Part shown: piece after piece, positions 1-64,000 of the stretch | Layout: each line of letters begins with the position of its first letter | How positions within the stretch are numbered: the first letter of the stretch is position 1 | DNA from: a virus | Lineage: Duplodnaviria; Heunggongvirae; Uroviricota; Caudoviricetes | Direction: 5' to 3' (one strand) | DNA length: 64,000 bases | Virus record (IMG/VR): IMGVR_UViG_3300048625_000166 | The notes under the pieces: generated by a model | What the model was told of the DNA's origin: nothing | Seen by the model: only the letters and a program-made list of their open reading frames with translations | Database searches by the model: none | Translations under genes and position numbers: made by a program

Positions 1-2
1 TC

Positions 3-1637
3 CCTGGCGAAAAGTTCAAGCCACACTTTGTTGATGTAACAAAGATTCCAGATAACAGCTATCACAAGATTGTTAACTTGAACGTTCTAAACGTTGTACC
101 TAATACAGGTGAACACAAGATTCGTGATTCTATTGTTAAGAACATCGGTCGTGTATTGGCACCAGGTGGTGTTGCACTAATCACTACTCGTGGTAAAGAT
201 GTGTTAACAATCAAAGGCACTCCTGGCGAAGAGCCAACTAGCATGATCAGTAAGATTGGTACATATCAAAAAGGCTTTACACAAAAAGAATTGTTGCAAT
301 ACATTCAGCAAACATTGGGTAAAGGTTTCGAAGTATCTAGTATCAAACTAGGCCCAGCTGGCGTAATGATCAAGAAATTGGATCATCAAGGTGTGGCGGA
401 AGGCTCTGAAAATATTCTTCCAAGAGGAACATCCGTAACAGTCCTACATAAAGGCAAGCAAGTACCTGGTAAAATTGTTAGATATGATGCTGGCAAAAAT
501 GGTTATTCAAATGCCTATGTAGTTGATGTTGGTGGATATGAATCTATATTTGTGCCAGCCAGTAAAATCCAAACGCAAGGTGTGGCGGAAGATACCGGCG
601 ACAACAAGTTTGACGCTATGATGTCCAACGTTACTTCTAAGAAGTCACTACATGCTAGAGAAGCACTAGGCTTAATGAATGAATTAATTTATCAAGGTGG
701 CGCATCATATAAAGAAGCACTAGACCAAGCAAGCACAAGTTTTGAAATCGATCCAGCTAAGTTACATCAGCTATATCAACAAGACATTCGTGCATTAGAT
801 GAAGCTGAGTCTAAGCCAGTCAACATGAAGCGTTGGTTGCGTGACTTCGAACGTAGAGAAGACAATAACTTCCATACTGAAAACGTATTGGCGATGGCAC
901 AATTAGTTGGCACACCAGAAGATGTTGCAACTATGAAAAGTTTGGTAAAGCAACACAGAGGTTTTGGTCTATCTGAGAAACAGTTTGAGATTCGTCATGC
1001 AATCGCAGATAGATTGCGTCCACTAGTCAAGCAAAAGATTCAAGATAGTCAAGCACAAGAAATGGAAGAAGGTAAAACTGGACCAGGTCTATGGGCAAAC
1101 ATCCATGCAAAGCGTGAGCGTATCAAGCATGGTTCTGGTGAGAAGATGCGTAAGCCAGGTAGCAAAGGTGCACCAACTGCCGATAACTTTAAATCTGCAC
1201 AAGCTGGTACCAACGAAGACGTAGTTGATGAAGATTGGAAAAAAGTCAATCAACACGATAAGACTGATGGCATGAGCAAGAAAGCAGTCAAGGCTTATCG
1301 TAATGAGCATCCAGGTTCTAAACTACAAACAGCAGTTACTAAGAAGCCAAGTGAATTGAAGGCAGGTAGCAAAGATGCTAAACGCCGTAAATCTTTCTGT
1401 GCCAGAATGAGTGGCATGAAGGGTCCAATGAAGGATGAACATGGTAAGCAAACTCCAAAAGCTAAAGCATTAGCACGTTGGAACTGTGAGTCTATTGAAC
1501 AGATGGAAGAGTTAGCAATGATTGCCGAACAGAAGATTCAGGAAGCAAAAAATGCTAAACAACAAGCCGCAATTGCTATTGCAAAGAAAGAGAAAAAAGT
1601 CTCTGAAAGCAATATCATGAAGGGCATTAAAAAATGA
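3..1637 (+). CDS. hypothetical protein, probably 5'-partial (frame open to window edge)
   Basis: Track ORF starts at TTG (78) but the frame stays open upstream to nt 3 with no ATG; motif LAPGGVALITTRG resembles a SAM-MTase post-I region; Lys-rich C-terminus. Confidence 0.45.
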   Translation, partial: PGEKFKPHFVDVTKIPDNSYHKIVNLNVLNVVPNTGEHKIRDSIVKNIGRVLAPGGVALITTRGKDVLTIKGTPGEEPTSMISKIGTYQKGFTQKELLQYIQQTLGKGFEVSSIKLGPAGVMIKKLDHQGVAEGSENILPRGTSVTVLHKGKQVPGKIVRYDAGKNGYSNAYVVDVGGYESIFVPASKIQTQGVAEDTGDNKFDAMMSNVTSKKSLHAREALGLMNELIYQGGASYKEALDQASTSFEIDPAKLHQLYQQDIRALDEAESKPVNMKRWLRDFERREDNNFHTENVLAMAQLVGTPEDVATMKSLVKQHRGFGLSEKQFEIRHAIADRLRPLVKQKIQDSQAQEMEEGKTGPGLWANIHAKRERIKHGSGEKMRKPGSKGAPTADNFKSAQAGTNEDVVDEDWKKVNQHDKTDGMSKKAVKAYRNEHPGSKLQTAVTKKPSELKAGSKDAKRRKSFCARMSGMKGPMKDEHGKQTPKAKALARWNCESIEQMEELAMIAEQKIQEAKNAKQQAAIAIAKKEKKVSESNIMKGIKK

Positions 1638-1703
1638 ACCAGGACACCTTTGAATTCTACTGGAATCGCAAAGGTGCCCCTCCAGTAAAGAGTAAATAGA
1701 ACT

Positions 1704-2144
1704 ATGTTATCAGATAATTTAAAAGTATTACTAGCAAGCACTCAGTCGTTTGCTATCAAATCTCAGAACTTTCATTGGAATATTGAAGGGTCTGACTTCC
1801 CACAATATCATGCATTCTATGATACTCTTTACGGAGATGTAGCAGAAACTATTGACAAAATCGCTGAGTATATCAGAATTTTGGGACACTACACGCCTGG
1901 CAGTCTATCACGCTACAGTGAATTGTCAATCATCCAAGATCAAACAAAGATTCCACGTGCTGAATTGATGTTTCAAGAATCACTACACGATACTCAAGTA
2001 ATGATTGAATTGGTTCAAGCTATGTTTGATGAAGCTACCCAAGAGCGTCAACAAGGCATTGCCAACTACATGGCTGAATTACAAGACCTATATGCCAAGA
2101 AAGCATGGTTCATTCGTTCTATCTTAAAGAAAGACCGTGAGTAA
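1704..2144 (+). CDS. dps: Dps-like ferritin-fold DNA-protection protein
   Basis: ATG start; FHWNIEGSDFPQYHAFYDTLYGDVAETIDKIAEYIRILG matches Dps/ferritin di-iron site helices. Confidence 0.75.
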   Translation: MLSDNLKVLLASTQSFAIKSQNFHWNIEGSDFPQYHAFYDTLYGDVAETIDKIAEYIRILGHYTPGSLSRYSELSIIQDQTKIPRAELMFQESLHDTQVMIELVQAMFDEATQERQQGIANYMAELQDLYAKKAWFIRSILKKDRE

Positions 2145-2824
2145 TGAGAGCGTTTGAGTTTTTAGGAGAACAAATTGTTGATGAAATGCCGCTACCGGCA
2201 GATTGGGATGCATCCCAAATGCGTCAACAAAGTACTACATTCAAATCTCGCTTGGCATACGCATTAGAACGCGCCAAGAAGCTAGGAACAGGTTCTAGTC
2301 GTGTTGCCACCGTGATCGAATATCAGGGTCGTCCTACAGTGCTTAAAATCGCTAAGAACGCCAAGGGTCTAGCACAGAATAGTGTAGAGGCAGATATTCT
2401 CAGTGATGGTTATGGCAGTCAACTTGGCATTCTTATCCCTATCATTGACTATGATGAACAGAATCGTGAACCAAGTTGGATTCACACTGAAATGGCACAG
2501 AAGGCTACTGACAAGCAATTAAGCACCATCATGAAATGTGGTGATCTGTCCATGCTAGTTCATGCCGCCAACTCAATCGCAGGTAAAAAAAGTTTCTACT
2601 CGTATGATAGCGTGGTGAAATATTTAAGAGAACATGGTTCTAGTGACAGTGATATCGAAACATTTACTGACTATGCAAACGTTCTAGCTGACCTTGCAAA
2701 CTCATTTGATGTTGAATTGGCTGATATGGCACGTGCCGCGAACTGGGGATTATATCACGGTAAACCGGTTATTGTTGATGTTGGTTTCAACAGCAACGTT
2801 ATGAATCAATATTACAAAAAATGA
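2144..2824 (+). CDS. hypothetical protein
   Basis: 226-aa ORF, TAATG overlap with upstream gene. Confidence 0.5.
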   Translation: MRAFEFLGEQIVDEMPLPADWDASQMRQQSTTFKSRLAYALERAKKLGTGSSRVATVIEYQGRPTVLKIAKNAKGLAQNSVEADILSDGYGSQLGILIPIIDYDEQNREPSWIHTEMAQKATDKQLSTIMKCGDLSMLVHAANSIAGKKSFYSYDSVVKYLREHGSSDSDIETFTDYANVLADLANSFDVELADMARAANWGLYHGKPVIVDVGFNSNVMNQYYKK

Positions 2825-3372
2825 GAGCAGAAGAATTCCTATTTGAGTTTGAATTACCAAAGAACAAATGGGAATTGGTAGTATCTAATGGTGATAAAGA
2901 AGAATTAGGTTCTGATTTAGTTTCTCTAGTTAGACATGCTTATAGTAATACTCCACACGGTAGTTTTGTAAACAGTATAAAAGATGTCATTCCAAGTGAT
3001 TGGAATGTCATTGATTGGGACCAAGATCCAGACGTTGATAGTTGTGTGTTCTATCGCAGTAATAGACCTACTGAAAATTGGACAGGATACAAGATTCAAG
3101 GAATCGGACATGATGGCTCACGTACTAGTAAAGATAAAGCAATAAATAAAGTACAAGAGCTACTGAGTAGACCAGGCGTTTGGATTGAATCAAGTGACGC
3201 AATGCGCCATTTATTGAAAAAATTAAATGTCCAGTCAATCAATGATGAGCAATTTTTACAACATCTATTTAATGATCCCAATCTAAAAATGGTCAGTGAC
3301 GACACATACACAAGAGCATTAAGTGGTGGTAATGTAACAGAGACAGTATTTGGATATCCTAAATTAAAATGA
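2821..3372 (+). CDS. hypothetical protein
   Basis: 183-aa ORF, ATGA coupling at both ends. Confidence 0.5.
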   Translation: MRAEEFLFEFELPKNKWELVVSNGDKEELGSDLVSLVRHAYSNTPHGSFVNSIKDVIPSDWNVIDWDQDPDVDSCVFYRSNRPTENWTGYKIQGIGHDGSRTSKDKAINKVQELLSRPGVWIESSDAMRHLLKKLNVQSINDEQFLQHLFNDPNLKMVSDDTYTRALSGGNVTETVFGYPKLK

Positions 3373-4562
3373 GAGCTACAGAATTTATCACAGAACGTAA
3401 CAACGGCACTCGCTGGACAGGCGATGAAATCTATCGTCAAATTGGTGATGAATGTCTCACTGAACTTTTCGAGCCAGGTAAGCCATTTGAATGGGATTTT
3501 CGTGGCAGTGAGGAGGCACATGCATCATTTACGATAGGCAATGTGCCATATAGATTTACTGCACATACCAACGGTGGTAATCAGTGGGAAATAGAATTCA
3601 AAGTAGATAAGAATACATCTGATAAGAACGCCAAGTATGGACGTACTGGCACTGGCAACTCAGCAGAAGTAATGTCAACAGTCACTGATATCATGCGCGA
3701 CTTTCTGGGCATGTACAAGGACAAAATTAAATATTTGACCTTCAGCGCGGAGGAAGAATCTAGAAAATCATTGTACATGAAAATGGCAAAGCGATTACTT
3801 CCTACATGGCGTCTCGGCAGTAACGATAAAATATATTGGTTAGCTAATCCAGATCATTTAGACGAAGGCGTAGTTGACTGGGCCAAGAAGGGTGCCGCGG
3901 CAGGTGCAATTGCACTCGGTGCATTAGGAGCTGGTGGTGCTGGAGCAAAGCAAATGCCACAACAAGTTCAAAAGCCTGCAGTTATTCAGCCTGCTAAAAA
4001 AGTTCAACCACAAGCACAGCAACAAACAAAAGCACCTGAGCAATTCAATGTGTTAAGTAACAACATTAACAACGAGATTACTCTACAAAGAGCCGCCAGA
4101 AAAGCAGGCATTAAGGGGCAAGAGTTAGCACAGTTTATGGCGCAAATGAAACACGAAAGCTGGGATTTTGAGCGCATGAAAGAGAAAGCACAACCAGGTG
4201 TAAAAGACTATTATGCCAAACGTTACGACTTAAAGTATTCACCAAAGACAGCGAAGATTTTAGGCAATAAACATGCGGGTGATGGCGCAAGATATCATGG
4301 TCGTGGTTTCGTTCAACTAACTGGCAGAGACAACTACAGAATGGCAAGTGATGCGTTGGGTATTGATCTATTGAATCACCCTGAACTAGCTAGTAAGCCA
4401 GATGTTGCCGCAAAAATAGCAGTATGGTATTGGAATACAAGAGTTAAGCCTAGTGTTCAAAACTTTGCAGATACTGTAGCAGTGACTAAGAAGATTAACC
4501 CAGCGGCAAGAGGTCTAGAGAATAGACACGAGAATTTTAAAGACTACATGAAAATAATATGA
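3369..4562 (+). CDS. two-domain protein with C-terminal GH19 (chitinase/lysozyme-like) glycoside hydrolase domain
   Basis: YHGRGFVQLTGRDNYR matches the GH19 signature; central Gly/Ala-rich hydrophobic stretch GAAAGAIALGALGAGGAGA followed by Gln/Pro/Lys linker. Confidence 0.7.
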   Translation: MRATEFITERNNGTRWTGDEIYRQIGDECLTELFEPGKPFEWDFRGSEEAHASFTIGNVPYRFTAHTNGGNQWEIEFKVDKNTSDKNAKYGRTGTGNSAEVMSTVTDIMRDFLGMYKDKIKYLTFSAEEESRKSLYMKMAKRLLPTWRLGSNDKIYWLANPDHLDEGVVDWAKKGAAAGAIALGALGAGGAGAKQMPQQVQKPAVIQPAKKVQPQAQQQTKAPEQFNVLSNNINNEITLQRAARKAGIKGQELAQFMAQMKHESWDFERMKEKAQPGVKDYYAKRYDLKYSPKTAKILGNKHAGDGARYHGRGFVQLTGRDNYRMASDALGIDLLNHPELASKPDVAAKIAVWYWNTRVKPSVQNFADTVAVTKKINPAARGLENRHENFKDYMKII

Positions 4563-5380
4563 TAAAAATTATAACAACAGCATTATTACTACTTGCTTCA
4601 ACCCAAACATTTGCATGGACACAGCGTCAACCGCTACCTGTTCAACAATGTCAAGTACACGCACCGTATGGATTTCCTAATACACAGGGTGTACAACCTC
4701 TATGCCAACAAGCATATCTAGTAGGATATGATGCGGCAGCCAAACTACCAAAATTTGTTACTTATGAATTACTTCCTCAAAACGCACTGGGATGTGTTGC
4801 TCGTACTAATGCTTTTGTCGCTAACCAGTTTGTGCCTGGTGGAGCTAGACCAGATGACTACACAGCGACTGGCTTTGACAAAGGCCATGCCGCACCAGAC
4901 GGTGACTTGTCATGGGACCAACAAGTAGAATATGAATCATTCTTGATGACTAACATGTATCCACAAAAGGGTTCATTGAATCGTGGTATTTGGAAATTAT
5001 TAGAAACTAGTGTACGTGGTTGGACAGTACAGCGCAATCAAAGCTATACAATTTATGTTGGTGGAATATACAATACAGCTACTGATAAGAAGATCGGCCA
5101 AGGTGTAGTTGTGCCAACAGCATTCTATAAGATCGTTATCAATAATCAAACTAAAGAGATTGCTGGTTGGGGATTCCCTCACGTTGAGCCATATCCTAAC
5201 TTAGGTAATGACTTAACTAAGTTCCGTGTTCCAGTTGCGACCCTAATGCAACAGGCCGGAGTTCAATATGCATTCCCACAAGGAGCAATCGAACTACAGC
5301 CTGGCAAAGAGTGGGCAGTTGACTTTGGCGCACTCACTAAAGCAAAACGCACCAAATGTGGCGCGAATGCAGAAGATTAA
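4559..5380 (+). CDS. secreted DNA/RNA non-specific endonuclease (Serratia NucA/EndoG family)
   Basis: N-terminal signal peptide MIKIITTALLLLASTQTFAW; GFDKGHAAPDGD resembles the DRGH active-site motif. Confidence 0.55.
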   Translation: MIKIITTALLLLASTQTFAWTQRQPLPVQQCQVHAPYGFPNTQGVQPLCQQAYLVGYDAAAKLPKFVTYELLPQNALGCVARTNAFVANQFVPGGARPDDYTATGFDKGHAAPDGDLSWDQQVEYESFLMTNMYPQKGSLNRGIWKLLETSVRGWTVQRNQSYTIYVGGIYNTATDKKIGQGVVVPTAFYKIVINNQTKEIAGWGFPHVEPYPNLGNDLTKFRVPVATLMQQAGVQYAFPQGAIELQPGKEWAVDFGALTKAKRTKCGANAED

Positions 5381-6105
5381 TTCTTAGTATAAACGAAGTA
5401 CAATCTATCGTTGGCATCTTTCTTGAAGGTGTCTAGCGTAAGATTGTACTTTTCAGCAAACTCATTCACGACTTCAAAACTCCAAGGGAAGATATCAACG
5501 TAGGGACCTGTCTTATGTGAGATGCCTGGATTAGCACGTAGATAAAACTTGCCACCCTTCTTTAAGAGATTGACACAATGCTCAAATCGTGCTTCAATCT
5601 CATCCTTGCTATTAAAGTTAATTGATCCAAGAGCCAGAATTACATCATGTGATTCTGGTTTTACTTTATACTCAAGAATATCAACTTCATAGTCGGCTTG
5701 ATTGTTATATGGGTCGATACCAATTAAGTTTTGAATGCGGCCCTTGAATGGGTGATAGCCACAGCCAACATCAAGTACCTTCTCTGGGTTTAGTTTGTTA
5801 ACTTCATCAGCAAGCTCCCACCCTGTATGCTCATAGTCACCTGTGCGTGGCTTCCAAATCTCTCCAAAGAAGCGCAGGATATATCGTTCGCTCAAATCAT
5901 CGACGATATCTTTCAATGTACCTACGTATTCGCATGGCAAGCTCAATTCGGCCTCTACAGCGTCTTTGAATTTGCGATAACGTGCAGGTGTCCATGGTAA
6001 GTCTTGCACAACGGTGTTTTCGTCAATGGAAATCTTTGCATACTTTGGTAAATTAAACGCAAGTTTCAAATTTTCGCTAACTAGTTTAAAAATTTTAGTG
6101 TTCAT
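5377..6105 (-). CDS. SAM-dependent methyltransferase
   Basis: Motif I VLDVGCGYHPFKG; start moved to internal ATG (MNTKIF...) because the track start is TTG; transcribed divergently from the Bug-like gene. Confidence 0.65.
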   Translation of the reverse strand: MNTKIFKLVSENLKLAFNLPKYAKISIDENTVVQDLPWTPARYRKFKDAVEAELSLPCEYVGTLKDIVDDLSERYILRFFGEIWKPRTGDYEHTGWELADEVNKLNPEKVLDVGCGYHPFKGRIQNLIGIDPYNNQADYEVDILEYKVKPESHDVILALGSINFNSKDEIEARFEHCVNLLKKGGKFYLRANPGISHKTGPYVDIFPWSFEVVNEFAEKYNLTLDTFKKDANDRLYFVYTKN

Positions 6106-6143
6106 AGTAATTTTTTCTAAAAAATATAAATTTCTTGGAAATT

Positions 6144-6151
6144 GTATAAAT
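6144..6151 (+). promoter_or_regulatory. T4-type late promoter TATAAATA (+)
   Basis: Exact TATAAATA 33 nt upstream of ATG 6185. Confidence 0.45.
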
Positions 6152-6163
6152 ATTCTTGTCGTC

Positions 6164-6171
6164 ATATTTAT
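6164..6171 (-). promoter_or_regulatory. T4-type late promoter TATAAATA (-)
   Basis: Forward TATTTATA is TATAAATA on the minus strand, about 58 nt upstream of the MTase ATG at 6105. Confidence 0.4.
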
Positions 6172-6184
6172 ATTAGGAGGAACG

Positions 6185-7165
6185 ATGAAAAAACTTTTAG
6201 CAACACTCACACTAGTTATATTACCTTTGTTCGCATTCGCATGGGAACCATCTAAGCCGGTGACTGTTATTGTGGGTAACACACCTGGAGCAGGCAACGA
6301 AATCGCATTTAGGAAACTAGCAGAGATTGTGCAGAAACAAAACCCAAAGTTTGTTTATGTCGTACAAAACATTCCAGGTGCTGATTCTGTGGTAGCAAAT
6401 AATAAGGTACTAGATGCTCCGACTGACGGCTATACAATCAATTTGCCAAGTCATATGAGTTCATACGTGACTAATGATATTTGGGAAAAGAAAGTTAAAA
6501 AGTATCAATGGGATAGTTTCATCGACGTACTTACAATGGGTAAGAGTCCTCTGGTATTGGTCGCTAGTACAAAAAGTAATGTTAACACGCCAATCGACTT
6601 CATTAGATATCTGCATACTTCTACAAAGCCGATTAATATCGCAGTAGGTGGTGGAGCACACAGAACAGCATATGAGTATTTGATGGAATCTGCACATGGT
6701 GACAAGAATCTAATCACCCACGTGAAGTTCAATGGTCCGATGCCAGCAGTGTCGAGCGTAGCACAATATGATGGTAAGACGGGTACAGAGTTCGGTATCA
6801 TACCAATTGCAGTTGCTCGTTCGTTGATTGATGCAGGTAAAGTTAAACCTATCGGATTCACTGGCACAAGACACATGCCGCAATACCCAGATGTTCCGTT
6901 ATTGAACACAGTAGCACCTGGGATTAACGTGTATGCCGCATGGTCAATTCAACTGCCACCTAACACTAACAAAGAGATTGTAGATTGGTATCAAAAAGCA
7001 TTTAGTACCGCAGTACGTAGTAAAGAATATGCAGAATGGTGCAAATTAAATGTAGTGTTCTATTCAGAAGACGAATTGACTCCGGTTGGTCTAAAGAAAC
7101 ACATGCAAGAATTACGCACAACGTTCTTACCTGTACTAAGTAAGATAGACTTATCTAAGGAATAA
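6185..7165 (+). CDS. Bug/TctC-family periplasmic solute-binding protein (tripartite tricarboxylate transporter receptor-like)
   Basis: Signal peptide MKKLLATLTLVILPLFAFA; PSKP...IVGNTPGAGNEIAFRKLA...NIPGADSVVANNKVLDAPTDGYT...GKSPLVLVAS aligns with BugD/TctC hallmarks; real ATG with AGGAGG RBS. Confidence 0.65.
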   Translation: MKKLLATLTLVILPLFAFAWEPSKPVTVIVGNTPGAGNEIAFRKLAEIVQKQNPKFVYVVQNIPGADSVVANNKVLDAPTDGYTINLPSHMSSYVTNDIWEKKVKKYQWDSFIDVLTMGKSPLVLVASTKSNVNTPIDFIRYLHTSTKPINIAVGGGAHRTAYEYLMESAHGDKNLITHVKFNGPMPAVSSVAQYDGKTGTEFGIIPIAVARSLIDAGKVKPIGFTGTRHMPQYPDVPLLNTVAPGINVYAAWSIQLPPNTNKEIVDWYQKAFSTAVRSKEYAEWCKLNVVFYSEDELTPVGLKKHMQELRTTFLPVLSKIDLSKE

Positions 7166-7167
7166 AA

Positions 7168-7794
7168 TTGAAGTATATCTTTGTAGCTGGTGCTCCAGGC
7201 AGTAAATGGAGCAGTGTCGTAAAGAACATTTATTATAGTCCTAGTATTGACCACAGTGATTATAGTGATGAACGTACTTACTATCACGATGCTAGTGGTG
7301 AAATGCAGTTAATGCATTTAGGTGCATATTTTGATCCAGGAATGGAATTCTCGTTACCAGAATCAATGTCAACACTTACAAAGGCGCAAGCAGAAGAAAG
7401 ATTTGATGCACCATTTTCAGGCGAAGGTGTTCGCATCATCAAGAGTCACATCTTTTGTTATCAAGAGAATATCGAGTACTTACGTGAGTTGTGGCCTGAA
7501 TGCCCAATCGTAACTGTGCTTAGACCTAATGACAGTTGTTTAGGATGGTGGGTACGATGTGGTCATTTCGACATTACATATCCCATCTACGAGCCTTACT
7601 ACAAAGACTTAAAGACAATGGCTAAAATCATTGACAAGCAAAACTATGAACTTGAAGAATGTACGTTTAGAAACAAAGCAACCAGAGTTTACAACAACAC
7701 TAGACTTGCAATGATTCTCGGCATCCAATCGCCACCTGATGAATATCGCCACAGCTACATTGACAATGATATCACAGTAAGCGTAATACTATGA
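7168..7794 (+). CDS. sulfotransferase-fold P-loop protein (putative PAPS-dependent sulfotransferase)
   Basis: TTG start with AAGGA RBS; GAPGSKWSS resembles the 5'-PSB loop (PKSGTTW); RIIKSH resembles the catalytic K-x-H of cytosolic sulfotransferases. Confidence 0.45.
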   Translation: MKYIFVAGAPGSKWSSVVKNIYYSPSIDHSDYSDERTYYHDASGEMQLMHLGAYFDPGMEFSLPESMSTLTKAQAEERFDAPFSGEGVRIIKSHIFCYQENIEYLRELWPECPIVTVLRPNDSCLGWWVRCGHFDITYPIYEPYYKDLKTMAKIIDKQNYELEECTFRNKATRVYNNTRLAMILGIQSPPDEYRHSYIDNDITVSVIL

Positions 7795-8423
7795 AACAAA
7801 TGTTAATCATTACCGGGCCACAAGGGTCTGGTAATCACGTTTTCAGCAAAATCTTTGCGTTACATAACGAAGTATATGGCTGGAAAGACTTACTTAATGA
7901 ATATTGGATAGCACATGATTATGAACCATTTAGTGATTGTTGGGATATGCCTAGCTTACTTAATAGCATTGACTGGACAAACATGGATAATTACGTCACT
8001 AGTATCAGTTGCCCATATGCAAACGAAGGAGTGGCTACAATCCCTCGGTACAAAGATTTCATCAGTGCATTAACTCAACTTGGTATCACTGTTAAAGTCT
8101 GTATCATTGGTAGAGACCAAACTATCCTTAGACACCAGCAACAAAGAGTAAGAGATAGACACAGTTTACCTGATTTCGAAGGTGAACTAGAATTTTTAAA
8201 TTCACTAGAGCCAATATATCTAAGTACAGAGTTGTTATATTTGTACAAAGACTATTATTTAAAGAGTTTGAGTAAAATCTTAGACTTCCCTATAGCATAT
8301 GATGACCCTAGAGTGTTTGAAATATTGAAACAAGATGCAAACGAGAAATACTTTCAGAGTATTCCTCAACAAGAGTTAGACAAAACAGTCCGCAAAGTTA
8401 GCGGACTAAAGGAAAAAGAATGA
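7791..8423 (+). CDS. P-loop protein, second sulfotransferase-like paralog
   Basis: ITGPQGSGNHVFSKIF P-loop; CIIGRDQT resembles a 3'-PB motif; ATGA coupled. Confidence 0.35.
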   Translation: MKQMLIITGPQGSGNHVFSKIFALHNEVYGWKDLLNEYWIAHDYEPFSDCWDMPSLLNSIDWTNMDNYVTSISCPYANEGVATIPRYKDFISALTQLGITVKVCIIGRDQTILRHQQQRVRDRHSLPDFEGELEFLNSLEPIYLSTELLYLYKDYYLKSLSKILDFPIAYDDPRVFEILKQDANEKYFQSIPQQELDKTVRKVSGLKEKE

Positions 8424-9112
8424 TTAGTAACTGGGAAACAACAAAAGCAAAAAGCAAATATCACTTTGATAATTTTAAGAATGATCCAACCATGGACAAA
8501 GTTGAAGTATTAGGGCGAATTACAGGCGACTGGTCGCATGAAGTACAGGATATTATTGCTAACAGCAAACCTGCAACTTGGGAAACACGTGGATACAAAG
8601 GCGAAGGTGTTATGCCACCACGTGAAGATTTGATTGCAGAAGAATACGACTTAGAGAAAACTGGTTACGGAAAAGACCACCAGATAACACACTTAAACTG
8701 GAATGTTCCAGACAAGTTAAAAAAGATTACTGAAATGTTTGGTCTAGATGACTGCATGGAACGTATTCACGTGCAGATGCCAGGCGAAGTTTGGAATCTT
8801 CATATCGACAAACTAAACAAATGGTGCCCAGAAGAACCATGGAAAGTAATGCGTGTTATGATTCACTTGACTGATTGGGAACAAGGTCACTTCTGGTCGT
8901 ATGGCAATCACGTTCATACGCAATGGCATGCAGGTGATGTTACTACATTTGATTGGCAAAACTTGCCTCATTCTACTGCTAATGCAGGACATAATCCACG
9001 TGTTACGTTTCAGTTAACTGGTGTTGTAACACCCAAAACGCTTGATTTTCTTGCTAGGCTAAAACGGTTTAACACGATACAATTAGAGTACAAAAATGAG
9101 TCTTGGTTCTAA
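8420..9112 (+). CDS. hypothetical protein, possible cupin / Fe(II)-2OG oxygenase-like
   Basis: HxD (NLHID) followed about 45 aa later by a His cluster (HVHTQWHAGD); ATGA coupled. Confidence 0.3.
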   Translation: MISNWETTKAKSKYHFDNFKNDPTMDKVEVLGRITGDWSHEVQDIIANSKPATWETRGYKGEGVMPPREDLIAEEYDLEKTGYGKDHQITHLNWNVPDKLKKITEMFGLDDCMERIHVQMPGEVWNLHIDKLNKWCPEEPWKVMRVMIHLTDWEQGHFWSYGNHVHTQWHAGDVTTFDWQNLPHSTANAGHNPRVTFQLTGVVTPKTLDFLARLKRFNTIQLEYKNESWF

Positions 9113-9539
9113 ACGTATATTAATCATGGGTCTTCCTGGTTCAGGTAAGACTACCCTAGCGGACGCACTGGAAGAACGGTTCAATTTACGTAACAAAAAG
9201 GTTATTAGGTTGAATGCTGATAAGATACGTGAAGAATACGATGACTGGGATTTTACTACTGAGGGTAGATTGCGTCAAAGTAAGCGTATGTGTGAATTAG
9301 CTAGTAGAATCGAATGTGACTATGTTATAGCTGATTTTGTGTGTCCACTTGTGGAAATGCGTAATAATTTTGCTCCAGACCATCTTATATGGATGGACAC
9401 CATCAGATCCAGTGAATATGAAGACACTAATCAAATGTTTGTTCGACCAGAGAAGTGCACCTTCAGATTGATAGAAAAAGATGCTAAAAAATGGAGTGAG
9501 TACCTGGCGATAAATATAATAAAGCTAGATAGCTTGTAA
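9096..9539 (+). CDS. adenylylsulfate (APS) kinase-like P-loop kinase
   Basis: ILIMGLPGSGKTTLADAL Walker A; LNADKIRE...DFTTEGRLRQSKRM parallels CysC LDGDNVRH...GFSDADRKENIRRV. Confidence 0.5.
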   Translation: MSLGSKRILIMGLPGSGKTTLADALEERFNLRNKKVIRLNADKIREEYDDWDFTTEGRLRQSKRMCELASRIECDYVIADFVCPLVEMRNNFAPDHLIWMDTIRSSEYEDTNQMFVRPEKCTFRLIEKDAKKWSEYLAINIIKLDSL

Positions 9540-9540
9540 G

Positions 9541-9654
9541 AACCCACCTTAGGGCCCGTTGTCGTAACGGTTAGAGCAATGCTCAGGCGTCCGCGCTAAT
9601 GAACTGCACCGCGTAGTGTGCCCCGTATAAAGTAAGCGGGATGATAAATACATA
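9541..9654 (+). other. GC-rich structured intergenic element (candidate small RNA or regulatory structure)
   Basis: GC content sharply above flanks; local hairpins CCGTT-gtcgt-AACGG and CCCG-N11-CGGG; no tRNA cloverleaf found. Confidence 0.3.
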
Positions 9655-10233
9655 ATGCGTTCCTATCAAATCATAAACGAGTCCCCTGCTACCGAATTGG
9701 CCAAGAAATTGCCATCTCTCCAAAAGCACGACTATGACACCATCGATACCCTGATGCGTAAAATCTCACAGCGTCATCGTATAACTGGTAAGCACTTACA
9801 TGACTTGTTTGTTAAGCAATATGGAAAAACTCCAGATAACTGGATCAAAGACGATCTATCTGAAGGTGATTCTTCGGAATTAGACATTGATGCGGAAGTT
9901 CAGAAGTTTATCAAATGGGCCGCAAGACGCCTACATCTACAAACTACACCACATATTGAACTGAGCCAAGATACCAAAGACGCACAGGACAATCATCACA
10001 CAGGACTACATCGTACTGACACTGGTGAAATCTGGATTTACGTAAAGAATCGCAATTTAGTTGATATCTTGCGTACTGTGTTTCATGAGTTGGTACATCA
10101 TCGTCAAGGTGAGTTAAAGATGATTAAGCCAGGTGATAGCTATCCTGGTAGTCCAATCGAAGCAATGGCAGACATGTTGGCTGGTAAATACATCAAGATT
10201 TACGGCGAACAAAACCATCACATCTTCCAGTAA
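9655..10233 (+). CDS. zincin-like metallopeptidase-motif protein
   Basis: HExxH motif VFHELVHHRQGE. Confidence 0.4.
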   Translation: MRSYQIINESPATELAKKLPSLQKHDYDTIDTLMRKISQRHRITGKHLHDLFVKQYGKTPDNWIKDDLSEGDSSELDIDAEVQKFIKWAARRLHLQTTPHIELSQDTKDAQDNHHTGLHRTDTGEIWIYVKNRNLVDILRTVFHELVHHRQGELKMIKPGDSYPGSPIEAMADMLAGKYIKIYGEQNHHIFQ

Positions 10234-10282
10234 ACACTGGATCGATTCGTTCTGAATCGTTCACCAAAACTGAGTAAAAAAG

Positions 10283-10311
10283 TTGCATTCTTTGCAGGGT
10301 TGTTATATACT
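10283..10311 (+). promoter_or_regulatory. sigma70-like promoter TTGCAT-17-TATACT
   Basis: Upstream of ATG 10333 with AAGGAG RBS. Confidence 0.45.
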
Positions 10312-10332
10312 AACTACTTACAAGGAGAACTT

Positions 10333-10599
10333 ATGTCAGATTATAACCGCTCATTCAATGGCGATGCCAAAATTAAATTAACTCAATTGGTCAACGAAGG
10401 TATGACAGTCTTGCACGAGATTGACACCCTTCAAGGCGGATTGAACGATACGATCAAGGCAGTCGCAGAAGAATTGGAAATCAAACCAGGCACTCTCAAG
10501 AAAGCAATCAAGATTGCACACAAGGCAAGCCTGGGTCAAACAAATAAAGACCACGACGAATTGAACACTATTTTGGAAACTGTAGGTAAGACACTTTGA
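10333..10599 (+). CDS. hypothetical protein
   Basis: 88 aa from internal ATG with AAGGAG RBS. Confidence 0.5.
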   Translation: MSDYNRSFNGDAKIKLTQLVNEGMTVLHEIDTLQGGLNDTIKAVAEELEIKPGTLKKAIKIAHKASLGQTNKDHDELNTILETVGKTL

Positions 10600-13304
10600 G
10601 CTACGTTGATGCCATTCATAGCAGGGATGAGGATCGCATCTACGTGGTAGAGCGTCAGTCAGATGGCCGACGCACCTACAATGAATTCCCTGCTAACTAC
10701 GTTCTATACTACGACGATCCTAAAGGAAAGCAACGTAGCATCTTTAACACACCTGTATCTCGATTCAGTACCCGCAAGCGTAAAGAGTTTGAAACTGAAA
10801 AGAGAATTCACTCTAACAAGCAATTGTACGAGAGTGATGTTAACGTTGTGTTCCGTTGCCTAGCCGATAATTATTTAGGTGTTGATGCTCCAAAACTTCA
10901 CACTTGCTTTTTCGACATTGAAGTAGACTTTGATCCTATCAAAGGGTTTAGTCCTACTAGTGATCCATTCAACCCTGTGACAGCTATCAGTTGTTATCTA
11001 GACTGGATGGACACTTGTTTCACGTTGGTTATTGCTCCAAAGCATATGACCAAAGAAACAGCAACTGAAATCATTGGTGAATTTGAGAATACAATCTTGT
11101 TTGACAACGAGAAGGACATGTTCGATGTGTTCTTTCAGTTAATCGAAGACGCCGACGTTCTAACAGGCTGGAACTCAGAAGGCTATGATATTCCATACAT
11201 GGTCAATCGTGTTACACGTGTTATGTCTAAAGATGATACACGTAAATTCTGTTTGCTTGGACAACTTCCTAAGCCAAGAGAGTATGAACGTTTCGGTAAA
11301 GTCGAATTGACGTATGACTTAGTTGGTCGCATTCACCTAGACTATTTGCAACTCTACAAAAAGTATAACTATGAATCTCGTCATAGCTATAAGCTCGATG
11401 CCATCGGTGAGATGGAAGTCGGCGAGAACAAAACCCAATACGAGGGCACTCTTGATCAGTTATATAACAAAGACTTTAAAAAGTTTATTGAATATAACAG
11501 ACAAGATACGATGTTGTTGGTTAAGATCCACAACAAATTGAAGTTCCTTGATCTAGCCAATGCGCTGGCTCATGAGAACACTGTATTGTTACCTACTGTA
11601 ATGGGCTCCGTTGCCATGATTGAAATGGCAATTTTAAACGAAGCTCATGAAAGAGGTTTAGTTGTTCCAGATAAAAAACGAAAGGTAGAAAATGCAGAAG
11701 ACATTCAATCAGCGGCAGGTGCCTATGTTGCTACTCCCAAAAGGGGCCTCCACGAATGGGTTGGTGCAGTCGATATCAACTCACTCTACCCGTCAACGAT
11801 CCGCGCTCTTAACATGGCACCAGAGACCATCGTTGCACAAGTCAGACAAACACTTACCGATCAATACATGAGAGAACGCGGTGCCAAACTGGCCCGTGAA
11901 AAGAAGTATTACAAAGATGGTGACGATGACGTTACAGGCGCAATCTTGTGGGAAGGATTGTTTGGTGCTCTAGAGTACACAGCAATCATGAACCAAGAAC
12001 GTGGTACTATCTTAACTGTAGACTACGAAGATGGTCGCAGTGTAGAAATGAGTGCCGCCGAGATTTGGAAGATGGTCTTTGATAGCCATAAGCCATGGAT
12101 GTTAAGTGCAAACGGTACAATTTTTACGTATGAGAAAGAGGGTGTAATTCCTGGTCTACTTACACGTTGGTATACTGAACGTAAATCAATTCAGAAACAG
12201 GCAAAAGAAGCGTATGGTACTGATATGTATGAATACTATGACAAACGCCAGCTTGTTCGTAAGATTTTGCTTAACTCTGCATACGGCGCACTGTTGAATG
12301 AACATTGTCGTTTCTATGATAAGCGCATTGGTCAATCAGTTACTCTATCTGGTCGTCAGATTGTTAAGCACATGATGAGTACAATCAATGAAACAGTTGA
12401 GGGTAAGTATACTCATGAAGGTGAAGCTATCGTTTATGGCGATACTGACTCATGTTACTTTAGTGCATATGCAACCTTAAAACCACAGATTGATGCGGGT
12501 GACTTAGAATGGAACAAAGATATTTGTATTGGTCTCTATGACGGCATTGCTGATCAAGCTAACAATACTTTCCCTTCGTTCTTAGAGAAAGCGTTCCATG
12601 CTCCTCGCAAGAATGGTGAGATCATCAAAGCTGGTCGTGAATTGATTGGTGATCGTAGTATCTTTATCACTAAGAAGCGTTATGCTATCAACATCTTTGA
12701 CAAAGAAGGCAAGCGTAAAGACAAAGACGGAGCATTGGGTGATATCAAAGCCATGGGTCTAGACTTGAAACGTGCAGATACTCCAAAGTATGTGCAAGAA
12801 TTCTTGATGGATGTACTTGAAATGGTACTACAACGAGGCAAGGGTAGTGAAGAAGTCATTGAACGAGTGCGAGAATTTAAACGAGTTATGGTATCTCAAG
12901 ATAGTTGGACAAAGGGTTCACCTAAATCCGTTAACAACTTGACCAAGCATACACAAGCGTTTGAAAAGACTGGTACTTGTAAAGTGGGTCACGCACGTGC
13001 CGCTATTAACTGGAATTATTTGCGACGAGTCCATGGAGATAACTACTCTATGCAAATTGTAGACGGCATGAAGATTGTTGTTTGCAAACTCAAGCCAAAT
13101 GCATTGGGTTTTAACTCAATTGCATATCCAGTTGACGAACTCAGACTTCCAGAATGGTTTAAAGAATTGCCATTCGATGATGACGAGATGGAAAAGACAC
13201 TGGTCGACGAAAAGATTGATAACTTGTTAGGTGTTCTGAATTGGGACATTAAGAGTAATATCGACGTTAAATCGACATTCGCCGAATTGTTCTCATTCGG
13301 TTAA
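10596..13304 (+). CDS. 43: family B DNA polymerase (T4 gp43-like)
   Basis: FDNEKDM...TGWN.EG.D.PY..NRV exo motifs; SLYPS.IR; KILLNSAYGAL; YGDTDS; KKRYA; only possible start is TTG 10596 (AGGTAAG SD, stop TAA in frame just upstream). Confidence 0.95.
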   Translation: MSYVDAIHSRDEDRIYVVERQSDGRRTYNEFPANYVLYYDDPKGKQRSIFNTPVSRFSTRKRKEFETEKRIHSNKQLYESDVNVVFRCLADNYLGVDAPKLHTCFFDIEVDFDPIKGFSPTSDPFNPVTAISCYLDWMDTCFTLVIAPKHMTKETATEIIGEFENTILFDNEKDMFDVFFQLIEDADVLTGWNSEGYDIPYMVNRVTRVMSKDDTRKFCLLGQLPKPREYERFGKVELTYDLVGRIHLDYLQLYKKYNYESRHSYKLDAIGEMEVGENKTQYEGTLDQLYNKDFKKFIEYNRQDTMLLVKIHNKLKFLDLANALAHENTVLLPTVMGSVAMIEMAILNEAHERGLVVPDKKRKVENAEDIQSAAGAYVATPKRGLHEWVGAVDINSLYPSTIRALNMAPETIVAQVRQTLTDQYMRERGAKLAREKKYYKDGDDDVTGAILWEGLFGALEYTAIMNQERGTILTVDYEDGRSVEMSAAEIWKMVFDSHKPWMLSANGTIFTYEKEGVIPGLLTRWYTERKSIQKQAKEAYGTDMYEYYDKRQLVRKILLNSAYGALLNEHCRFYDKRIGQSVTLSGRQIVKHMMSTINETVEGKYTHEGEAIVYGDTDSCYFSAYATLKPQIDAGDLEWNKDICIGLYDGIADQANNTFPSFLEKAFHAPRKNGEIIKAGRELIGDRSIFITKKRYAINIFDKEGKRKDKDGALGDIKAMGLDLKRADTPKYVQEFLMDVLEMVLQRGKGSEEVIERVREFKRVMVSQDSWTKGSPKSVNNLTKHTQAFEKTGTCKVGHARAAINWNYLRRVHGDNYSMQIVDGMKIVVCKLKPNALGFNSIAYPVDELRLPEWFKELPFDDDEMEKTLVDEKIDNLLGVLNWDIKSNIDVKSTFAELFSFG

Positions 13305-13312
13305 ACTAGTGT

Positions 13313-13341
13313 TGACTTTCTTACTACATTTCAGCATAATA
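13313..13341 (+). promoter_or_regulatory. sigma70-like promoter TTGACT-17-CATAAT
   Basis: Upstream of ATG 13370. Confidence 0.45.
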
Positions 13342-13369
13342 CATATATTAACTTCCACAAAGGATAAAA

Positions 13370-14101
13370 ATGAAAGATTATTTAAAAGATTTAATTGATC
13401 ACACATACGGCCTAGGCTGTATTGAGTTGATCAAAGTTACAGGCAGTGCCACAGAGACTCAGATTAATGCAATCGCAGAAGACAAGTCTGTTATTGTTAG
13501 CGGTGTTTTCAAGACACCAATCACTGAGTTTGCCGGTGTATTTGGCATGCCAAACTTGAGCAAGTTGAAGACGATCATTGGTTTCGAAGACTATGATTCT
13601 AATGCTGTTATCAACGTTGTAACTAATAACGCCAGTGGCACAAACGTTCCAACTACGATTCACTTTGAGACTCAAGATAAGTCATTCGTCAACGACTATC
13701 GTTTAATGAGCCAAACAATTGTTGAAGAAAAGATTAAAGCAGTTGTGTTCAAAGGTGCATCCTGGAACGTTGAGTTTGAGCCTACCATCGCTGGTATCCA
13801 GCGTTTGAAGAAGCAAGCTACTGCCAACAACGAAGAAAAGTATTTCACTACCAAGACAGATGGCAGTGACTTGAAGATTTACTTCGGTGATCCATCTACA
13901 CACAGTGGTAACTTTGTGTTTCAACCAGGTGTTAGTGGCACACTAAGCAAGTCTTGGATGTGGCCAGTCAAAGAATTCATTAACATCATGGATCTAGTTG
14001 GCGACAAAACTGTTCGTATCACAGATGCAGGTGCAACCTCTATCACTGTTGATTCAGGCATTGCAACCTATACATATCTATTGCCAGCACAAGCAAAATG
14101 A
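13370..14101 (+). CDS. hypothetical protein
   Basis: 243 aa, AGGA RBS. Confidence 0.55.
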   Translation: MKDYLKDLIDHTYGLGCIELIKVTGSATETQINAIAEDKSVIVSGVFKTPITEFAGVFGMPNLSKLKTIIGFEDYDSNAVINVVTNNASGTNVPTTIHFETQDKSFVNDYRLMSQTIVEEKIKAVVFKGASWNVEFEPTIAGIQRLKKQATANNEEKYFTTKTDGSDLKIYFGDPSTHSGNFVFQPGVSGTLSKSWMWPVKEFINIMDLVGDKTVRITDAGATSITVDSGIATYTYLLPAQAK

Positions 14102-14481
14102 TCGACTACGTTTACGGCGGCGAGTTCATGACCGTGACTAGCAATAAGGGTTCAACTCCTTATATTAGCCCGTCCTCTCAGCCAATGACTGGAATGTTAT
14201 CTTACGATAACTCCAGTCAGTCTATGAAAGTTTATGATGGTAATAGTTGGCAAACAGTTGGTGGTGGTACAGCTATGGTCAATCTGTCACCTGATGCCAT
14301 CGAAACGCTCAAGTGGGCTAAAGAAAAGATGCGTCAAGAGCAAGAACTTAAAGCTCTTGCGGCAATCAATCCAACGATCAAGGATCTGGTGGATAGTATG
14401 ACTGTCAGTGTTCGAGAATATGAACATAAAATCGAAATGGTAAAAGCTCTGATTCAAAAAGAAGAAGTCACCGTTTCGTAA
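14098..14481 (+). CDS. hypothetical protein
   Basis: 127 aa, ATGA coupled. Confidence 0.5.
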   Translation: MIDYVYGGEFMTVTSNKGSTPYISPSSQPMTGMLSYDNSSQSMKVYDGNSWQTVGGGTAMVNLSPDAIETLKWAKEKMRQEQELKALAAINPTIKDLVDSMTVSVREYEHKIEMVKALIQKEEVTVS

Positions 14482-14491
14482 CAAAGAATTC

Positions 14492-14544
14492 CAGAGAGAT
14501 TGAAATCTCTCTGAGAATATCAGATAATAATATCGTTATCTGAT
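14492..14544 (+). other. two tandem perfect 9-bp hairpins (CAGAGAGAT-tgaa-ATCTCTCTG and ATCAGATAA-N8-TTATCTGAT), no U-tract
   Basis: Read directly; lie between gene ends 14481 and 14595. Confidence 0.5.
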
Positions 14545-14594
14545 TAACATAAACTTTATTAACTACAACCCGCTGTTTAAAAGGAAATATTAAA

Positions 14595-14804
14595 ATGGCA
14601 AAATATCAAGTTCAACCCAATGCAAAAGTTCGTCAGATTTTCGATGACCTCGAAAAGTATCTAACTTTCTGTCAAGATTTTGGCTACAAGTTCGACGAAG
14701 CTGATTTGTACAATCATCGAAGCTATGTCTTCCGTCAGTACAATAAATTTGCAACTGGTAAGGATGCGAAAGATCAATGGGCGGAGCTAATCGCGCGTTC
14801 ATGA
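14595..14804 (+). CDS. hypothetical protein
   Basis: 69 aa, AAGGAAA RBS. Confidence 0.5.
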   Translation: MAKYQVQPNAKVRQIFDDLEKYLTFCQDFGYKFDEADLYNHRSYVFRQYNKFATGKDAKDQWAELIARS

Positions 14805-15562
14805 AAGTAGTTCTAGTCACTGGTGGGTTCGACCCAATTCATAGTGGGCACATTGAATATTTCAAAGCCGCTAAACAACTCGGAGATAAATTAATTGTCG
14901 GGTTGAACAGTGACGCATGGTTGACCCGTAAAAAGGGTCAACCTTTTATGCCTTACTATGAACGAATGATGGTAGTTGGCAACCTATCTATGGTTGACGA
15001 GACTATCCAATACGACGATAGCGATGATTCAAGTATCAATGCTATCAAGCGTGTTAAACAAGATTATCCTGATGCTGAAATTATCTTTGCTAACGGCGGA
15101 GATAGAACTTCATACAACATTCCAGAAATGTCAGTAACTGATGTAGAGTTTGTGTTCGGCGTCGGTGGAGAGAACAAAGCAAATAGTAGTAGCTGGATTC
15201 TACGGGAGTGGAAACAACCAAAGACTTCACGTACTTGGGGTTACTATCGTATTCTACATGATGTACCTGGTTGCAAGGTGAAAGAACTTACTGTAGAGCC
15301 TGGTCAAAGTTTGAGTATGCAACGCCATTTCAAACGTCATGAATTCTGGCATGTTACAGAAGGCAACTGCATCTTAGATATGCAACTGCCAAGTGGTTAT
15401 GCATTGCCTCCAATGGATTTATCGCAACATAGCCAGATACAAATTCCACAAGGTGATTGGCATCGACTAAGTAATCCCTATAGTGTCCCATGCAGAATCG
15501 TAGAGATTCAATATGGTGATATGTGTGTGGAAGAAGATATTGAACGTAAGAACAATTCATAA
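14801..15562 (+). CDS. nucleotidyltransferase (HxGH cytidylyl/adenylyltransferase, RfaE-II/NMNAT-like) fused to C-terminal cupin domain
   Basis: VVLVTGGFDPIHSGHIEYF...GLNSD; C-terminal cupin-like VEPGQSLSMQRHFKRHEFWHVTEGNC; start moved to ATGA-coupled ATG. Confidence 0.6.
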   Translation: MKVVLVTGGFDPIHSGHIEYFKAAKQLGDKLIVGLNSDAWLTRKKGQPFMPYYERMMVVGNLSMVDETIQYDDSDDSSINAIKRVKQDYPDAEIIFANGGDRTSYNIPEMSVTDVEFVFGVGGENKANSSSWILREWKQPKTSRTWGYYRILHDVPGCKVKELTVEPGQSLSMQRHFKRHEFWHVTEGNCILDMQLPSGYALPPMDLSQHSQIQIPQGDWHRLSNPYSVPCRIVEIQYGDMCVEEDIERKNNS

Positions 15563-15575
15563 CAGAGAAGTAATT

Positions 15576-15866
15576 ATGGCAACTAAGAAGATAAAACAAG
15601 ATAGCATTACTTTAGAAATGCCTGGAACAATTGGCGGTGCAAAAGTTGTACTACCAAAAGAAAAGAAAACTAAACTAAAGAATGTAGACAGTGGTGGTTG
15701 GCCAAAGATTAATCAAGGCACACACTTGACTGTAAAGACTTTTGAAGATGGTCGTACTGAACTAATTTGGGATGACGCACAACTCTTAAAAGAAGTCCAA
15801 GAAGCAATCGCATCAGTAACAGTTACTGAGGCAAAACCAAAGCGTAAATCAAAGGAGAAAAAATGA
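15576..15866 (+). CDS. hypothetical protein
   Basis: Internal ATG of track ORF 15513; Lys-rich C-terminus. Confidence 0.4.
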   Translation: MATKKIKQDSITLEMPGTIGGAKVVLPKEKKTKLKNVDSGGWPKINQGTHLTVKTFEDGRTELIWDDAQLLKEVQEAIASVTVTEAKPKRKSKEKK

Positions 15867-16057
15867 GCGCACATAACGAAATTAACACACATCTAGAAGC
15901 ATACTTGGTAGAACATGAAAAGTTCGAGAAGGGCAACTCAGCCGCTGGTACTCGTGCCCGTAAAGCATTGGGTGAATTGGCTAAAGCAATCAAGGCTCGT
16001 CGTAATGAAATTACTGAGACCAAGAATGCACGTGCCGCAGAAAAAGCAAAGGCTTAA
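15863..16057 (+). CDS. hypothetical small basic protein
   Basis: 64 aa, AAAGGAG RBS. Confidence 0.45.
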   Translation: MSAHNEINTHLEAYLVEHEKFEKGNSAAGTRARKALGELAKAIKARRNEITETKNARAAEKAKA

Positions 16058-16059
16058 TC

Positions 16060-16353
16060 ATGGCATTGACTCCAGCAAATGACCGCATCTTGGTCAAACC
16101 GCAGGAAGCAAAGACTAGAACAGAATCGGGATTTTATATTCCTGATTCTGCTCAAGAAAAACTGCCACGTGGTACTGTATTCAAGGTAGGCAAAGGTCGT
16201 AGACTTGATGATGGTAGTTTTGCTTCACCTGAAGTCAAAGAGGGTGATGTAGTTATCTACACTCAAACAGGCCCTCAGAAGATTACAGTTGGTAATCAAG
16301 ATTTCATCGTCATGAAAGAAGAAGATATTCTTTGCATCGTTGATGAAGAATAA
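16060..16353 (+). CDS. groES: GroES-like co-chaperonin (T4 gp31 functional analogue)
   Basis: DRILVKPQEAKTRTESGFYIPDSAQEKLPRGTVFKVGKGRRLDDG...GDVVIY aligns along the GroES length. Confidence 0.75.
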   Translation: MALTPANDRILVKPQEAKTRTESGFYIPDSAQEKLPRGTVFKVGKGRRLDDGSFASPEVKEGDVVIYTQTGPQKITVGNQDFIVMKEEDILCIVDEE

Positions 16354-16359
16354 TTTATC

Positions 16360-16545
16360 ATGAAAGATATTCCAATTTGGCGTAAGGCCGTTTATACATT
16401 CTTTGCACCATTGTTCATTCTAGTATGGGTGATTTTTCATCCTAAACTTTTCTGGGCAGAAGCAAAGAGAACTTGGAACGAACCATCTGCATGTAATGGC
16501 AATTGTAATCAAGGACGTAACTGTGACTGCAAAAACAAATCTTGA
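16360..16545 (+). CDS. small membrane protein with Cys-rich tail
   Basis: TM helix then CNGNCNQGRNCDC. Confidence 0.4.
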   Translation: MKDIPIWRKAVYTFFAPLFILVWVIFHPKLFWAEAKRTWNEPSACNGNCNQGRNCDCKNKS

Positions 16546-16549
16546 TTGG

Positions 16550-16822
16550 ATGAAAGAGGCGGCCGACAGGATCATGAATGATCCAGTGAAGCTCAAAGAG
16601 TTTATGCGTAGTGTAATAGGCCCTGAACAAAGAATTATCGAGGGACAAGAGAAAGAACATCTATTCACGATTTTCAATCTACTTGATCCTCTCGAAGAAT
16701 CCAACAACCAACGTTCTTGGACAACTGTATATGAACATGCAGGAAAAACGTACCACTACACTGTAGGTGATGGGTGGGATGAATTAGCAGAGATATTACC
16801 AGATGATTTTCAACAGGATTAA
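16550..16822 (+). CDS. hypothetical protein
   Basis: Internal ATG of track ORF 16496. Confidence 0.4.
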   Translation: MKEAADRIMNDPVKLKEFMRSVIGPEQRIIEGQEKEHLFTIFNLLDPLEESNNQRSWTTVYEHAGKTYHYTVGDGWDELAEILPDDFQQD

Positions 16823-17267
16823 AGAATTAAAACAACAAGGTCTACGTATCGGTATCACCTTTTCGCAATTTGACTTGCTACATGCAGGTCATGTTGCTAT
16901 GCTCAGTGAAGCAAAAAACCATTGTGACTATCTTATCTGTGGACTGCAAAACAACGCTAGTTGGGATCGTCCTGAAAAGAATAGTCCTATTCAATCAATC
17001 GTCGAAAGACAAATCAGTTTAAGTGCAGTACGTTTTGTTGACGAGATTGTAGTCTACAACACTGAAAAAGACCTAGAAGATATCTTACTAACACTTCCAG
17101 TTGACGTTCGTATCTTGGGTGTAGAGTACATCGATAAAGAATTCACAGGTAAACAAATTTGCCTACAGCGTAATATTGAACTAGTATTCAATGGACGTGA
17201 CCACAGTTTCAGTAGTTCAAGTCTACGTAAAAGAGTAGCAGAAGCACAAAATAAGGTACAACAATGA
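16803..17267 (+). CDS. cytidylyltransferase-like nucleotidyltransferase (HxGH)
   Basis: GITFSQFDLLHAGHVAMLSEAK; typical glycerol-3-P cytidylyltransferase/RfaE-II-like core. Confidence 0.6.
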   Translation: MIFNRIKELKQQGLRIGITFSQFDLLHAGHVAMLSEAKNHCDYLICGLQNNASWDRPEKNSPIQSIVERQISLSAVRFVDEIVVYNTEKDLEDILLTLPVDVRILGVEYIDKEFTGKQICLQRNIELVFNGRDHSFSSSSLRKRVAEAQNKVQQ

Positions 17268-17566
17268 GTAATTTTTACGATTCATTCGCTAGTAGATACC
17301 GTGTCAAACACGTGCAAGTAAGTCGTGACCGTAGATATGAAACTATCAACTATGGTTATAATCAAACTGCTAGTTACTATGCTGACCGTGAAGAAATTAT
17401 TGAAATGGAACTTACACGTAGTGGATTCGAAGATTTGGTCAAGGTAGACAAGGATCATGACAAGTTATGGCAAGACCAGCGCGATGAAGCATGGTTGCGT
17501 AAACAATACCCTGCACTCAAAGATGCATACGACAAATATCAAATGCTATTGGCATTATACAAATAA
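17264..17566 (+). CDS. hypothetical protein
   Basis: 100 aa, ATGA coupled. Confidence 0.5.
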   Translation: MSNFYDSFASRYRVKHVQVSRDRRYETINYGYNQTASYYADREEIIEMELTRSGFEDLVKVDKDHDKLWQDQRDEAWLRKQYPALKDAYDKYQMLLALYK

Positions 17567-17577
17567 TAGGAAGTAAC

Positions 17578-18756
17578 ATGACAAAAACAGTAGCAGTTAT
17601 CGGCGCAGGCATAGCTGGTCTTACAACTGCGTATTACCTTGTTAGAAAAGGTTATCGAGTTACCGTGTATGAGCAAGAGCGATACGCGGCCATGCGTACT
17701 AGCTTTGCCAACGGTGGACAAATGTCTGTTAGCAATAGCGAAGTATGGACAACCTGGAGCAACGTCAAAAAAGGCGTTAAGTGGCTATTCACCAAAGATG
17801 CACCTTTGCTCATTCGTCCATGCTTTGACTGGAAGCAATGGAAATGGATCGCTAAATTTCTGTACTACACTGCCAAAGGTGACTACAAAGAGAATACAGC
17901 ATGGACTGTTCGAGCTGGTCTAGAAGCCAGAGAACTGTACAAAGAAATCATGTTTGAAGAAGGCATTTCGTTTGATTACTTGGGAACAGGTATCGTACAC
18001 TTCTACAAAGACAAACAGTACTGGGACAATGCTCAAACTGTTAAACAGATTTACAACGACAATGGTTGTGAGTGGGATTTACTAACACCGATGCAAGTGA
18101 AAGCTCTTGATCCTGCACTAGAAAATATCGACAACATGATTGGTGGCACATTCACTCCAAGCGATAGTACAGGCGACATTCACAAATTCTGTATGAATCT
18201 AGCGTTAGTTCTAGAGAACAAATACGGCGTTGAATTCAAGTATGAATCAAACATTACTCGCAACTGGGGCATTGAAGCATTAGCTGATGTGTTCGATGCA
18301 GTAGTCATTGCCGCTGGTGTTGGTAGCACTGAATTAGCAGGGCAAATTGGTGACACGCTAGACGTATATCCAGTCAAGGGCTACTCTATCACAATCAACA
18401 ATGTTGATCCTAAGTATTTGCCTAAAGTAAGTCTGTTAGACGATCAAGCCAAGATCGTGACAAGTACATTGGGCAATCGATTCCGTGTTGCTGGTACTGC
18501 TGAGTTGACTGGAGAGAACTACGATATCACTAGAGATAGAGTTGAGCCATTGTTAGAATGGGTTCATACGAACTTTCCTAATATCAATACAAGCGACTAC
18601 ACCCAGTGGGCATGCTTACGTCCTATGACACCTAACATGATGCCTATCACCAAACAGAGTGACAGGAACAAGAAAGTGTTCTACAATACAGGACATGGTC
18701 ATCTTGGTTGGACTCTGAGTCCATACACCTCTAAGACTGTAGCAGATTTAATCTAA
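17578..18756 (+). CDS. FAD-dependent oxidoreductase (DAO/DadA-like)
   Basis: VAVIGAGIAGLTTAYYL...VTVYEQ GxGxxG dinucleotide fold. Confidence 0.7.
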   Translation: MTKTVAVIGAGIAGLTTAYYLVRKGYRVTVYEQERYAAMRTSFANGGQMSVSNSEVWTTWSNVKKGVKWLFTKDAPLLIRPCFDWKQWKWIAKFLYYTAKGDYKENTAWTVRAGLEARELYKEIMFEEGISFDYLGTGIVHFYKDKQYWDNAQTVKQIYNDNGCEWDLLTPMQVKALDPALENIDNMIGGTFTPSDSTGDIHKFCMNLALVLENKYGVEFKYESNITRNWGIEALADVFDAVVIAAGVGSTELAGQIGDTLDVYPVKGYSITINNVDPKYLPKVSLLDDQAKIVTSTLGNRFRVAGTAELTGENYDITRDRVEPLLEWVHTNFPNINTSDYTQWACLRPMTPNMMPITKQSDRNKKVFYNTGHGHLGWTLSPYTSKTVADLI

Positions 18757-18757
18757 C

Positions 18758-19000
18758 ATGTCACAAATACACGCAGAGTACCAAGAAGTTTCTAGAGAAG
18801 AATATGAACGTAAGACCAGAGGATGGTCTTACAGGTTCAGTCTTTTGCCAAGACGATGCATGGAAACTGGAAAGCTATTGTGGATGAAACGTGCATATCG
18901 TGGCCGTAAGATTCGTCGGTACGATATGGATTTATTCTTTCATGACAAGTGGATGTGCAGAGAAGAATTTGTTAAATTAAGATTATTGGAAAAAATATGA
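18758..19000 (+). CDS. hypothetical protein
   Basis: 80 aa. Confidence 0.4.
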   Translation: MSQIHAEYQEVSREEYERKTRGWSYRFSLLPRRCMETGKLLWMKRAYRGRKIRRYDMDLFFHDKWMCREEFVKLRLLEKI

Positions 19001-19206
19001 GCGAACGAAATAATGACAAAGAATGGTTAGACAAAGTTATATTAGGATGCACAGTCTATAACGAAACACGAATTCATACAGATTTTCAAGAAGATGAAGT
19101 ATTGAAATTCGTAGAGTGGCTACACAAGCAATACGGCATTGAGTACGTGAAGCCTAAGGCAACGCATCAAAATACTCCAGAACATAAAGCAAAGGGCAAG
19201 CAATGA
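18997..19206 (+). CDS. hypothetical protein
   Basis: 69 aa, ATGA coupled. Confidence 0.4.
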   Translation: MSERNNDKEWLDKVILGCTVYNETRIHTDFQEDEVLKFVEWLHKQYGIEYVKPKATHQNTPEHKAKGKQ

Positions 19207-19391
19207 GACAAGTGGTAATTACACGTAAACAGTATGAAAAACTAAAAGAAGTTTTCGAAATGTACGATTTGGATAGAGTTATATACACCGAAGATTCAAG
19301 TAAAGGCGCAGGTATCGGTGCGGTCACTACCATCGAATTTGATCCTAGACAATCTATCAAGATGGATATCACTGACGTAGAGAGTTGGTAA
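19203..19391 (+). CDS. hypothetical protein
   Basis: 62 aa, ATGA coupled. Confidence 0.4.
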   Translation: MRQVVITRKQYEKLKEVFEMYDLDRVIYTEDSSKGAGIGAVTTIEFDPRQSIKMDITDVESW

Positions 19392-19552
19392 TGGAACTAC
19401 GTTATTTGCGTACACGAGAAGTAGACGGCACTGTGCATCAGGTGTTACAGTATAGAACACAGATTCAAGTGCCTGACTATAGCACAGAAAAGCATATTCC
19501 TAAGGTAGTATGGACTGACTGGAAAGATGTGCCAGTAGTCGAGAGTAATTAA
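19391..19552 (+). CDS. hypothetical small protein (53 aa, not on ORF track)
   Basis: TAATG-coupled ATG at 19391; ends 4 nt inside the convergent SOD gene. Confidence 0.3.
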   Translation: MELRYLRTREVDGTVHQVLQYRTQIQVPDYSTEKHIPKVVWTDWKDVPVVESN

Positions 19553-20103
19553 AGGCTTTTGCCCCAGCGAGTATTAATAACGTTCCAGTTAATAATCTTC
19601 CACTGTTCTTTCAAGTATTTTTTCTTGTCAGAGCCATAATCTAATAGCCATGCATGTTCCCACCAGTCTACTAATAGTAGAATGTCACTGCGAACTTCAT
19701 GGTTTTTTATGGTCTTGATTTTGCCATCAGTGGATAGATAGATCCAGCCGCTACCTTCTATCTTCATAGCTTCTTCTTGGAATTGCTCCTTGAAGTCATC
19801 CCATGAGTTATAATGCTTGTTGATAAAGCCAAGCATGGGACCATTTGGCTTGTTAACGTTTCGTACTTCACGAAACTGAGGGAATAACATGTTATGCAAG
19901 AATGCACCTGCATAGTTGAAATCCCTATCACCTTCTTTGTTGTTGTAACGTTCAGCATAACCATGCGCTAACTTGCCATAGTGTAAGTCCAATGTCTCTT
20001 TAGACAGCACAGGACTTACATCTTTTGGCTCGAAGTTTAGTTGAATGATTTCTATATCTTGAGGCTTGCTTTTAGCCTCAAGTAGCTGAATCAAGTCACG
20101 CAT
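19549..20103 (-). CDS. sod: Fe/Mn superoxide dismutase
   Basis: DLHYGKLAHGY...DWWEHAWLLDY matches Fe/Mn-SOD metal-binding motifs. Confidence 0.85.
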   Translation of the reverse strand: MRDLIQLLEAKSKPQDIEIIQLNFEPKDVSPVLSKETLDLHYGKLAHGYAERYNNKEGDRDFNYAGAFLHNMLFPQFREVRNVNKPNGPMLGFINKHYNSWDDFKEQFQEEAMKIEGSGWIYLSTDGKIKTIKNHEVRSDILLLVDWWEHAWLLDYGSDKKKYLKEQWKIINWNVINTRWGKSL

Positions 20104-20104
20104 T

Positions 20105-21670
20105 TTAGTGTCTCAACAATAGAGTACTTAGAACGTTTTGATCGTTCGCAGAGATATCGCCTTCACCTGGTGCAACAATGACGTTGTACTTCATGCCACC
20201 AACTTTAGGCTTGCGTGTATATTCATCATAAGATAGAATAGAGTTTGGTGCTAGACCATACTGTTTAGCTAGACGTTGTTTTAGTTCACCTAGCTTGTCT
20301 GGTTGAACTTGCCATTGACCTTCACCACCTTTGACTAGGTTGCCCTTTTGATCTTTAACCAACAAGTCTTGGAACAATTCATCAGGAACAATACGTGAGT
20401 TCTTTGTCTTTTCTAGACTTGGATCGCTAGCTTTGACTTGTTTCTCTTGTGATGTATGAGCGCCTTCACTCCAGTTGATAATGAAGTTAGCTGGCTTCTT
20501 AGCAAGTGCCGCATTAGCCATCTTTGTGTAAGCATAGAACTTAACACCAGGATGCTTTTCAGCCATCTTTAGTGCCATGTCTAGATATTCTGGAGAGAAG
20601 AAATCACCAGCATCGTGCCAACGAATTGTTACTTCATAACCACCCTTGTCGCCAAGTTTTTCTTCTTTGGTAATCTCTGCACTTAGTTGATTGAAGAAAC
20701 CATCTGGATCATTCAATAGATATGTCAAGATACGACCATCACTTTGCCAAGCATTCTTGAACTGAACTTTACCGCCCTTCATAGCGAAGCAATCTACTTT
20801 ACATGAACCAGCACCTGGGCATGTGTTCACAATGATTAGCTTGTCAGTTTGTTCGTCTACTGCAATACCAGTTAGTGCGGCGAAACCAACGTTAAAGAAC
20901 TGTTCTAGTTCACCGTTGCTGTGCTTCATCTTCTCGTTCTGCTTTAGCAATGCCTTAGGGCGTTGCTTTAGTGTGGCTTTAACAGCATCTTCGCTGTATG
21001 TCTTGCCATCAGGACCCAAGTATTCAACAACACTAGAACGATGAATATAAGGCATCTTATACTTGTCCGTCTTTGTCTTACCAGAAACATACTTTTCAGC
21101 ACCTGATTTTTTATCTAATTTAACTTGACCAGTTTTCTTATCAATGTCTGGAGTACCAACAATACGTTTCATGTAGTCTTGAAATTCATCACCGCCAAAT
21201 TCACGACTTTGTGCTGGCAATGCAGTAGCCTCATCTAAACCAGATAACTTACGAATTCTGGATAGATGTTCTTCGCTTTCCTTGAATGTTAAGCCTTCAC
21301 CTGCTCTGGTTCTAACATAGCGAATAACTTGTTCTACCCATCCACTAACATCACTAGAACCGATTTCATCATCAGGACCCAAGTCAACCCAATCAGCAAC
21401 TTCATCAATTGCATCCATGATTGCCTGTGGGCCATATTTTGCCAACAATCCATGATGTTGATTTAAGATACGACGAGTGATTGCTTGAGATACCGGACTG
21501 TCTACACGACCTTCTGATAATTCTTGCTCAACTTCTGCTTGTTCGCCTTCGGTTTCACCTGGCATATCGCCAGATTTAGCAACGAATTGCTGTGGTGTCA
21601 TAATCTGGATGCCCGATGGTGCACCTGGCATTTTTGGCTCTGAGCCCTCTAGTAAATGTCTGATTTTCAT
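20105..21670 (-). CDS. hypothetical protein (521 aa)
   Basis: Long ORF coupled to SOD; CPGAGSCKVDC and IRWHDAGDFFSPEY motifs; no confident family. Confidence 0.55.
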   Translation of the reverse strand: MKIRHLLEGSEPKMPGAPSGIQIMTPQQFVAKSGDMPGETEGEQAEVEQELSEGRVDSPVSQAITRRILNQHHGLLAKYGPQAIMDAIDEVADWVDLGPDDEIGSSDVSGWVEQVIRYVRTRAGEGLTFKESEEHLSRIRKLSGLDEATALPAQSREFGGDEFQDYMKRIVGTPDIDKKTGQVKLDKKSGAEKYVSGKTKTDKYKMPYIHRSSVVEYLGPDGKTYSEDAVKATLKQRPKALLKQNEKMKHSNGELEQFFNVGFAALTGIAVDEQTDKLIIVNTCPGAGSCKVDCFAMKGGKVQFKNAWQSDGRILTYLLNDPDGFFNQLSAEITKEEKLGDKGGYEVTIRWHDAGDFFSPEYLDMALKMAEKHPGVKFYAYTKMANAALAKKPANFIINWSEGAHTSQEKQVKASDPSLEKTKNSRIVPDELFQDLLVKDQKGNLVKGGEGQWQVQPDKLGELKQRLAKQYGLAPNSILSYDEYTRKPKVGGMKYNVIVAPGEGDISANDQNVLSTLLLRH

Positions 21671-21687
21671 ATTAATTCCGTATATAG

Positions 21688-21716
21688 TTGACTTTATTGC
21701 GTAACTGTGCTACACT
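21688..21716 (+). promoter_or_regulatory. sigma70-like promoter TTGACT-17-TACACT
   Basis: Upstream of uvdE ATG 21746. Confidence 0.45.
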
Positions 21717-21745
21717 TATCTATTATTTATCTCTTTGGACTCCAT

Positions 21746-22780
21746 ATGCACTCTTTTGACCTTACCACAAAACGCATCGGTTTTGCTTGTAAATTCGCTG
21801 AAATTAACAAGAAAGGCGAGATTGCATCCGTCGATGGACTGAACACTGGTGGTACTACACTAGCTTGGGCAAGACGCAACAATCGCAGTACAGTAGAAGA
21901 TAAGCTACTTGACGTTGCAAAAACCAACATTAACAACACTCATGCACTTATCAAGCGTGTGGCATCCCTGCCAGAGCCACTGCGTATGTTGCGTATCACT
22001 AGCGACATGCTGAGTCTCTACACTCATCCAGAATTCAAAGATTTCTGGCAGTCTGCCGACATGCAATCCAGTCTAGAACGCTGGATGGCACCACTTGGTG
22101 AAACTGCACGTGCCAACAATGTTCGTCTTTCATTTCACCCTGGACAATTCGTTGTTTTGGCAAGTGACAGCGACGATGTTCTAAATAACAGTATCGAAGA
22201 ATTTGAATATCACGTGGACTTGGCCAAATGGATGGGCTACGGTAAGCAATTTCAAGATATCAAAATCAACGTACATATCGCAGGTCGTAAAGGCCCACAA
22301 GGCATCCGCGATGCGTACAACCGTTTGTCGCCAGAAGCGAGAAACACACTCACACTAGAAAATGAGGAATACACACATGGACTATCTGACTGCCTATCAC
22401 TATCTGACCTCTGTCCTACGGTCATGGACATTCACCACAATTGGATTCGTGAAGGGTCCTATATTGATCGCAATGACGATCTTGTTAAAAAGGTTATTGA
22501 CAGTTGGCGCGGTGTTCGTCCTACTATGCACTATTCTGTTTCTCGGGAAGACGTACTTGGAGAACATCCCGGACACATCCTTCCCGATCATGGTGCGTTG
22601 ATTCTTGAAGGCCACACAAAAGCAAAGCTCCGTGCCCACTCAGACTTTTACTGGAATGATGCAGTGAATGATTGGGCATTGACTTTCATGGACGGCTTTG
22701 ATATCATGTGCGAATCAAAAGCTAAGAACCTTGCTAGCTATAAACTATACGAAAGAGCAAAACAAAATGGGATTATTTGA
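21746..22780 (+). CDS. uvdE: UV-damage endonuclease UvdE
   Basis: KRIGFACKF...LRITSDMLSLYTHPEF and TIM-barrel-length body typical of UvdE; track start was GTG, moved to ATG. Confidence 0.7.
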   Translation: MHSFDLTTKRIGFACKFAEINKKGEIASVDGLNTGGTTLAWARRNNRSTVEDKLLDVAKTNINNTHALIKRVASLPEPLRMLRITSDMLSLYTHPEFKDFWQSADMQSSLERWMAPLGETARANNVRLSFHPGQFVVLASDSDDVLNNSIEEFEYHVDLAKWMGYGKQFQDIKINVHIAGRKGPQGIRDAYNRLSPEARNTLTLENEEYTHGLSDCLSLSDLCPTVMDIHHNWIREGSYIDRNDDLVKKVIDSWRGVRPTMHYSVSREDVLGEHPGHILPDHGALILEGHTKAKLRAHSDFYWNDAVNDWALTFMDGFDIMCESKAKNLASYKLYERAKQNGII

Positions 22781-23192
22781 CAAACTATTCGGCAAAAAGC
22801 CAGAACCAGAAAAGGTAGAGGCTCCTAAGCCTGCACCTAAGCAAAAAGAAAAGAAAGTTCCTGAACTATCAGCCAAAGAAAAGGCAACTCAAGCGGGTGA
22901 GCCTTATGTTAATATCTTAAGCATGGAAGTTGATCCTAAAGATATTAATTCAGGTGCGTTTGAACTTGACTGGAACGACAAGTTTGTGTTAAACTTGATT
23001 CGTGCTGGGTTCAAGATTCGTGATGACGACACTGATAGTCAAATTGTTGACAGATGGTTTCAAACTGTATGCCGCAATGTGGCACTTGAACTCTATGAAC
23101 AACAACAAGCTGATCCAGATAATCGCTACAAGGCAGACCTACGCACGGTCAGTACAAAAGATATCGGTGATGGCAGAACAGAAGTAAGCTAA
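22767..23192 (+). CDS. hypothetical protein
   Basis: 141 aa from internal ATG. Confidence 0.4.
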   Translation: MGLFDKLFGKKPEPEKVEAPKPAPKQKEKKVPELSAKEKATQAGEPYVNILSMEVDPKDINSGAFELDWNDKFVLNLIRAGFKIRDDDTDSQIVDRWFQTVCRNVALELYEQQQADPDNRYKADLRTVSTKDIGDGRTEVS

Positions 23193-24193
23193 TGAAATAC
23201 GCATTGATCGATACCGCAAATACATTCTTCCGTGCCCGACACGTAGCGGCACGTGGTGCTGACACATGGGAAAAAGTTGGCATGGCAATTCACTTGACGA
23301 TGGCCAGCGTCAATCAAATGGTACGCAAGTTTGGCATTGACCACGTTGTGTTCTGCTTAGAGGGTCGTAGCTGGCGCAAAGATGTTTATCCTCCATATAA
23401 GAAGAATCGTGTCGTTGATGAACAATCGACTACCGAAGCTGAGAAGGAAGAAAACGAAATGTTTTGGGAAACGTATGATGCGTTTACCACCTATCTCCGT
23501 GAGAAAACCAATTGCTCAGTGTTGCGTCAAGGTGAAGCAGAAGCGGATGATCTGATTGCCCGTTTCATTGCACTGCATCCAGATGATGAACACTTTATTA
23601 TCAGTACAGATACGGACTACGTACAACTGATTACACCAAAAGTCAAACAGTACAATGGCGTTACTGGTCAGTTGATCACACTCGAAGGCTACTTTGATGA
23701 CAAAGATCGTCCTGTCAAAGACAAAGTTACCAAAGAACCTAAACTATTGGGCGATCCACAATACTTGTTGTTCCTCAAGTGTATGCGCGGAGACACATCC
23801 GATAACGTATTCTCTGCATATCCTGGGGTGCGTGAGAAAGGTTCTAGTAAGAAAGCTGGCATTATGGAAGCATATGCTGACAAAGACAAGCAAGGCTTTA
23901 CCTGGAACAACATGATGCTCCAGCGTTGGGTCGATCACAATGGTGTTGAACACAAGGTTATCGACGACTATAAGCGTAACGTTATCTTGATTGACTTGAC
24001 TGCACAACCTCAAGAAATTAAAGACAAGGTTGATCTTGAAATTATTCGAGGTGTTCGCACCGAGACTGTGCCTCAAGTTGGCATTCATCTGATGAAATTC
24101 TGTGGTAAATATGAACTTAATAAAATCTCTGAAAATGTTGAAACTTATAGTAAGTGGCTTAATTCACCGTATAAAGGGATCCTACATGAGTGA
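23192..24193 (+). CDS. rnh: RNase H / 5'-3' flap endonuclease (T4 rnh-like, FEN family)
   Basis: N-terminal IDTANTFFR; acidic clusters EAEADD, TDTDY, RGDTSDN typical of FEN nucleases. Confidence 0.75.
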   Translation: MKYALIDTANTFFRARHVAARGADTWEKVGMAIHLTMASVNQMVRKFGIDHVVFCLEGRSWRKDVYPPYKKNRVVDEQSTTEAEKEENEMFWETYDAFTTYLREKTNCSVLRQGEAEADDLIARFIALHPDDEHFIISTDTDYVQLITPKVKQYNGVTGQLITLEGYFDDKDRPVKDKVTKEPKLLGDPQYLLFLKCMRGDTSDNVFSAYPGVREKGSSKKAGIMEAYADKDKQGFTWNNMMLQRWVDHNGVEHKVIDDYKRNVILIDLTAQPQEIKDKVDLEIIRGVRTETVPQVGIHLMKFCGKYELNKISENVETYSKWLNSPYKGILHE

Positions 24194-24422
24194 TTTACTT
24201 GAAAAACAACTGTACATGGGCATCGTTGCTATACTGAAGGATGACAAAATATACTATCAGTCTAGTATTGGTAAGAAGGGCGAATACAATCACTTTAAAG
24301 AAGGTGGTCAGGAAGCTCTACTAACCTATCTTGATTACATGGCTCCACTCATTATGAAGAATGAGCGTGATAAAGTTGACAAACGTGCCAAAGAAATGAT
24401 GTGGGAAGAGTTGAAAAAATGA
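24186..24422 (+). CDS. hypothetical protein
   Basis: Internal ATG, overlaps rnh end by 8 nt. Confidence 0.35.
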   Translation: MSDLLEKQLYMGIVAILKDDKIYYQSSIGKKGEYNHFKEGGQEALLTYLDYMAPLIMKNERDKVDKRAKEMMWEELKK

Positions 24423-24646
24423 CATTCACCCAACCTGAAAATCGTTTTAGAGAAATTCGTCCAGGCGATGATCACTTTATGATGACTGATGGTATCAAGC
24501 TGGTACCACGTGCTAGTCTCGAATTTAGTAGCGACTGTCCAAAAAAATATATTGACATTATTGCACGTTGTTACGAGAATGGATGGATCAAAACTGTTGC
24601 ACATGTAAAGACAAAAGAACTTTTCTGGGAAGTACTAGAACAATGA
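24419..24646 (+). CDS. hypothetical protein
   Basis: ATGA coupled. Confidence 0.35.
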   Translation: MTFTQPENRFREIRPGDDHFMMTDGIKLVPRASLEFSSDCPKKYIDIIARCYENGWIKTVAHVKTKELFWEVLEQ

Positions 24647-24789
24647 CACTCATTTTAGATGACTACAATCAAGTCTACGTATGGGTCGACGACAATGATC
24701 ACGAACATGAACTAAGCCCACGCTTTGATTATGAAGAAGATGCGAATCAGTGGTTTGAGCGCATCAAGCAAGAAGTGGTTGACAAATAA
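24643..24789 (+). CDS. hypothetical small acidic protein
   Basis: ATGA coupled, 48 aa. Confidence 0.3.
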   Translation: MTLILDDYNQVYVWVDDNDHEHELSPRFDYEEDANQWFERIKQEVVDK

Positions 24790-24846
24790 TCAGACCAGTG
24801 ATACATTAAAGTTTCTCGTTAATTAAACATTCTTTGAAAGGTATAT

Positions 24847-25173
24847 ATGTTTAAAGGTATTTTGGCAGGTGTTGGTGCGTTAGTTATTTTTCTAGCGTTT
24901 GTGTTTGGCATGAATCTTTTTGGTCTTGCTAGTTATAGTTTCTTTGCTCCGAAATACCGTGCAGTAGAGAATCAAGTGTTCAAAGAATCAGAACAGTATA
25001 ATGACGGCATGATTCGTGACTTGGAAAACTTGCAACTTGAATACATCAAAGCCGATGACGCAGGCAAACAAAGTCTCCGTGCTATCGTATTGCATCGTTT
25101 CTCTGTCTACCCAGTAGAAAAGATGCCACCAAATCTCCGTAACTTCTACGAACAACTGAAGGCAGGTAAGTAA
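24847..25173 (+). CDS. membrane protein
   Basis: N-terminal TM helix. Confidence 0.45.
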   Translation: MFKGILAGVGALVIFLAFVFGMNLFGLASYSFFAPKYRAVENQVFKESEQYNDGMIRDLENLQLEYIKADDAGKQSLRAIVLHRFSVYPVEKMPPNLRNFYEQLKAGK

Positions 25174-25175
25174 TC

Positions 25176-25658
25176 ATGAAAAAAATTCTCGCATTTATCG
25201 TTGTTGCATTCGCATTGACCGCATGTGACCAAGCTCCTACTAGCACTCAAATCGAGCGCCGAAAGCAAGAAGAAATGTCTATGCAGGCAGTGACTCAAGT
25301 TGGCATGCCAGCTATCACGAACTTCGCTGAAAAGCGCATGATGAAGGACATTATGGAGTTGCGTGACCAGAACGTGGCTACTACTGTCTACATCACGGAC
25401 ATGAACGGCAAGTTGCACAAGGTCTGTAATGCAGTTGGATATGGCTTGCCGTATGCAACACAGTACACCAACCCAAGTCGTGTAGTTTACGACAGTGGTC
25501 ACGGCAATGCAGTCATTCCACAAGCTGATCCTAATGGTCTGTACAGCCCTGCAAGTGCAGATGGCACTTGGGTCTTGTGTGTTGCCAAAGATGGTAAAGC
25601 AAAGCCAGTGTTCATTGAGCCTCGTGTAATTGTTTCACCAATCCCTCTGGGAGAATAA
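25176..25658 (+). CDS. lipoprotein (paralog A)
   Basis: Lipobox LTAC; shares QVGMPAITNF.EKRMMKD..ELRD...GYGLPYATQYT..ADPNGLY..ASADGTWVLC with next gene. Confidence 0.6.
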   Translation: MKKILAFIVVAFALTACDQAPTSTQIERRKQEEMSMQAVTQVGMPAITNFAEKRMMKDIMELRDQNVATTVYITDMNGKLHKVCNAVGYGLPYATQYTNPSRVVYDSGHGNAVIPQADPNGLYSPASADGTWVLCVAKDGKAKPVFIEPRVIVSPIPLGE

Positions 25659-25659
25659 T

Positions 25660-26115
25660 ATGAAAAAGATTCTGCTTGCAGTGGCAGTACTTGCGGCAAC
25701 CATGCTTACAGCATGTGGCCCGCAAACAGATACTCGTTCTAGTTGGCAAATTGAGCGTGACACGCAAGAACGTACTCTCAAGCAAATTGCACAGAGTGTT
25801 GGCATGCCAGCTATCACTAACTTCTCCGAGAAGCGAATGATGAAAGATGTACTGGAGTTGCGTGACAAGATGAAGCCAACATACACATACTTGGTTGGAA
25901 TGAACAACCAACTAACTTTGCTTTGCAACAGTCTTGGCTATGGCTTGCCCTATGCCACACAATACACTGATCCGAAGCTAGCTGATCCTAACGGACTGTA
26001 TACTCCATCAAGCGCAGATGGTACGTGGGTGCTTTGTTTGAATCCCAAAACAAAACAAGCTGAACCACAGTACGTTGAGCCTCGTGTTATTGTGTCAACT
26101 TATCCTCTTAACTAA
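25660..26115 (+). CDS. lipoprotein (paralog B)
   Basis: Lipobox LTAC; GGAG RBS; tandem paralog of 25176..25658. Confidence 0.6.
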   Translation: MKKILLAVAVLAATMLTACGPQTDTRSSWQIERDTQERTLKQIAQSVGMPAITNFSEKRMMKDVLELRDKMKPTYTYLVGMNNQLTLLCNSLGYGLPYATQYTDPKLADPNGLYTPSSADGTWVLCLNPKTKQAEPQYVEPRVIVSTYPLN

Positions 26116-26132
26116 TCCTCAAAGGAAATAAA

Positions 26133-27029
26133 ATGTTTTTAATCTCTATCGCCCTGTTGGTAGCAATCGTTGCTTCCATCGCACTGTATTTCGTTTCCCT
26201 CGTAAATCATGATCGAAACTCAAATCAACATGTAACGACATATCCCTTGCGTAAGTTGGCAATGTTGCCTTACTTGCTAGTTGTAGCTGTCATTGCGTTT
26301 GAATCATTCACTATTGTGCCACCTGGTCACGTTGGTGTGCAAGTCACTCTAGGTAAAACAAACTTAGATAACGTATTGCCTGAAGGTGTTACCTTTGTTA
26401 ACCCTATTTCTAGTGTTCGTAATGTGAACGTACAGTTGCAACGTGCAGAACTTGAGAATCAGAACGCAGGCACTACAGATATGCAACAAGTTCACACTGA
26501 TATTGTGGTTAACTATCGACTAACTGCTAATATGGTCCCGACTATCTATAAAGAGTTTGGTTTGAATGTAGCAGACAAAGTTCTTGGTCCAGCTATCAGC
26601 GAAGCATTTAAGACTGTAACTGGTCAGTACACAAGCCAAGAATTGATTTCAAAGCGTGAAGAAGTTTCCGCTAAGATTCTTGAACGTTTGGCACATAAAG
26701 TTGCACCATTCGATATCACAGTCAGTAACATCAGTTTGGTGAACTTTGGCTTCTCTAAAATCTATCAAGATTCTATTGATGCTAAGATGGTTGCCACGCA
26801 AACTAAGTTGAAAGCTGAACAGGATTTGCAACGCATTGAAATTGAAGCTAAGTCACGTATCGCACAAGCTGAAGGTGAAGCTAAAGCTATCTCGATTCAA
26901 GCACAAGCTATTCAAAGTAACGGTGGCGCTCAGTACGTACAGTTGCAATGGATTGAAAAGTGGAATGGTGCTCTCCCAAGTACTGTAGTAGGTGCAGACA
27001 GTAAAACACTGATGAACATTGGCAAGTAA
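26133..27029 (+). CDS. SPFH/band-7 (prohibitin/HflK-like) membrane protein
   Basis: N-terminal TM then PGHVGVQVTLGK...; coiled-coil C-terminus. Confidence 0.7.
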   Translation: MFLISIALLVAIVASIALYFVSLVNHDRNSNQHVTTYPLRKLAMLPYLLVVAVIAFESFTIVPPGHVGVQVTLGKTNLDNVLPEGVTFVNPISSVRNVNVQLQRAELENQNAGTTDMQQVHTDIVVNYRLTANMVPTIYKEFGLNVADKVLGPAISEAFKTVTGQYTSQELISKREEVSAKILERLAHKVAPFDITVSNISLVNFGFSKIYQDSIDAKMVATQTKLKAEQDLQRIEIEAKSRIAQAEGEAKAISIQAQAIQSNGGAQYVQLQWIEKWNGALPSTVVGADSKTLMNIGK

Positions 27030-27032
27030 TCT

Positions 27033-27064
27033 AAGAAAGCGGTTGACACGACGACCGCTTTCTT
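27033..27064 (+). terminator. intrinsic terminator hairpin AAGAAAGCGG-N12-CCGCTTTCTT
   Basis: 10-bp stem directly after the SPFH gene; loop contains the next promoter's -35. Confidence 0.5.
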
Positions 27065-27071
27065 GTATACT
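27043..27071 (+). promoter_or_regulatory. sigma70-like promoter TTGACA-17-TATACT
   Basis: Upstream of ATG 27102. Confidence 0.55.
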
Positions 27072-27101
27072 CAATCATCTTTTAACACACAGGAGTTTTC
27101 C

Positions 27102-28280
27102 ATGAAAAAGTTTATCGCAATTCTCGTACTCGGTCTGGCAAGTATGTCAGCCTTTGCAGAAGCATCATTCGAACAGATCGAAGGTCTGATTCAACAAAAG
27201 AATTATGCCGCCGCGGCATCAGGTCTTGAAGGTATCATTCAAAACCATCCAAAATCAGCCAAAGCATTCTATGCAATGGCACAAGCTCAAGCTGGTCTCG
27301 GTAATCTTGAGAAGGCAAACAAAGCACTCACTATTGCAACTGGGTTGAATCCTGCTCTTGACTTTGCTCCTGAAGGCTCAGTGCAAAAGCTCAAGCAAGC
27401 AATTACTCCTCAAGTAGCAAAGATTGAGGCAGTCGAGGAATCTCATGTGTATCGTAATATGCTGATTCTCTTGGGTCTAGGTGTGATTGGCTTCTCTATC
27501 TGGTTCGCTTATGGCCAGATCAAGATTCAACGTGAAGAAGACGCTGAACGTCAAGCACGAGAGCAAGCAGATGCCGCAAAGCGTGAACAAGCCAGAGCAG
27601 AGCGTGACGCACGTTGGGAAAAAGAACGTGCTGAACTTGCTACTAAGATGGCCGCCGAACGTGCCGCAATTGAAGCAGAAGAAGCGGCATTGAAAGCACA
27701 CAAGAACTATGGTCATGAACGTTTCGACCCAGCTAATCCTGACAAGTTGAAATCAGTGAAGCAGTTCAAGGAAGAAAAACTTGCAGAAGAAATGGTAGCA
27801 AAAGCTCGTGCAGAGGCGGCAGAAGCCAAAGCTCGTGCAGAACGTGCGGAACTTGATGCGCGACTCGCCCGAAGCAATGCATCATCTGGCCCAGCATATG
27901 CTCAACCAACTCATACTACTGTTGTCAATAACTCCGGCAACGACATGTTGACTGGTATCATGATTGGCAACATGATGGGTGGTTCACATCACCATGACCA
28001 TGACACCACAATCATTCGTGAGCGTGAAGTAGTTCGTGAAACTCCTCGTAGCACTCGTGATAGTTCGTGGGACGATACTCCTACTCCTAGCATTAGCACA
28101 AGTCGTAGCTCTAGCTGGGATGACGCTCCAAGTTCTAGCTCGTCACGTTCTAGCTCTTGGGATGATGACAGTTCTAGTCGTAGTTCTAGCTCTAGTTCTT
28201 GGTCTAGCTCAAGCTCCAGTGATTCTAGCTCTAGCTGGTCTAGCAGTGACAGTTCTTCTAGCTCTAGTTCTTGGGATTAA
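27102..28280 (+). CDS. secreted TPR-like / coiled-coil protein with Ser-rich SSWDD-repeat tail
   Basis: Signal peptide; EQAREQADAAKREQARAERDA coiled coil; C-terminal repeats SSWDDxPS...SSSWD. Confidence 0.6.
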   Translation: MKKFIAILVLGLASMSAFAEASFEQIEGLIQQKNYAAAASGLEGIIQNHPKSAKAFYAMAQAQAGLGNLEKANKALTIATGLNPALDFAPEGSVQKLKQAITPQVAKIEAVEESHVYRNMLILLGLGVIGFSIWFAYGQIKIQREEDAERQAREQADAAKREQARAERDARWEKERAELATKMAAERAAIEAEEAALKAHKNYGHERFDPANPDKLKSVKQFKEEKLAEEMVAKARAEAAEAKARAERAELDARLARSNASSGPAYAQPTHTTVVNNSGNDMLTGIMIGNMMGGSHHHDHDTTIIREREVVRETPRSTRDSSWDDTPTPSISTSRSSSWDDAPSSSSSRSSSWDDDSSSRSSSSSSWSSSSSSDSSSSWSSSDSSSSSSSWD

Positions 28281-28294
28281 TTTAAGGAAAAATC

Positions 28295-28795
28295 ATGATT
28301 GATTATTTGGCTATTTTCTTTGCAACATACTTTCTGACTTGGCCTGCACTGGTCGCATTGTGTGTATTTGGTATCTGGGCAGAACACGTTGAAGCTCGTG
28401 GCTTTGCAGTGTTCTGGGCATTGGTAGCAGGTGTTTCGGCATTCTTCTACTTCAATGTTTCACTTGAATCTATTGCTATCAGTTCAATCGGTTATGTATG
28501 TTTTGGTATCGTATGGAGTTTCTATCGATACAAGCGATTCATTACTGCTAAAGTAGATTCAATCACTGAAATGAACTATCGCATTGAGCGACTTGAACAG
28601 TATCATCCAAGCAAGATGCTTGACACTATCACAGCATGGATCATTATCTGGCCATTTAGCTTGATTGAAAACTTGTGTGGTGATATCATTAACGGCATCG
28701 AGAATCTTGTGAAGACTGTTTTCAAGGGTGTCTACAATCGAATCTACAATGCCGCTATGGCAGACTTGATTCGCAAAGATGAAGGTGTACGATGA
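28295..28795 (+). CDS. multi-pass membrane protein
   Basis: Three or four hydrophobic helices. Confidence 0.5.
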   Translation: MIDYLAIFFATYFLTWPALVALCVFGIWAEHVEARGFAVFWALVAGVSAFFYFNVSLESIAISSIGYVCFGIVWSFYRYKRFITAKVDSITEMNYRIERLEQYHPSKMLDTITAWIIIWPFSLIENLCGDIINGIENLVKTVFKGVYNRIYNAAMADLIRKDEGVR

Positions 28796-28901
28796 TTGTT
28801 CTAGTTGAACTTTTGATGGCAGTTGGCATTGTTGCAATCGCTGGCTCACTGTTATACAGTGGCTATCGATTGGGCAAGTCTGACAAGGATGAAGAAAAAT
28901 G
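28792..28901 (+). CDS. small membrane protein (36 aa, not on track)
   Basis: ATGA coupled at both ends; MIVLVELLMAVGIVAIAGSLLY. Confidence 0.3.
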
Positions 28902-29189
28902 AACTTCTTGGAATGGATGGGATGGAAGAAAATGAATGACGATAATGTTGTAAAGTTTCCGTCTGTAGCACCAGTTGCACCTCCAATGCCGAGAGTCGAA
29001 CCACCTAAAACAGTGAACAGAGAACACTATCGCATTGGTTATGATTATGAACGTGAAATGGCAACGTTGACATTGTTGGATAATTATAATCAAGCAGTTA
29101 CCACATTGAGCATGAATCGTACTGCCGCGGAACAGATGATTCGCATGTTACGTGCGGCATTCCCAGTTAAAGGAGAAAATGATGATTGA
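28899..29189 (+). CDS. hypothetical protein
   Basis: 96 aa. Confidence 0.45.
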   Translation: MNFLEWMGWKKMNDDNVVKFPSVAPVAPPMPRVEPPKTVNREHYRIGYDYEREMATLTLLDNYNQAVTTLSMNRTAAEQMIRMLRAAFPVKGENDD

Positions 29190-29547
29190 TGCAGTATTAC
29201 TTTTATTGTTCTTGCTTTTTGTTAAGCACTGGTACATTGATTTTGTCAATCAAAACAATGTCGAAGTAGCAAGCAAAGGCATCTATGGTGACTTTCATGG
29301 CATAATGCACAGTACAAAGCAAGGCATAGGTACAGTCTTGTGCGTCTTGTTTGTGACTGGACCAGCATATCTGTTTTATGCACTTGTGTTGGGATTACTT
29401 GATTTCGTAATTCACTATCACGTTGACTGGATCAAAATGAACTATGGCAATCGTGACATTCGCACTCCAGCATTCTGGAATCACTTAGGGCTAGATCAAC
29501 TAGCACACTACACAACTTATCTCGTTATCGCAAGGATGATCGTATGA
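29179..29547 (+). CDS. membrane protein
   Basis: GGAG RBS before internal ATG; hydrophobic helices. Confidence 0.45.
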   Translation: MMIDAVLLLLFLLFVKHWYIDFVNQNNVEVASKGIYGDFHGIMHSTKQGIGTVLCVLFVTGPAYLFYALVLGLLDFVIHYHVDWIKMNYGNRDIRTPAFWNHLGLDQLAHYTTYLVIARMIV

Positions 29548-29723
29548 ACGACTTTATGAGCAAATTTCGCCGTTGGTATCTAACATATTGGACTGAGATT
29601 ACTTGGTTCATTATTGGTTGGCTAGCCATGGCATTGCTAGAGGCCATTGGCCGTCAGCAATGGACTACCGCATTGATCGATGCAGGTCTTATCTATATCA
29701 ACTACGCAATGGCAAGACGATGA
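29544..29723 (+). CDS. small membrane protein (59 aa, not on track)
   Basis: ATGA coupled at both ends; replaces the 5' part of track ORF 29603. Confidence 0.35.
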   Translation: MNDFMSKFRRWYLTYWTEITWFIIGWLAMALLEAIGRQQWTTALIDAGLIYINYAMARR

Positions 29724-30052
29724 AAAAGCCTGTTAAAAATCTACCTAACATGTTTCGTCCGAGTTCAAGTTCGAATAAAATCAATGTTATGAAGATGCGT
29801 TTAAAGTATGGGCGCACTGACAACTACAACTGGCGCTCCAGGGTTGAGTGGTATCCAGTCGGGTTCAAGCTCAATCACAGAACCATCTTTAAACAATTTG
29901 GCAGACTTCACGGCCTAGCATGTCACTCACCTGAGCCAATTGAAAAGCGTTGGCAAAACGCATACAATGCGTTTCAAGCAAAGCATTTTGGTGCATTCAA
30001 GGGCGCGAGTATGCGATATTTGAATAAGTGGTCGTGTCATAGTTGGCTATGA
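29720..30052 (+). CDS. hypothetical basic protein
   Basis: ATGA-coupled ATG inside track ORF 29603..30052. Confidence 0.4.
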   Translation: MKKPVKNLPNMFRPSSSSNKINVMKMRLKYGRTDNYNWRSRVEWYPVGFKLNHRTIFKQFGRLHGLACHSPEPIEKRWQNAYNAFQAKHFGAFKGASMRYLNKWSCHSWL

Positions 30053-30264
30053 ATATTGAACATGAAAACACTGCCAGAGCGTTAAGAGACCAGCCATTGT
30101 TTGCAACAAGACAGTGGCGGTGTCGCTTTGGCATACACACATGGTTAATGTGGGGTAAGCCTGCCGCTAATAGGCGTGGTGCCTACGTGATGGTTGAGCA
30201 GTTCCGCACATGTGGATGTTGTGGACAAGCTGACAGAAAAGTATTATCTAAGGAGATAGGATAA
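30049..30264 (+). CDS. hypothetical Cys-containing small protein
   Basis: Track start TTG; ATG 30049 is ATGA coupled; CGCCGQ motif. Confidence 0.4.
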   Translation: MNIEHENTARALRDQPLFATRQWRCRFGIHTWLMWGKPAANRRGAYVMVEQFRTCGCCGQADRKVLSKEIG

Positions 30265-30602
30265 TGTCCAATCTAGCAGAATATTTCGCAAAAAATAGAT
30301 ATCAAGCTAAATATAGTCTCGGCGATAGGATCATCGGTAAATGGAACAAGATACCCTTCGTCGGCACTGTCGGCAACGACACTTTAATTAGTGAGATAGA
30401 AGGTCCTAGAATCTCTGTTCATCTTGATTTGCCAATTAAGTATGAAGATAAAGTGTTTAACTTTATAATCGTTAAGCACAAAGACGTTAAGAGATTACCG
30501 TTAATTGAAATAGAGGAAACAAATGACAAAAGCACTAATCGCAAAGCCAGTAGTAAAGAACCAGTTCTGGATAGTGACAGACGGAAACGAAAAAGTAGGT
30601 AA
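30264..30602 (+). CDS. hypothetical protein
   Basis: AAGGAG RBS. Confidence 0.45.
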   Translation: MSNLAEYFAKNRYQAKYSLGDRIIGKWNKIPFVGTVGNDTLISEIEGPRISVHLDLPIKYEDKVFNFIIVKHKDVKRLPLIEIEETNDKSTNRKASSKEPVLDSDRRKRKSR

Positions 30603-30984
30603 TGTAATTGCCGATGGCTCTGGGTTCGAAGTAAAGCTAAACGGAGGTATTGCTCACTTTAAGAATACCAATGCTATTACAAAGCAAACTCATATCGAAT
30701 TTGAGCGCAATGTCAATGCTAAAGTAAAACAAGAAATTCCATTCAACGAGTTTCCTACTACCACTAAAGTATACAACAGTATGCTTGACATTAAGCGCAA
30801 ACTCCATCTTTTTACTAAGACTAGTAATAGTAAATGCTACTATGCGGCAGGTTGGTTCACGTTGACTCAATGTAACGAAACTACAGTGGAATTCTGTCCA
30901 AAGTATATTTTTATTCAGAGATATGCATACCAAGGGCCATTTAAAACTAAAGAAGAAGCAGAGAATGCGCTAAATATACGATGA
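30523..30984 (+). CDS. hypothetical protein
   Basis: AGAGGAAA RBS; 80-nt overlap with upstream ORF. Confidence 0.45.
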   Translation: MTKALIAKPVVKNQFWIVTDGNEKVGNVIADGSGFEVKLNGGIAHFKNTNAITKQTHIEFERNVNAKVKQEIPFNEFPTTTKVYNSMLDIKRKLHLFTKTSNSKCYYAAGWFTLTQCNETTVEFCPKYIFIQRYAYQGPFKTKEEAENALNIR

Positions 30985-31178
30985 TTCACATTAAACGATT
31001 CATTGATAAAGTATCATATACTGAGTCCAAACAGAGCAAAGATTTGATTCTGCCAATGGCAGACGCACGTGGTTTACGTGACGAGTTAGCTAAACTATTA
31101 GCTGACTTACACAACACCAATGAGTCACCGTCCAAAGAAGAGCCAATTGAAGTACAGATTGTAGGAGGCAAGTTCTAA
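30981..31178 (+). CDS. hypothetical protein
   Basis: ATGA coupled. Confidence 0.4.
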   Translation: MIHIKRFIDKVSYTESKQSKDLILPMADARGLRDELAKLLADLHNTNESPSKEEPIEVQIVGGKF

Positions 31179-31474
31179 TGAGCCGCACTCAACCTAAAGT
31201 CTTACTTGAATTGGTTGATAAGACCACATACAAATGTGATCAAATCGTCGAGGCCTCTGGTATTTGGGCTGTATTCTATGATGGGCAACCTATCAATTTA
31301 AAGTCTCAGCATTATCTTGACAGCGAAGCGACACCAAAGTACAAGAAAACTAGTTTTAGTAATCCAGGTCACGCACGTAACCTATGCAGAAAGCTAAACA
31401 AGCAATTCAAAACTGACAAATTTACTGTCGTGTTTATGAATAACGGTACAGTCGTGTACCCAGATGCACCCTAA
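31178..31474 (+). CDS. hypothetical protein
   Basis: TAATG coupled, GGAGG RBS. Confidence 0.45.
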   Translation: MSRTQPKVLLELVDKTTYKCDQIVEASGIWAVFYDGQPINLKSQHYLDSEATPKYKKTSFSNPGHARNLCRKLNKQFKTDKFTVVFMNNGTVVYPDAP

Positions 31475-31865
31475 CACTCACAAGTACAAAATCACGGAAG
31501 CTGTTCGCAAGCAACTTCCTAGTGATGACACCCCCATAGAAATCATCATCAAGGATTGGTGGTTTACTAAATCCAGTGAGAATCTTAGATTAACTGCGTA
31601 TGGAGACCAGGCACTTCGACACGCTGAGATAGAGTACTTTGATGTGCCGATAAACATAACACAGGACAGGTGGTACGCATTCATTGTTGATTGTGGTAAA
31701 AAATTAAAGTGCCCATTTTACATTGGCACTAATAAGAAACACTCAAGATTAGACGGCACCACTGGTGGACCATTCATCAGACTCTATGACAGCAAGATTG
31801 CCATGATGCTGACTCTTTACGGTGACATTTATGGCTACCTCGACTCAATTAAAGTAAGAAAATAG
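31464..31865 (+). CDS. hypothetical protein
   Basis: 133 aa. Confidence 0.45.
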   Translation: MHPNTHKYKITEAVRKQLPSDDTPIEIIIKDWWFTKSSENLRLTAYGDQALRHAEIEYFDVPINITQDRWYAFIVDCGKKLKCPFYIGTNKKHSRLDGTTGGPFIRLYDSKIAMMLTLYGDIYGYLDSIKVRK

Positions 31866-31925
31866 TCAACTGAATCCGTGGTTGAAGCGTTAAATATATG
31901 TACTTGTTTTTATAAGGAGATAACC

Positions 31926-32111
31926 ATGAAACAATTATTCGCAATCGTATTAGCACTATTCGCATTCTCAACATTTGCCGCTGAGCCAGCAGTTGCCCCA
32001 GCAGGTGCACCAAAGCAAGAAATGAAGTTGGCCAAGAAGAAAGATCACTCAAAGGACAAGAAGGTGGACGCCACCAAAAGTCCCCAGAAAAGTAAAGCTG
32101 TTAAGAAGTAA
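31926..32111 (+). CDS. small secreted Lys-rich protein
   Basis: AAGGAG RBS; signal peptide MKQLFAIVLALFAFSTFA. Confidence 0.45.
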   Translation: MKQLFAIVLALFAFSTFAAEPAVAPAGAPKQEMKLAKKKDHSKDKKVDATKSPQKSKAVKK

Positions 32112-32303
32112 TCCACATCATAAATCAGTTCTCGTTATCGACGATGAAGATGACGAGATTGATGACGATGGACTAGCTACATTCTATCGTAGACCTAGAC
32201 TGGTGAAGTATAACCCAGATGAAGATTTGGAAGATTTGCCAGAACACATCACGCTTAGGCTAGCAGAGATTAGAGAGAAAGCTCTACAAAAATATCGTGA
32301 TCA

Positions 32304-32313
32304 ATGCTATAAT
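32304..32313 (+). promoter_or_regulatory. extended -10 promoter TGcTATAAT (weak -35)
   Basis: Upstream of ATG 32384. Confidence 0.3.
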
Positions 32314-32383
32314 ACAGCATAAATAAAGTAGTTAGAGTTCTACTTAAAAACTCAACTTAAACACACTTACACAGGAGAAAATT

Positions 32384-32677
32384 ATGTTTAATACATTCGC
32401 ATTTCAAGGCGTGGACGCCATTCAATCAGCCAAGAAACAATTCGTTTCTACATTCGTTCAAAACGAACAAATCAAAGAAGCTCTTAACGGTTTCATTGAT
32501 GCTCAAGCATCATACACCAAAGAAGCTATCACTGCAGGTTCTGTAGCTGTTACTAAGGTAACTGAAACCTTCACTGACCGCACTCCATACGTTGAAGCAA
32601 CTAAGAAAGTTTCTGACTTCTTAGCTCCATTCTTCCCAACAGCGGCATGTGCTACTCCAGCTAAGAAGGCTAAGTAA
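32384..32677 (+). CDS. hypothetical protein
   Basis: AGGAG RBS, 97 aa. Confidence 0.5.
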   Translation: MFNTFAFQGVDAIQSAKKQFVSTFVQNEQIKEALNGFIDAQASYTKEAITAGSVAVTKVTETFTDRTPYVEATKKVSDFLAPFFPTAACATPAKKAK

Positions 32678-32679
32678 TC

Positions 32680-32871
32680 ATGTTATCAGTTCTACTATCA
32701 TTTTTAGTGTTAGCAGTCATGGGCAGTATCGTGCCTATGATTGGACTACTAAGTGAAGGTACATCATACGGTTCGAAGTTAGAAGAATACATCACAAGTC
32801 GTAATCCAAAAGACACTGCCGATGTAGAGCGTTATACACGTGATTTTGATTCAAAGAAGAATTTTCTATGA
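32680..32871 (+). CDS. small membrane protein
   Basis: TM helix. Confidence 0.4.
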   Translation: MLSVLLSFLVLAVMGSIVPMIGLLSEGTSYGSKLEEYITSRNPKDTADVERYTRDFDSKKNFL

Positions 32872-32947
32872 AGAAGTTTTTCCTAGCATTAATCGAAGCC
32901 ATACAACTAGCACGTGACGCCCAAGCAAAAAGAATCGTTCGCGGATC

Positions 32948-33523
32948 ATGATGCAAATTCACCACACTAACATATACAAGATTAGTGATTATAGTCGTCA
33001 CTTGAAGGCGCTAACACCTGAGGATAAAGTCTCACGTTTTGGTTACCCTGCAAATGACTTCTCTATCGATCAAATGATTTTGAGTATGTGCTACAATCCT
33101 AGCGACCATGAACTATGGTACGCACGTGATGATGGCGATAGAGTGGGCTGGGGACATATGGCAAAGAATCGTGATGGTTCTTGGGAACTAGCAGTTTCTG
33201 TTAACAAAGACTATCAACGTCAGGGCATTGGTAATATGCTTATTACTGAAATGCTCAGATGGGCTAAGTTTCACAAAATCAGTGAGGTGTATATGCACTG
33301 CATTGAAGATAACAAAGTCATTCAACACTTAGCATCAAAAAACGAACTACAAACTAGAAGTCGTGGCGACGGTGAACGTACTGCCGCGATTGAAGTCCCT
33401 GAACCATCGTTCTTGGAAGCTAACACACAACTCTGGAAAGAGCAAAAAGAAATTTTCAACGAATTCAGTAAACTACGCAATCGCTTAACTCAATTATGGG
33501 CATTGCCAATGTTACCGAAATAA
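32948..33523 (+). CDS. GNAT-family N-acetyltransferase
   Basis: Motif A QRQGIGNMLITEMLRWAK. Confidence 0.65.
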   Translation: MMQIHHTNIYKISDYSRHLKALTPEDKVSRFGYPANDFSIDQMILSMCYNPSDHELWYARDDGDRVGWGHMAKNRDGSWELAVSVNKDYQRQGIGNMLITEMLRWAKFHKISEVYMHCIEDNKVIQHLASKNELQTRSRGDGERTAAIEVPEPSFLEANTQLWKEQKEIFNEFSKLRNRLTQLWALPMLPK

Positions 33524-33580
33524 TTGCATTACACAATGCAGTACAATAAACTTAACACACATTAACACAGGAGACAGAAA

Positions 33581-33853
33581 ATGTCACAATTCGAAGCACC
33601 AAAATTACCACAAGTTAAATTCAACAAAAACGGCTATGAGATTCGCGCCGACGTTCTAGCAATGGCTAAGGAAGTAGTCATGCAAGACTATCAAGTTAAG
33701 ATGCATGGTTGGGAAATCACTGCTGGTCGTGATGAACGTACCGGTCAACTTACAACTACAGTAGCAATGCCAGAGTTTCCGGGCATGGACAAGATTCTAG
33801 AAGCCGCAGAAAAGATGTATGTCTTCGTCAATCAAGGTTCTACACAAAAGTAA
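33581..33853 (+). CDS. hypothetical protein
   Basis: AGGAG RBS, 90 aa. Confidence 0.5.
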   Translation: MSQFEAPKLPQVKFNKNGYEIRADVLAMAKEVVMQDYQVKMHGWEITAGRDERTGQLTTTVAMPEFPGMDKILEAAEKMYVFVNQGSTQK

Positions 33854-33871
33854 TACTTTCTTACTAACAAC

Positions 33872-33900
33872 ATAGGCCCTATAGGGGCCTATTTCATTTT
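33872..33900 (+). terminator. rho-independent terminator ATAGGCCC-tatag-GGGCCTAT + TTTCATTTT
   Basis: GC stem plus U-tract read directly. Confidence 0.6.
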
Positions 33901-33902
33901 GG

Positions 33903-33931
33903 TTGACACTAAATGGGTTTGGACATATAAT
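33903..33931 (+). promoter_or_regulatory. sigma70-like promoter TTGACA-17-TATAAT
   Basis: Consensus hexamers, upstream of ATG 33938. Confidence 0.65.
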
Positions 33932-33937
33932 GCAATC

Positions 33938-35221
33938 ATGAAAAAACTTATTATTCTCCTGTCTATCGTTTTAACTGCATGTGGCGGAGGTGGTGGCGGA
34001 TCAGCCAGTACTGCAACTGCTCCAGTTAACCCATGTGTGTTGAAAACGTATAACTCTCAGCCTCTTCCTGAGTATGCAGGTGCTCATTCACTTCCTGCTC
34101 CGTCGAATTTGAAATTTGATGCGTCGGTGCAACGTGCAATTGGATTGAAAGACTATTACCCAGGCGGCGAAAACAACGGCTGTGCATCTAACAAAGACTA
34201 TGCTCGTCTGTTGTATCAGAAGACATTGGATCGACTGCAAACACTGAACATTGATGTTGTTGAAATCTACCAGTACGGACCAGTTGATGATTTCAATGCA
34301 ACAACGTGGACTGCGGATAAATCTAAATGGCAAATTCCAGAGAGTGAATTGATTTGGTTTATCAAAGAAGCAAATAGCAGAAACATCAAAGTGAGTTTGA
34401 TCTGGCAACTGTGGGGCGTTGATTCCAAAGGCAACACCATTGATACCAGCATGTCTACATCCGAAGCCTACATGTTGAAGGTTCTTCGTGGCTGGCACAA
34501 CATCATTGTTGATATGGCAAAGTTAGGTGGTAGCAATGGTCTAAACATGTTGACCATTGAGTGGAATGCGTTCTACTTTCCTGTGATGACTAATTATCCG
34601 GTGAGTGCAACGACCGAATTCGTAGCTATCGTGGATGATATTCGTCAATACTTTAATGGCAAGTTGTTCATGCAAGCATCGCCAATCTTCTTTGATGGCC
34701 GATTGCTCAACAAAGTAGATGCAGTCATTGTGCCGCTGAACCCAGCGAACTGGACGCACGTAGATGACACAAACATGTCTGTTGGTCTACTCAAGAGTAG
34801 GTATGCAGATGATATTTTTGGTAAAGCACTTGCACTGTCGATTGCAACTGGTGTGAATGCATCTAGTATTCCTGTGATCTGGGACTTGAACATTCAGAGT
34901 CGTGACCGAGCATTAAGCGATGGCTGGGTAGAAGATGGATTCTGCATCACACAGGTTGGCAGTTCACCAACGACCTTTTCTAACCCATCATGTATGCAAA
35001 AAAACTATGTAACTGATTTTAGTGTGCAGGCAAATGCAGTCGAGGCAGTGTTCCAAGCTATCAAAGAGCAAACATATGTAAAGACGTACGGCATTATTTT
35101 CAGCACTAGTTACTGGCTCACTGACACCATGACACCTGGCGAAGAAGGCTTTCCTAATTTGTCACAAAGCATTCGTGGCAAGCCAGCAGAAACTATCGTG
35201 AAGAATTGGTTTAGTAAATAA
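33938..35221 (+). CDS. lipoprotein, possible glycoside-hydrolase-like
   Basis: Lipobox LTACGGGGGGS; 427 aa; no confident family. Confidence 0.5.
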   Translation: MKKLIILLSIVLTACGGGGGGSASTATAPVNPCVLKTYNSQPLPEYAGAHSLPAPSNLKFDASVQRAIGLKDYYPGGENNGCASNKDYARLLYQKTLDRLQTLNIDVVEIYQYGPVDDFNATTWTADKSKWQIPESELIWFIKEANSRNIKVSLIWQLWGVDSKGNTIDTSMSTSEAYMLKVLRGWHNIIVDMAKLGGSNGLNMLTIEWNAFYFPVMTNYPVSATTEFVAIVDDIRQYFNGKLFMQASPIFFDGRLLNKVDAVIVPLNPANWTHVDDTNMSVGLLKSRYADDIFGKALALSIATGVNASSIPVIWDLNIQSRDRALSDGWVEDGFCITQVGSSPTTFSNPSCMQKNYVTDFSVQANAVEAVFQAIKEQTYVKTYGIIFSTSYWLTDTMTPGEEGFPNLSQSIRGKPAETIVKNWFSK

Positions 35222-35224
35222 ACG

Positions 35225-35842
35225 ATGAAGTATAAAATCTTAGGTCGATTAGGTGGAAGTGGTCCATTCATTGCAACAGTCCTACAAAAGATGGGACTTG
35301 ATGCTCAGTATGATCCTGTCAATAAGCCAGGTGACAATGATGTAGCTATTCTAGTTACATATCAATACGATATGTTTGCATGGGTGATGACTTCTCGCCA
35401 TGTCGAAGACACCATATATCAATATAACTTGGGCAACCGTGAACGATTTGATGCGTGGATACAACACTATGTTGGCCCTGGTGATCCTCAAACGCTAGAA
35501 GAAATCTCAATGAGTGACTGGGCAGAACATGTGGTGCAAAGCTATAGACACATTGGTATGTATGCACCATTGAATGGAATCTTTGAAGATTTAGAATTGA
35601 TCTGCAAAGATTCACTATGTGCAAAGCATGATTTGCCACTAGAATTGATTGTAGATAAACCAGAAGAAGCTATTAGTGTAATAGAAAAGATCACAGAAAA
35701 AACGATGGACAGTAATACTAAAGACTTCTTTTTATCTGAACTCAGCAAACAAAAGGCATTACTTTCAACATGGATGGAAGAATACGCTAAAGCAAAAGAA
35801 AAATCAACAGATAGTTATTTGTGGCTAAAACGGTTGACTTAG
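35225..35842 (+). CDS. hypothetical protein
   Basis: 205 aa. Confidence 0.5.
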   Translation: MKYKILGRLGGSGPFIATVLQKMGLDAQYDPVNKPGDNDVAILVTYQYDMFAWVMTSRHVEDTIYQYNLGNRERFDAWIQHYVGPGDPQTLEEISMSDWAEHVVQSYRHIGMYAPLNGIFEDLELICKDSLCAKHDLPLELIVDKPEEAISVIEKITEKTMDSNTKDFFLSELSKQKALLSTWMEEYAKAKEKSTDSYLWLKRLT

Positions 35843-35862
35843 AATAATTTTGGGCATATAAT
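35834..35862 (+). promoter_or_regulatory. sigma70-like promoter TTGACT-17-TATAAT
   Basis: Overlaps end of upstream gene; before ATG 35895. Confidence 0.6.
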
Positions 35863-35894
35863 ACACTCATTGTTCAACGCACCGGAGAAATCAA

Positions 35895-36161
35895 ATGGGT
35901 TACATCGTTTTTCATACTGCCGCACCTCACGCTGAAAAGCGTTATTTCAAGACTGCCGCAGGCGCGAAGCGTAGTGCAACTTGTTCTAATCGGAATGCCG
36001 GTACTAATGTGTACCAAGCAATGGAAGAAACTTTCTTTGCTATCGTTCATCCTCGTGGCACCAAGACTGTAAAGAGTTTGATGACAGGTCAAAACGTTGA
36101 AATTCCGGAAGACACTCCTTGGTGTTGCAATCCTGCTAGCGAATCGTACTGGAGCATGTGA
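35895..36161 (+). CDS. hypothetical small protein
   Basis: GGAG RBS. Confidence 0.45.
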   Translation: MGYIVFHTAAPHAEKRYFKTAAGAKRSATCSNRNAGTNVYQAMEETFFAIVHPRGTKTVKSLMTGQNVEIPEDTPWCCNPASESYWSM

Positions 36162-36358
36162 TGAAAGTCTATCAACTGACCGCAAGACGAGCAGATGGTG
36201 GTATCACTGATTGGAACTACAATCCAATCTATGCTACACTCGAAGGTGCTGAAAAGCAAAAAGAAATCGAATTCAATGCATACACCAAAGTCAACGGCGT
36301 GGTGATGTTTGAATGTCCCTATATTTTTGAGATTAGAGAATTTGAGGTAAAAGAATGA
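36161..36358 (+). CDS. hypothetical small protein
   Basis: TGATG coupled (track start GTG). Confidence 0.4.
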   Translation: MKVYQLTARRADGGITDWNYNPIYATLEGAEKQKEIEFNAYTKVNGVVMFECPYIFEIREFEVKE

Positions 36359-36579
36359 ACAACCGAATCAATGAACTCGCAGTCCAAGCTGGTGGAATCT
36401 GGCGTGGTGGCTATGTTGAACAACCCAACGGTGATAGTGTCTACACAGACCAGAAGTTTGTTCACGGTGGAGACATGGATGTAGAACAATTCGCCCGACT
36501 GTTGGTGAAAGAATGTTGCGATGTAGTTGATTACAACAATGCTCGGGCAATCGTTAATCATTTAGGAGTTGAAGAATGA
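36355..36579 (+). CDS. small protein, ELAEQAGG/FAELLVKEC paralog family
   Basis: MNNRINELAVQAGG...FARLLVKECC...HLGVEE. Confidence 0.45.
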   Translation: MNNRINELAVQAGGIWRGGYVEQPNGDSVYTDQKFVHGGDMDVEQFARLLVKECCDVVDYNNARAIVNHLGVEE

Positions 36580-36779
36580 ACAAATACTTTCACATCGTTT
36601 ATGTCCACCCCGTAGAGAACGGTGAGCCCAACACTTACAAGGTTGTTCTTGAAAAAGAATTTACAACCAAACAGCAGGCAGACAAGTTCATTTTGTTGTT
36701 CAACACACCTGATATCAAATTATATGTTGAGGCAGTCTATCTAGGCTGTGTCAACGATGAAACCGGAGAACTGGTATGA
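36576..36779 (+). CDS. hypothetical small protein
   Basis: ATGA coupled. Confidence 0.4.
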   Translation: MNKYFHIVYVHPVENGEPNTYKVVLEKEFTTKQQADKFILLFNTPDIKLYVEAVYLGCVNDETGELV

Positions 36780-37012
36780 ACGAACGAATTAAACAACTTG
36801 CTGAACAGGCTACGACTTACATTGAGCCAACATCAACAAGCGGTGAAGGTTGGATCTTTGACAAAGAAAAGTTCGCCGAGTTGATTGTCAAGGAATGTGC
36901 TAAAGTTATCGTGAACGGTGGTTATTGGTCGGGTGGTCCACTTGGTCCTAAGAGACAATGCACTCCGCCAGAGATTGCTCAAATGATTAAAGAATATTTT
37001 GGAGTTGAATGA
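36776..37012 (+). CDS. small protein, paralog family
   Basis: MNERIKQLAEQA...FAELIVKECA...YFGVE. Confidence 0.45.
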   Translation: MNERIKQLAEQATTYIEPTSTSGEGWIFDKEKFAELIVKECAKVIVNGGYWSGGPLGPKRQCTPPEIAQMIKEYFGVE

Positions 37013-37218
37013 TGGACGACTATAAACATTCAGTAAGTGTAATTCTTGTTGACAACATGAACCGATTACAACGAGGAGAAATCACTAAGCAACAATTACT
37101 GGCACTAGTCCACAGTCTAGAAGCGATTAGCATTGACGAAACGCAGAGCAATTTTTTCAAGTCGTATTATGAACTTTTGGATCAGGTTGAAAAACAACAT
37201 TTCGGAGTTGAAGAATGA
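37009..37218 (+). CDS. hypothetical small protein
   Basis: ATGA coupled. Confidence 0.4.
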   Translation: MMDDYKHSVSVILVDNMNRLQRGEITKQQLLALVHSLEAISIDETQSNFFKSYYELLDQVEKQHFGVEE

Positions 37219-37397
37219 CACGAGAACAAATGATGGCGTTGTTTGAAAAGTCCTGTGCTAACTGGGGATTTGATTTCACTAAAGATGATACAGGTCCTAA
37301 TGGAGTAATCTATGCTTCATATGAAACCGGTGTGATGTTTGGCATGTTTGATATAGGCTTTGATACAGCAAAAGAACATTTTGGAGTTAAAGAATGA
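37215..37397 (+). CDS. hypothetical small protein
   Basis: ATGA coupled. Confidence 0.4.
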   Translation: MTREQMMALFEKSCANWGFDFTKDDTGPNGVIYASYETGVMFGMFDIGFDTAKEHFGVKE

Positions 37398-37660
37398 AAA
37401 CAAATGACGAACTATTTGATATGGTGACAAAACTGGACCATCCTATGGCTCGTAAACTGAAAGAACTACGCATTGAGGCTTTCAAGTTGCCAACCACTAG
37501 TGATGCTGAAAAGTTTTTATCAGAGTGGAAGAAGAACAACCCCGAAGAAGCAACAGCCATGCGTGAGTTTATCATGAGTATTGAAATTGAATATAAAGAA
37601 GGTCGCCGTGAAGTTAAATCACAGTTAGGTTACAGTCGCATTGGATTGGGTAATGTATGA
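37394..37660 (+). CDS. hypothetical small protein
   Basis: ATGA coupled. Confidence 0.4.
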   Translation: MKTNDELFDMVTKLDHPMARKLKELRIEAFKLPTTSDAEKFLSEWKKNNPEEATAMREFIMSIEIEYKEGRREVKSQLGYSRIGLGNV

Positions 37661-37911
37661 ACAAACAACTAATATATGATCTTGCTGTAAAGCATAAGCA
37701 TATTTGTGGTGAACTACCATTGAATGTAGTTGAAGAACTCGCCCTTGTTGGATTGGAACTATTTGCTGAGGTAATTGTTCGGGAATGTATTAAGTCTATT
37801 CAATCAGACATGGATCGTGAGACAATGAACGGAACTATATCTTTAGCAAAACACGCAGGTATGGTATCAGCAAAAACGGTTATCAAAAAACACTTCGGAG
37901 TTGAAGAATGA
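37657..37911 (+). CDS. small protein, divergent paralog family member
   Basis: ELFAEVIVRECIKS...KKHFGVEE. Confidence 0.4.
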   Translation: MNKQLIYDLAVKHKHICGELPLNVVEELALVGLELFAEVIVRECIKSIQSDMDRETMNGTISLAKHAGMVSAKTVIKKHFGVEE

Positions 37912-38096
37912 CACGGTATTATTTGAATCTAAAGTTTAACAACTTAGACAACAGTTTATATACTGATTATCAAGCTGTTATGCAGATTGAAATCATCACT
38001 GATGATATCAGTCACGCACATTTGCTTGGTCAACGTTGGATGAAGGTCATGGACGCCGATGAATATCAACTGGTAAAAATGTACAAGGTATCGTAA
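37908..38096 (+). CDS. hypothetical small protein
   Basis: ATGA coupled. Confidence 0.4.
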   Translation: MTRYYLNLKFNNLDNSLYTDYQAVMQIEIITDDISHAHLLGQRWMKVMDADEYQLVKMYKVS

Positions 38097-38293
38097 TGGA
38101 ACTGACGATTTCTATAGCCTTGATTGGTAAGAGTATGCTGTTCGCACTCTTATCGATGCTCTTGGTAATGTTCATTCTGTTTCCAATCAATGATCGCCCA
38201 ACTAGTCGAGGGCAAGTTATTGTTTGGATCATTAGTGAAGTGCTTCTACTCTCCGTGATCTTTGATTTTATTTCTTTTCGAATAGTTGCTTGA
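38096..38293 (+). CDS. small membrane protein
   Basis: Two TM helices. Confidence 0.4.
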   Translation: MELTISIALIGKSMLFALLSMLLVMFILFPINDRPTSRGQVIVWIISEVLLLSVIFDFISFRIVA

Positions 38294-38318
38294 CAATAAA
38301 TGGTTTTGGGTATATAAT
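38290..38318 (+). promoter_or_regulatory. sigma70-like promoter TTGACA-17-TATAAT
   Basis: Consensus hexamers; conserved leader ATTCATCCATTGTCAAAC. Confidence 0.65.
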
Positions 38319-38349
38319 TCATCCATTGTCAAACAAAACGGAGATTATC

Positions 38350-38592
38350 ATGAACAAAGCCAAAGTCACTAAAATTCTTGTTAACTGCAAAGATTTCAAC
38401 GGTTACAAAAATTGCATCTTCATGATGAAGTCTGATGATTTCCGTCTGACTAACAGCTACATGGGCAATGTCATTGAGTTTGGCTACACAAAGATTGCTG
38501 ATGGCAAATTCAACACAAAAGAACGTAAGTTTGTAACTGATGCTGGTGATACTTACAAAGTCTACCGCGATTGGTCAGCAGAAAAAATTTGA
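38350..38592 (+). CDS. hypothetical small protein
   Basis: Real ATG after GGAG RBS (track start was the TTG of the -35 element). Confidence 0.45.
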   Translation: MNKAKVTKILVNCKDFNGYKNCIFMMKSDDFRLTNSYMGNVIEFGYTKIADGKFNTKERKFVTDAGDTYKVYRDWSAEKI

Positions 38593-38599
38593 AAAATGG

Positions 38600-38628
38600 T
38601 TGACAGTAAATAATTTTGGACATATAAT
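38600..38628 (+). promoter_or_regulatory. sigma70-like promoter TTGACA-17-TATAAT
   Basis: Consensus hexamers. Confidence 0.65.
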
Positions 38629-38658
38629 ACAGTCATGTTTAATATACGGAGAATCAGA

Positions 38659-38862
38659 ATGTCACTCGAAGATGTAGCTCTTGGAATTGTCAACCCATCA
38701 TTGCAAAATGGCGAAATGGCTGAATTCGATTATGGCACTTTGTTTTTGCACTGCACTGAAAAGACTAGTCGCAAAGTGTTCTCCGATCTGTTCATTGAAT
38801 TCAACGGTAAAGTAAAAATCTCTACTGTTGGTTACGAATACGCAATTGACTTCACCGCTTAA
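38659..38862 (+). CDS. hypothetical small protein
   Basis: ATG after GGAG RBS. Confidence 0.45.
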   Translation: MSLEDVALGIVNPSLQNGEMAEFDYGTLFLHCTEKTSRKVFSDLFIEFNGKVKISTVGYEYAIDFTA

Positions 38863-38871
38863 GGAATAATC

Positions 38872-39648
38872 ATGCCAGGTTTTATTGACGTTTCTCATAT
38901 GTCTAATGAAGATGTTCGTCGCATGGGTCATGCTGATGACTATGATGAAGAATACGTGCCTAGTAAACCATCGTATCCTACGTACACTCGTAGCACATAC
39001 ACTAACAAGCCTCGTGCTACTCGCCAAGTTGTCAGCCACAAAGCTGATGATGTATGGTCTGCCTCATGTGCGGCATTCCGTATCAACGGTTCATATGTCA
39101 AAGTCGCTGTGGTTGATGAACGTGGTCTTAAGACCAACCGTGCAATCATGGATGAACTCTTGCTGGATCCTACTAAGATCACCCAAGAAGATCGTGAACA
39201 AGGTGAAGCTGTTCGTCGTTATTTTAAAAGCCAGACCTTTAAGATTCTTGAAGGCAGAGACTTGAGCCAGTTTATGCGTAGTGCAATGGAGATTGCAGAG
39301 AAGGATAACATCGCTTCGGCGTATGATATCGCTGTGATCACCAGCTTGCCTGCCACTTATGTTAATGCGGCTAAGCGTGATGGCGTCGATAGTCGTATCA
39401 AGTGGGCGCGTGGTGGCTACATTGGTGATGTAGGTCACAAAGTCGAAACTAAGATTGAAATCGTTAAGCGCCTGTGGTCTGAAAAGTATTCCACTTGGTA
39501 TGTAACTGGTATCAATGAACAAGATCAAGTTGTTTTCTTTTCTTTTAAGAAACAAGTTGAAATTGGTGATACAATGACTATCGAAGGCAAAGTCAAATCA
39601 CAACGTGAAACTTCCACTCAACTCTCTCATGTAAAGGTGAAATCATGA
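38872..39648 (+). CDS. hypothetical protein
   Basis: 258 aa, AAGGA RBS. Confidence 0.5.
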   Translation: MPGFIDVSHMSNEDVRRMGHADDYDEEYVPSKPSYPTYTRSTYTNKPRATRQVVSHKADDVWSASCAAFRINGSYVKVAVVDERGLKTNRAIMDELLLDPTKITQEDREQGEAVRRYFKSQTFKILEGRDLSQFMRSAMEIAEKDNIASAYDIAVITSLPATYVNAAKRDGVDSRIKWARGGYIGDVGHKVETKIEIVKRLWSEKYSTWYVTGINEQDQVVFFSFKKQVEIGDTMTIEGKVKSQRETSTQLSHVKVKS

Positions 39649-39772
39649 AAAACTTTATTCTTGGTACTATTTTTGGCATCGTCATTGCTACTGTCGGATT
39701 CGGTGGCATCGCAAAAATGCTTGACAACGGCATCGAGAAAACAAAAACAATCGCAGTGGAGAGCGCAAAATG
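39645..39772 (+). CDS. small membrane protein (42 aa, not on track)
   Basis: ATGA coupled at both ends. Confidence 0.3.
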
Positions 39773-39985
39773 ATCTTCACTAAAGAACAAATTGCACAAG
39801 CACTTGATGCACTGCCAAAAGAAAATCGCCCAGTGATGACTGCGATCATTGGTCAACTTCAGGCTAAACTGTTCGAACTCAAGCACGAAGTAAGCACCGA
39901 TCCAATTAACAAGCCATTTGAATTGAATCCAAAGTTTGTTGCCAAGTGTGACGAAATCGGTCGTAGCCGTCGTCAATTTCAATAA
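39770..39985 (+). CDS. hypothetical small protein
   Basis: ATGA coupled. Confidence 0.4.
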   Translation: MIFTKEQIAQALDALPKENRPVMTAIIGQLQAKLFELKHEVSTDPINKPFELNPKFVAKCDEIGRSRRQFQ

Positions 39986-39993
39986 GGAGTTGA

Positions 39994-40236
39994 ATGATGA
40001 ACGAACACACAAAACTACTTATTATGAAGGCAGGTGGAATCATTTGTTCCACAGAAGCCACTGGTCACATTGACAAAATTGATTACTTACACTTTGATGC
40101 GGAAAAGTTCGCCGAGTTGCTTGTTAAGGAATGTGCGACCATAGACTTCACTGAAAAATCTAAAGGTAACTTCAATGCCCTGCAAACTAATTGGATTAGT
40201 AATATCATCATTGAACACTTTGAGGACGAAGAATGA
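39994..40236 (+). CDS. small protein, paralog family
   Basis: AGGAGTTGAATGATG junction in intergenic context; KFAELLVKECA...HFEDEE. Confidence 0.45.
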   Translation: MMNEHTKLLIMKAGGIICSTEATGHIDKIDYLHFDAEKFAELLVKECATIDFTEKSKGNFNALQTNWISNIIIEHFEDEE

Positions 40237-40595
40237 GAACACTTAATAAAACAGGCTTGCTAATTTGTTTAGCATTGGTGTCTGCATCGGCCTTGCTTAC
40301 TGGTTGCAATGAAAATCGTGACCGAACAGTGGGCAACGTTGAATACGAAATCAAAGCTGATGGATGTGTTGTCAAAGCTATTGACAACCCCAAAGGTCCT
40401 AACTTCTTCATTGCTAAGTGCCCAGCGGCTAGCGAAACAACTACTTACCAATACCAACAGGGTAAGACTACACGACCACTGGCAACAGTAGTCACAAGTG
40501 ACGACCTCCGCAATCAATTAGCTGAGGTTGAAGCAAAAGAAAAAGCCCTGTCTAAATTGACAGAAACAGAAAAGAAACTTCTAGGAGTACAATGA
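40233..40595 (+). CDS. lipoprotein
   Basis: Lipobox LLTGC. Confidence 0.5.
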   Translation: MRTLNKTGLLICLALVSASALLTGCNENRDRTVGNVEYEIKADGCVVKAIDNPKGPNFFIAKCPAASETTTYQYQQGKTTRPLATVVTSDDLRNQLAEVEAKEKALSKLTETEKKLLGVQ

Positions 40596-40747
40596 TGGAA
40601 ATCAAATGGTTTATGATTGCAATGTCAGTGATGTTCGGTGGTGGCATGGCTGCCGCTGGTATTGGTGAATATCAAAAAGGTCAGTGTAAGATTGCTTACG
40701 TGCAGTCGAACAAGACTGCCGAAGAAATCAATCGAATCTGTAAGTGA
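40595..40747 (+). CDS. small membrane protein (50 aa, not on track)
   Basis: TGATG coupled; MEIKWFMIAMSVMFGGGMAAAGIG. Confidence 0.3.
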   Translation: MEIKWFMIAMSVMFGGGMAAAGIGEYQKGQCKIAYVQSNKTAEEINRICK

Positions 40748-40755
40748 AGTGAATC

Positions 40756-41199
40756 ATGGGTCTAGATATGTACGCATACGTTGGTCGTGCTGGACAACGT
40801 GAGGAATACTGGGACCAGTATGGTGAAGATATTTCCGAGGATAAAAAAGTAAGTAAGCCTCAAGAACTTGCCTACTGGCGTAAACATCCCAATCTTCATG
40901 GTTGGATGGAACGACTTTGGTTGAGAAAGAATGGGTACGCACTTTCAGAAGATCAGCAGTTCATCGAAGGCAAGCAAGCGCCAGACTTCAACGGGGTTGA
41001 ACTTGAATTGACCTTTGACGATATTCTTGCACTTGAGCGTGATATCAATAATGGTAAGATGGCAAAGTTGGGTACTACTGGTTTCTTCTTTGGTAATCCT
41101 AGCGATGACCACTACAAAGAATATGACCTTAAGTTTTGCATTGATGCTAAGGCAGAATTGTTCCTTGGTCGTAAAGTTTTCTACAATTCAAGTTGGTAG
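40756..41199 (+). CDS. hypothetical protein
   Basis: 147 aa. Confidence 0.5.
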   Translation: MGLDMYAYVGRAGQREEYWDQYGEDISEDKKVSKPQELAYWRKHPNLHGWMERLWLRKNGYALSEDQQFIEGKQAPDFNGVELELTFDDILALERDINNGKMAKLGTTGFFFGNPSDDHYKEYDLKFCIDAKAELFLGRKVFYNSSW

Positions 41200-41226
41200 C
41201 AACTAAATACGCTACACAGGTGCGGC

Positions 41227-41433
41227 ATGCTTAAAAATATAATAATCACAATTCTCGGTCTTTTCATTGTAGTCTTTTGGCTAAAAGAAGAACCAGAGGA
41301 CATGGTGAGTGATGATCCAAATGATGTTACAATTGAATACAAATGTAACGAACTGGATACGTATGAAAGTGTGCCTGTCGAAGTCATCGAAGAATGCAAG
41401 AGTCGTGGCTTTGCTGTGCGCGATACTATTTGA
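41227..41433 (+). CDS. small membrane protein
   Basis: N-terminal TM, acidic tail. Confidence 0.4.
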   Translation: MLKNIIITILGLFIVVFWLKEEPEDMVSDDPNDVTIEYKCNELDTYESVPVEVIEECKSRGFAVRDTI

Positions 41434-41458
41434 CATACAACCATCAATCTGATATAAT
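41430..41458 (+). promoter_or_regulatory. sigma70-like promoter TTGACA-17-TATAAT
   Basis: Consensus hexamers, before ligase gene. Confidence 0.65.
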
Positions 41459-41482
41459 CTATCAATTGATTAGGAGAAACTA

Positions 41483-42832
41483 ATGTCCGCATCGTGGATT
41501 CAAAAACTGAATGAGTCTGATAGTCGTCTTCACAAAGAGGACGTACTGCAACAAGCACTCGAAGCCGCTACGCTCGGTAGCACAAATTCAATTACTTTCT
41601 TGAGCTATCTCAAGTCATGTTATAACCCATTCTTGACTTTTGGTGTCAAGCAGATTCCTGACACTGTTGGCATCACTGGTGCTGATAATCCCTGGAGTGA
41701 ATTCAATCAACTCATGATCGATCTTGGTCAACGCAAGTTGACTGGACACGCCGCACGTGATGCGATTCTAGAACTGTCAGAGCGTTTTGATTCGGAAGAA
41801 TGGAACACATTCCTTGCTCCGGTACTGCGCCGCGACATGCGTTGTGGTATCAGCGAGAAGACTATCAACAAAATCTGTAAAAAGACTGACTACGAAATCC
41901 CCGTGTTTGGTTGCCAACTAGCAACTAACTCGGAAGGTCGTCCTGAAATGAAGGGTATCAAACGACTTGAGCCTAAGTTGGATGGTGTTCGTGCCCTGTT
42001 CATGGTCATTCCAAGTGACGACGGTGAAGTGACTACAATCTGTTTCAGTCGCAATGGCAAACAGTTTGATAACTTTACTCACATTGAAGATCAACTTCGT
42101 ACTAACTTCATTAACATTGTTAATGCATGTAACGGCACTGATCAAGGTCGTGGACTAGTTCATGGCTTTGTTATGGATGGCGAAGTGATCGGCAATACAT
42201 TCCAAGAATTGATGCGCCAAGCTCGTCGCAAGAGTGACGTACAAGCTGATGATAGCGTATTCAATATCTTTGATATCGTACCACTAGCTGACTTCCGTCG
42301 TGGCTACTGGAATGCTCAACTTGAAAAGCGTATCAAGCTCCTCGAAGCTATGCGTACGGTGGTCGACGACATGCCTAACGTTGAACTGTTGCCTCATTTG
42401 ATGGTCGACTTGAGCACCGCAGAAGGCCAAGATCAATTGCATCGTTATGCTGTAGATCAAGTCAATGCTGGATTTGAAGGCATCATGATTAAAGAAATGC
42501 AATCCCCATATCAGTGCAAGCGTAGTACTGATTGGATGAAATGGAAGCCTACTATCACTGTTGACCTTGAAGTCATTGGCGTTGAAGAAGGTACTGGTCG
42601 TAACGTTGGTCGTCTTGGTGCACTTGTATGTGCAGGCATTGATGATGGCAAAGAGATTTTCGTAAACGTTGGTAGTGGTCTCAGTGATGCAGACCGAGAT
42701 GAATTCTGGGCCAATCGTAATGTAGTTATTGGTCGCACTGTTGAAATTTTATGTGATGTGATTACACAAAACCAAGATGGTACTTACAGCCTGCGTTTCC
42801 CTCGCTTTGTTCGCTTCCGTGATGACAAGTGA
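41483..42832 (+). CDS. ATP-dependent DNA ligase
   Basis: AGGAG RBS; adenylation motif KLDGVR; OB-fold C-terminus. Confidence 0.9.
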   Translation: MSASWIQKLNESDSRLHKEDVLQQALEAATLGSTNSITFLSYLKSCYNPFLTFGVKQIPDTVGITGADNPWSEFNQLMIDLGQRKLTGHAARDAILELSERFDSEEWNTFLAPVLRRDMRCGISEKTINKICKKTDYEIPVFGCQLATNSEGRPEMKGIKRLEPKLDGVRALFMVIPSDDGEVTTICFSRNGKQFDNFTHIEDQLRTNFINIVNACNGTDQGRGLVHGFVMDGEVIGNTFQELMRQARRKSDVQADDSVFNIFDIVPLADFRRGYWNAQLEKRIKLLEAMRTVVDDMPNVELLPHLMVDLSTAEGQDQLHRYAVDQVNAGFEGIMIKEMQSPYQCKRSTDWMKWKPTITVDLEVIGVEEGTGRNVGRLGALVCAGIDDGKEIFVNVGSGLSDADRDEFWANRNVVIGRTVEILCDVITQNQDGTYSLRFPRFVRFRDDK

Positions 42833-43146
42833 TGTTATACGTTGAATATAAATGGGCCAAACGCCCAGGACGCATGGGAATATTCCACAAGAGCAAACGA
42901 GTTGGCGTTAGGTCTAAGTTTGTTCGTGGAAGTCAACCAGGTCTAGCGCGTTGGAAGATTGCCAATCTAACAGACGAATACAAACCGCATGAATTCTTTG
43001 CTATTCTGAGTTTTGATAATCTCAGTAATTGGGTTGAGAATAGTCCGCAGTGTAATCCAAGACTACAAGCGGCCTACAATAAACATAGATTCATACGTGG
43101 CAATATTGCACATCGTTATATTAGACGACTGAGTGGTGAAGAATGA
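42832..43146 (+). CDS. hypothetical basic protein
   Basis: TGATG coupled (track start GTG). Confidence 0.4.
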   Translation: MLYVEYKWAKRPGRMGIFHKSKRVGVRSKFVRGSQPGLARWKIANLTDEYKPHEFFAILSFDNLSNWVENSPQCNPRLQAAYNKHRFIRGNIAHRYIRRLSGEE

Positions 43147-43268
43147 CATTAACTAAGATTGAATTAAACAAGGACAATCGCATGTTGCGTATTGGCTTTG
43201 GTAAGAATGACGGCAACTGGTTTGCCCGTGTTGACTTGTGGTGTGTGGGATTTAGGATCATACAATGA
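43143..43268 (+). CDS. hypothetical small protein (41 aa, not on track)
   Basis: ATGA coupled at both ends. Confidence 0.25.
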   Translation: MTLTKIELNKDNRMLRIGFGKNDGNWFARVDLWCVGFRIIQ

Positions 43269-43501
43269 ACGAACGAATTAAAGAACTTGCTGAACAGGCT
43301 TATGAACAACAGCCGCTGATGATTGCTAATCCCGAAACATTTGAAATTGAACATAAGATTGGCAACGGTGGAGTTCCTATATATCATAAAGTGTTTAACC
43401 AAGAAAAGTTCGCCGAGTTAATTGTTCGGGAATGTATTGCTCAATGTAATGATGGTGATAGTCGGTGGTTTATCGCACAACATTTTGGAATTGAAGAATG
43501 A
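43265..43501 (+). CDS. small protein, paralog family
   Basis: MNERIKELAEQA...FAELIVRECI...HFGIEE. Confidence 0.45.
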   Translation: MNERIKELAEQAYEQQPLMIANPETFEIEHKIGNGGVPIYHKVFNQEKFAELIVRECIAQCNDGDSRWFIAQHFGIEE

Positions 43502-43845
43502 ACGAACGAATTAAAGAACTAGTAAGACTAGTCCAATCCCTTAAAGATAGATTTTTTGTCAAGCGACCTGTAGATATACTACTAGGTGAGTATTGGGCAC
43601 AATTAGAAGAATTGTGGAAAAGTGAACTTATTAATCTGCCCAGGTGTGCCCCGGGTAAACTGTATTACGCCAGTGATATCATAAAATTTATAGAACAAGA
43701 TGTGGCACCAAAATATGGATTTAAATTAATCCGTAAACCAAATGAAACCCACAATGGGTTGTTGAAGGATATACCCTGTTACTGGATTAGATTCAATGAC
43801 CCCAAGAAGGTAACAAGATTTACAACAGAGTTCGGAGTTGAATGA
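43498..43845 (+). CDS. small protein sharing the MNERIKEL N-terminus only
   Basis: First 23 nt identical to paralog 5' ends. Confidence 0.45.
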   Translation: MNERIKELVRLVQSLKDRFFVKRPVDILLGEYWAQLEELWKSELINLPRCAPGKLYYASDIIKFIEQDVAPKYGFKLIRKPNETHNGLLKDIPCYWIRFNDPKKVTRFTTEFGVE

Positions 43846-44051
43846 TGAACGAGCAAACAAGAATTAAGTATTCGTATGTTTCTATTTTACCAGAAGAAAT
43901 GTCACCATATTCATCTGCGGTTAGAATAAGTCACAAGGATTCTACTGTTAAAGAATTGTTAGATCAGTTGTGTGTGAATAGTCAGATCAAAGATGAAAAT
44001 GGTAAAATTGTGAGCAGTATTTTCGATATCAATTACGAGGTTATTGAATGA
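43842..44051 (+). CDS. hypothetical small protein
   Basis: ATGA coupled. Confidence 0.4.
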   Translation: MMNEQTRIKYSYVSILPEEMSPYSSAVRISHKDSTVKELLDQLCVNSQIKDENGKIVSSIFDINYEVIE

Positions 44052-44305
44052 ACGAACGAATTAAAGAACTTGCTGAACAGGCTGGCTGTGGCTATTTGTA
44101 TGATTATTCAGCAGACGGACATGCAATGGTTTGTAATGTAAATGACATTGAAAAGTTTGCCGAGTTGCTTGTCAAGGAATGTGCTATGCTTGTCGAGGGA
44201 TTTATACTTGATCAAGAGGTAGCTCTTGACGAATATGTTGAATATGAAGCAAGTAGTGTACTTCGAGAACACTTTGAAATAAACAGTGAAAGTAAATCTA
44301 CATGA
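44048..44305 (+). CDS. small protein, paralog family
   Basis: MNERIKELAEQAG...KFAELLVKECA. Confidence 0.45.
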   Translation: MNERIKELAEQAGCGYLYDYSADGHAMVCNVNDIEKFAELLVKECAMLVEGFILDQEVALDEYVEYEASSVLREHFEINSESKST

Positions 44306-44499
44306 AAGAATCAGTAAGCCGTGAAGAACTCTCTGAAATTATCAACCGAGAGTTATTGGCATTTGTCGGGCATCCTAATACCGAAAAGACTAGACAAGCC
44401 ATCTTTGAAATGATATTATCTTTAGTTAATAGGTTTCCTGAGAAAATTGATTTGATTCAAGAAATCATACAAGAAGGAATGAAGAATGAATCCACATGA
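44302..44499 (+). CDS. hypothetical small protein
   Basis: ATGA coupled. Confidence 0.4.
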   Translation: MKESVSREELSEIINRELLAFVGHPNTEKTRQAIFEMILSLVNRFPEKIDLIQEIIQEGMKNEST

Positions 44500-44692
44500 T
44501 TTAGAGGGCAAGAAATATATATTTGAAGATGGTGCTGAAATATTCATTAAGCACGTAAAAGACGTTGATGCTGAACGCGGTACACTTCAGGTAACATATC
44601 TTGTCACAACTAGTCCTAGAAGCATACCTAGACAACTCATACTACCATGGCAAGAGTTTCAGGAGCACTATGGACACTTGTTTAAAGAATAA
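44486..44692 (+). CDS. hypothetical small protein
   Basis: 68 aa. Confidence 0.4.
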   Translation: MNPHDLEGKKYIFEDGAEIFIKHVKDVDAERGTLQVTYLVTTSPRSIPRQLILPWQEFQEHYGHLFKE

Positions 44693-44699
44693 ATATTAG

Positions 44700-46409
44700 A
44701 TGTATAAAAAAATCATAAATTTACCAAATCTAACTCTATTGGTCGCACTGTGTTTGAGTACAGTAGCGGCCTATTATAGTATTATTGGTTTAACTGCAAT
44801 TTTTGCAGGGGCAGTTATTCCAGTTATTATCATGGGTAGTATGCTCGAAGTGGCAAAGATTACTACCACTGTATGGCTACGCAAATACTGGAATCGTGCT
44901 GGCTGGGTCATCAAGATGTACCTTGTTCCTGCTGTTATTGCATTGGCTCTACTCACTTCGATGGGTATCTTTGGATTCTTGTCTAAAGCTCACTTAGATC
45001 AAAACATTGGATCTGGTGATGTACAAGCAAAAGTAGCATTGCTTGATGAAAAGATCAACATTCAACGTGACAACATTAAAGCTAGCAAAGCGGCACTAGC
45101 ACAAATGGATACCCAAGTCAATGATATCATGACTAAGGGTGATAGCGAACGCAGTGTTGAACGTTCCGTTATGATTCGCAAGCAACAAGCCAAAGAACGT
45201 GCTAGCTTGATGAAAGATATTGAAGTTGCCAATAAAGAGATTCAAGCTCTTAATGCAGAACGTGCGCCTATTGCAAGTGAACTCCGCAAAGTAGAAGCCG
45301 AAGTTGGCCCTATCAAGTATATTGCCGCCTTAATTTATGGTGACAATGCAGATCAAAACATGCTAGAGTCTGCCGTTCGTTGGGTTATCATTCTGTTAGT
45401 TGTTGTATTCGACCCACTTGCCATTGCACTTGTATTAGCTGGCAATCAAAGTAAAGAATGGAACGATGACGAACCTGAATACGAACCTGATAATGGTCCT
45501 ATTAATGAAGAAGCACTGGCATTATTACGTGCCAAAGTAGAACAAGATTTACCAACTGGTGAATTAATCACAAAGTCAGAATTGTTTCCTGATCCAGAAG
45601 AAGGTAACAAACTTATTGATGAACTCGAAAAAGAAGTACCAGAAGTTGTTCTTCCAAATGAACCAATGCAGTTTGTTGATTTTGGTGAGCATCCAAAAGA
45701 CTACGATGAAAATCAAGTTGAAGAACCTGTGGTTGAAGAAGAAAAATCTATTCTTGAACAACATCCATACTTGTTGAATGGGTTTGATCACTTCTCTAAT
45801 ACTACGCCAATTGTTCATAAGCCAGAGCCAAAGAAAGTTGACTTCACTCAAGGCAGATATGAAGTTAGCGATCCAGTCATGAGCTATAATATTGTCTTGC
45901 CAGAGCCAGCGATTGAACCAGCTCCAATGCCAGAGCCAACAAGTGAAGTGTTCGATAGACCAGGTGACTATATTGTTCCAGAAGACACTTCGGAACTTAT
46001 TACACCAGAAGTCAAACAACAATTTGTCGAAGAAGAAGATGGCTACGTGATCTATGACGGATTGCACATGAGTAAAGATGCCTTAAAAGGAATGCATCCA
46101 GAGTTGTTCACATTGAAAGCTGATGAAGGTCGACCAATTAAAACTAACTTTGGTATTGGTTTCCCATCACAAGCTGATAAAGGTGATATCTTTGTTCGTG
46201 TTGATATGCTACCAAATCGTGTGTACAAATTTGATGGACACGGCAAGTGGATAGAAGTCAACAAAGAAATCACTGACACATATCTACACAATCAAAAATA
46301 TCTACAACACCTTGTCAACATGATTGAACGTGGTCAATATGATGTAGAATTGCTTTCTGAAAATGAGAAGGCTGAGATTGAAGAATATCTACGCAAGCAA
46401 AATGGTTGA
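44700..46409 (+). CDS. large membrane protein with coiled-coil and acidic C-terminal region
   Basis: Four N-terminal TM helices, heptad region, PEP/EEE-rich segment. Confidence 0.55.
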   Translation: MYKKIINLPNLTLLVALCLSTVAAYYSIIGLTAIFAGAVIPVIIMGSMLEVAKITTTVWLRKYWNRAGWVIKMYLVPAVIALALLTSMGIFGFLSKAHLDQNIGSGDVQAKVALLDEKINIQRDNIKASKAALAQMDTQVNDIMTKGDSERSVERSVMIRKQQAKERASLMKDIEVANKEIQALNAERAPIASELRKVEAEVGPIKYIAALIYGDNADQNMLESAVRWVIILLVVVFDPLAIALVLAGNQSKEWNDDEPEYEPDNGPINEEALALLRAKVEQDLPTGELITKSELFPDPEEGNKLIDELEKEVPEVVLPNEPMQFVDFGEHPKDYDENQVEEPVVEEEKSILEQHPYLLNGFDHFSNTTPIVHKPEPKKVDFTQGRYEVSDPVMSYNIVLPEPAIEPAPMPEPTSEVFDRPGDYIVPEDTSELITPEVKQQFVEEEDGYVIYDGLHMSKDALKGMHPELFTLKADEGRPIKTNFGIGFPSQADKGDIFVRVDMLPNRVYKFDGHGKWIEVNKEITDTYLHNQKYLQHLVNMIERGQYDVELLSENEKAEIEEYLRKQNG

Positions 46410-46434
46410 CAGTAAATCACTTTGGTGATACACT
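46406..46434 (+). promoter_or_regulatory. sigma70-like promoter TTGACA-17-TACACT
   Basis: Before lipoprotein gene. Confidence 0.5.
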
Positions 46435-46463
46435 GCAATCATTCTTAACTAACGGAGTAATCC

Positions 46464-47096
46464 ATGAAATTTAAACTCTTTGCAATTGCCGCAGTTACGG
46501 CGTTAATGACTGGCTGTGGCACAACCAAGCTAACTGAGGATCCTATTCGCAGTCAGAAACTGTCCACTACTTTCGTTAACGAAAGCATCAAGCTGGAAAC
46601 TGATTGCAAGTGGTACACTATCAACAAAAGCGAGTGCAACATTGTTTCAATTGAATCTACTGGCGTAGCTACTACAAACGGTAACACTGAAAGCAATCGT
46701 CGTGTTGCCTTGATTCGTGCTGGTGACCGCGCACGTGCCGCCGTCCGCCACTTCATTCAAGAAGATGTGTCAAGCTCTCGTGTTAACCAGACGATTGCCA
46801 AGAACGTAGAGAAGGCAAATGATCGCCTCAAGTCTAAGATGGACGGTGTTGATCCAGTTTCTATGAGCGACGATGAAGCCTCCAAAGATACTAACTGGTC
46901 AATTCGTGAAAATGCAAACAATACTGCATATAGCTTGACTGAAACCATTCGTGTCAATGCCGCTGGTATCTTGAAGGGTTTCAAAGTTATCAAACAAGAA
47001 ATGGTCGGACCTCAAGAAGTCGCTGTTACTATTCGCTGGGACCTCGAATCTGAGCGTATGTCCAACCAACTGCGTCGAAAGTTTGACGGACGATGA
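46464..47096 (+). CDS. lipoprotein
   Basis: Lipobox LMTGC; GGAG RBS. Confidence 0.55.
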   Translation: MKFKLFAIAAVTALMTGCGTTKLTEDPIRSQKLSTTFVNESIKLETDCKWYTINKSECNIVSIESTGVATTNGNTESNRRVALIRAGDRARAAVRHFIQEDVSSSRVNQTIAKNVEKANDRLKSKMDGVDPVSMSDDEASKDTNWSIRENANNTAYSLTETIRVNAAGILKGFKVIKQEMVGPQEVAVTIRWDLESERMSNQLRRKFDGR

Positions 47097-48097
47097 AATA
47101 CATTCTAGCGATAGTTGTCTTACTACTCGCTGGATGTGCCACCACTACCAAGTCTGAATTCATTCGTACTACGGGTGAAGGCAACACGTTCGAGCAAGCC
47201 AAACTGGCTGCCTTTCGTGAAGCTATTCAGACTAAAGTAGGTGCCGTCGTCCTCAGTGAGCGTTTACACAACATTGAAAAAACAGTCCAGGACGATATCA
47301 CCGTTCATAGCTCTGGCTATGTAGATGACTATAAAGTTATCAATACGACAAACATCAGCGGCACATATCGTGTCACCGTAGATGTATTGGTAGCTGAAAG
47401 TAAGTTAGCTAATCAAATCCTAACAACCGCAAAAGCAGAAAAAGATTTTGCAGGTGACCGAGCAACTAATGCCTATTCTACATACATGAATCAAGCAAAC
47501 GATGCAGACAAAATTGTTGCACGAGTGCTTAGTGGATATCCACGACATGCTTTCATCCTTGAACAAGGCCCATATGTGATTGGTGTAGATCAGTATCGAT
47601 CTGGTAAAATCGTGCTACCATTCAAAGTTCGATGGAGTAAAGACTATCTGACCGCAGTGGATGAAATTGTTCATCGATATGAAGACAAGCGTGGCGTTGT
47701 TGACAAGATCATGTACAAACCAATGAACATTGTTGAATTTCATTCTAAAAATGATAACTACTTCGGCAAGAATTCAAAATATGAGATTGTTGATCAAAGA
47801 CTGCTAAATACCATTGTCAATAGCGTTTATGGCGCAAATGAAATGCGTATTCGTACCGATGTGTATGACGGCAATCACAATTCCATGTATACTACGTGCG
47901 TAGTGCCGTGGTGGCGTAATTACGGCAAACAATTCTTTTCATCGGACACGTATAACAATATTCTGTTTGATGGCAATCTGGAGCGTAGTGGTGAGTTAAC
48001 TCTTCCAGTGACTAATGCCAATTTACAGATGTACGCTAGAGCCGTGTCTATTGAGTTGTCAATTGTGGCAGTAAAAGATTGTCCACGAGAGCGTTAA
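47093..48097 (+). CDS. lipoprotein
   Basis: Lipobox LLAGC; ATGA coupled. Confidence 0.55.
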   Translation: MKYILAIVVLLLAGCATTTKSEFIRTTGEGNTFEQAKLAAFREAIQTKVGAVVLSERLHNIEKTVQDDITVHSSGYVDDYKVINTTNISGTYRVTVDVLVAESKLANQILTTAKAEKDFAGDRATNAYSTYMNQANDADKIVARVLSGYPRHAFILEQGPYVIGVDQYRSGKIVLPFKVRWSKDYLTAVDEIVHRYEDKRGVVDKIMYKPMNIVEFHSKNDNYFGKNSKYEIVDQRLLNTIVNSVYGANEMRIRTDVYDGNHNSMYTTCVVPWWRNYGKQFFSSDTYNNILFDGNLERSGELTLPVTNANLQMYARAVSIELSIVAVKDCPRER

Positions 48098-48110
48098 GAT
48101 AAATTAATAT

Positions 48111-49313
48111 ATGAGTACTGAAAACAAACTGAACCATTGCTCCTTTTGTGGCAATCATAAAGATGTAGTTAAAAAATTGATCGTTGGCGATGACGTTGCT
48201 ATCTGTAGCGACTGTATTGACCTGTGTACTCAATTAATTGTTGATGACGGCACGGTAGAGGACAATTCTATCAAGACCAATGATCAATATGATCCTGCCT
48301 TAATTAAGACTTACTTGGATCAACACGTTATTGGCCAAGATAGTGCTAAAATGGTACTATCGGTGGCTATCGCAAATCACTATAAGCGAATCACTCATCC
48401 ACCTAAAGATTTAGATATCTCGAAGGGCAACGTTCTTATCGTAGGTCCCACTGGCAGTGGTAAAACATTGCTTGCGAAAACCGTAGCGAAATACCTTAAC
48501 GTTCCATTTGTAGTGGCTGATGCAACTAGCTTAACCGAAGCTGGCTATGTAGGTGATGACGTTGAATCAATGATCAGTATGCTAGTTGCTAATGCAAACG
48601 GCGATACTAAACTAGCAGAGCGCGGAATCGTGTTTGTTGATGAAATCGACAAGATTGCACGTAAGGGTGAGTCTACCAGCTTAACCAGGGACGTTTCAGG
48701 CGAAGGTGTACAACAAGCACTATTGAAACTAGTCGAAGGTACTGTGTGTCGTGTTCCTGCACAGGGTGGTCGTAAGCACCCAGGTGGAGATATGCTAGAA
48801 GTCAACACCAAGAACATCCTGTTCATTGCTGGTGGCGCATTCGTTGGCTTGAAAGACGTTATCGAGCGTAGAACTAACGGCGGTGGCATTGGATTCGGAG
48901 CAACTGTAAAGAAATCCCAACAAGAAAGCAATTTAGGTGAAGTCACTCCTGATGACTTGACTAAGTTCGGCATGATTCCTGAGTTTATCGGTCGATTCAC
49001 TACTACTGTCGCTATTGAGACACTAACAAAAGACGAACTTAAGCGTGTTCTTCTTGAGGTCAAAAACAACTATATCGCCCAGTATCAGTATCTGTTCTCC
49101 ATTGACGGCATTGAGTTGGTATTGGAGGATTCAGCACTGGATCAGATCGTAGATAATTGCGTCAAACTCAAGACTGGCGCACGTGGCTTGCACACTGAGA
49201 TTGAACGTGCCCTAATGCCACACATGTTTAACACTGGTAAATATCGTCAAAACAAGATTAAAAAGATAAATATTAATCAGGAGTTAATTTTAAACCCAAA
49301 ACCAATTGTATGA
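48111..49313 (+). CDS. clpX: ClpX ATP-dependent protease ATPase subunit
   Basis: C4 zinc-binding N-domain CSFCGN...CSDCIDLC; Walker A GPTGSGKT; IGF ClpP-docking loop GIGFGA. Confidence 0.9.
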   Translation: MSTENKLNHCSFCGNHKDVVKKLIVGDDVAICSDCIDLCTQLIVDDGTVEDNSIKTNDQYDPALIKTYLDQHVIGQDSAKMVLSVAIANHYKRITHPPKDLDISKGNVLIVGPTGSGKTLLAKTVAKYLNVPFVVADATSLTEAGYVGDDVESMISMLVANANGDTKLAERGIVFVDEIDKIARKGESTSLTRDVSGEGVQQALLKLVEGTVCRVPAQGGRKHPGGDMLEVNTKNILFIAGGAFVGLKDVIERRTNGGGIGFGATVKKSQQESNLGEVTPDDLTKFGMIPEFIGRFTTTVAIETLTKDELKRVLLEVKNNYIAQYQYLFSIDGIELVLEDSALDQIVDNCVKLKTGARGLHTEIERALMPHMFNTGKYRQNKIKKININQELILNPKPIV

Positions 49314-49528
49314 GAAAAGGCAGACGAGTAATTGTTAATGATGGCAACGTTGAAAAGGCGTTGCGTAAATTTAAAAAGAAGATCGCGGATCAGGACCTGC
49401 TACAGGAAGTTCGTGATCGTGGACAGTTTGTTAAACCTACAATTAAGCGTAAGTTAGCTAAGAGCCAGGCTAAACGTAGATGGCAAAAGTACTTGCGTGA
49501 TCAGAGTTTGCCTAAGAAACTCTATTAA
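49310..49528 (+). CDS. rpsU: ribosomal protein S21 homolog
   Basis: ALRKFKKK...DLLQEVRDRGQFVKPTIKRKLAKSQAKRR matches bS21; ATGA coupled to clpX. Confidence 0.75.
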   Translation: MRKGRRVIVNDGNVEKALRKFKKKIADQDLLQEVRDRGQFVKPTIKRKLAKSQAKRRWQKYLRDQSLPKKLY

Positions 49529-49550
49529 ACCAAAATATTAGAATTTTTTG

Positions 49551-49602
49551 CGTATTTTTAGTTAAATAAATACGACAGTAGATGCCGATGGTCGGGTCTA
49601 CT
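49551..49602 (+). other. two hairpins downstream of the S21 gene (AT-rich CGTATTT/AAATACG, then GC-rich AGTAGA..CCGA-tgg-TCGG..TCTACT), no U-tract
   Basis: Read directly. Confidence 0.45.
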
Positions 49603-49637
49603 ACATGTCATAACTTGCTTATTAAAGGAGAAAACAA

Positions 49638-50075
49638 ATGACAAAAACTTTATCCCTTCGTTCCCTCGACATTCCGTCAATCCACAAATTTGGTATCGGC
49701 TTCGATAACATGTTTGATGAATTAATGCGAATGAATGCTCAACAATCCCTTAACTATCCTCCATACAACATTCTCAAGAATACCGATGATTCATTCGATA
49801 TTCAAGTGGCTGTTTCTGGCTTTAGTGAAGGTGAGATTGAGGTCAATCTTGACAATCGAGTATTGACTATCAAGGGTCAGAAGGCGGAAGATGTAGTTGC
49901 TGAATATCTGCATAAAGGTATCAGTACACGTGATTTCGTGCGTGAGTTCACTCTAGCCGAACACGTTGAGGTAATCAATGCCTCACAAAAAGATGGTATT
50001 TTGACTATTCAACTAGAACGCATCGTTCCAGAAGAAAAGAAACCGAAAAATATCCAGATATCTTATTCTAAATAA
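49638..50075 (+). CDS. small heat-shock protein (Hsp20/IbpA alpha-crystallin family)
   Basis: AAGGAG RBS; aligns along the IbpA length (GFD..F, PPYN, AVAGF.E.EI). Confidence 0.85.
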
Positions 50076-50743
50076 GAATTGCATTTTTCAAAATGCCATC
50101 GTCGCATTCCTGGGGTAGCTCCAGATTTGCCACAATGCGGACAGGTAATCATGATTGAATTAGGATTAACATTCTTTTGAAAATTATGATTACCTTCTCG
50201 AACTAGCTCACGCGCCCGTACTGATTCTTGGTTATATGTTCGACCACTTGATCTGATTCCAATACTAATATTTTTTCGATGTTGATCCGTCTTGAATCCT
50301 TTATAATTATCTTTGTTGGATTTAGGGCCTTGTAATTTTCGGATAAACTCTGGATTTTTAACTTTCGCTTGATTTGCTAATTTAATTTTATTTGCATGAT
50401 CTACTGATTTTGGACCTCTGAGTTTTTCTCTCGTTTCCAATGAATGCTTATGGCCAGTAGTTCCCTCTCCACCATCGGTTTGATTTCTTAGTATACCTGT
50501 CATGTTGTCCTTGCGACCATACCATCTTATCATGCGTCTTTCCAACGCAAAAGCTCCAATTTCAGATAGTGATTGTTCCATGATGATAATTCTACATTCA
50601 TCTACTGGCAAATTTATGCAATGATTTTTGTGCCATGCCCTACCATTAAATCCCTTTCCGATATAGTACGGCGTACCATCGTCGCGCAAATATGCGTAAA
50701 CATAGAACCCAATCGGTGGATTCTTTTTTGAATAAATAGTCAT
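50063..50743 (-). CDS. GIY-YIG homing endonuclease (Seg/I-TevI-like) with NUMOD3 and Zn-finger
   Basis: GFYVYAY...PYYIGKG; [17 protein letters not shown]3; CPHCGK..C zinc finger; GGAG RBS; late promoter upstream. Confidence 0.8.
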
Positions 50744-50805
50744 GCTGATTGCTCCTTGAAAGCGTTAGAGTAGTCGGAGAGGTTAGAGACTCGCGGACTA
50801 CACTT

Positions 50806-50813
50806 TTATTTAT
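50806..50813 (-). promoter_or_regulatory. T4-type late promoter TATAAATA (-)
   Basis: About 63 nt upstream of homing endonuclease ATG 50743. Confidence 0.45.
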
Positions 50814-50823
50814 ACCAAACCAA

Positions 50824-50851
50824 TTGATATTACTTAATTTAGTGATATAAT
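50824..50851 (+). promoter_or_regulatory. sigma70-like promoter TTGATA-16-TGaTATAAT (extended -10)
   Basis: Upstream of clpS. Confidence 0.4.
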
Positions 50852-50857
50852 TAACGA

Positions 50858-50890
50858 GAGTAGTCGAAAGGCTACTCACTTTTTAAATTT
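50858..50890 (+). other. hairpin GAGTAG-N8-CTACTC + TTTTTAAATTT in the clpS leader (attenuator- or terminator-like)
   Basis: Read directly; begins at the predicted transcript start. Confidence 0.4.
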
Positions 50891-50903
50891 AACCGTAAAG
50901 ATT

Positions 50904-51212
50904 ATGCCTACCAAAACTGATACAAAAATTAAAATCAAACCCAACGTTGCTCTACAAGAACCACCGTTGTTTAAGATCATTTATATCAACGATGACGTAA
51001 CGAGCATGGAGTTTGTTGTGTCTAGTTTGATTGACTACTTCAATTACACCGAAGATACAGCCGAGAATATCACCATGGATATTCACAATCAAGGTAGTGC
51101 AGTTGTCGCTATTTTACCTTACGAGATTGCCGAACAAAAAGGCATCGAGGTAACTCTTGACGCACGTAGTCAAGGATATCCACTTCAAGTCAAAGTGGAA
51201 GCTGAGGCTTAA
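50904..51212 (+). CDS. clpS: ClpS ATP-dependent Clp protease adaptor
   Basis: PPLFKIIYINDDVTSMEFVV..L parallels ClpS core [23 protein letters not shown]. Confidence 0.7.
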   Translation: MPTKTDTKIKIKPNVALQEPPLFKIIYINDDVTSMEFVVSSLIDYFNYTEDTAENITMDIHNQGSAVVAILPYEIAEQKGIEVTLDARSQGYPLQVKVEAEA

Positions 51213-51901
51213 ACCTCTATTCTTTTTGCCCAATAAGGGCTCTTATCATAACAAGCGTTATTAATGTAGTTGATGCCATTTAAATTGGTGTCAACTACTT
51301 TTTTATATGTGCCGTACACCCAGTGATTGATCTTGTGTTCAGTATCTGCTTCTAATGCTATCTTCAATGGCAGATGACCATTCACGAAACTTGGCGCTTC
51401 GCCAAAATATAGCTTTTCATCTGGCACACTATTCGATACTACAATAATATTCTTAACATCTAAGTGTTTTTGTAGTCTTTCGATTGTACTCTTGAGGTAA
51501 ATAATATCCTCATGGCGTAATTCTTCGACTTTTAAATCAGTGACCATGTCACTTGGTAACGTGTTGCCGTACCATCCATTTGCTCCTGCAATCGCAATCC
51601 CATCGATAATGACGACATGATGATGCAGTAGAGCCAAGTTACGTATACTACTACATAGCTTGTGTATTTCTTTGGTTCTAGTATCAACGTCAGCTACACC
51701 ATCATATTCCAGTGAACCGAGGGAATAGAACACTCCTTGATAAAACTTACTCAAATGAGATAGGGTTTGATGTATGGTTTTCAAGTCAGGACTAATATTA
51801 CCAGCGATTATGCAATATAAACTAGTCGCCTTGCCTTCCCAATTTAAACTTGCACCTGGTGCAAGATTTAAATCGCTAATTACATCAAACCCAATCTTCA
51901 T
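51209..51901 (-). CDS. calcineurin-like metallophosphoesterase (putative)
   Basis: FDVISDLNL, IIAGNIS, GNHE-like spacing; weak. Confidence 0.4.
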   Translation of the reverse strand: MKIGFDVISDLNLAPGASLNWEGKATSLYCIIAGNISPDLKTIHQTLSHLSKFYQGVFYSLGSLEYDGVADVDTRTKEIHKLCSSIRNLALLHHHVVIIDGIAIAGANGWYGNTLPSDMVTDLKVEELRHEDIIYLKSTIERLQKHLDVKNIIVVSNSVPDEKLYFGEAPSFVNGHLPLKIALEADTEHKINHWVYGTYKKVVDTNLNGINYINNACYDKSPYWAKRIEV

Positions 51902-52230
51902 TATTTTGCTACGCGAATTTTAGCTTTTTTGACTACGGCTTTAGTAGCCTTAGCTTTAGCTGGTTGCTTCGCCGAAGCGGGTTGCTTCTTTGTAGCTTGC
52001 TTCTCAGCAGGGGCTTTCTTGGCACGTGCTTTCTTTGGGGCGGCAACTGGTACCTCAACTGCAGGTGCAGGTTGAACTACTGGTTTTACTTCCTCAACGA
52101 CAGGTGTTTCTACCTTGTACGCGGCTACCGGTGCCTCAACAACAGACTCAACTTCTTGTTTACGTTTGCTGATGAAATACACTAGTGCACCGATGACTAC
52201 GATGCCAATTGCAATGTCTAATGGACTCAT
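51901..52230 (-). CDS. membrane-anchored Lys/Ala/Pro-rich (histone H1-like tail) protein
   Basis: N-terminal TM then KKARAKKAPAEKQATKKQPASAKQPAKAKATKAVVKKAK. Confidence 0.5.
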   Translation of the reverse strand: MSPLDIAIGIVVIGALVYFISKRKQEVESVVEAPVAAYKVETPVVEEVKPVVQPAPAVEVPVAAPKKARAKKAPAEKQATKKQPASAKQPAKAKATKAVVKKAKIRVAK

Positions 52231-52303
52231 TTTTATCTCCTAAACATATATTTACTATTGGACATTTACTACTAATTTTTTGTCTAAAAGTAAACCAAAA
52301 GAT

Positions 52304-52333
52304 TTGATATGTGATAGTTGATTTTTATATACT
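52304..52333 (+). promoter_or_regulatory. candidate promoter TTGATA-18-TATACT upstream of clpP
   Basis: Weak match. Confidence 0.3.
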
Positions 52334-52363
52334 ACATATCTCAATTAATTATTAAGGAGTATT

Positions 52364-52954
52364 ATGAGTCTAGTCCCTATCGTCATCGAACAAACATCTA
52401 AGGGTGAACGTAGTTATGACATTTACAGCCGTCTACTGAAAGATCGTGTTATTTTGCTTGAAGGTGAAGTCCATGATCAAATGGCAAACCTTATCGTTGC
52501 TCAACTACTCTTTTTAGAAAGCGAAGACCCTGGCAAAGATATCAACATGTATATCAACTCTCCAGGTGGCAGTGTCACCGCTGGCATGGCAATCTATGAC
52601 ACCATGCAATTCATTAAGCCAGATATCCATACTATCGTGATGGGTCAAGCGTGTTCGATGGGTTCATTGCTAGCACAAGCTGGAAGCCCTGGCAAGCGTT
52701 TCATGTTGCCTAATGCTCGTCATATGATTCACCAACCATCCGGTGGTGCTCGTGGCATGCAATCGGATATCGAAATCTCCTACAAAGAAATCACTTACTT
52801 GAAAAAGCGTTTGACTGAAATCTACGTCAAACACAACTCCGCTGGTAAGACATACGAAGAATTCGAACGTGACATGGATCGTGATAAGTTCATGAGCGCA
52901 GACGAAGCATTAGCTTATGGTCTAATCGATCAAGTGTTGGAGAAACGTCCTTGA
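52364..52954 (+). CDS. clpP: ClpP ATP-dependent Clp protease proteolytic subunit
   Basis: AAGGAG RBS; catalytic triad context GQACSMGS (Ser), MIHQPSGG (His), [17 protein letters not shown] (Asp); high similarity to bacterial ClpP throughout. Confidence 0.9.
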
Positions 52955-53622
52955 TTAAGTATACACCAGTTCCAGTATCAGAACACGAATCTATTTTAGG
53001 TAAGAATTTTAAAACTAAGTTTGCGGCAGAAATGTGTGCGTATTACGCACCATTTCAAAACAAAAAGCGAGCCATTCAAGTAGCAAAAGAAACCTGGGAA
53101 TATGCAGTGTCTGACAGTATCCCTAAAGCATCATGGGTTGGTGCAGGCAACTACGTAGCAGACGTTAGGGCGCCGACAGCCGACTTAGATGTTAAGGGTC
53201 TAAGCATCAAGAGCATCACTAATAAGCAAAGCTCAGAGGCAAGTGTGTTGCAAAACAACAAACAAGAAAACGATGGTTTCGGTAAGTTGTTTGAAAGCAA
53301 GGACTACAAATCCCTCAAAACTATGTTTGTCGATCCGATTGATGAAAAGATCAAAGATACTAATAATCTACATCTTTTAGCTATCGTCAGGGAAACTTCT
53401 ACTAAGAAAGTTTACTACTCATTGTTGAAAGTTACTAAGTCCAACTTAAATAACAAACAATTTTTAGACCGAATGGTGGTCGATGGTAAACGCAGTATAT
53501 CACTTCCTATGATTGATCCGCAATTCGGTTACACTTATCTTTATATCGCCAAGCGACGAATTGAGATTAGACTGAACTGCGAAGGCATGAAAGACTACTT
53601 AGTTTATTCACACTCTTATTAA
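52951..53622 (+). CDS. hypothetical protein
   Basis: 223 aa, ATGA coupled to clpP. Confidence 0.5.
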
Positions 53623-53625
53623 TGG

Positions 53626-53653
53626 TTGACAATGGATTACTCCAGTGTATAAT
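53626..53653 (+). promoter_or_regulatory. sigma70-like promoter TTGACA-16-TATAAT
   Basis: Consensus hexamers. Confidence 0.65.
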
Positions 53654-53682
53654 GTACAAACATTCACAACTGGAGTAATTCC

Positions 53683-53841
53683 ATGAAGTCTTTCATTCTC
53701 GGTCTTGTTGTTGTTCTCGGTGCTCTTGGTGGCATTGAATCTAGCATCAACACTATTCCCATGATTCAATCATTTGGCATTGCAATCGTCGGTCTCGCCA
53801 TCATGTTGATCGGTGTCAGTAATCTCCAGTCAGGCAACTAA
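53683..53841 (+). CDS. small membrane protein (52 aa, not on track)
   Basis: GGAG RBS; two hydrophobic helices. Confidence 0.35.
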   Translation: MKSFILGLVVVLGALGGIESSINTIPMIQSFGIAIVGLAIMLIGVSNLQSGN

Positions 53842-53843
53842 TC

Positions 53844-54044
53844 ATGTATACTCTTGTACTATTAGCAAACATGACACTTCTTGGTACATATGCCAACATG
53901 GCATCATGTCAGAATGCGATGCATGAAATCTATGCAGTCAAAATGAATCCTCATGGCAAGCGTTTACCAGAAGTAGACGAAGCAATCAAGGCGCGGATGC
54001 AGTACTCAAAAGATTATGTGTGTTTGCCTGTATCAAAAGATTGA
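53844..54044 (+). CDS. hypothetical small protein
   Basis: 66 aa. Confidence 0.4.
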   Translation: MYTLVLLANMTLLGTYANMASCQNAMHEIYAVKMNPHGKRLPEVDEAIKARMQYSKDYVCLPVSKD

Positions 54045-54069
54045 CAACAAATGGGTTTGGGTATATAAT
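54041..54069 (+). promoter_or_regulatory. sigma70-like promoter TTGACA-17-TATAAT
   Basis: Consensus hexamers; leader ATTCATTCATTGTTTAACACAC shared with promoter at 54864. Confidence 0.65.
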
Positions 54070-54101
54070 TCATTCATTGTTTAACACACCAGGAGATTCA
54101 G

Positions 54102-54350
54102 ATGCAAATCACCCGCTTCAACAAAGATGAAAAGTTTCGTGTCATTATCAGTGGCATTTCTTTTTACGCAACTGCGAGTGAAATTCGAAATGGTGTAGGT
54201 GACACAGCAAAGCCTAATGCGGCAATTCAAAAATGTCTTGATGCACTTGAGTTCATTCGATCGGGTCAAGGCATTGCAGATCAATGCACGACAGGCCTTG
54301 CTGGCACATGGGAAGGCTTCAACGTTCAACTCGACAAACACGTTCGATAA
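54102..54350 (+). CDS. hypothetical small protein
   Basis: AGGAG RBS. Confidence 0.45.
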   Translation: MQITRFNKDEKFRVIISGISFYATASEIRNGVGDTAKPNAAIQKCLDALEFIRSGQGIADQCTTGLAGTWEGFNVQLDKHVR

Positions 54351-54361
54351 GGAGTACTACC

Positions 54362-54565
54362 ATGGGTTATAAAATTCTCCGTGAGCGTGATGCTAAGTGG
54401 CAACCTCGCAAAGGTCTTGAAGGTCCTTTCTTCTATCCCAATGGTCAAGTCTTGTACTACGATCCTAAAGAAGGAATGTACTGGGACCCGACAACTGACT
54501 TTTTCGTTGAGTACGAACAAGTTCAGGAATTGCAAAATATGTTTTTGGAAGTTTTGAAAAAATGA
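54362..54565 (+). CDS. hypothetical small protein
   Basis: AAGGAG RBS before internal ATG of track ORF 54284. Confidence 0.4.
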   Translation: MGYKILRERDAKWQPRKGLEGPFFYPNGQVLYYDPKEGMYWDPTTDFFVEYEQVQELQNMFLEVLKK

Positions 54566-54867
54566 AAATCATTCTAGCTCTCGTTATTGCACTCGCCGTA
54601 GGCACATGTTATGCCAAGGGAGGCGGAGGCGGTGGTGGTCATGGAGGTGGTGGCGGCCATGGTGGCGGCCATGCTAGCTCCAGTGGTCACTCGTCATCGT
54701 CTGGTGGCCATTCAACTTCTACTGCAAAGAGTGGATCGACCAGTGGTGCTCATGAATCTGCACCAGCAAAGTCAACAAGTACTACTTCATCTACATGGTT
54801 TCCTTGGTGGAGTCGTGGCGGCTCTAGTTCGACCCAATGCGACAAGAATAAAGATAAAAACTGTTGA
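54562..54867 (+). CDS. secreted Gly/His/Ser-rich low-complexity protein
   Basis: Signal peptide; GGGGGGHGGGGGHGGGHASSSGHSSSSGGHS. Confidence 0.5.
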   Translation: MKIILALVIALAVGTCYAKGGGGGGGHGGGGGHGGGHASSSGHSSSSGGHSTSTAKSGSTSGAHESAPAKSTSTTSSTWFPWWSRGGSSSTQCDKNKDKNC

Positions 54868-54892
54868 CAATAAATCACAATGGATGTATAAT
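54864..54892 (+). promoter_or_regulatory. sigma70-like promoter TTGACA-17-TATAAT
   Basis: Consensus hexamers. Confidence 0.65.
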
Positions 54893-54922
54893 TCATTCAT
54901 TGTTTAACACACGGATTTCAAA

Positions 54923-55408
54923 ATGGGAACACGTTCTACTATCGCAATCGAGCATTCTAACGGTGCCATCGAACAGGTGTATTGTAATTGGGATGGCTAT
55001 CTTTCCAACAACGGCAAGATTTTGCTGAATCATTACATGGATCCTGAAAAGGTGCGTGAACTGATCAACTTAGGTTATCTGGCTAGCTTGCGTGAAGATA
55101 TTGGCGTAAAGCATCCATTTGATAATCCTCACCAATACAATACAGTTGAATGGGAAGCACATCGTGAACAATATGGTAAGATGTGTACATTTTACGGTCG
55201 TGATCGAGGCGAAGATGGTCATAATGCTTTGTATTTCAAAGACTATGACACATTCTTAGCAGATGGCATGAGTGAAGAATACGACTACATCTTACGTAAT
55301 GACAGTGTGTGGTATGTTAATCAAGGCGAAGGTTTTGAGCCATTGATGGAAGCATATATCGAAGTATTGCGACAAGAGCATGAAGAATCGATATCGGTTG
55401 TAGAATGA
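54923..55408 (+). CDS. hypothetical protein
   Basis: 161 aa. Confidence 0.5.
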   Translation: MGTRSTIAIEHSNGAIEQVYCNWDGYLSNNGKILLNHYMDPEKVRELINLGYLASLREDIGVKHPFDNPHQYNTVEWEAHREQYGKMCTFYGRDRGEDGHNALYFKDYDTFLADGMSEEYDYILRNDSVWYVNQGEGFEPLMEAYIEVLRQEHEESISVVE

Positions 55409-55770
55409 AGTACTACCAGGAAACTACTGATTGGGGCAGTGACACTGCCTTGAATCATATATACTACCTGAACAAAGAAAAGTCATTCATGGTAGGATAT
55501 ATCAAGAATGGCGAGACAGAACTATTTAAGTTCAAGAAGCCAATCAGAATTGATTCACGTGGTCGGCAGTTTAAAGTATTAAACATGAAGGGTGAACCTG
55601 ATTCTGTTTACTTCGGTAAGAAAGAAGATGATACACCCAAGAATGCCATCGAAGTCGAAGGATCAAATGGCAAAAAGTATTACGTGAGTGAATTGGGTGC
55701 TAAGTATATATGTACTTGCCCTGGATTTACGTTTAGACATACGTGTAAACATATTGAGGTGATGAAATGA
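55405..55770 (+). CDS. SWIM-type zinc-finger protein
   Basis: CTCPGFTFRHTCKH (CxC...CxH). Confidence 0.45.
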   Translation: MKYYQETTDWGSDTALNHIYYLNKEKSFMVGYIKNGETELFKFKKPIRIDSRGRQFKVLNMKGEPDSVYFGKKEDDTPKNAIEVEGSNGKKYYVSELGAKYICTCPGFTFRHTCKHIEVMK

Positions 55771-55991
55771 AATATATTCCATTATTTGTTATTGTAACAT
55801 TTTGTGGTATTGCCGGTCTTATTGGATCGACTATCGTTATGACGTTCAGCAAGATCGAAACAAGATATAACTGTGAGTTAGCAGAAATTAGTCCTGACTT
55901 TCCAATCAAGGCAAAGCAGGAATGCAGAGAATTAAGGATAAAAAATGAAAAAGGAACTATTCAAGGAGATAGCACTACAAGCGGGCGGTAG
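55767..55991 (+). CDS. small membrane protein
   Basis: N-terminal TM. Confidence 0.35.
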   Translation: MKYIPLFVIVTFCGIAGLIGSTIVMTFSKIETRYNCELAEISPDFPIKAKQECRELRIKNEKGTIQGDSTTSGR

Positions 55992-56172
55992 TCATTATCC
56001 AGGTGTTGGTGGTGAAACGTTAGAGCGTTTCGCCGATTTGCTTTTGCAGGAAGTGATCAAGGCAGTAGAATCTACCCCAAGACATTGTGCATACACCACC
56101 TATGATTTGGGTGTAGTTGAATGCACTATCGAGAAAACAATCAACACAATCAAAGAACGATTCGAGGTATAA
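55945..56172 (+). CDS. small protein, distant member of the LQAGG/F..LL.E paralog family
   Basis: AAGGA RBS; IALQAGGSHY...RFADLLLQEVIKAVE. Confidence 0.4.
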   Translation: MKKELFKEIALQAGGSHYPGVGGETLERFADLLLQEVIKAVESTPRHCAYTTYDLGVVECTIEKTINTIKERFEV

Positions 56173-56173
56173 A

Positions 56174-57022
56174 ATGAAAATTGCAGTATGCAGTGACCTA
56201 CATTTGGAGTTTCAAGACATTAATCTCAAGAACACCGAGGGTGCTGAGGTTCTTATCTTGTCTGGTGATATCATGGTCGCTGATTATATGCACGATCATC
56301 CAAGCCCAGATCCATACACTCCAGGTGGCATGCGTGAGTACGGCCACAAGATGTTAATGAGTATCAGATTTCGTGACTTCCTTAAACGTGTAAGTTTTGA
56401 GTTCCCTCATGTTATCTACGTTGCTGGCAATCATGAGTTCTATCATGGTAAATGGAAAGGTAGCCTAGACGACTTGCGTTTTCAATGCGGTCAGTTACCA
56501 AACGTTTACTTCCTAGAGAATGATATCAAGACGATTGGCGAACATACGTTCATTGGTTGTACTCTATGGACTGATTGTAACAATGGTGATCCGTTGACAC
56601 TGCATTGTCTCAGTGACATGATGAACGACTTCCGTATCATTCGCAATGATGAAGCTGGGTATACCAAACTGCGACCTGCTCATACATTGAGCCGTCACGT
56701 TAAGAGCAAACAGTACATCAAGAATATCATTCAAGGTATGCATGATGAAAAGTTTGTGGTTGTTGGTCACCATGCACCTAGCAAATTGAGTACACACGAA
56801 CGTTACCAACATGCTGTCCATTCTACAATGAACGGTGGCTATAGTAGTGACTTGAGTGAATTCATTATGGATCATCCTCAGATCAAACTCTGGACTCATG
56901 GACATACGCATGACCCATTTGATTATGTGATCGGTGAGACTCGCATTGTTTGCAATCCTCGTGGCTATGGTGGACATGATCCTCAAGCAGATTTGTTTGA
57001 GTTGAAGTTTTTGGATATCTAA
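56174..57022 (+). CDS. calcineurin-like metallophosphoesterase
   Basis: CSDLHLEF, ILSGDIM, AGNHEF, GHHAP, GHTHD metallophosphatase motifs. Confidence 0.75.
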   Translation: MKIAVCSDLHLEFQDINLKNTEGAEVLILSGDIMVADYMHDHPSPDPYTPGGMREYGHKMLMSIRFRDFLKRVSFEFPHVIYVAGNHEFYHGKWKGSLDDLRFQCGQLPNVYFLENDIKTIGEHTFIGCTLWTDCNNGDPLTLHCLSDMMNDFRIIRNDEAGYTKLRPAHTLSRHVKSKQYIKNIIQGMHDEKFVVVGHHAPSKLSTHERYQHAVHSTMNGGYSSDLSEFIMDHPQIKLWTHGHTHDPFDYVIGETRIVCNPRGYGGHDPQADLFELKFLDI

Positions 57023-57046
57023 ATGCGTTCAGGTGTCCAAAACGTA

Positions 57047-57075
57047 TTGTTAAGTGAAAAGTATTATCGTATAAT
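57047..57075 (+). promoter_or_regulatory. candidate promoter TTGTTA-17-TATAAT
   Basis: Before ATG 57113. Confidence 0.35.
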
Positions 57076-57112
57076 CTATGTACGTTGTGAGAACAACGAT
57101 ATACATAAGGAA

Positions 57113-57376
57113 ATGAAAATGAACGTAACTCAACAAACACGTGTCTTAGAGGCACTTAAGGCTGGCGAAGCATTGACTGCAAAACAAATCTCTGCACGTT
57201 TTGGTGCAAAGAATCCAACTGCAACCATTAGCAACATTCGCTATGAAGGCTATGCAGTTTATGCAAACCAACACACCGATACCAAAGGTCGTGTTACTAC
57301 CAAGTATCGTCTTGGTAAACCAAGTCGCGCACTTGTAGCCGCAGGTTACAAAGCAATGGCTCTTGGTCTAGTCTAA
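57113..57376 (+). CDS. small putative DNA-binding (HTH-like) protein
   Basis: AAGGAAA RBS; LTAKQISARFGAKNPTATISNIRYEGY. Confidence 0.4.
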   Translation: MKMNVTQQTRVLEALKAGEALTAKQISARFGAKNPTATISNIRYEGYAVYANQHTDTKGRVTTKYRLGKPSRALVAAGYKAMALGLV

Positions 57377-57398
57377 TCTCGGGAGAGATAAGCAATCA

Positions 57399-57420
57399 GA
57401 AGGCTCCTCACGGAGCCTTC
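57399..57420 (+). other. 9-bp perfect hairpin GAAGGCTCC-tcac-GGAGCCTTC (no U-tract)
   Basis: Read directly, after gene end 57376. Confidence 0.4.
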
Positions 57421-57425
57421 TCCAC

Positions 57426-57454
57426 TTGCAAATGATTCAAAGCTGTGCTATAAT
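57426..57454 (+). promoter_or_regulatory. sigma70-like promoter TTGCAA-17-TGcTATAAT
   Basis: Extended -10. Confidence 0.55.
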
Positions 57455-57479
57455 TAGTCATAACTAATAGGAGTGTTAC

Positions 57480-57968
57480 ATGGGTTTTTTGCATAATTTG
57501 ATGGTTAAACTTGATCGATACAAACTTGTGCCCGATCGCACGACTGGTGAAGATTATCTTCATCGTTATTACTTGTTTCTCAAGGATCGAAAACATTTCC
57601 CATTCAACGTAACACTGCACAAGATCGTGCGTAGTGATGAACCAGTGATGCATGATCATCCATGGTCATATCTGACTATCGTACTAAAGGGTGGCTACTG
57701 GGAACACACTCCTGTCTTTAACTACGAAGGCAAAAAGATTGCAGAGTTCCAACACTGGCGAGGCCCAGGCTCTATCATTAAGCGTAGTGCTAATGAATAT
57801 CACTGGCTTGAGCTTGATCCAGAAATTGGCCCTGCAACTACCCTGTTCTTTATGGGGTCACAGAAGCGTGAGTGGGGTTTCTTGAAAGATAATAAATGGT
57901 TCCAGTGGAAAGATTATTTGTCATCTAAGCAAGCCACTGTTAACAAAGAAGAAAAGAAAATTGCGTAA
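57480..57968 (+). CDS. hypothetical protein
   Basis: AGGAG RBS, 162 aa. Confidence 0.5.
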   Translation: MGFLHNLMVKLDRYKLVPDRTTGEDYLHRYYLFLKDRKHFPFNVTLHKIVRSDEPVMHDHPWSYLTIVLKGGYWEHTPVFNYEGKKIAEFQHWRGPGSIIKRSANEYHWLELDPEIGPATTLFFMGSQKREWGFLKDNKWFQWKDYLSSKQATVNKEEKKIA

Positions 57969-57976
57969 GGTTCTAT

Positions 57977-58465
57977 ATGAAAAGAGAGAATTTTAAGCAA
58001 TTTGTAGAAACTGATTTGTTCATCGATGCTAGTACCAACAAACCTGTTGTTTTAAACACACGACGATACAATCATCTTGGGAATCCATTATGCATCGAAG
58101 AAGGCTGTAATCATACAGCCCATAATCAAGGCAAAGATCATGGTGGATTTCAGCTAAGATGCAAACATCATTTAGGACGATTGGGTAAAAAAAGCTACAA
58201 GAGTCACAAATTAGTTGTACCATATTGCGAGAATATTGATTCCAGACTTGGATTTATTTGCACAACAACAATCGTAGATTCATGTATGTTAGGCGTAGAT
58301 CATATCAATGAGAATCATAAAGATCCTAGGGCAGAAAATTTGCAAACACTCTGTGCTGGTTGTCATGCATACAAAACAAAACATTTTCGAGGACTGGGCG
58401 AAGATGCTATCCTGCAACGACTGCAGGAAAATATACAAGTCTACATCGATAGCAAAGGAAAATAA
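57977..58465 (+). CDS. HNH endonuclease
   Basis: VDHINENHKDPRAENLQTLCAGCHAYKTKH HNH motif with Cys pairs. Confidence 0.65.
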   Translation: MKRENFKQFVETDLFIDASTNKPVVLNTRRYNHLGNPLCIEEGCNHTAHNQGKDHGGFQLRCKHHLGRLGKKSYKSHKLVVPYCENIDSRLGFICTTTIVDSCMLGVDHINENHKDPRAENLQTLCAGCHAYKTKHFRGLGEDAILQRLQENIQVYIDSKGK

Positions 58466-58466
58466 A

Positions 58467-58754
58467 ATGAGTGGTGGACACTTCCAATACAAGCAATACG
58501 AATTTGGCTATATAGCTGATGAAGTTGAACAATTGATTATCACCAATGGTAGTCAAGAGAAGGATCAGTGGGGTTACAATAAACATTGTGAATTCACGCC
58601 GGAAACTATCGAAGAATTCAAACGTGGCCTAGAAATCATGCGACAAGCACAAATCTATGCACAACGTATAGATTGGTTAGTTTCTGGTGATGATGGCGAG
58701 GATAGCTTCCATAAACGACTAAAAACCGACTTAGAACAGTTAAAACAACCATAA
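58467..58754 (+). CDS. hypothetical protein
   Basis: Internal ATG of track ORF 58308, directly after HNH stop. Confidence 0.4.
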   Translation: MSGGHFQYKQYEFGYIADEVEQLIITNGSQEKDQWGYNKHCEFTPETIEEFKRGLEIMRQAQIYAQRIDWLVSGDDGEDSFHKRLKTDLEQLKQP

Positions 58755-58769
58755 CTTTATAAATAAATC

Positions 58770-59132
58770 ATGCTCGAACTATTAATATTGGCTTTTGTAT
58801 TCTATTGTGGATTCATTATCGGTGAGCATATCATGGCGTGGAAACTCCGTGATATCTTGGTTGAAGCCGCTAAAAAAGAGGGTATTGAAGTCACAGAAGA
58901 CTACAAAATCAAAGACACAAGCAAGCCAAAAGTCTCTAAACTCTATGTTGAGAAAGAACAAGACACATTGTATTTGTATGACCACGAAGAAAAAGAATTC
59001 GTATGCCAGGCAAAATCAATGGAAGAGCTAGCTAAATTGGCACTCCAGTACAAAAAAATCAAGTATGCCGCGGTGATCGACGGCGAACAGACATTTATGT
59101 TTGTTGATGGAGCAGTTAAACAACACCTATGA
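58770..59132 (+). CDS. hypothetical protein with N-terminal TM
   Basis: 120 aa. Confidence 0.45.
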   Translation: MLELLILAFVFYCGFIIGEHIMAWKLRDILVEAAKKEGIEVTEDYKIKDTSKPKVSKLYVEKEQDTLYLYDHEEKEFVCQAKSMEELAKLALQYKKIKYAAVIDGEQTFMFVDGAVKQHL

Positions 59133-59668
59133 AAACTAAAATTGGTAAGTTTCCTAAAGTAGGAGACAATCGCAAGATCGATATTCAAATTGAAAAATTT
59201 GACACCTGGTCTTTAGATCACACCCTTGCACTAATCATTTACCCTGCGTTGATTCAGTTAAAAGAAACAAAGCATGGTGTACCAAATGAATTTGTCAACG
59301 ATGTTGGTGGTGAAGACTTTAGAGAACAAGATAGTTTTGACTTCTACAAAGAATCACACAACGAAGCATTTGACATTGCGTGTAAGCGTTGGGATGAAGT
59401 TCTCGATAAAATGATTTGGTCATTCGAGCAACTTTTAAAAGACGACTACGATAGCAAGTATCATCATGGCAAGTCTGAGTATGACTTTGTGGAGAGTGGT
59501 ACACTATATCCAAATCCCATTTCTGGCAAGATGGAAGCAACCTATCAAATGGTTGACAAAGATCCATCGAGTCATTGGTACGATCATGTTGGGCATCGTT
59601 TACACGAAGACCGTATACAAGAAGGTCTAGAGTTGTTTGGTAAGTATTATCGTAATTTATGGGATTGA
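59129..59668 (+). CDS. hypothetical protein
   Basis: 179 aa, ATGA coupled. Confidence 0.5.
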   Translation: MKTKIGKFPKVGDNRKIDIQIEKFDTWSLDHTLALIIYPALIQLKETKHGVPNEFVNDVGGEDFREQDSFDFYKESHNEAFDIACKRWDEVLDKMIWSFEQLLKDDYDSKYHHGKSEYDFVESGTLYPNPISGKMEATYQMVDKDPSSHWYDHVGHRLHEDRIQEGLELFGKYYRNLWD

Positions 59669-59669
59669 T

Positions 59670-59918
59670 ATGAATAGTTTTGAATCGATGATTGCTACCA
59701 TCAAAGGTATCGAGAACTGGAATATGAGTAAGCAAAAGAAAACTATTACAAAAGCAGAGTATGAATTATTCTGTAAAGAATATGTTTTTGAGCAGATAAA
59801 AGGAATCAGTTTTGGACAGGCCTTTTGTAAAAGATTTAACATCGAAGATCATCTTATAAATAATGTCAGTAATGACACAGCCAAATTTCACATCGAAGCA
59901 TTAGGATATATTAAGTGA
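59670..59918 (+). CDS. hypothetical protein
   Basis: Internal ATG just after upstream stop. Confidence 0.4.
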   Translation: MNSFESMIATIKGIENWNMSKQKKTITKAEYELFCKEYVFEQIKGISFGQAFCKRFNIEDHLINNVSNDTAKFHIEALGYIK

Positions 59919-60448
59919 AGCAAAAATACATAGACTATTACATGGACGTTGCAGAACGTACCGGTAAACTCAGCCACGCGATTCGCAGACAAGTGGGAGC
60001 CGTGATCGTCAAAGACAATCGCATTCTGTCATATGGCTACAATGGCATGCCAACTGGTTGGGACAACGAATGCGAGTACAAAGACTACATGAGTGGCGAT
60101 GCTGGCGGTTGGCTCAATCCTGATGAAATTCAAGAACGTTGGCCAATCGTAGAGTATGATCCTTCGGTGCAAAGCAACAGACGATATCGTTTGGTAACCA
60201 AAGATGAAGTCTTACATGCAGAAAGCAACGCAATCGCTAAAGTGTCTGGTTCTACTGAGTCAAGTGAAGATGCTACACTATTTGTAACAACTGCACCTTG
60301 CATTCACTGTGCTAAGATGATTTTTCAATCTGGCATCAGAAGCGTGTTCTACCGTGAAGCCTATCGAGATACGGCTGGAGTAGATTTCTTAACCAAAGGT
60401 GGAGTTAGTGTCACCCAATACACAGCACAAGACAATAATAGTAATTGA
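59915..60448 (+). CDS. cd: dCMP deaminase (cytidine/deoxycytidylate deaminase zinc-binding family)
   Basis: HAESNAI...TTAPCIHCAKMIFQSGI (H-A-E ... PC..C zinc ligands). Confidence 0.8.
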   Translation: MKQKYIDYYMDVAERTGKLSHAIRRQVGAVIVKDNRILSYGYNGMPTGWDNECEYKDYMSGDAGGWLNPDEIQERWPIVEYDPSVQSNRRYRLVTKDEVLHAESNAIAKVSGSTESSEDATLFVTTAPCIHCAKMIFQSGIRSVFYREAYRDTAGVDFLTKGGVSVTQYTAQDNNSN

Positions 60449-60608
60449 TTTTGGAGGTCTGAGACCAATCGCCAGTTGGTGCGAACGCAATTGCATCGGA
60501 GACTGGGGCTGGTCGCAGATAGAGCCTGCTGGCGAAGATGCAGGTGTGTATGAGTTTTACTTTGAGGAAGAAAAAGATAAAGTTGCCTTTATCTTATGGA
60601 AGACATGA
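60399..60608 (+). CDS. hypothetical protein, GTG start (doubtful)
   Basis: No in-frame ATG; about 50-nt overlap with cd; stop forms ATGA with the next gene. Confidence 0.25.
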   Translation: MELVSPNTQHKTIIVIDFGGLRPIASWCERNCIGDWGWSQIEPAGEDAGVYEFYFEEEKDKVAFILWKT

Positions 60609-60877
60609 AATACTTTACATTTAAACGTGAATCAAATGATTTTGATGATATACTAAAAGACACTATCATCAAGAAACTGTTCTCTATGAAACTTCAATGG
60701 AGAAATCACTTGATGGTAGGTATCAGTGAAGCTGGCAACGATGGCACATTTAGCTACATTACACTGAAATACGGCGATGATATGGTAACTGATATTGTCC
60801 CAGATCGTTCACCTGTTATATACGTAGATTACTTGCCAAAGGGCAACGAAAACTACAAGGGCTCAGTATCTAAGTGA
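60605..60877 (+). CDS. hypothetical protein
   Basis: Second ATG of track ORF 60596, ATGA coupled. Confidence 0.4.
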   Translation: MKYFTFKRESNDFDDILKDTIIKKLFSMKLQWRNHLMVGISEAGNDGTFSYITLKYGDDMVTDIVPDRSPVIYVDYLPKGNENYKGSVSK

Positions 60878-61612
60878 TATTAGGCGGGCTTCTGGAATAC
60901 GAGTATGAGTATTCTTGCTACCTAATAGAACGACTGTTCTAATTCCATTCTTGGTTGGTAACATCATCACGATGCATCCACCACTGCGATTAATAAATCC
61001 TGTCTTACTTACAACGAATGATTGTAATCCAACGATGGGATTTGTGTTGTGAAATACTAGTTTAGATTTCTTAACAGGAACAACAATCAACGACTTGTTA
61101 CTAGCTTGTACGATTGTTGAATAAGAGCTTGCCGCTTGTACCATTTTAATCAAATCTTCTGCCGTACTGACATTCATCACAGATAATCCAGTTGGCTCGG
61201 CAAATTTCGTGTTAGGCATCTCTAGTGCGTATGCTTTTGAATTCATAGCATGTATACATGCAGAGAACCCGCCAGGATAATACTCACAGAGCAACCTAGC
61301 CGCTTTGTTGTCAGACTTAACTATCGCCAAATCAATCAACGTTTGTCGTGTTTGTTCTTGGTTGTAGAGCTTTGTAGGAATAGTCTCGTCAAGCGGCTGG
61401 TTTGCATCCATGACAATCATTACCGTCATTAATTTAGTGATGCTGGCGATAGAACGGACGGCTGTAGTATTGATGCCGTCTATTATTTTTCCTGATTCGT
61501 CAGCCACCAACCATGACTTAGCGGTAATCACTGGTTCATGTTGAACTTTGGCATTGCCCACCAGCGAAGTGAACAAAGCCGTGATCAACACGGTCTTTTT
61601 CAAAAAGTTCAT
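60863..61612 (-). CDS. secreted D-alanyl-D-alanine carboxypeptidase/endopeptidase (PBP5/PBP7-like serine peptidase)
   Basis: Signal peptide; SITK (SxxK) and KSDN (SxN) active-site motifs. Confidence 0.7.
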   Translation of the reverse strand: MNFLKKTVLITALFTSLVGNAKVQHEPVITAKSWLVADESGKIIDGINTTAVRSIASITKLMTVMIVMDANQPLDETIPTKLYNQEQTRQTLIDLAIVKSDNKAARLLCEYYPGGFSACIHAMNSKAYALEMPNTKFAEPTGLSVMNVSTAEDLIKMVQAASSYSTIVQASNKSLIVVPVKKSKLVFHNTNPIVGLQSFVVSKTGFINRSGGCIVMMLPTKNGIRTVVLLGSKNTHTRIPEARLISLRY

Positions 61613-61618
61613 TTGATT

Positions 61619-61647
61619 ATTGTATCATAGATATGCATTAGATTCAA
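61619..61647 (-). promoter_or_regulatory. sigma70-like promoter TTGAAT-17-TACAAT on the minus strand, nearly leaderless
   Basis: The -10 ends about 7 nt before the ATG at 61612. Confidence 0.4.
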
Positions 61648-61655
61648 TGCATACG

Positions 61656-61680
61656 GTGAAAAGCCCCCGAAGGGGCTTTT
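61656..61680 (-). terminator. rho-independent terminator AAAAGCCCC-cgaa-GGGGCTTTT
   Basis: Perfect 9-bp stem; U-tract on the minus-strand transcript after gene 61682..62227. Confidence 0.7.
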
Positions 61681-61681
61681 A

Positions 61682-62227
61682 TTAGAACCAGAGCCAGATG
61701 CCCTGACTTAACAGTAATACACCTATAACAGCAACCACTTCGCTGATTTTGTACATTTTGTTGTTGACTGCTAGAATAGAAGCTGATAACAACACAATAG
61801 CTAATTGGAATGCCATGCTTGCGAACGTTAGCCATGGAGAGTGCTTTGCCGCATCGTCACGTGCCTTTTCAAATGCCTGTGCTTTTGCCAACAACTCTTT
61901 CTTGCCTTCGCCTTTTTCTGGATCACTTTCGTAACGAGCAATCTTAGCATCTAACTTTTCAGCCTTTGCTTTGTCACCACGGGCAACATAGTCGTCACGC
62001 TGACCTTCTGCAATAGCTTGCTTGATAGATTTAGACTGAAAGAAAGCGTATGTATCAGTTGCTTTCAGGGTATTCTTCAATATTGCACCACTATAAGTGT
62101 TTGCAAAGTATGTAGTGATTGCCATGAACAATGCCATGATAACGATTACTAAGCCCGCTTTGTCTTTGATTTGTGCTTCACGCTCGGAACGTGATAATGG
62201 TTTGGTTTCTTGTTTTAGTTCTGCCAT
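61682..62227 (-). CDS. membrane protein (N- and C-terminal TM helices, Lys/Ala/Glu-rich middle)
   Basis: 181 aa. Confidence 0.5.
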   Translation of the reverse strand: MAELKQETKPLSRSEREAQIKDKAGLVIVIMALFMAITTYFANTYSGAILKNTLKATDTYAFFQSKSIKQAIAEGQRDDYVARGDKAKAEKLDAKIARYESDPEKGEGKKELLAKAQAFEKARDDAAKHSPWLTFASMAFQLAIVLLSASILAVNNKMYKISEVVAVIGVLLLSQGIWLWF

Positions 62228-62246
62228 TTTTTTCTCCTATATTTAT

Positions 62247-62420
62247 TTAGTGTAAGTGCTTTGCGTACCACTTGAGGAAAACATATAATATTCCTAAAGA
62301 TACTGCAAATAACATGAAAAAGAACGAATTGACTATGAGCATGGATACTAGAGTTCCCTGTTCAAGTAGCCACCACCATAGATAATCGTATTGTTCTTTG
62401 ATTTCTTTAAATATTTTCAT
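62247..62420 (-). CDS. small membrane protein
   Basis: Internal ATG coupled to upstream stop at 62422. Confidence 0.35.
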   Translation of the reverse strand: MKIFKEIKEQYDYLWWWLLEQGTLVSMLIVNSFFFMLFAVSLGILYVFLKWYAKHLH

Positions 62421-62421
62421 C

Positions 62422-63204
62422 TTATCTTCCAACGTACTTTTTAGGTAGTGCTTCAAGTTTGCGTTGTTCTTCTGTTTTTGGTATCCAATCGTCTCCATAC
62501 TGTGGATACTTTCGAATTCTGTCTTCTACTACCATTGCCAATGCAAGTCCTATACCTGCGGCTAACATTACTGCACCTATTCCCCAGGCTGCCTCTACCC
62601 AGATCGTTTCAATGCGTTTCTTTCGCTTCATGGATCTGATATGCTGATTCTTCATTTGTTGTTGAATCAACACACGCTGGGTAGCACCCATCTTCTGCAT
62701 CATTGCCTCAACCTCAGTGTAGAGCGCACCCAACTCAGGAGGACTTTGATATACCATTAACTCTCTCAAGTCAACACTCATTTGTTCTAGTTGCTTACGC
62801 ATTAAAACACGCTGGAGGGCACGTTTGCCCAGGGATGCATCACCCGTATAAACTTCTGTTTCCGCTCGGCGCTCCTCTTCCTCGAAGACGGCCATGCACT
62901 TATAGAAGTTATCGTAGTATGTGCCTAAGTGATCACCGATTTCTTGGTAGATGCCTTGATGTGCGCCTTCATTGGCTTTCTTGTTGAGTTCTCTGACACG
63001 TTCCTTTTCTTCTAAGAACTGTCGCTTTTGCTCATTGGTTGCTGGTTTCTCAGGTGGATGTAGCTTATGAAACTGGTCGTCTAAATCTTTAAGAACTTCC
63101 TTGACTTCGCCAGCCGCACCTTTAATGTCCTTGTATAGTTTGCACCCAGCTTTGACTGCCGAAACAGCCCCATTGGCTAGAGCAAAGAGCGTTAGCGGAT
63201 CCAT
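62422..63204 (-). CDS. hypothetical protein with C-terminal TM
   Basis: 260 aa; late promoter upstream. Confidence 0.5.
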   Translation of the reverse strand: MDPLTLFALANGAVSAVKAGCKLYKDIKGAAGEVKEVLKDLDDQFHKLHPPEKPATNEQKRQFLEEKERVRELNKKANEGAHQGIYQEIGDHLGTYYDNFYKCMAVFEEEERRAETEVYTGDASLGKRALQRVLMRKQLEQMSVDLRELMVYQSPPELGALYTEVEAMMQKMGATQRVLIQQQMKNQHIRSMKRKKRIETIWVEAAWGIGAVMLAAGIGLALAMVVEDRIRKYPQYGDDWIPKTEEQRKLEALPKKYVGR

Positions 63205-63239
63205 CCCAACAAAATCCTTTATTTATTATAGTTATCATC

Positions 63240-63247
63240 TATTTATA
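63240..63247 (-). promoter_or_regulatory. T4-type late promoter TATAAATA (-)
   Basis: 36 nt upstream of ATG 63204. Confidence 0.4.
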
Positions 63248-63331
63248 AAAAAGTTAGACTTTTTTGATTGGATTATTTGATAAATATCAATGTCAACATC
63301 TTAGACAATAACAATAATAATAAAGGAATAG

Positions 63332-64000
63332 ATGATGAAGAAGACAATTTTGGCGCTGGCCATGATGGCTGGCCTCGGCGCGTATGCCCAAACCTCTCCT
63401 ACCCTAATCAATCAGGGAACCTACGATAGCAAGACTTTGGTAGATACTAATAGCACTTCCAATAGTGCTAGTTCAGTTACTACCAACAACACAAGTGTGA
63501 GTACCAGTACAAACACAAGTGCTAGTACGGTAAATAGCACTAGTGTAAACACGAACAACAACGTGAACAGTGGTACAATTACGTATAACAACAATAACGT
63601 ATCCAGTGGCTCATTGACTAACATAAATCAGAATACCAATAACGGTACGATGACTTATAACAACAATAATGCCATGAGTGGTTCAGTGACGTATAACAAT
63701 AACAACGTGCAGTCTGGCACATTGACGAATAACAACAATAACGTCAATACCACTACAGCAACCACGGTTAATACAAACAACAACATTAACTCAGGAACAC
63801 AAACGTTCAACAATAACAACGTCAGTACCGCAGTTAATACCAATAACAACGTCAACACTGGCACCATGACGTACAACAATAACAATGCTAGTACCAGTTC
63901 TAACACCAACGTGAATCAGAACAATAATAATAGTACTAGCACTGCTACAAACGTCAATCAGAATATTCAAAGCGGTTCGTTAACTAACAACAATAACAAC
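63332..64000 (+). CDS. secreted Asn/Thr/Ser-rich tandem-repeat protein, 3'-partial (runs off window)
   Basis: AAAGGAA RBS; signal peptide MMKKTILALAMMAGLGAYA; repeats of about 12 aa, NNNNV.SGT.TY; absent from ORF track because no stop in window. Confidence 0.6.
   Translation, partial: MMKKTILALAMMAGLGAYAQTSPTLINQGTYDSKTLVDTNSTSNSASSVTTNNTSVSTSTNTSASTVNSTSVNTNNNVNSGTITYNNNNVSSGSLTNINQNTNNGTMTYNNNNAMSGSVTYNNNNVQSGTLTNNNNNVNTTTATTVNTNNNINSGTQTFNNNNVSTAVNTNNNVNTGTMTYNNNNASTSSNTNVNQNNNNSTSTATNVNQNIQSGSLTNNNNN

What the first reader, a model, noticed from the sequence alone, without database searches (positions are those of the whole stretch)
6106..9539. Late-promoter operon: Bug/TctC-type periplasmic binding protein plus two sulfotransferase-fold proteins, a cupin-like protein and an APS-kinase-like protein (candidate phage sulfation module)
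Five genes (6185..9539) are tightly coupled (3-nt gap, ATGA overlaps, 17-nt overlap). They sit behind an exact T4-type late promoter, with a second TATAAATA on the opposite strand driving a SAM methyltransferase. Gene 1 has a signal peptide and aligns with Bug/TctC hallmarks (PSKP, PGAG, APTDGYT, SPLVLV). Genes 2 and 3 carry P-loops resembling the sulfotransferase 5'-PSB loop, and gene 2 has a K-S-H resembling the catalytic K-x-H of cytosolic sulfotransferases. Gene 5 resembles CysC APS kinase, which would make PAPS from host APS. A PAPS-generating kinase next to putative sulfotransferases and a periplasmic ligand-binding protein is not a known T4-like module. Late timing suggests modification of a virion component, a surface glycan or a small molecule.
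Basis: partly seen in the sequence, partly recalled or inferred. Interest (0 to 1): 0.8.

Follow-up and report, generated by a model that had tools for sequence, protein, structure and literature searches.

The report
Jumbo-phage solute-uptake and sulfation-like enzyme cassette
An uncultivated giant phage carries a conserved operon pairing an exported nutrient-binding protein with sulfotransferase-shaped enzymes, an iron oxygenase and an APS-kinase-like kinase, so it probably imports and chemically tags a small molecule, but sulfation itself is unproven.

Summary

The cassette is conserved in more than 80 viral contigs of a jumbo-phage clade with no cultured member. In 46 well-flanked loci the methyltransferase, gene 2 and gene 4 occur in all 46. 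TctC occurs in 36, gene 3 in 29 and the kinase in 19. In some relatives TctA plus an outer-membrane barrel replace TctC. In most relatives the kinase is fused to an NMNAT/PPAT-like nucleotidyltransferase.

The best reading is an uptake-and-tailoring pathway, probably hydroxylation followed by PAPS-type sulfation (confidence about 0.4). The substrate and the donor remain unknown.

The parts
5377..6105 (-). Class I SAM-dependent methyltransferase (242 aa), divergently transcribed. It is part of the universal core of the cassette.
   Evidence: Pfam gives only weak matches to Methyltransf_25/11/23. It is present in 46 of 46 well-flanked related loci. It is 62-95% identical across relatives, about as conserved as the DNA polymerase.
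6145..6152 (+). TATAAATA box, 33 nt upstream of the g1 ATG
   Evidence: Position relative to gene starts is non-random. An NATAAATA box is kept at this position in close relatives.
6165..6172 (-). TATAAATA box on the opposite strand, 60 nt upstream of the methyltransferase ATG. It is interleaved with the + strand box.
   Evidence: That the two transcripts start back to back near 6158/6159 is my inference from T4 promoter spacing.
6185..7165 (+). g1: exported TctC/Bug-type periplasmic solute-binding protein (326 aa). The N-terminus MKKLLATLTLVILPLFAFA|WE reads as a signal peptide.
   Evidence: PF03401 E 2.7e-19, 70.2 bits against a cut-off of 27, covering profile positions 2-238 of 274. It is present in 36 of 46 loci. 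Relatives fall into two identity classes, about 75-80% and about 35-50%.
7168..7794 (+). g2: minimal (208 aa) sulfotransferase-fold protein with a TTG start. Universal core gene.
7791..8423 (+). g3: second minimal (210 aa) sulfotransferase-fold protein, not detectably homologous to g2 by sequence. Accessory gene.
8420..9112 (+). g4: Fe(II)/2-oxoglutarate-oxygenase-like (cupin/DSBH) protein (230 aa). Universal core gene.
   Evidence: H128 is invariant, and D130, H184 and R194 are 90% or more conserved, across 92 representatives at 26-54% identity. 9 of 92 relatives match PF05118 Asp_Arg_Hydrox, 3 match Cupin_2 and 1 each matches 2OG-FeII_Oxy_3 and PhyH. The C-terminus aligns weakly with AtsK, placing H184 and R194 on its metal and 2OG residues. 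Present in 46 of 46 loci.
9096..9539 (+). g5: APS-kinase-family P-loop kinase, the short form (147 aa) without the nucleotidyltransferase domain found in most relatives
   Evidence: PF01583 scores 44.7 bits against a cut-off of 21.1, but covers only profile positions 4-91 of 152. NCBIfam CysC models fall far below their cut-offs. PDB APS kinases match at E 2.8e-6 to 1e-4 over residues 8-94. phrog_10255 'kinase' matches at 4.5e-28. The MAFFT alignment with E. coli CysC shows a 16-residue lid gap. Present in 19 of 46 loci and always inside the cassette.
9540..9654 (+). Conserved GC-rich noncoding spacer that closes the operon, with a hairpin just before the NATAAATA-like box of the next gene
   Evidence: 52% GC against 41% for the window, and 90% identical over 113 nt in L008. 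Alignment and RNAalifold give 21 pairs, 4 of them with compensatory changes. No Rfam or tRNA hit.

Best explanation
This is a vertically inherited metabolic cassette of an uncultivated clade of roughly 350-kb jumbo phages.

Proposed mechanism:
1. A T4-like TATAAATA promoter drives one translationally coupled operon.
2. Its first product is exported to the periplasm as a TctC/Bug-type binding protein. It captures an organic anion, either a carboxylate or a sulfonate/sulfate ester, and delivers it to a tripartite tricarboxylate (TTT) permease. In this phage the permease would be the host's. Some relatives encode their own TctA and an outer-membrane barrel.
3. In the cytoplasm the solute, or a metabolite derived from it, is oxidised by the Fe(II)/2-oxoglutarate oxygenase-like g4.
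4. The product is then modified by the sulfotransferase-fold proteins g2 and g3. The most likely reaction is O-sulfation from PAPS or a PAPS-like 3'-phosphoadenylyl donor.
5. The APS-kinase-family kinase g5 makes that donor, here from host APS.
6. The neighbouring, equally conserved SAM methyltransferase probably acts in the same pathway.

Shown here: the gene identities at fold or family level, the operon structure, the promoter motif and the conserved linkage. Inferred: the direction of flux, the substrate, sulfate as the group transferred, PAPS formation and late timing.
For: - Operon structure and promoter.
- TctC family with a signal peptide.
- In relatives that lack g1, the same slot holds a full-length TctA (PF01970, E 3.6e-85), an OMP beta-barrel-like protein and a secreted TctC-like protein. 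This argues that the slot encodes uptake.
- For both g2 and g3 the best structural matches are sulfotransferases, ahead of all kinases. Relatives of g2 match PF13469.
- g3 has no Walker lysine: GPQGSGNH is invariant. g2 has no canonical GK[ST]. Both features argue against ordinary kinases.
- g4 keeps an HxD...H...R triad across a diverse family of 695 representatives.
- g5 passes the Pfam APS_kinase threshold. It keeps the acceptor-side motif (D-x-x-R, F, R) that aligns with CysC, APE1195 and PAPSS1.
- Linkage in 46 well-flanked loci: methyltransferase 46, g4 46, g1 36, g3 29, g5 19. The kinase always lies inside the cassette, although gene order varies.
- g2 and g4 are 52-93% identical where the DNA polymerase is 71-89% identical.
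- No hit to defence-system models.
Against: - No substrate or product is known.
- Both sulfotransferase-fold proteins have Gly where the catalytic 5'-PSB Lys/Arg sits. Both also lack the 3'-PB Ser, which is Gly in g2 and Gln in g3. This mapping onto TPST/SULT motifs is from my own knowledge, not from a tool.
- No member passes a sulfotransferase Pfam gathering score.
- g5 fails every NCBIfam CysC cut-off and lacks the DPKGLYKKARAGELRN lid segment.
- In most relatives, and in Xylella, Stenotrophomonas and Ralstonia phages that show no sulfotransferase neighbours, the kinase is fused to an NMNAT/PPAT-like domain or sits beside one. In Xylella phage Bacata it lies next to a NADAR gene.
- The kinase is absent from 27 of 46 loci.
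- The fold of g4 was not modelled.
- Genes on one operon can still have separate functions.
Confidence: 0.4

Rival explanations
1. The architecture is the same, but the chemistry is not sulfation. The kinase, with the fused NMNAT/PPAT-like nucleotidyltransferase in most relatives, builds a different 3'-phospho-adenylyl compound (ATP + X-phosphate gives AMP-X, then 3'-phospho-AMP-X, as in CoA or PAPS synthesis). The sulfotransferase-fold proteins then transfer X. Alternatively they are atypical kinases acting on the imported solute.
For: The kinase-nucleotidyltransferase fusion, with GRWQPWHAGH...ISATKIR, occurs in about 18 of 25 cassette kinases. The closest families of the nucleotidyltransferase domain are NMN adenylyltransferase and PPAT, not ATP sulfurylase. 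The PSB and 3'-PB residues of g2 and g3 are non-canonical. The g2 loop GAPGS-KWS resembles an NMP-kinase P-loop with one residue deleted, and UMP/CMP kinases rank second in Foldseek.
Confidence: 0.2
2. The enzymes modify a macromolecule and not an imported solute. Examples would be Tyr-sulfation plus Asp/Asn hydroxylation and methylation of a virion protein or secreted peptide (RaxST-like), or hydroxylation and sulfation of LPS (LpxO/KdoO-like). TctC would then be a separate co-transcribed function.
For: The best structural matches of g2, and the next-best matches of g3 after the OLS ST domain, are protein-tyrosine sulfotransferases. Relatives of g4 match the Asp/Asn beta-hydroxylase family PF05118, which also holds LpxO and KdoO (family content is from my own knowledge). 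The TATAAATA promoter suggests expression alongside late genes.
Confidence: 0.15
3. The cassette scavenges organosulfur. The binding protein imports a sulfonate or sulfate ester. The TauD/AtsK-like dioxygenase releases sulfite or sulfate. The sulfotransferase-fold protein and the kinase feed sulfur into host assimilation, for example by reverse sulfotransfer to PAP or by APS to PAPS conversion for CysH.
For: The only PDB sequence similarity of g4 is to the 2OG-dependent alkylsulfatase AtsK, aligning H184 and R194. 'Binding protein plus 2OG dioxygenase' mirrors the tauABCD and atsK-atsRBC systems (my own knowledge). Freshwater large phages carry transcribed cysC-annotated genes that have been read as assimilation genes (PMC10914622).
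Against: The AtsK match is not significant (E 0.14-0.9), and relatives match PF05118 better. No cysH, cysD or cysN was seen in the cassette. Universal, polymerase-like conservation of g2 and g4 is unusual for a nutrient-scavenging accessory gene.
Confidence: 0.12
4. The cassette salvages NAD or another cofactor. A Bug27-like binding protein imports a pyridine carboxylate, and the kinase-NMNAT fusion rebuilds NAD(P), perhaps to counter NAD-depleting host defences.
For: The nucleotidyltransferase domain is closest to NadM-type NMNAT. In Xylella phage Bacata the homologous fusion lies next to a NADAR gene. Some Bug proteins bind nicotinate (my own knowledge).
Against: The universal genes g2, g4 and the methyltransferase have no role in NAD salvage. 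The kinase is optional, and in this window it lacks the NMNAT-like domain. The kinase scores best against APS kinase (44.7 bits), not against the NadR-type AAA_28 family (22.2 bits).
Confidence: 0.08

Closest known systems
Dedicated bacterial sulfation systems: NodP/NodQ + NodH (Sinorhizobium) and RaxP/RaxQ + RaxST (Xanthomonas oryzae)
   Same: An APS-kinase-family gene is linked to sulfotransferase-fold genes, giving private donor supply plus transfer. The fold of g2 and g3 is closest to the TPST/PF13469 clade. RaxST belongs with the tyrosine sulfotransferases, to my knowledge.
Phage cysC / cysH auxiliary metabolic genes (freshwater large phages, PMC10914622; organosulfur AMG surveys)
   Same: g5 would be called cysC by Pfam- or KEGG-style pipelines, because it passes the PF01583 gathering score. 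cysC-encoding phages were reported to have larger genomes and to be transcribed in lakes.
   Different: Here the kinase is not a CysC equivalog. It sits inside a cassette with sulfotransferase-fold genes and not with cysH. In most relatives it is fused to an NMNAT/PPAT-like domain. That points to donor synthesis for a transfer reaction and not to sulfate assimilation.
Tripartite tricarboxylate transporters (TctABC; Bordetella Bug proteins), with cyanophage PstS as the precedent for a phage-encoded binding protein
   Same: g1 is a bona fide PF03401 member with a signal peptide. Relatives encode a full TctA.
   Different: It is encoded by a lytic-type jumbo phage and translationally coupled to cytoplasmic enzymes. 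No TctA or TctB was found next to it in this window. The ligand is unknown. The protein diverges much faster than its neighbours, 35-51% identity against 60-93%.
Bifunctional PAPS synthase (ATP sulfurylase + APS kinase) and CoA synthase (PPAT + dephospho-CoA kinase)
   Same: In relatives, the g5 homologue combines an HxGH/ISxT nucleotidyltransferase domain with a kinase related to those that phosphorylate the adenosine 3'-OH.
   Different: The nucleotidyltransferase domain is only about 112 aa and is closest to NMNAT, not to ATP sulfurylase. Its activity is untested, and the domain is absent from this window.
TauD/AtsK and AspH/LpxO-type Fe(II)/2OG oxygenases
   Same: The HxD...H...R motif is conserved. 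There are weak matches to AtsK and to PF05118.
   Different: No match passes a curated threshold. The protein is only 230 aa. The fold was not modelled here.
Activating sulfotransferases (CurM/OLS ST domain, SgdX2)
   Different: No thioesterase or PKS context is present. Structural similarity alone does not show that sulfate serves as a leaving group here.

Membership tests
TctC/Bug periplasmic solute-binding proteins (PF03401) | Score above the Pfam gathering threshold over most of the domain | tested here: met
   70.2 bits against 27, E 2.7e-19, profile positions 2-238 of 274
TctC/Bug periplasmic solute-binding proteins (PF03401) | N-terminal export signal | tested here: met
   MKKLLATLTLVILPLFAFA|WEPSKP was read directly from the translation. 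No signal-peptide predictor was available. Relatives start in the same way.
TctC/Bug periplasmic solute-binding proteins (PF03401) | Cognate TctA/TctB membrane components | tested here: inconclusive
   None lies adjacent in the window. Relatives that lack g1 encode TctA at the same position (PF01970, E 3.6e-85). The rest of the 364-kb genome and the host were not searched.
PAPS-dependent sulfotransferases (PF13469 / PF00685) | Sequence score above the curated family threshold | tested here: not met
   g2 and g3 have no hit. The best relative of g2 scores 25.6 bits against a cut-off of 27, and 23 of 35 relatives match at E of 1 or less.
PAPS-dependent sulfotransferases (PF13469 / PF00685) | Sulfotransferase fold | tested here: met
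PAPS-dependent sulfotransferases (PF13469 / PF00685) | 5'-PSB loop with the catalytic Lys/Arg (PKSGTT / PRSGTT) | tested here: not met
   The g2 loop is A-P-G-S-K-W-S-S and the g3 loop is P-Q-G-S-G-N-H, both invariant. Gly occupies the Lys/Arg position. g2 has a Lys two residues later. The mapping onto reference motifs is from my own knowledge.
PAPS-dependent sulfotransferases (PF13469 / PF00685) | 3'-PB motif: Arg at the end of the strand, plus Ser about 8 residues later | tested here: inconclusive
   The Arg is invariant in both proteins (g2 R119; g3 R108, followed by D109). The Ser position is Gly/Trp in g2 and Gln in g3.
PAPS-dependent sulfotransferases (PF13469 / PF00685) | Catalytic base (His of K-x-H, or Glu) | tested here: inconclusive
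   In g2, K92-S93-H94 are invariant. g3 has S-I-S-C-P-Y at the equivalent strand, with no Lys or His.
Adenylyl-sulfate (APS) kinase CysC (PF01583; TIGR00455) | Curated family thresholds | tested here: inconclusive
   The Pfam gathering score is met (44.7 against 21.1), but only over profile positions 4-91 of 152. The NCBIfam equivalog and subfamily cut-offs are not met: 41.3 against 138.7, and 44.4 against 127.
Adenylyl-sulfate (APS) kinase CysC (PF01583; TIGR00455) | Walker A loop plus the acceptor-side motifs (LDGD-x-x-R; F-S-x-x-x-R-x-x-N) | tested here: met
   g5 has GLPGSGKTT, L-N-A-D-K-I-R and D-F-T-T-E-G-R-L-R-Q. These align with APE1195, PAPSS1 and E. coli CysC. The D, R, F and R residues are kept throughout the family, while the first Asp is Asn and the Asn is Gln.
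Adenylyl-sulfate (APS) kinase CysC (PF01583; TIGR00455) | Lid segment (DPKGLYKKARAGE...FTGID) | tested here: not met
   In the MAFFT alignment every g5-family member has a 16-residue gap opposite E. coli CysC DPKGLYKKARAGELRN.
Adenylyl-sulfate (APS) kinase CysC (PF01583; TIGR00455) | Phosphorylation of APS to PAPS | not testable with these tools
   This needs an enzyme assay.
Fe(II)/2-oxoglutarate-dependent oxygenases (cupin/DSBH) | HxD/E...H metal triad plus a basic residue for the 2OG C5 carboxylate | tested here: met
   H128 is invariant. D130, H184 and R194 are 90% or more conserved in 92 representatives at 26-54% identity.
Fe(II)/2-oxoglutarate-dependent oxygenases (cupin/DSBH) | Family-level sequence or fold match | tested here: inconclusive
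   g4 itself has no Pfam hit. 9 of 92 relatives match PF05118 (best E 2.6e-4) and a few match Cupin_2, 2OG-FeII_Oxy_3 or PhyH. The AtsK match has E 0.14.
T4-type late promoter | TATAAATA box at a suitable distance upstream of genes, more often than chance | tested here: met
   The box is exact on both strands. Its position relative to gene starts is enriched. A related NATAAATA box is kept in relatives.
T4-type late promoter | gp55/gp33-type late transcription factors, and late timing | not tested
   Only 64 kb of a roughly 364-kb genome is available, and no search for gp55 was run. Timing needs transcriptomics.

The most novel reading that the evidence does not exclude
A large clade of uncultivated jumbo phages carries a self-contained uptake-plus-activation-plus-transfer pathway. 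It would combine phage-encoded TTT transport components with a minimal PAPS-synthase-like bifunctional enzyme (NMNAT-like nucleotidyltransferase plus lid-less APS-kinase-like domain). That enzyme would make a 3'-phosphoadenylyl donor, possibly not PAPS. Stripped-down sulfotransferase-fold enzymes lacking the canonical PSB lysine and 3'-PB serine would use it. This would be a new donor/transferase chemistry, or a new minimal route to PAPS, used by the phage to make a modified metabolite during infection.
Probability: 0.15. Interest if true: 0.85.

Novelty: new variant of a known kind. Interest (0 to 1): 0.62.

Why it matters
Phage 'cysC' genes are currently read as sulfate-assimilation helpers. 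In this clade the cysC-like kinase belongs to a conserved cassette with sulfotransferase-fold enzymes, an oxygenase, a methyltransferase and phage-encoded TTT uptake proteins. That points to synthesis of a modified, probably sulfated, molecule during infection. If this is confirmed, it would add a new class of phage-directed metabolism. It would give the first functional context for phage-borne TctC and TctA. It would also supply very small sulfotransferase-fold and APS-kinase-like enzymes with non-canonical active-site loops for enzymology. The family is abundant: 3752 g2 homologues in metagenomes and 348 viral contigs. It is essentially absent from bacterial genomes, with 2 hits in 185,579 species genomes. 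Its role is therefore ecologically relevant and phage-specific.

Tried and rejected
- Nucleotide searches of the operon against 50,697 phage records found nothing.
- tblastn of g3 and g4 against phages found nothing. g2 hit only two unannotated marine single-cell virus contigs at 30% identity.
- Direct Pfam, NCBIfam and PHROG scans of g2, g3 and g4 gave no usable hit.
- PDB sequence and profile searches for g2, g3 and g4 gave nothing significant.
- I tested whether g2 and g3 are paralogues. BLASTP and hhalign found no support (probability 0.4%).
- I tested whether the 'cysteine dioxygenase' of Xylella phage Bacata is a g4 homologue. It is not.
- I searched for the nucleotidyltransferase domain elsewhere in the window. 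It is absent.
- I checked the GC-rich spacer after g5 as a possible tRNA or known RNA. ARAGORN and Rfam found nothing, and the single-sequence fold z-score is -0.04.
- I considered a defence or anti-defence system. PADLOC gave only generic P-loop and methyltransferase matches.
- I looked for names in source databases. All entries are 'hypothetical protein'.
- I looked for bacterial homologues with informative context. There were only two phage-like contigs, both in one Haliscomenobacter MAG.
- Literature searches for a phage TctC/sulfotransferase module found no description.
- I considered DNA hypermodification (methyltransferase + oxygenase + kinase next to the DNA polymerase). I rate it unlikely, for three reasons. 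g4 relatives gave no TET/JBP match in the Pfam scans. The methyltransferase matches only generic class I families, not DNA methyltransferase families. An uptake system would be unexplained. I could not exclude it.

Full report
**Origin of the window.** The window comes from an uncultivated jumbo phage. Its family-B DNA polymerase (10596-13304) is at most 48% identical to any annotated phage. The nearest are Sinorhizobium phage Phosso, Agrobacterium phage Atu_ph07 and the RaK2 group. The exact g2 protein occurs on a 364-kb JGI contig.

**Observation.** There are two small corrections. The gap between g1 and g2 is 2 nt, not 3, and g2 starts with TTG.

The number of TATAAATA sites in the window is not significant: 6 against 3.15 expected. 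Their placement is significant. Using the true starts of g1 and the methyltransferase, all six lie 5-64 nt upstream of a co-oriented gene start. Only 8% of positions qualify by chance. Even with a crude gene caller that mis-calls those two starts, 4 of 6 qualify (P = 5e-4). For NATAAATA, 8 of 12 qualify. Close relatives keep an NATAAATA box at the same place on both strands.

The two boxes are interleaved. By T4 spacing both transcripts would start near 6158/6159, back to back. That is my inference. 'Late' timing is also only an analogy with T4.

**Gene identities.**
- **g1** is a TctC/Bug binding protein (PF03401, E 2.7e-19) with a classical signal peptide.
- **g2 and g3** have no family hit of their own and are not detectably related to each other.
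  - Their AlphaFold models are confident, with pLDDT 88.8 and 85.6.
  - Foldseek also puts a sulfotransferase first for g2, but weakly, and mixes in NMP kinases.
  - 23 of 35 close relatives of g2 match PF13469. The best score is 25.6 bits against a cut-off of 27. The match covers the segment with the invariant K-S-H and the strand-Arg motif.
  - Neither protein has a canonical Walker A. g3 has GPQGSGNH, with no lysine.
  - Neither has the canonical sulfotransferase signature either. Gly replaces the 5'-PSB Lys/Arg. The 3'-PB Ser is Gly in g2 and Gln in g3, while the 3'-PB Arg is invariant. The motif mapping is from my own knowledge.
  - So 'sulfotransferase fold' is supported, and 'PAPS-dependent sulfotransferase' remains open.
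- **g4** has no hit itself. A library-wide profile search found 695 representatives. Across 92 of them, at 26-54% identity, H128 is invariant and D130, H184 and R194 are 90% or more conserved. Nine match the Asp/Asn beta-hydroxylase family PF05118. A few match Cupin_2, 2OG-FeII_Oxy_3 or PhyH. The only PDB similarity is a weak C-terminal match to the 2OG-dependent alkylsulfatase AtsK, which aligns H184 and R194. The protein is therefore a cupin-type Fe(II)/2OG oxygenase-like enzyme. Its subfamily is unresolved.
- **g5** passes the Pfam APS_kinase threshold, but only over profile positions 4-91 of 152. It falls far below all NCBIfam CysC cut-offs. It aligns with solved APS kinases over residues 8-94. 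Aligned with E. coli CysC, the whole g5 family keeps the P-loop and the acceptor-side D..R / F / R motif. It lacks the 16-residue lid segment DPKGLYKKARAGELRN.

**Conservation and context.**
- g2 has 3752 homologues in metagenomes, g3 has 1442 and g4 has 1575.
- 348 IMG/VR contigs encode g2. Only two contigs among 185,579 species genomes do, both in one MAG.
- In 46 loci with at least 4 kb on both sides of g2, the divergent methyltransferase and g4 are present in all 46. g1 is present in 36, g3 in 29 and g5 in 19. The kinase always lies inside the cassette, although gene order varies.
- The methyltransferase is as conserved as the DNA polymerase. g2 and g4 are somewhat less conserved. g1 diverges much faster, at 35-51% identity in most relatives.
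- Where g1 is missing, the slot holds a full-length TctA (PF01970, E 3.6e-85), an OMP beta-barrel-like protein and a secreted TctC-like protein. This is the strongest argument that the slot encodes solute uptake.
- Other optional members are a Peptidase_C26/class I amidotransferase, a ferritin-like di-iron protein, a cupin and a GDSL-like hydrolase. There are also further proteins with P-loop-like N-termini.
- In about 18 of the 25 cassettes that contain it, the kinase is a 262-304-aa fusion. The C-terminal domain is a nucleotidyltransferase of about 112 aa (GRWQPWHAGH...ISATKIR). Its closest families are NadM-type NMNAT and PPAT.
- The same fusion occurs in Xylella and Stenotrophomonas phages, without sulfotransferase neighbours. 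In Xylella phage Bacata it lies next to a NADAR gene. Ralstonia phages carry shorter homologues (143 aa in RsoM2USA).
- The window's g5 is the short form, and the nucleotidyltransferase domain is nowhere else in the 64 kb.
- A conserved GC-rich spacer with a covarying hairpin closes the operon.

**Mechanism.** The most economical reading has four steps. A periplasmic binding protein captures an anion. A TTT permease imports it. The oxygenase-like enzyme modifies it, and then the sulfotransferase-fold enzymes do. A donor made by the APS-kinase-family kinase supplies the transferred group. In this phage the likely route is host APS to PAPS. I give this 0.4.

The main rival (0.2) keeps the architecture but changes the chemistry. 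The fusion with an NMNAT/PPAT-like domain and the non-canonical loops allow a different 3'-phosphoadenylyl donor, or kinase-like activity. The other rivals are:
- macromolecule modification, based on the TPST-like and AspH/LpxO-like resemblances (0.15);
- organosulfur scavenging, based on the AtsK/TauD-like resemblance (0.12);
- NAD or cofactor salvage (0.08).

No known defence system matches.

**Comparison with known systems.** The closest functional analogues are NodPQ/NodH and RaxPQ/RaxST, which pair dedicated PAPS supply with a sulfotransferase. Phage 'cysC' auxiliary genes are also close. Freshwater phages with cysC were reported to be larger and transcriptionally active, and were interpreted as assimilation helpers (PMC10914622).

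The cassette differs from all of these in four ways:
- its linkage to TTT uptake proteins, an oxygenase and a methyltransferase;
- the small size and non-canonical loops of the transferases;
- the lid-less kinase;
- the nucleotidyltransferase fusion in relatives.

I found no description of such a module in the searchable literature.

**Verdict.** The cassette is a new variant of known kinds, namely phage auxiliary metabolism and dedicated sulfation systems. It is abundant, phage-specific and biochemically uncharacterised. Interest is 0.62.

Noticed in passing
window 9540-9654: A GC-rich (52% against 41%) noncoding spacer follows g5. It is 90% conserved over 113 nt in L008 and partly conserved in L049, L009 and L047. 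It contains a covarying hairpin just before an NATAAATA-like box and the next ATG. There is no Rfam or tRNA match. It could be a terminator, a processing site or a regulatory RNA.
   Followed up: partly
L086:3258-4709, L085:784-1374, L085:1390-2451 (also L029, L033, L076-L080): Relatives without the TctC gene carry three genes at the same position: a full-length TctA permease (PF01970, E 3.6e-85), a small OMP beta-barrel-like protein with a signal peptide, and a 353-aa secreted protein with a TctC-like PGGGTD motif. This amounts to phage-encoded envelope-spanning uptake components.
   Followed up: partly
L034, L051, L063, L066 and others (g5 homologues); L001:4998-5738; L003:4998-5729: The APS-kinase-like domain is usually fused to an NMNAT/PPAT-like nucleotidyltransferase of about 112 aa (GRWQPWHAGH...ISATKIR). 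The same fusion occurs in Xylella and Stenotrophomonas siphophages. In Xylella phage Bacata it lies next to a NADAR gene. The architecture recalls PAPS synthase and CoA synthase.
   Followed up: partly
window 4559-5380 and 3369-4562: A DNA/RNA non-specific endonuclease (PF01223, E 5.9e-38) has an apparent signal peptide (MIKIITTALLLLASTQTFA). It overlaps the stop of a 397-aa protein whose C-terminus is glycoside hydrolase family 19 (E 1.7e-13). Both are conserved upstream of the cassette in many relatives.
   Followed up: no
window 9655-10233: The gene after the cassette encodes a 192-aa protein with an HExxH motif (VFHELVHH). It has weak Tox-MPTase3 and phrog_10346 matches. It is conserved downstream of the cassette in 41 loci. 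It may be a zinc metallopeptidase.
   Followed up: no
window 6145-6172: The two TATAAATA boxes on opposite strands are interleaved and not back to back. By T4 spacing both transcripts would start at about the same base pair (about 6158/6159), and each box would lie in the 5' leader of the other transcript.
   Followed up: partly
L004:7053-7628, L076:199-894, L051:8900-9778, L065:1-615, L083:10747-11946, L080:2459-3139, L004:4621-5304: The cassette has optional members in relatives: a Peptidase_C26/class I amidotransferase (28 loci), a ferritin-like di-iron protein (20 loci), a GDSL-like hydrolase and a Cupin_2 protein. Three further families have P-loop/PSB-like N-termini (ILTPDAVGSTLL, YYPGCSGRF, YIGGHGGFF) and no Pfam hit.
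   Followed up: partly
L089, L090: The only g2 homologues among 185,579 species-representative genomes are two different phage-like contigs, both binned into one Haliscomenobacter sp. MAG. This is a weak and possibly artefactual host hint.
   Followed up: no
window 6185-7165 against the related loci: TctC identities to the window protein fall into two classes, about 75-80% and about 35-50%, independently of how similar g2, g4 and the polymerase are. This suggests replacement or rapid diversification of the binding protein.
   Followed up: partly

Follow-up and report, generated by a model that had tools for sequence, protein, structure and literature searches.

Two HIGH-type nucleotidyltransferases, one of them fused to a cupin, and an FAD-dependent oxidoreductase are encoded close together in an uncultured jumbo T4-related phage, and the locus raises the question of whether they serve a single pathway. 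A first-pass annotation of the 64-kb stretch of DNA analysed (hereafter the window) had proposed that they did, in the form of a nucleotide-activated sugar or cofactor pathway. All three enzymes are real and lie where that annotation placed them, as do the GroES-like and small genes interspersed among them (Table 1). The profile searches that it had suggested (CTP_transf_like, Cupin_2 and DAO) all returned matches, and the E-values obtained for the fusion (NT-cupin), the stand-alone transferase (NT2), the DAO, GroES and Hc1 proteins are far beyond chance. Domain identities, conserved residues, distribution and gene contexts were all observed directly. The NT-cupin, NT2 and DAO genes are situated inside the DNA-replication block, with the polymerase adjoining. 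They look like separate auxiliary genes rather than components of one pathway, and we give an even chance to the view that the region consists of auxiliary metabolic genes, belonging to more than one pathway, within the replication-gene block.

Table 1. Features of the locus and the evidence on which each assignment is based
Feature	Position	Strand	Basis
APS-kinase-like P-loop kinase	9096..9539	+	PF01583, E = 1.9e-11; tblastn 56–58% identity to the kinase half of the relatives' fusion
Small conserved ORF, 69 aa	14595..14804	+	Stop overlaps NT-cupin start (ATGA)
NT-cupin fusion, predicted PMI and mannose-1-phosphate nucleotidyltransferase	14801..15562	+	Pfam and NCBIfam matches, AF2 model, invariant residues, genomic context
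Conserved small protein, 96 aa	15576..15866	+	tblastn matches in 25 loci; syntenic with Hc1 in relatives
Hc1 histone H1-like DNA-binding protein	15863..16057	+	PF07432, E = 1.4e-14; conserved in 34 loci
GroES co-chaperonin	16060..16353	+	Cpn10, E = 3.6e-26
Conserved ORF, 108 aa	16496..16822	+	Upstream of NT2 in relatives; end overlaps NT2 start
NT2, stand-alone HIGH-type nucleotidyltransferase, HldC/TagD class	16803..17267	+	PF01467, rfaE/TagD models, PDB matches, context
Conserved ORF, 100 aa	17264..17566	+	Start overlaps NT2 stop; kept in relatives
DadA-like FAD-dependent dehydrogenase, DAO family	17578..18756	+	PF01266, PRK12409, viral relatives, variable position

NT-cupin (253 aa) consists of a HIGH-type nucleotidyltransferase domain (approximately residues 1–137) and a type II PMI-like cupin (approximately residues 141–250). 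Both halves exceed the Pfam gathering scores: residues 6–103 match PF01467 CTP_transf_like (E = 2.7e-14, 53.9 bits, GA 21) and residues 141–250 match PF01050 MannoseP_isomer (E = 1.6e-19, 70.6 bits, GA 23.6); Cupin_2 is matched as well (E = 2e-6). The AlphaFold2 model (pLDDT 88) likewise has a cupin barrel C-terminal to a Rossmann-like domain, and a fold search with the cupin returned generic cupins only. Homologues begin at the same ATG, and most are 253 aa long. The PMI motif S-x-Q-x-H-x-x-R-x-E-x-W with its upstream W-G pair, and the transferase motifs GGFDPxHxGH, FANGGDR and an SSS run, do not vary between phages and Patescibacteria, and the window protein has them all; it also has KTxRxWG, WHxxxN and ExQxGxxCxExDIxR, which occur in the phage-clade proteins and are invariant or nearly so family-wide.

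This architecture recalls the type II PMI-GMP enzymes (ManC/CpsB, AlgA, XanB, PslB; TIGR01479), with which NT-cupin shares the C-terminal cupin family, its catalytic motif, the fusion to an N-terminal sugar-phosphate nucleotidyltransferase and, in some bacteria, a position beside gmd-fcl. It differs from them in three respects: (i) its transferase is of the HIGH-motif Rossmann-like type (PF01467) whereas theirs is a GT-A-like NTP_transferase (PF00483), (ii) it is half the size (theirs being ~470 aa) and (iii) it scores 64 bits against a cut-off of 373 with the whole-protein equivalog, the TIGR01479 GMP_PMI match being confined to the C-terminal PMI part of the model. NT-cupin is predicted to combine PMI and mannose-1-phosphate nucleotidyltransferase activities, and we infer substrates, nucleotide specificity and sugar acceptor as follows. 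The cupin would convert fructose-6-P to mannose-6-P by type II PMI chemistry and the HIGH-motif domain would convert mannose-1-P to NDP-mannose, probably GDP-mannose; the protein would thus resemble ManC/AlgA-type enzymes in its action, though its transferase fold is not homologous to theirs. A phosphomannomutase would still be required, either host-derived or, in some relatives, provided by a HAD-IIB gene, and the NDP-mannose would be passed to glycosyltransferases encoded by phage or host. Gmd adjacency implies a GDP product only indirectly, and to our knowledge no HIGH-fold nucleotidyltransferase uses GTP.

The NT-cupin family is large and uncharacterised, with members in jumbo phages, SAR11, SAR86 and Patescibacteria and 559 cellular relatives (genome_contigs). 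In some cellular genomes the fusion stands where a gmd-fcl cluster would have ManC, or its parts are divided between a PMI-HAD gene and an NT gene. Thus in one locus (L189) Gmd (575 bits, cut-off 415), Fcl (494.6 bits, cut-off 500) and the fusion are contiguous on one strand, with no ManC-sized ORF within 8 kb; in Saccharibacteria and Nomurabacteria two Gmd, Fcl and a Gmm-like Nudix gene adjoin it; and in the split form (L215) a PMI-cupin fused to HAD-IIB precedes an NT-only gene, Gmd and Fcl being near. A true Gmd (44–62% identity) was found within 8 kb in 11 loci and Fcl in 7. Other bacteria carry the family in polysaccharide loci, and SAR11 and SAR86 have it in core, non-glycan contexts (after polA; between pntB and gyrA). 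In other phages NT-cupin is followed by GT8 and 4–7 GT-like paralogues, an FkbM methyltransferase, an SDR, and GT25 and GT-D-like genes, and in ~38 close relatives a GT-B-like gene (395 aa) overlaps its stop; the phage loci L045, L046 and L053 have a HAD-IIB gene in the vicinity. Among the ~50 ORFs scanned in the window there is no glycosyltransferase, mutase or SDR, so that the consumer of the sugar is not visible there.

NT2 (154 aa) matches CTP_transf_like across the full domain (E = 1.8e-9), carries the motif LHAGH and is a paralogue of the NT domain of NT-cupin (30% identity). Its PDB matches are ECT, TagD and HldC. In phage clades B and C an RmlC-like gene (E = 8e-17) overlaps the NT2 start and a UXS-like SDR gene (E = 4e-118) comes next; this translational coupling suggests that NT2 is also a sugar activator. 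It is a predicted sugar-1-phosphate nucleotidyltransferase, a diverged paralogue that would activate a second sugar-1-phosphate, and in clades B and C the RmlC-like epimerase and SDR enzymes would act on what it makes. Comparative context supports reading both nucleotidyltransferases as sugar-phosphate activators, and to this extent the first-pass annotation is supported.

The best models for both NT domains are those of heptose-1-P adenylyltransferase (HldC/RfaE domain II) and glycerol-3-P cytidylyltransferase (TagD), enzymes that are also their PDB relatives and with which they share the fold, HxGH and the C-terminal Ser-rich SSS run. The scores are nevertheless far below the equivalog cut-offs: with rfaE domain II, NT-cupin gives 74.7 bits (E = 6.5e-21) and NT2 69.0 bits (E = 3.6e-19) against 181.5, and NT2 is also below the cut-off for TagD (E = 3.6e-13). 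The substrate of HldC, D-glycero-beta-D-manno-heptose-1-P, is itself a manno-configured sugar-1-phosphate. An ADP-heptose pathway was weighed, in which the cupin would be a GmhA analogue (sedoheptulose-7-P to D-glycero-D-manno-heptose-7-P), the P-loop kinase HldA-like and one or both transferases HldC-like. Besides the rank of rfaE domain II, whose name PHROG 7878 bears, it draws on HldC (5x9q) among the PDB matches, on the resemblance of the RmlC-like neighbour of NT2 to GDP-heptose 3,5-epimerases and on the kinase in the conserved neighbourhood. We consider it unlikely: the cupin match is specific to the PMI family, the neighbouring Gmd proteins clear the equivalog cut-off for GDP-mannose dehydratase and the Fcl ones reach theirs or narrowly miss it, the HAD, whether fused or adjacent, belongs to the IIB (PMM-like) rather than the GmhB type, and the kinase is APS-kinase-like, not ribokinase-like or a GHMP sugar kinase. 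Unlike the HldC system, the locus has no HldA kinase domain, GmhA or GmhB, and one transferase copy is fused to a PMI cupin.

NAD salvage, named as a candidate role in the first-pass annotation, would require one of the HxGH enzymes to be an NMN/NaMN adenylyltransferase. The NT domain of the fusion does match NMNAT models weakly (E = 1.5e-5 and 3.7e-4) and PHROG 3462 (3e-6), but the NMNAT scores, at 20–25 bits against cut-offs of 112–127, are far below those with rfaE-II and TagD; NT2 has no NMNAT match. Relatives encode, between NT2 and DAO, a P-loop kinase fused to a third nucleotidyltransferase (NT3), a NadM-like domain with GRWQPWHEGH. This sole NMNAT-like gene of the neighbourhood is missing from the window, where the kinase is encoded at a different site and without the NadM-like domain. 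The ORFs scanned included no Nampt, Nudix or PRPP-related gene, and all contextual links lead to sugar-nucleotide enzymes. NAD+ salvage or reconstitution is thus highly improbable.

The DAO protein (392 aa) matches PF01266 over the full-length fold (E = 3.5e-60) and carries the N-terminal dinucleotide-binding motif GAGIAG, as do DadA-type D-amino-acid dehydrogenases and the glycine oxidase ThiO. It scores 465 bits with the D-amino-acid dehydrogenase model PRK12409, just under the cut-off of 494, its nearest solved relatives are glycine oxidases, and it is a member of a phage clade that numbers at least 152 viral contigs; the nearest DadA-annotated match among the phage records, which comes from Acinetobacter contigs classed as phage, is only ~45% identical. 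Since the gene shifts among several unrelated positions in relatives, for example between NrdA and NrdB, it is probably an independent auxiliary gene, which would act independently as a DadA-type D-amino-acid (or glycine-type) dehydrogenase. NT-cupin is within 5 kb in only 2 of 50 DAO loci, and a joint pathway that takes in DAO is not supported. Of the 55 loci that could be determined, 21 have NT2 within 3.5 kb of DAO (on its upstream side in 14, on its downstream side in 7), a closeness greater than expected for a purely independent DAO. This proximity, which survives rearrangement, the recurrence of a DAO–RmlC-like–NT2–UXS-like block and the retention of both genes in the lineage without Que genes (the window, L162 and L082) could point to a single module in which NT2, kinase, RmlC-like epimerase and SDR make a sugar nucleotide and the flavoenzyme oxidises an amino or hydroxy group of the activated sugar or an attached amino acid. 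We give this module a small chance, as DAO has no NT2 nearby in the other 34 loci, the DAO junctions seen do not overlap and neither the PRK12409 score nor the glycine oxidase relatives suggest a sugar oxidoreductase.

In most close relatives (~40) NT-cupin, NT2 and DAO alternate with genes for FolE (328 bits against a cut-off of 202) and for QueD-like and QueE-like proteins, DAO often lying between the latter two. These relatives also have two GT-B-like genes, a GalE-like SDR and a gene for a protein of 517–538 aa that bears GDSGGFQ, a TGT-like motif. Together with the location beside the polymerase, this would fit a single DNA-hypermodification pathway, another candidate role in the first-pass annotation, in which the transferases make an activated sugar for a modified base and the flavoenzyme tailors it. 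However, none of these genes occurs in the window or, within 17 kb, in its closest relative (L162), yet both keep NT-cupin, NT2 and DAO. Moreover, the DpdA-like candidate of the relatives finds no support in Pfam, PHROG or PDB, QueC was not seen in them, and the window ORFs scanned revealed neither a hydroxymethylase nor any family of DNA glycosyltransferases. No deazaguanine pathway is known to employ a DAO enzyme, a PMI cupin or an enzyme of the cytidylyltransferase family. Phage 7-deazaguanine clusters consist of FolE-QueD-QueE-QueC-DpdA (PMC6884629, PMC10516641), none of whose genes is in the window. With the fusion family core in SAR11 and SAR86 and found in polysaccharide loci elsewhere, hypermodification appears a rather doubtful common purpose.

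Counterparts of the two halves of NT-cupin are auxiliary genes of cyanophages, namely a stand-alone type II MPI (S-SCSM1; PMC9602691) and a TagD/RfaE-II-like cytidylyltransferase (S-SSM7, P-TIM68, S-SCSM2R; PMC12801897), interpreted there as carbon-metabolism or cell-wall genes (PMC9602691, PMC12801897). The NT half is 50–53% identical to its phage-borne homologues and the cupin half 39%, and the S-SSM7 NT gene is likewise just downstream of the DNA polymerase gene. In cyanophages the two domains are separate genes, whereas the present phage has them fused, with a second NT alongside.

As to the interspersed genes, the 96-, 108- and 100-aa proteins have no match in Pfam or PHROG. Hc1 is outside any sugar pathway. 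GroES is rare among relatives (3 of 80 loci), and almost every locus of the close clade has the 69-aa ORF 203 bp upstream of NT-cupin.

The three enzyme genes of the cluster were recovered as ORFs where the first-pass annotation had placed them, and profile searches confirmed their domain matches. Interspersed among them are genes for an Hc1 histone-like protein and for GroES, besides several small ORFs that are conserved. The first gene encodes a HIGH-motif nucleotidyltransferase fused to a type II PMI-like cupin (NT-cupin), the second a stand-alone nucleotidyltransferase (NT2) and the third a DadA-like FAD enzyme (DAO). NT-cupin overlaps the preceding ORF (14595-14804) and NT2 overlaps its neighbours on both sides (16496-16822 and 17264-17566), which suggests translational coupling at these junctions. 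The gap at 14482-14594, ahead of the 14595 ORF, may be a transcription-unit boundary; it contains a hairpin (14491-14514), with a second apparent inverted repeat directly downstream, and a promoter-like site (14500-14528). Promoter and terminator scans, this gap included, gave no excess over shuffled expectation.

Enzyme genes of the cluster and their domain matches
Product	Coordinates	Length	Match
NT-cupin fusion	14801-15562	253 aa	CTP_transf_like, residues 6-103, E=2.7e-14; MannoseP_isomer/cupin, residues 141-250, E=1.6e-19
NT2	16803-17267	154 aa	CTP_transf_like
DAO-family flavoprotein	17578-18756		full-length, E=3.5e-60

The cupin half of the fusion belongs to PF01050 (70.6 bits, GA 23.6; profile positions 11-114 of 116). 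TIGR01479, the ManC-type PMI-GMP equivalog, was matched only in the C-terminal part of the model (positions 358-462 of 467), at 64.1 bits versus 373, and a profile search found no PF00483 (NTP_transferase) match in the fusion, which therefore falls outside the ManC type. The catalytic and zinc motif of type II PMIs has been defined for MPIs as Ser-x-Gln-x-His with the type II Arg (PMC9602691). The corresponding stretch of the window protein is S-M-Q-R-H-F-K-R-H-E-F-W, of which the S, Q, H, R, E and W are invariant in 12 out of 12 aligned phage and cellular sequences. KTxRxWG, S-x-Q-x-H-x-x-R-x-E-x-W, WHxxxN and ExQxGxxCxExDIxR are invariant throughout the phage clades; in cellular homologues (33-54% identity) the core of these motifs persists, with W-G and S-x-Q-x-H-x-x-R-x-E-x-W kept throughout and H, E, G and ExDIxR in almost every case. 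PMC9602691 names these residues as catalytic in MPIs. The cupin carries the type II PMI signature, from which F6P/M6P isomerase activity is predicted. An AlphaFold2 model of the fusion (pLDDT 88) has a confident two-domain fold, a Rossmann-like domain and a cupin barrel, for which Foldseek retrieved generic cupins from PDB and BFVD. The top matches were to CapF, at an rmsd of ~17 Å, and so reflect no more than an analogous arrangement of two domains; nor did a profile search with the cupin half retrieve any close PMI of known structure.

The nucleotidyltransferase domain of the fusion is a member of PF01467 (CTP_transf_like; 53.9 bits, GA 21), and its motifs, GGFDPIHSGH (HxGH) and the C-terminal Ser/Thr-rich NSSSW, are invariant family-wide. 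Its nearest neighbours by sequence are ethanolamine-P cytidylyltransferase, TagD and HldC. The scores against TIGR02199 (RfaE domain II/HldC equivalog; 74.7 bits, cut-off 181.5), TIGR01518 (TagD; ~50 bits, 49.7-49.9, cut-off 165.4) and the NMNAT models TIGR00482 and PRK01153 (25.1 and 20.1 bits, cut-offs 112-127) are all so far under the cut-offs that the substrate is not given by sequence alone. The NMNAT scores, together with the lack of any match of NT2 to these two models, speak against NAD salvage, one of the roles initially envisaged for the cluster.

The family is large: the same two-domain architecture occurs in thousands of proteins in a large protein database (some on contigs of up to ~524 kb), with 158 relatives in IMG/VR and 559 among the 185,579 species genomes scanned. 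For gene context, the cellular genomes were the most informative. In a gammaproteobacterial MAG (L189), Gmd (575 bits against TIGR01472, cut-off 415), Fcl (494.6 bits, cut-off 500) and the fusion are contiguous on one strand, and there is no ManC-sized ORF within 8 kb. The classical cluster has the order gmd-fcl-(gmm)-manC, so that the fusion occupies the ManC slot. The fusion lies beside two Gmd genes, one Fcl gene and a Gmm-like Nudix gene in Saccharibacteria and Nomurabacteria loci. A split form, in which the PMI cupin is fused to HAD-IIB (the superfamily of the eukaryotic-type phosphomannomutase) and followed by an NT-only gene, was found in L215 and three related loci, again with Gmd and Fcl nearby. 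Altogether, 11 cellular loci have a true Gmd, and 7 an Fcl, within 8 kb of the fusion. Among phages, a GT-B-like gene of 395 aa overlaps the stop codon of the fusion in ~38 close relatives; in distant clades the fusion directly precedes GT8, 4-7 GT-like paralogues, FkbM methyltransferases, SDR, GT25 and GT-D-like genes.

The cupin signature and these cellular and phage contexts support the view that the fusion is a PMI plus mannose-1-phosphate nucleotidyltransferase feeding glycosyltransferases, that is, a ManC-like role performed with a non-homologous transferase fold. For the nucleotide, only the Gmd and Fcl neighbours are indicative, and they would point to GDP. The enzyme type is known, but in the fusion it takes an uncharacterised form, of which a literature search found no published description. 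If this assignment is true, there is a second class of pyrophosphorylase able to make NDP-mannose (GDP- or other), not homologous to the first and joined to the PMI domain that ManC also has, and this is the version used by SAR11, SAR86 and Patescibacteria, which are very abundant streamlined bacteria, and by many environmental jumbo phages. It would then fill annotation gaps in the reconstruction of glycan pathways in all of these, and jumbo phages would bring their own supply of activated sugar, which would point to phage-directed glycosylation of virions, host envelope or DNA.

Some contexts are core and silent on glycans, namely those in SAR86, where the fusion gene is located between pntB and gyrA, and in SAR11, where it always follows polA. 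In SAR11 it comes directly after polA with overlapping stop and start codons; cyanophage S-SSM7 has an NT-only homologue after the gp43 DNA polymerase gene, and in the window NT-cupin lies 1.5 kb past the polymerase and clamp genes, so that adjacency to DNA polymerase recurs across the three (L243 7200-10777; L244, L245; L168-L187; L081 3325-6447). Two MAG contigs labelled Legionellales and Neomarinimicrobiota (L169 and L170, the latter from a 335-kb contig) have several gene clusters, including GT-like paralogues, in common with a 327-kb phage contig (L246), and probably represent jumbo phages whose contigs were mis-binned with bacteria. One phage clade (L073, L076, 10771-20252) has an unusual array, in which GT-like and tail-fibre-like genes precede the fusion and six radical-SAM paralogues of 408-584 aa (PF04055, E=2e-10) follow it, with a seventh of 333 aa.

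NT2 is likewise a member of PF01467 (38.3 bits, GA 21), with the motifs FDLLHAGH (HxGH) and, C-terminally, FSSSSLR; it scored below the cut-offs of TIGR02199 (69.0 bits versus 181.5) and TIGR01518 (~50 bits, 49.7-49.9, versus 165.4). It shares just 30% identity with the fusion's NT domain, and all cellular NT genes retrieved were nearer to the latter. NT2 is always 3-6 kb downstream of the fusion in the close clade. The order in other clades is DAO, RmlC-like, NT2, UXS-like SDR; the RmlC-like gene (match to RmlC, E=8e-17) overlaps the start of NT2, and the SDR matches human UXS1 (E=4e-118). Given these neighbours, NT2 is best read as a predicted sugar-1-phosphate nucleotidyltransferase as well. 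Comparative gene context thus supports, for both transferases, the nucleotide-sugar role suggested by the first-pass annotation.

A common gene order was found in ~40 close relatives (e.g. L097 96-12603, L015 9330-20101): a possibly TGT-like gene, a 151-aa ORF, NT-cupin, GT, FolE, NT2, (kinase-NMNAT-like), QueD-like, (DAO), QueE-like, GT and GalE-like SDR, both GTs being GT-B-like. A phage 7-deazaguanine system was defined as FolE, QueD and QueE (plus QueC) with the DpdA transglycosylase, all phage-encoded. QueC was not seen in the FolE/QueD/QueE-bearing close relatives, and tblastn with the relatives' proteins found no 7-deazaguanine genes in the 64-kb window, which does not encode such a system. 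Of DNA hypermodification, another of the roles initially envisaged for the cluster, no parts are therefore seen in the window. The relatives' protein of 517-538 aa has a GDSGGFQ motif and a DpdA/TGT-like appearance; this identity is not claimed, as no Pfam, PHROG or PDB sequence matched. Nor could a function be assigned through PHROGs to the GT-like, DpdA-like and other neighbours. For the relatives, a BH4-type pterin pathway (FolE + PTPS + SDR) was rejected because their SDR falls into the extended GalE/UXS type rather than among short SDRs of the sepiapterin-reductase type. The closest relative of the window, L162 (91% identity, same gene order), likewise keeps NT-cupin, NT2 and DAO, and in the DNA examined both are devoid of the deazaguanine genes, both GTs, the SDR and the GDSGGFQ protein; within that DNA, the trio is therefore independent of the deazaguanine module. 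As the GTs and this module were lost together, there is room, speculatively, for a glycosylated deazaguanine in the relatives. According to such a scenario, NT-cupin, the GT-B-like protein, NT2, the GalE-like SDR, the second GT, FolE and the QueD-like, QueE-like and TGT-like proteins would together make glycosylated 7-deazaguanine DNA, a DNA counterpart of the mannosyl-queuosine of tRNA; the fusion would supply the sugar as a previously unrecognised HIGH-fold mannose-1-phosphate guanylyltransferase, and the window lineage would have lost the base-synthesis and transfer steps while keeping sugar activation for another use. We consider this combination, taken as a whole, very improbable. Some relatives (L015 16302-17093; L017 13811-14605) have, between NT2 and QueD, a P-loop kinase resembling APS kinase, with a short NadM/NMNAT-like domain (motif GRWQPWHEGH) fused to it or next to it; in the window there is the kinase part only (9096-9539), relocated upstream of the polymerase gene.

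The DAO protein belongs to PF01266 (204.8 bits, positions 2-353 of 353) and has an N-terminal GxGxxG motif (VIGAGIAG); against the D-amino-acid dehydrogenase equivalog PRK12409 it scored 465.2 bits over the full length, just short of the cut-off of 494, and the closest proteins of solved structure are glycine oxidases. An apparent rarity (2/80 loci) was discarded as a flank-length effect: the gene is common (152 IMG/VR relatives, 54-89% identity) and is sited elsewhere. In 28 of 53 determinable loci a QueD-like gene precedes it by no more than 3.5 kb, and it was also located between NrdA and NrdB, beside UvsE and before the RmlC-like-NT2 pair. Only 2 of 50 loci have NT-cupin at 5 kb or less from DAO, and 21 of 55 have NT2 at 3.5 kb or less; DAO is therefore treated as an independent auxiliary gene, and a single pathway for the three enzymes is not supported. 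The NT2 figure leaves a link between DAO and NT2 as a residual possibility. As an auxiliary gene the DadA-like gene is widespread in these phages, and the papers searched contained no account of it or of DadA-like genes in jumbo phages. In 14 of 50 loci a class II aldolase/MtnB-like gene (PF00596, E=4.5e-28; L095 3556-4191) is found no more than 5 kb from DAO, in many cases between it and the QueD-like gene, and some loci have a ferredoxin-like gene (PHROG 3704) in the same gap. The window also encodes a Peptidase_S11 D-alanyl-D-alanine carboxypeptidase (60863-61612, minus strand; E=1.2e-35). Such enzymes free D-Ala from peptidoglycan, and one may speculate that this D-Ala is a substrate of the DadA-like enzyme.

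The window is part of a T4-related jumbo phage that is uncultured: the family-B DNA polymerase encoded at 10596-13304 shares 43-48% identity with its counterparts in Phosso, Atu_ph07 and RaK2, and megablast of the region found no DNA-level match to GenBank phages. No GT, mutase or SDR was present among the ~50 ORFs scanned in the 64 kb. Host-like genes are abundant (15863-16353; 19549-20103, minus strand; 6014-7165; 26133-27029; 48111-49313; 52364-52954), the set comprising Hc1 histone-like, GroES, Fe/Mn-SOD-like, TctC-like solute-binding, SPFH/Band 7, ClpX and ClpP proteins.

Follow-up and report, generated by a model that had tools for sequence, protein, structure and literature searches.

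We describe five genes, encoding ClpX, a ribosomal protein bS21 homolog, an Hsp20, ClpS and ClpP, which probably constitute a conserved auxiliary island of a freshwater jumbo phage with a genome of ~364 kb, akin to phages Atu_ph07 and Phosso, and which appear to be laid out in several separately expressed units. The five-gene set is already known from cultured relatives, and the window (the whole 64,000-nucleotide stretch that was analysed) is a well-documented further example and not a new type of system. What is new is detail: the compactness of the island, a ROSE-type RNA thermometer, a hairpin in the ClpS leader, a split caused by a homing endonuclease, and an unannotated S21 in Atu_ph07.

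A conserved island in a clade of freshwater jumbo phages

The window encodes a T4-type PolB, a GH19 endolysin and an ATP-dependent ligase; its PolB is 46–48% identical to those of Atu_ph07 (46%) and Phosso (48%). A protein identical to orf230 of the island is present on a 364,247-bp contig, and it is this exact match, together with the T4-type PolB, that leads us to assign the window to a jumbo phage. A 361-kb contig carries further close relatives, and the island genes occur among phage genes on contigs of 344–364 kb, as expected from the phage origin proposed in a preliminary description of this DNA. The window falls in an uncultivated freshwater clade that is very abundant, with 505 IMG/VR stretches.

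Across 80 IMG/VR loci, which share a single gene order, ClpX is present in 80, Hsp20 in 76, ClpS in 75, S21 in 67 and ClpP in 62. ClpP lies 1.1–3.4 kb away in 62/62 informative loci, that is, those untruncated and long enough to show it. Because order, strand and spacing recur in the 80 loci, and because dN/dS is ~0.05–0.16 for ClpX, S21, Hsp20, ClpS and ClpP, the island is not a chance arrangement. These ratios indicate strong purifying selection on all five genes, and gene order has been kept over hundreds of contigs. Phosso, Atu_ph07 and a sister group with 51% ClpX identity likewise have the order ClpX..S21..sHsp..ClpS.

Two observations could point to cellular DNA (contamination, a prophage flank or mis-assembly) or to recently captured genes free of selection: ClpP is ~65% identical to bacterial ClpP, as counted from the alignment, and two related contigs have been binned in bacterial MAGs. 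This reading has practically no probability left and we regard it as ruled out. The phage module is present on both MAG contigs as well, and these were assigned to conflicting bins (Polynucleobacter vs Chitinophagales); no close cellular S21 was found, the best 120 of 2457 matches all coming from the phage clade; and the phage context, the synteny with two isolated phages and the dN/dS values all argue against it.

Table 1. Features of the island and adjoining sequence (window coordinates)
Feature	Position	Strand	Evidence
ClpX AAA+ unfoldase with N-terminal C4 zinc-binding domain, 400 aa	48111-49313	+	NCBIfam, Pfam, motifs
Ribosomal protein bS21 homolog, 72 aa	49310-49528	+	TIGR00030, PF01165, ATGA overlap with ClpX
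ROSE-type RNA thermometer, Hsp20 5′ UTR	49576-49643	+	Rfam ROSE_3 match, co-variation
IbpA-like small heat-shock protein (Hsp20), C-terminal I-x-I motif (IQI)	49638-50075	+	Pfam HSP20, phrog_432
Free-standing homing endonuclease, window-specific insertion	50063-50743	-	phrog_15526, phrog_10829, phrog_314
Decayed duplicate of ancestral Hsp20 3′ end, bearing ClpS promoter	50800-50857	+	Alignment to relatives
Conserved stem-loop with GAAA loop, then T-run, ClpS leader	50858-50877	+	RNAalifold
ClpS N-degron adaptor (partner ClpA/ClpC, not ClpX)	50904-51212	+	Pfam ClpS, residue alignment
Conserved 230-aa protein (orf230), metallophosphoesterase fold, degenerate metal-binding motifs	51209-51901	-	
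Poorly conserved 109-aa ORF, N-terminal hydrophobic segment, Lys/Ala/Pro-rich tail	51901-52230	-	
Promoter-like site upstream of ClpP, TTGATA-18-TATACT, then strong SD AAGGAG	52304-52333	+	Scan
ClpP serine peptidase	52364-52954	+	PF00574, NF001368, catalytic triad
223-aa ORF (orf223), TTG start	52951-53622	+	4-nt overlap with ClpP stop

ClpX and ClpP retain catalytic, pore and docking motifs

Profile (HMM) searches confirmed the five family calls of the preliminary description, and the coordinates stated for the genes are right. ClpX scores 512 bits against the NCBIfam ClpX equivalog NF003745 (cutoff 359) and 399.8 bits against E. coli ClpX 8e91, and contains the Pfam domain zf-C4_ClpX. The zinc-binding N-domain (C10/C13/C32/C35), Walker A motif (112–119) and IGF loop (260) that had been noticed in the sequence were all located, along with Walker B (173–178), GYVG (145), RKH (221), the arginine finger R295 and the sensor-II residue R358. 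Read over 46–64 distinct relatives, the motifs of the Clp proteins are invariant or nearly so. Those of ClpX are conserved in 64, and the IGF loop, for which docking on ClpP is to our knowledge the sole role, is retained as [I/M]GF in 64/64.

ClpP scores 274 bits with PF00574, 318 bits with NF001368 (cutoff 249), ~262 bits against E. coli ClpP structures and 303.6 bits with TIGR00493, just below the cutoff of 308.6. The catalytic residues S98, H123 and D174, expected to be intact, are so on alignment and are invariant in 46 relatives. In contrast to E. coli ClpP, the protein lacks a propeptide and begins at the mature N-terminus; it has Asn where the E. coli docking pocket has what we take to be Y60. 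The motif residues of ClpX, ClpP and ClpS all match those of E. coli ClpXP and ClpS-ClpAP. With catalytic, pore and docking motifs all intact, the phage ClpX and ClpP would on paper be sufficient for a phage-made ClpXP.

ClpX might instead work mostly without ClpP, as a remodelling chaperone that serves the replication of phage DNA or the assembly of virions, on the precedents of lambda O and MuA, with the proximity of ClpP being secondary. A replication role was proposed for Atu_ph07 ClpX because it adjoins topoisomerase genes (Attai 2018, PMC6102473), as does Phosso ClpX, and an assembly or translocase role has been suggested (Iyer 2021). ClpP is far from ClpX in both of these phages (counted as hundreds of kb), and a DNA ligase gene lies ~5 kb from ClpX in the window. 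Set against the docking loop kept in every relative and the nearby ClpP in every informative clade locus, we consider such a division of labour unlikely.

Many phage ClpP-like genes are prohead (head-maturation) proteases, a role that would leave the remaining island serving capsid assembly. RefSeq labels the Atu_ph07 ortholog 'head maturation protease', and in other phages S21 has been tied to late genes for structural proteins (Chen 2022, PMC9723584). For the window ClpP this is very improbable: NF045542 returns 102 bits, under its cutoff of 120, vs the 318 bits of the ClpP subfamily; cellular ClpP chains are covered almost end to end (residues 1–195, ~262–264 bits), and the N-terminal loop by which the axial pore is gated is part of this match; genes for capsid, portal or scaffold proteins are missing from its surroundings in the window; and the promoters are sigma-70-like rather than late-type. 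The protein is a bona fide ClpP, as first described. At its promoter position, relatives carry the near-consensus TTGACA-17-TGnTATAAT. The overlapping orf223 had no match in family searches and is confined to the closest relatives (3/80 loci plus the near-identical loci L199–L202).

S21 overlaps ClpX and Hsp20 follows a thermometer

S21 scores 54.8 bits with TIGR00030 (cutoff 28.95) and 52 bits with PF01165, and can be aligned from end to end with bS21 chains bound to ribosomes. The proposed ATGA coupling to ClpX is borne out by an overlap of stop and start at 49310–49313, which is retained in 66/67 related loci. Its dN/dS is ~0.05, and it is dispensable, since it is missing in 13/80 loci. As noted for the bS21 phages of the literature, there is a basic N-terminal extension, here MRKGRR. 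In a survey of 900 published phages, the neighbours counted ≤10 genes from bS21 include Hsp20 (n=127) and members of two Clp protease families (n=50 and n=47), a neighbourhood that was left undissected (Chen 2022, PMC9723584). [quoted passage not shown] Strong Shine-Dalgarno sequences in the window point to a host in which SD pairing is used.

Hsp20 scores 69 bits with Pfam HSP20, E=2.7e-40 with phrog_432 and 114 bits with the IbpA equivalog model, under its cutoff of 212. Like proteobacterial ibpA, it is preceded by a ROSE-type 5′ UTR, here a co-varying hairpin followed by CUUGCU paired to the Shine-Dalgarno sequence AGGAG. The match to Rfam RF02523 (ROSE_3) is, at 27.8 bits (E=0.011), below the gathering cutoff of 43; it covers the full model, whose AUG coincides with the Hsp20 ATG, and in relative L077 the match reaches 42.6 bits (E=1.9e-5). 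Compensatory changes are seen in 4/10 pairs of hairpin 1.

ClpS has its own promoter-like site and a probable partner elsewhere

ClpP had been placed 2.3 kb from ClpS, across two minus-strand genes. The true gap is 1151 nt; the earlier figure corresponds to the 2288 nt that separate the stop of Hsp20 from the start of ClpP. The minus-strand genes in the interval number three, and the one overlooked is the homing endonuclease. Its matches are all PHROGs annotated 'homing endonuclease' and its N-terminus is GIY-YIG-like by eye. It occurs in 0/80 relatives and is also missing from L199–L202. Its insertion has separated Hsp20 from the ClpS leader. The decayed duplicate, aligned to the Hsp20 3′ end/promoter/hairpin junction of relatives, carries a promoter-like site, TTGATA-16-(TG)TATAAT at 50824–50851, with 11/12 matches plus TG in the promoter scan; in relatives the −10 is conserved directly after the Hsp20 stop. 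As a class, promoter-like sites show no excess (11 found vs 17.5 expected in shuffled sequence), and they are credible because of conservation in relatives, not because of the scan. For the leader hairpin, RNAalifold (36 sequences) gave 9 pairs, 8 with compensatory changes; it was also picked up by a terminator-like scan and matched no Rfam family. The earlier suggestion that ClpS has its own promoter and a structured leader thus agrees with the comparative evidence.

ClpS scores 86.9 bits with Pfam ClpS (cutoff 23), and every NCBIfam ClpS equivalog model falls under its cutoff; ClpS, like Hsp20 by its IbpA score, is therefore divergent. Compared with E. coli ClpS it retains N34, D35, T38, M40 and H66 of the N-degron pocket and the ClpA-contact residues E79, E82 and K84, the two groups being equally conserved in 55 relatives. 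In bacterial operons clpP is paired with clpX and clpS with clpA, unlike the window, where ClpX is paired with S21 and ClpS stands alone with no adjacent clpA. The N-domain of ClpA/ClpC is the docking site of ClpS, for which we know of no role with ClpX. The ClpA/ClpC partnership is restated for phage ClpS by Attai 2018 (PMC6102473) and Iyer 2021. ClpA is absent from the window, and phage ClpA was not found on any clade contig. Since ClpS is a ClpA/ClpC adaptor with its ClpA contacts kept and no ClpA in the window, it does not belong to the ClpXP machine. The preliminary description had spoken of a complete Clp system, which holds for ClpXP and fails for ClpS as a member; judged from its residues and surroundings, ClpS is an orphan adaptor whose partner is a host protein or lies beyond the window.

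Instead of serving as a delivery adaptor, ClpS could inhibit host ClpAP or act as its decoy, shielding phage proteins or blocking a host response. Degradation of ssrA-tagged and other substrates by ClpAP is inhibited once ClpS has bound, as is the autodegradation of ClpA; the invariant ClpA contacts, the lack of a phage ClpA on clade contigs and the possibility of separate expression from its own promoter would all fit. We view this as possible but rather doubtful, since the N-degron pocket, needless for a pure decoy, is equally conserved.

The convergent orf230 overlaps ClpS by 4 nt and is present in 75/80 loci. Its AlphaFold model (pLDDT 87.5) matches PptH, MPPED2 and Rv0805 in Foldseek (TM ~0.6), and it has DLN, GNIS, GSLE and GTY(K/G) vs the canonical DxH, GDxxD, GNH[DE] and GHxH. 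The 109-aa ORF had no match in family searches and is found in 2/80 loci; L199–L202 have a 144-aa ORF in its place.

The same set in cultured phages

Phosso (Sinorhizobium phage, PV764938) is the closest cultured relative (ClpX 50.5%, ClpP 70.7% identical) and has annotated ClpX, S21, small Hsp, ClpS and ClpP, with domains verified. Its one-strand order is ClpX..S21..sHsp..tk..ClpS. Unlike in the window, the set extends across 17 kb that also contain tRNAs and numerous small ORFs, IF-3 and not S21 directly follows ClpX, ClpP is ~350 kb away, and the S21 is without BLASTP similarity to that of the window (E=12).

Atu_ph07 (Agrobacterium phage, MF403008), published in 2018 with ClpX, ClpA, ClpB, ClpP and ClpS (PMC6102473), is likewise a jumbo phage and shares ClpX (gp2), ClpP (gp676), ClpS (gp708) and Hsp20 with the window. 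Between ClpX and Hsp20 it has an S21 homolog, AUZ95452.1, deposited as hypothetical and never annotated, so that the order is again ClpX..S21..sHsp..tk..ClpS. It differs in its 490-kb genome and soil Agrobacterium host, in additionally encoding ClpA, ClpB and DnaJ, in having the genes scattered across ~5 kb, interspersed with a thymidine kinase gene and additional ORFs, and in a ClpP ~25 kb away; ClpX and S21 are ~1.9 kb apart, so no overlap is possible. With the same set in the same order in both phages, and with the neighbour counts of Chen 2022, the combination was overstated as unusual.

Proposed expression and function

We infer at least four expression units: upstream genes with ClpX and S21, the latter through translational coupling; a promoter, the ROSE element and Hsp20; a promoter, the 5′ hairpin and ClpS; and a promoter, ClpP and orf223. 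Being sigma-70-like, the promoters would be read by host RNA polymerase, probably early in infection. Either by itself or in mixed complexes with host subunits, the phage ClpXP would remodel the proteome of the infected cell, while ClpS would steer a ClpA-ClpP protease, either that of the host or one specified by another part of the phage genome, to N-degron substrates and off its default ones. Opening of the thermometer would allow the sHsp to hold unfolding proteins. According to a published proposal, phage bS21 is taken up into host ribosomes and gives preference to phage mRNAs (Chen 2022, PMC9723584; Mizuno 2019; Al-Shayeb 2020); here it may join host 30S subunits and bias translation initiation. 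The takeover of host proteostasis and translation suggested in the preliminary description corresponds to this standard hypothesis of the literature, and is plausible for the present phage.

Results

A conserved island of Clp, Hsp20 and S21 genes

The five plus-strand genes named in the preliminary description sit in the ORF list at the positions it gave, and profile searches confirmed their families (see table). Its account of the intervals needs adjustment: ClpS and ClpP are 1151 nt apart and not 2.3 kb, a figure that instead measures from the Hsp20 stop to the ClpP start, and besides the two minus-strand genes that it counted there is a third, between Hsp20 and ClpS.

Features of the window discussed in the text
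Feature	Position (nt)	Strand	Basis or remark
TctC-family solute-binding protein	6014-7165		
DAO-family FAD oxidoreductase	17578-18756		
UvdE UV-damage endonuclease	21707-22780		
Predicted lipoprotein	46464-47096	+	
Predicted lipoprotein	47093-48097	+	13 nt from ClpX
ClpX start region	48060-48113		
ClpX	48111-49313	+	NCBIfam equivalog; ClpX C4 zinc finger
ClpX stop/S21 start overlap	49310-49313		ATGA
S21	49310-49528	+	TIGR00030
ROSE-like leader (S21-Hsp20 spacer)	49576-49643	+	Rfam RF02523
Hsp20-family protein	49638-50075	+	Profile search
Homing endonuclease gene	50063-50743	-	PHROG matches
Decayed Hsp20 3′ end, promoter and hairpin	50800-50880		
ClpS	50904-51212	+	Pfam
orf230	51209-51901	-	
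orf109	51901-52230	-	
ClpP	52364-52954	+	Pfam; NCBIfam ClpP subfamily
orf223	52951-53622	+	
Small, apparently secreted protein (by eye)	54562-54867		Gly/His/Ser-rich low-complexity region (GGGGGGHGGGGGHGGGH…)

Throughout 80 loci, those of the best IMG/VR relatives by ClpX, the island genes hold a single order and strand. ClpX is present in all 80, Hsp20 in 76, ClpS and the minus-strand orf230 in 75 each, S21 in 67 and ClpP in 62. In each of the 18 loci lacking ClpP the sequence stops no more than 2.5 kb from ClpS or ClpX, and ClpP is therefore found in 62/62 informative loci, 1.1–3.4 kb beyond ClpS. Values of dN/dS range from 0.05 to 0.16 for all five genes (Nei-Gojobori, against the window; dS is saturated for most pairs), and the motif residues of ClpX, ClpP and ClpS are invariant or nearly so among 46–64 distinct relatives. 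ClpX, S21, Hsp20, ClpS and ClpP look intact, selected and kept together, with host-type promoters and leaders.

Directly upstream of ClpX lie two predicted lipoprotein genes whose signal peptides, read by eye, end in LMTGC and LLAGC. They have no family matches, are kept in 56–58 of the 80 relatives, and are probably co-transcribed with ClpX and S21. The minus-strand orf230 is always tail-to-tail with ClpS, with a 4-nt overlap. Its predicted fold (pLDDT 87.5) is that of a calcineurin-like metallophosphoesterase (TM ~0.6 to PptH and MPPED2) in which the metal-binding motifs are replaced, and the replacements (DLN, GNIS, GSLE and GTY(K/G)) are themselves conserved. The modelled protein is probably not a canonical phosphoesterase, and the consistency of the replacements suggests a pseudo-enzyme. 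Both orf109 and orf223 are poorly conserved and without family matches.

ClpX and ClpP

ClpX scores well above the cutoffs of two models (NF003745, 512.3 bits against 359; TIGR00382, 479 against 370.75), as does its N-terminal C4 zinc-binding domain (PF06689, 46.7 against 27). A motif script together with alignment to E. coli ClpX (8e91) placed Walker A at residues 112–119, the pore-1 GYVG at 145, Walker B at 173–178, RKH at 221 and the IGF loop at 260–262; the arginine finger (R295) and sensor II (R358) are also present. The zinc-binding residues C10, C13, C32 and C35 do not vary among 64 relatives, and Walker A/B, GYVG, RKH, the arginine finger and sensor II vary little or not at all within the clade. 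A ClpX that works without ClpP was among the alternatives weighed; the IGF loop, by which ClpX docks on ClpP, has I in 58 and M in 6 of the 64 relatives, with G and F invariant.

The catalytic triad of ClpP, which the preliminary description had reported, proved intact on alignment: S98, H123 and D174 correspond to E. coli S97, H122 and D171 and are invariant in 46 relatives. With this triad and a subfamily score of 318 bits (NF001368, cutoff 249), the gene qualifies as the bona fide ClpP that had been proposed. It scores 274 bits on PF00574 (20.2) and just under the stricter equivalog model TIGR00493 (303.6 against 308.6), and its start corresponds to the mature N-terminus, without a propeptide. 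The rival identification as a prohead protease was judged unlikely, its scores lying under the cutoffs of NF045542 (head maturation; 102.3 bits against 120) and NF045540 (101 against 475). As far as motifs and profiles can tell, ClpX and ClpP make up a complete pair.

Translation signals differ along the island. The ClpX start and the corresponding upstream regions in relatives carry a conserved AAAGATAAATTAATATATG ahead of the start codon and no Shine-Dalgarno (SD)-like purine run; Hsp20 and ClpP, unlike ClpX, have strong AAGGAG sites. The ClpP genes of many relatives combine a strong SD with a sigma-70 promoter close to consensus, as in L011, L008, L072, L001 and other loci with TTGACA-17-TGnTATAAT ~60 nt upstream. 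Often an inverted repeat there pairs bases just 5′ of the -10 with the SD..ATG region, and in the same loci its arms co-vary (AAATTTCC/GGAAATTT, AAACTTCC/GGAAGTTT and AACTCTC/GAGAGTT); the repeat is not obvious in the window itself. It would mask the ribosome-binding site in read-through transcripts only. In T4, ribosome-binding sites are hidden in read-through transcripts, an arrangement that the ClpP repeat may be said to recall.

ClpS and its partner

ClpS scores 86.9 bits on PF02617 (cutoff 23) and falls under the cutoff of all nine NCBIfam ClpS equivalog models (best 75.4 against 149), which points to a divergent ClpS. It can be aligned to E. coli ClpS (2w9r) with no gap and keeps the N-degron pocket residues N34, D35, T38, M40 and H66 (E. 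coli numbering). Among 55 relatives the pocket N, D, T and H never change, M is found in 53, and D36 varies (D/N/E). Residues E74, E77 and K79 correspond to E. coli E79, E82 and K84, which contact the ClpA N-domain; the two glutamates are kept in 55/55 relatives and the third position is K in 49 and R in 6. A decoy role for ClpS was another alternative considered; the conserved ClpA contacts would fit it, and the equally conserved pocket, for which a pure decoy has no need, speaks against it.

ClpS binds the N-domain of ClpA, or of ClpC in some lineages; it hands N-degron substrates over to ClpAP and keeps other substrates from that protease. We know of no interaction between ClpS and ClpX. 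The same statement on the ClpS partner has been made for phage (Attai et al. 2018, PMC6102473; Iyer et al. 2021). The 64-kb window holds no ORF capable of encoding ClpA, and none of the 80 relatives has a ClpA within 10 kb. Since ClpS docks on ClpA or ClpC, the earlier claim of a "complete Clp system" is wrong as stated: ClpS is a ClpA/ClpC adaptor and not a part of ClpXP. Its partner must be host ClpA or a phage ClpA encoded elsewhere in the genome.

Searches for such a phage ClpA gave no overlap with the clade, the uncultivated relatives of the window's phage. A scan with the Atu_ph07 ClpA as query returned 36 loci, none on a clade contig, and a ClpA protein search found no clade contig in its 'longest contig' column. 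A scan with a 14-sequence ClpA alignment had no ClpA on a clade contig among the matches listed (80 of ~540–600), and three close-relative scans with same-sample ClpA clusters shared no contig with the ClpX list, again among the matches listed; in four of the five scans these were 80 of at least ~540–600 (~13–16%), so that zero overlap has little power. The Atu_ph07 ClpA is a true two-ring protein with a Clp_N domain and adjoins DnaJ, and ClpA genes are frequent among Rak2-like and PA5oct-like phages. Divergent ClpA families with the motifs FDMSEYQE or YDMSEYQE (loci L238-L460) occur on at least 540–600 IMG/VR stretches per query, in viral contigs of 320–375 kb whose lake samples also yielded the ClpX clade. 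No experimental study of phage ClpS turned up in the literature searches.

Coupling of S21 to ClpX

The ATGA coupling proposed for ClpX and S21 holds: the stop of one overlaps the start of the other, and 66 of the 67 S21-bearing loci share this overlap. The S21 protein scores 54.8 bits on TIGR00030 over residues 6–61 (cutoff 28.95) and 52.1 on PF01165 (27), and its residues 14–71 align to 12–70 of the 71-residue ribosome-bound bS21 chain (10fz_U). The gene is cleanly missing from 13 of the 80 loci, where the gap between ClpX and Hsp20 is 46–107 nt. S21 is thus useful to the phage and not essential.

The Hsp20 leader and an endonuclease insertion

Hsp20 scores 69.2 bits on PF00011 (cutoff 20.8) and 114 on the IbpA model NF008013 (212), and a C-terminal I-x-I motif can be read directly in its sequence. 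By these scores it would be a small heat-shock protein (sHsp) closest to IbpA and not an IbpA equivalog. The spacer between S21 and Hsp20 is conserved and matches the Rfam family ROSE_3 end to end, with the model's AUG falling on the Hsp20 ATG in the cmscan alignment. The score in the window is 27.8 bits (E=0.011), below the gathering score of 43; in relatives it reaches 42.6 bits (E=1.9e-5; L077, 6782-6848), 28.2 (L003) and 26.6 (L011). CUUGCU pairs with the AGGAG of the SD and is invariant in 22 relatives, and the first hairpin co-varies; in the single-sequence MFE fold only part of the SD region is paired. We therefore describe the leader as ROSE-like, and not as a curated member of ROSE_3. 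No earlier report of a ROSE element ahead of a phage sHsp was found in the literature searched. Two other readings of the region were dropped: a T4 MotA box or late promoter, for unfit spacing, and a palindromic operator around the TATAAT upstream of Hsp20, which is not conserved in all relatives.

The third minus-strand gene is a homing endonuclease gene inserted in the last ~30 nt of Hsp20. It occurs in none of the 80 relatives, nor in the near-identical loci L199-L202. The live Hsp20 now ends in recoded sequence, and a decayed copy of its old 3′ end, together with a promoter and hairpin, has been shifted 0.8 kb downstream and is still 5′ of ClpS. The insertion thereby made a duplication, because of which GAGTAGTCG stands twice upstream of ClpS; as an enriched word it was rejected (6 matches in the window against 7.7 expected).

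Comparison with relatives supports the promoter and structured leader that had been ascribed to ClpS. A TATAAT-type -10 follows the Hsp20 stop, its variants (TATACT, TATTAT, TATAGT and TAGAAT) all keeping T-A-…-T, and the codons for I-A-I, the C-terminal motif of the sHsp, supply the -35, TTGCTA. In the leader stem-loop, 8 of 9 pairs show compensatory changes among 36 sequences. The hairpin has no Rfam family. A T-run follows it in about half of the copies, so it may be a terminator of the Hsp20 transcript, a 5′ stabiliser of ClpS mRNA, or both.

A common uncultivated jumbo phage lineage

The window has no tRNA genes; its phage-type genes include a T4-type family B polymerase, a GH19 endolysin, an ATP-dependent ligase and the UvdE nuclease. 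Megablast against 50,697 GenBank phage records gave no DNA-level match to the region, and the clade is missing from those records. By protein, the nearest are Sinorhizobium phage Phosso (469 kb) and Agrobacterium phage Atu_ph07 (490 kb), followed by Rak2-like jumbo phages. A relative of the ClpX is encoded on 505 IMG/VR stretches, the best 80 being 72–80% identical; a protein identical to orf230 is found on a 364,247-bp contig, and near-identical islands occur on a contig of 361,147 bp and on others from ENA samples with the label GROS21-1. From the polymerase, the relatives, the 364,247-bp contig and the 505 stretches, the window is therefore part of a ~364-kb jumbo phage of a very common uncultivated lineage. 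Its freshwater origin is our reading of the sample identifiers and is stated by no tool output. The TctC-family, DAO-family and UvdE genes of the window are cell-like.

Cellular contamination was also considered. In the reference-genome scan the best 'cellular' matches were two short MAG contigs with contradictory bins, themselves phage fragments: L203 (CAYVBV010000123.1, 'Polynucleobacter' MAG) and L204 (CAZXGO010000081.1, 'Chitinophagales' MAG), which carry orf569-ClpX-S21-Hsp20-ClpS with ~51% ClpX identity. Their assignment to bacterial MAGs is a binning error, and they belong to a sister group of the clade. S21 itself points to no cellular donor or host: the best 120 of its 2457 metagenomic homologs all fall within the phage clade.

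Discussion

The island is real and conserved, and the preliminary description was a correct observation whose interpretation needs two corrections: ClpS is no part of ClpXP, and the gene set, described as unusual, has precedents in Atu_ph07, in Phosso and in published phage surveys. Attai et al. 2018 reported ClpX, ClpA, ClpB, ClpP and ClpS in Atu_ph07. Iyer et al. 2021 described jumbo-phage ClpP, ClpA, ClpX and Hsp20, and ClpS proposed to feed host ClpAP; Al-Shayeb et al. 2020 found S21 in huge phages. Chen et al. 2022 (PMC9723584) surveyed 900 published phages and, no more than ten genes from bS21, counted Hsp20 (n=127) and two Clp protease families (n=50 and 47).

Phosso (PV764938) encodes ClpX, IF-3, S21, a small Hsp, thymidine kinase and ClpS on one strand within 17 kb, with ClpP elsewhere. 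Its ClpX is followed directly by a genuine IF-3 with IF3_N and IF3_C domains (4984-6830 of its locus L236; 380983-382829 of the genome), whereas its S21 lies 7 kb downstream of ClpX and has no BLASTP similarity to that of the window. Together with ClpX-S21 in the window, ClpX-IF-3 makes two cases of ClpX beside a translation-initiation gene. Atu_ph07 has the gene order of Phosso, across its origin. Its AUZ95452.1 (83 aa, deposited as 'hypothetical protein') is an S21 homolog (PF01165, 47.2 bits against 27) encoded between ClpX and Hsp20 as in the window (13097-13348 (-) of locus L237; MF403008, 489096-489347). The order shared by the two soil phages indicates that the backbone ClpX..S21..sHsp..ClpS predates their split from the freshwater clade, in which it has been compacted to ~3 kb, with ClpP now beside it. 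The same module is present in the distant sister group (51% ClpX identity), seen in the two contigs mis-binned in bacterial MAGs.

In infected cells, phage ClpXP would assemble and remodel the proteome, ClpS would redirect a ClpAP protease, the sHsp would act as a stress-gated holdase and phage bS21 would enter host 30S subunits. Conserved adjacency, namely the near-universal ClpX-bS21 ATGA and the ClpX-IF-3 pair of Phosso, is the sole ground on which unfoldase and translation initiation could be seen as functional partners, a reading that we regard as a long shot. Phage ClpXP would then act on 30S-platform or hibernation factors of the host, or on its bS21, stripping them off or degrading them, and stoichiometrically co-made phage bS21 or IF-3 would substitute for what is cleared, rendering host ribosomes phage-preferring; ClpS and the ROSE-gated sHsp would play accessory parts that respond to stress.

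To read ClpS beside ClpXP as one machine is an annotation error that is likely to recur. The value of the island lies in the abundance of the clade, the ClpX-S21 coupling, the regulatory elements and two cultured relatives for tests. The conserved coupling is a testable prediction of co-expression, and as Atu_ph07 and Phosso are in culture and carry the same genes, knock-outs are feasible. The presence of a ROSE-like thermometer before a phage sHsp gene suggests that captured genes retain host-type stress gating in phages. Clp genes with an sHsp and S21 are no one-off; they form an ancient, strongly selected backbone of a jumbo-phage lineage very common in lakes.
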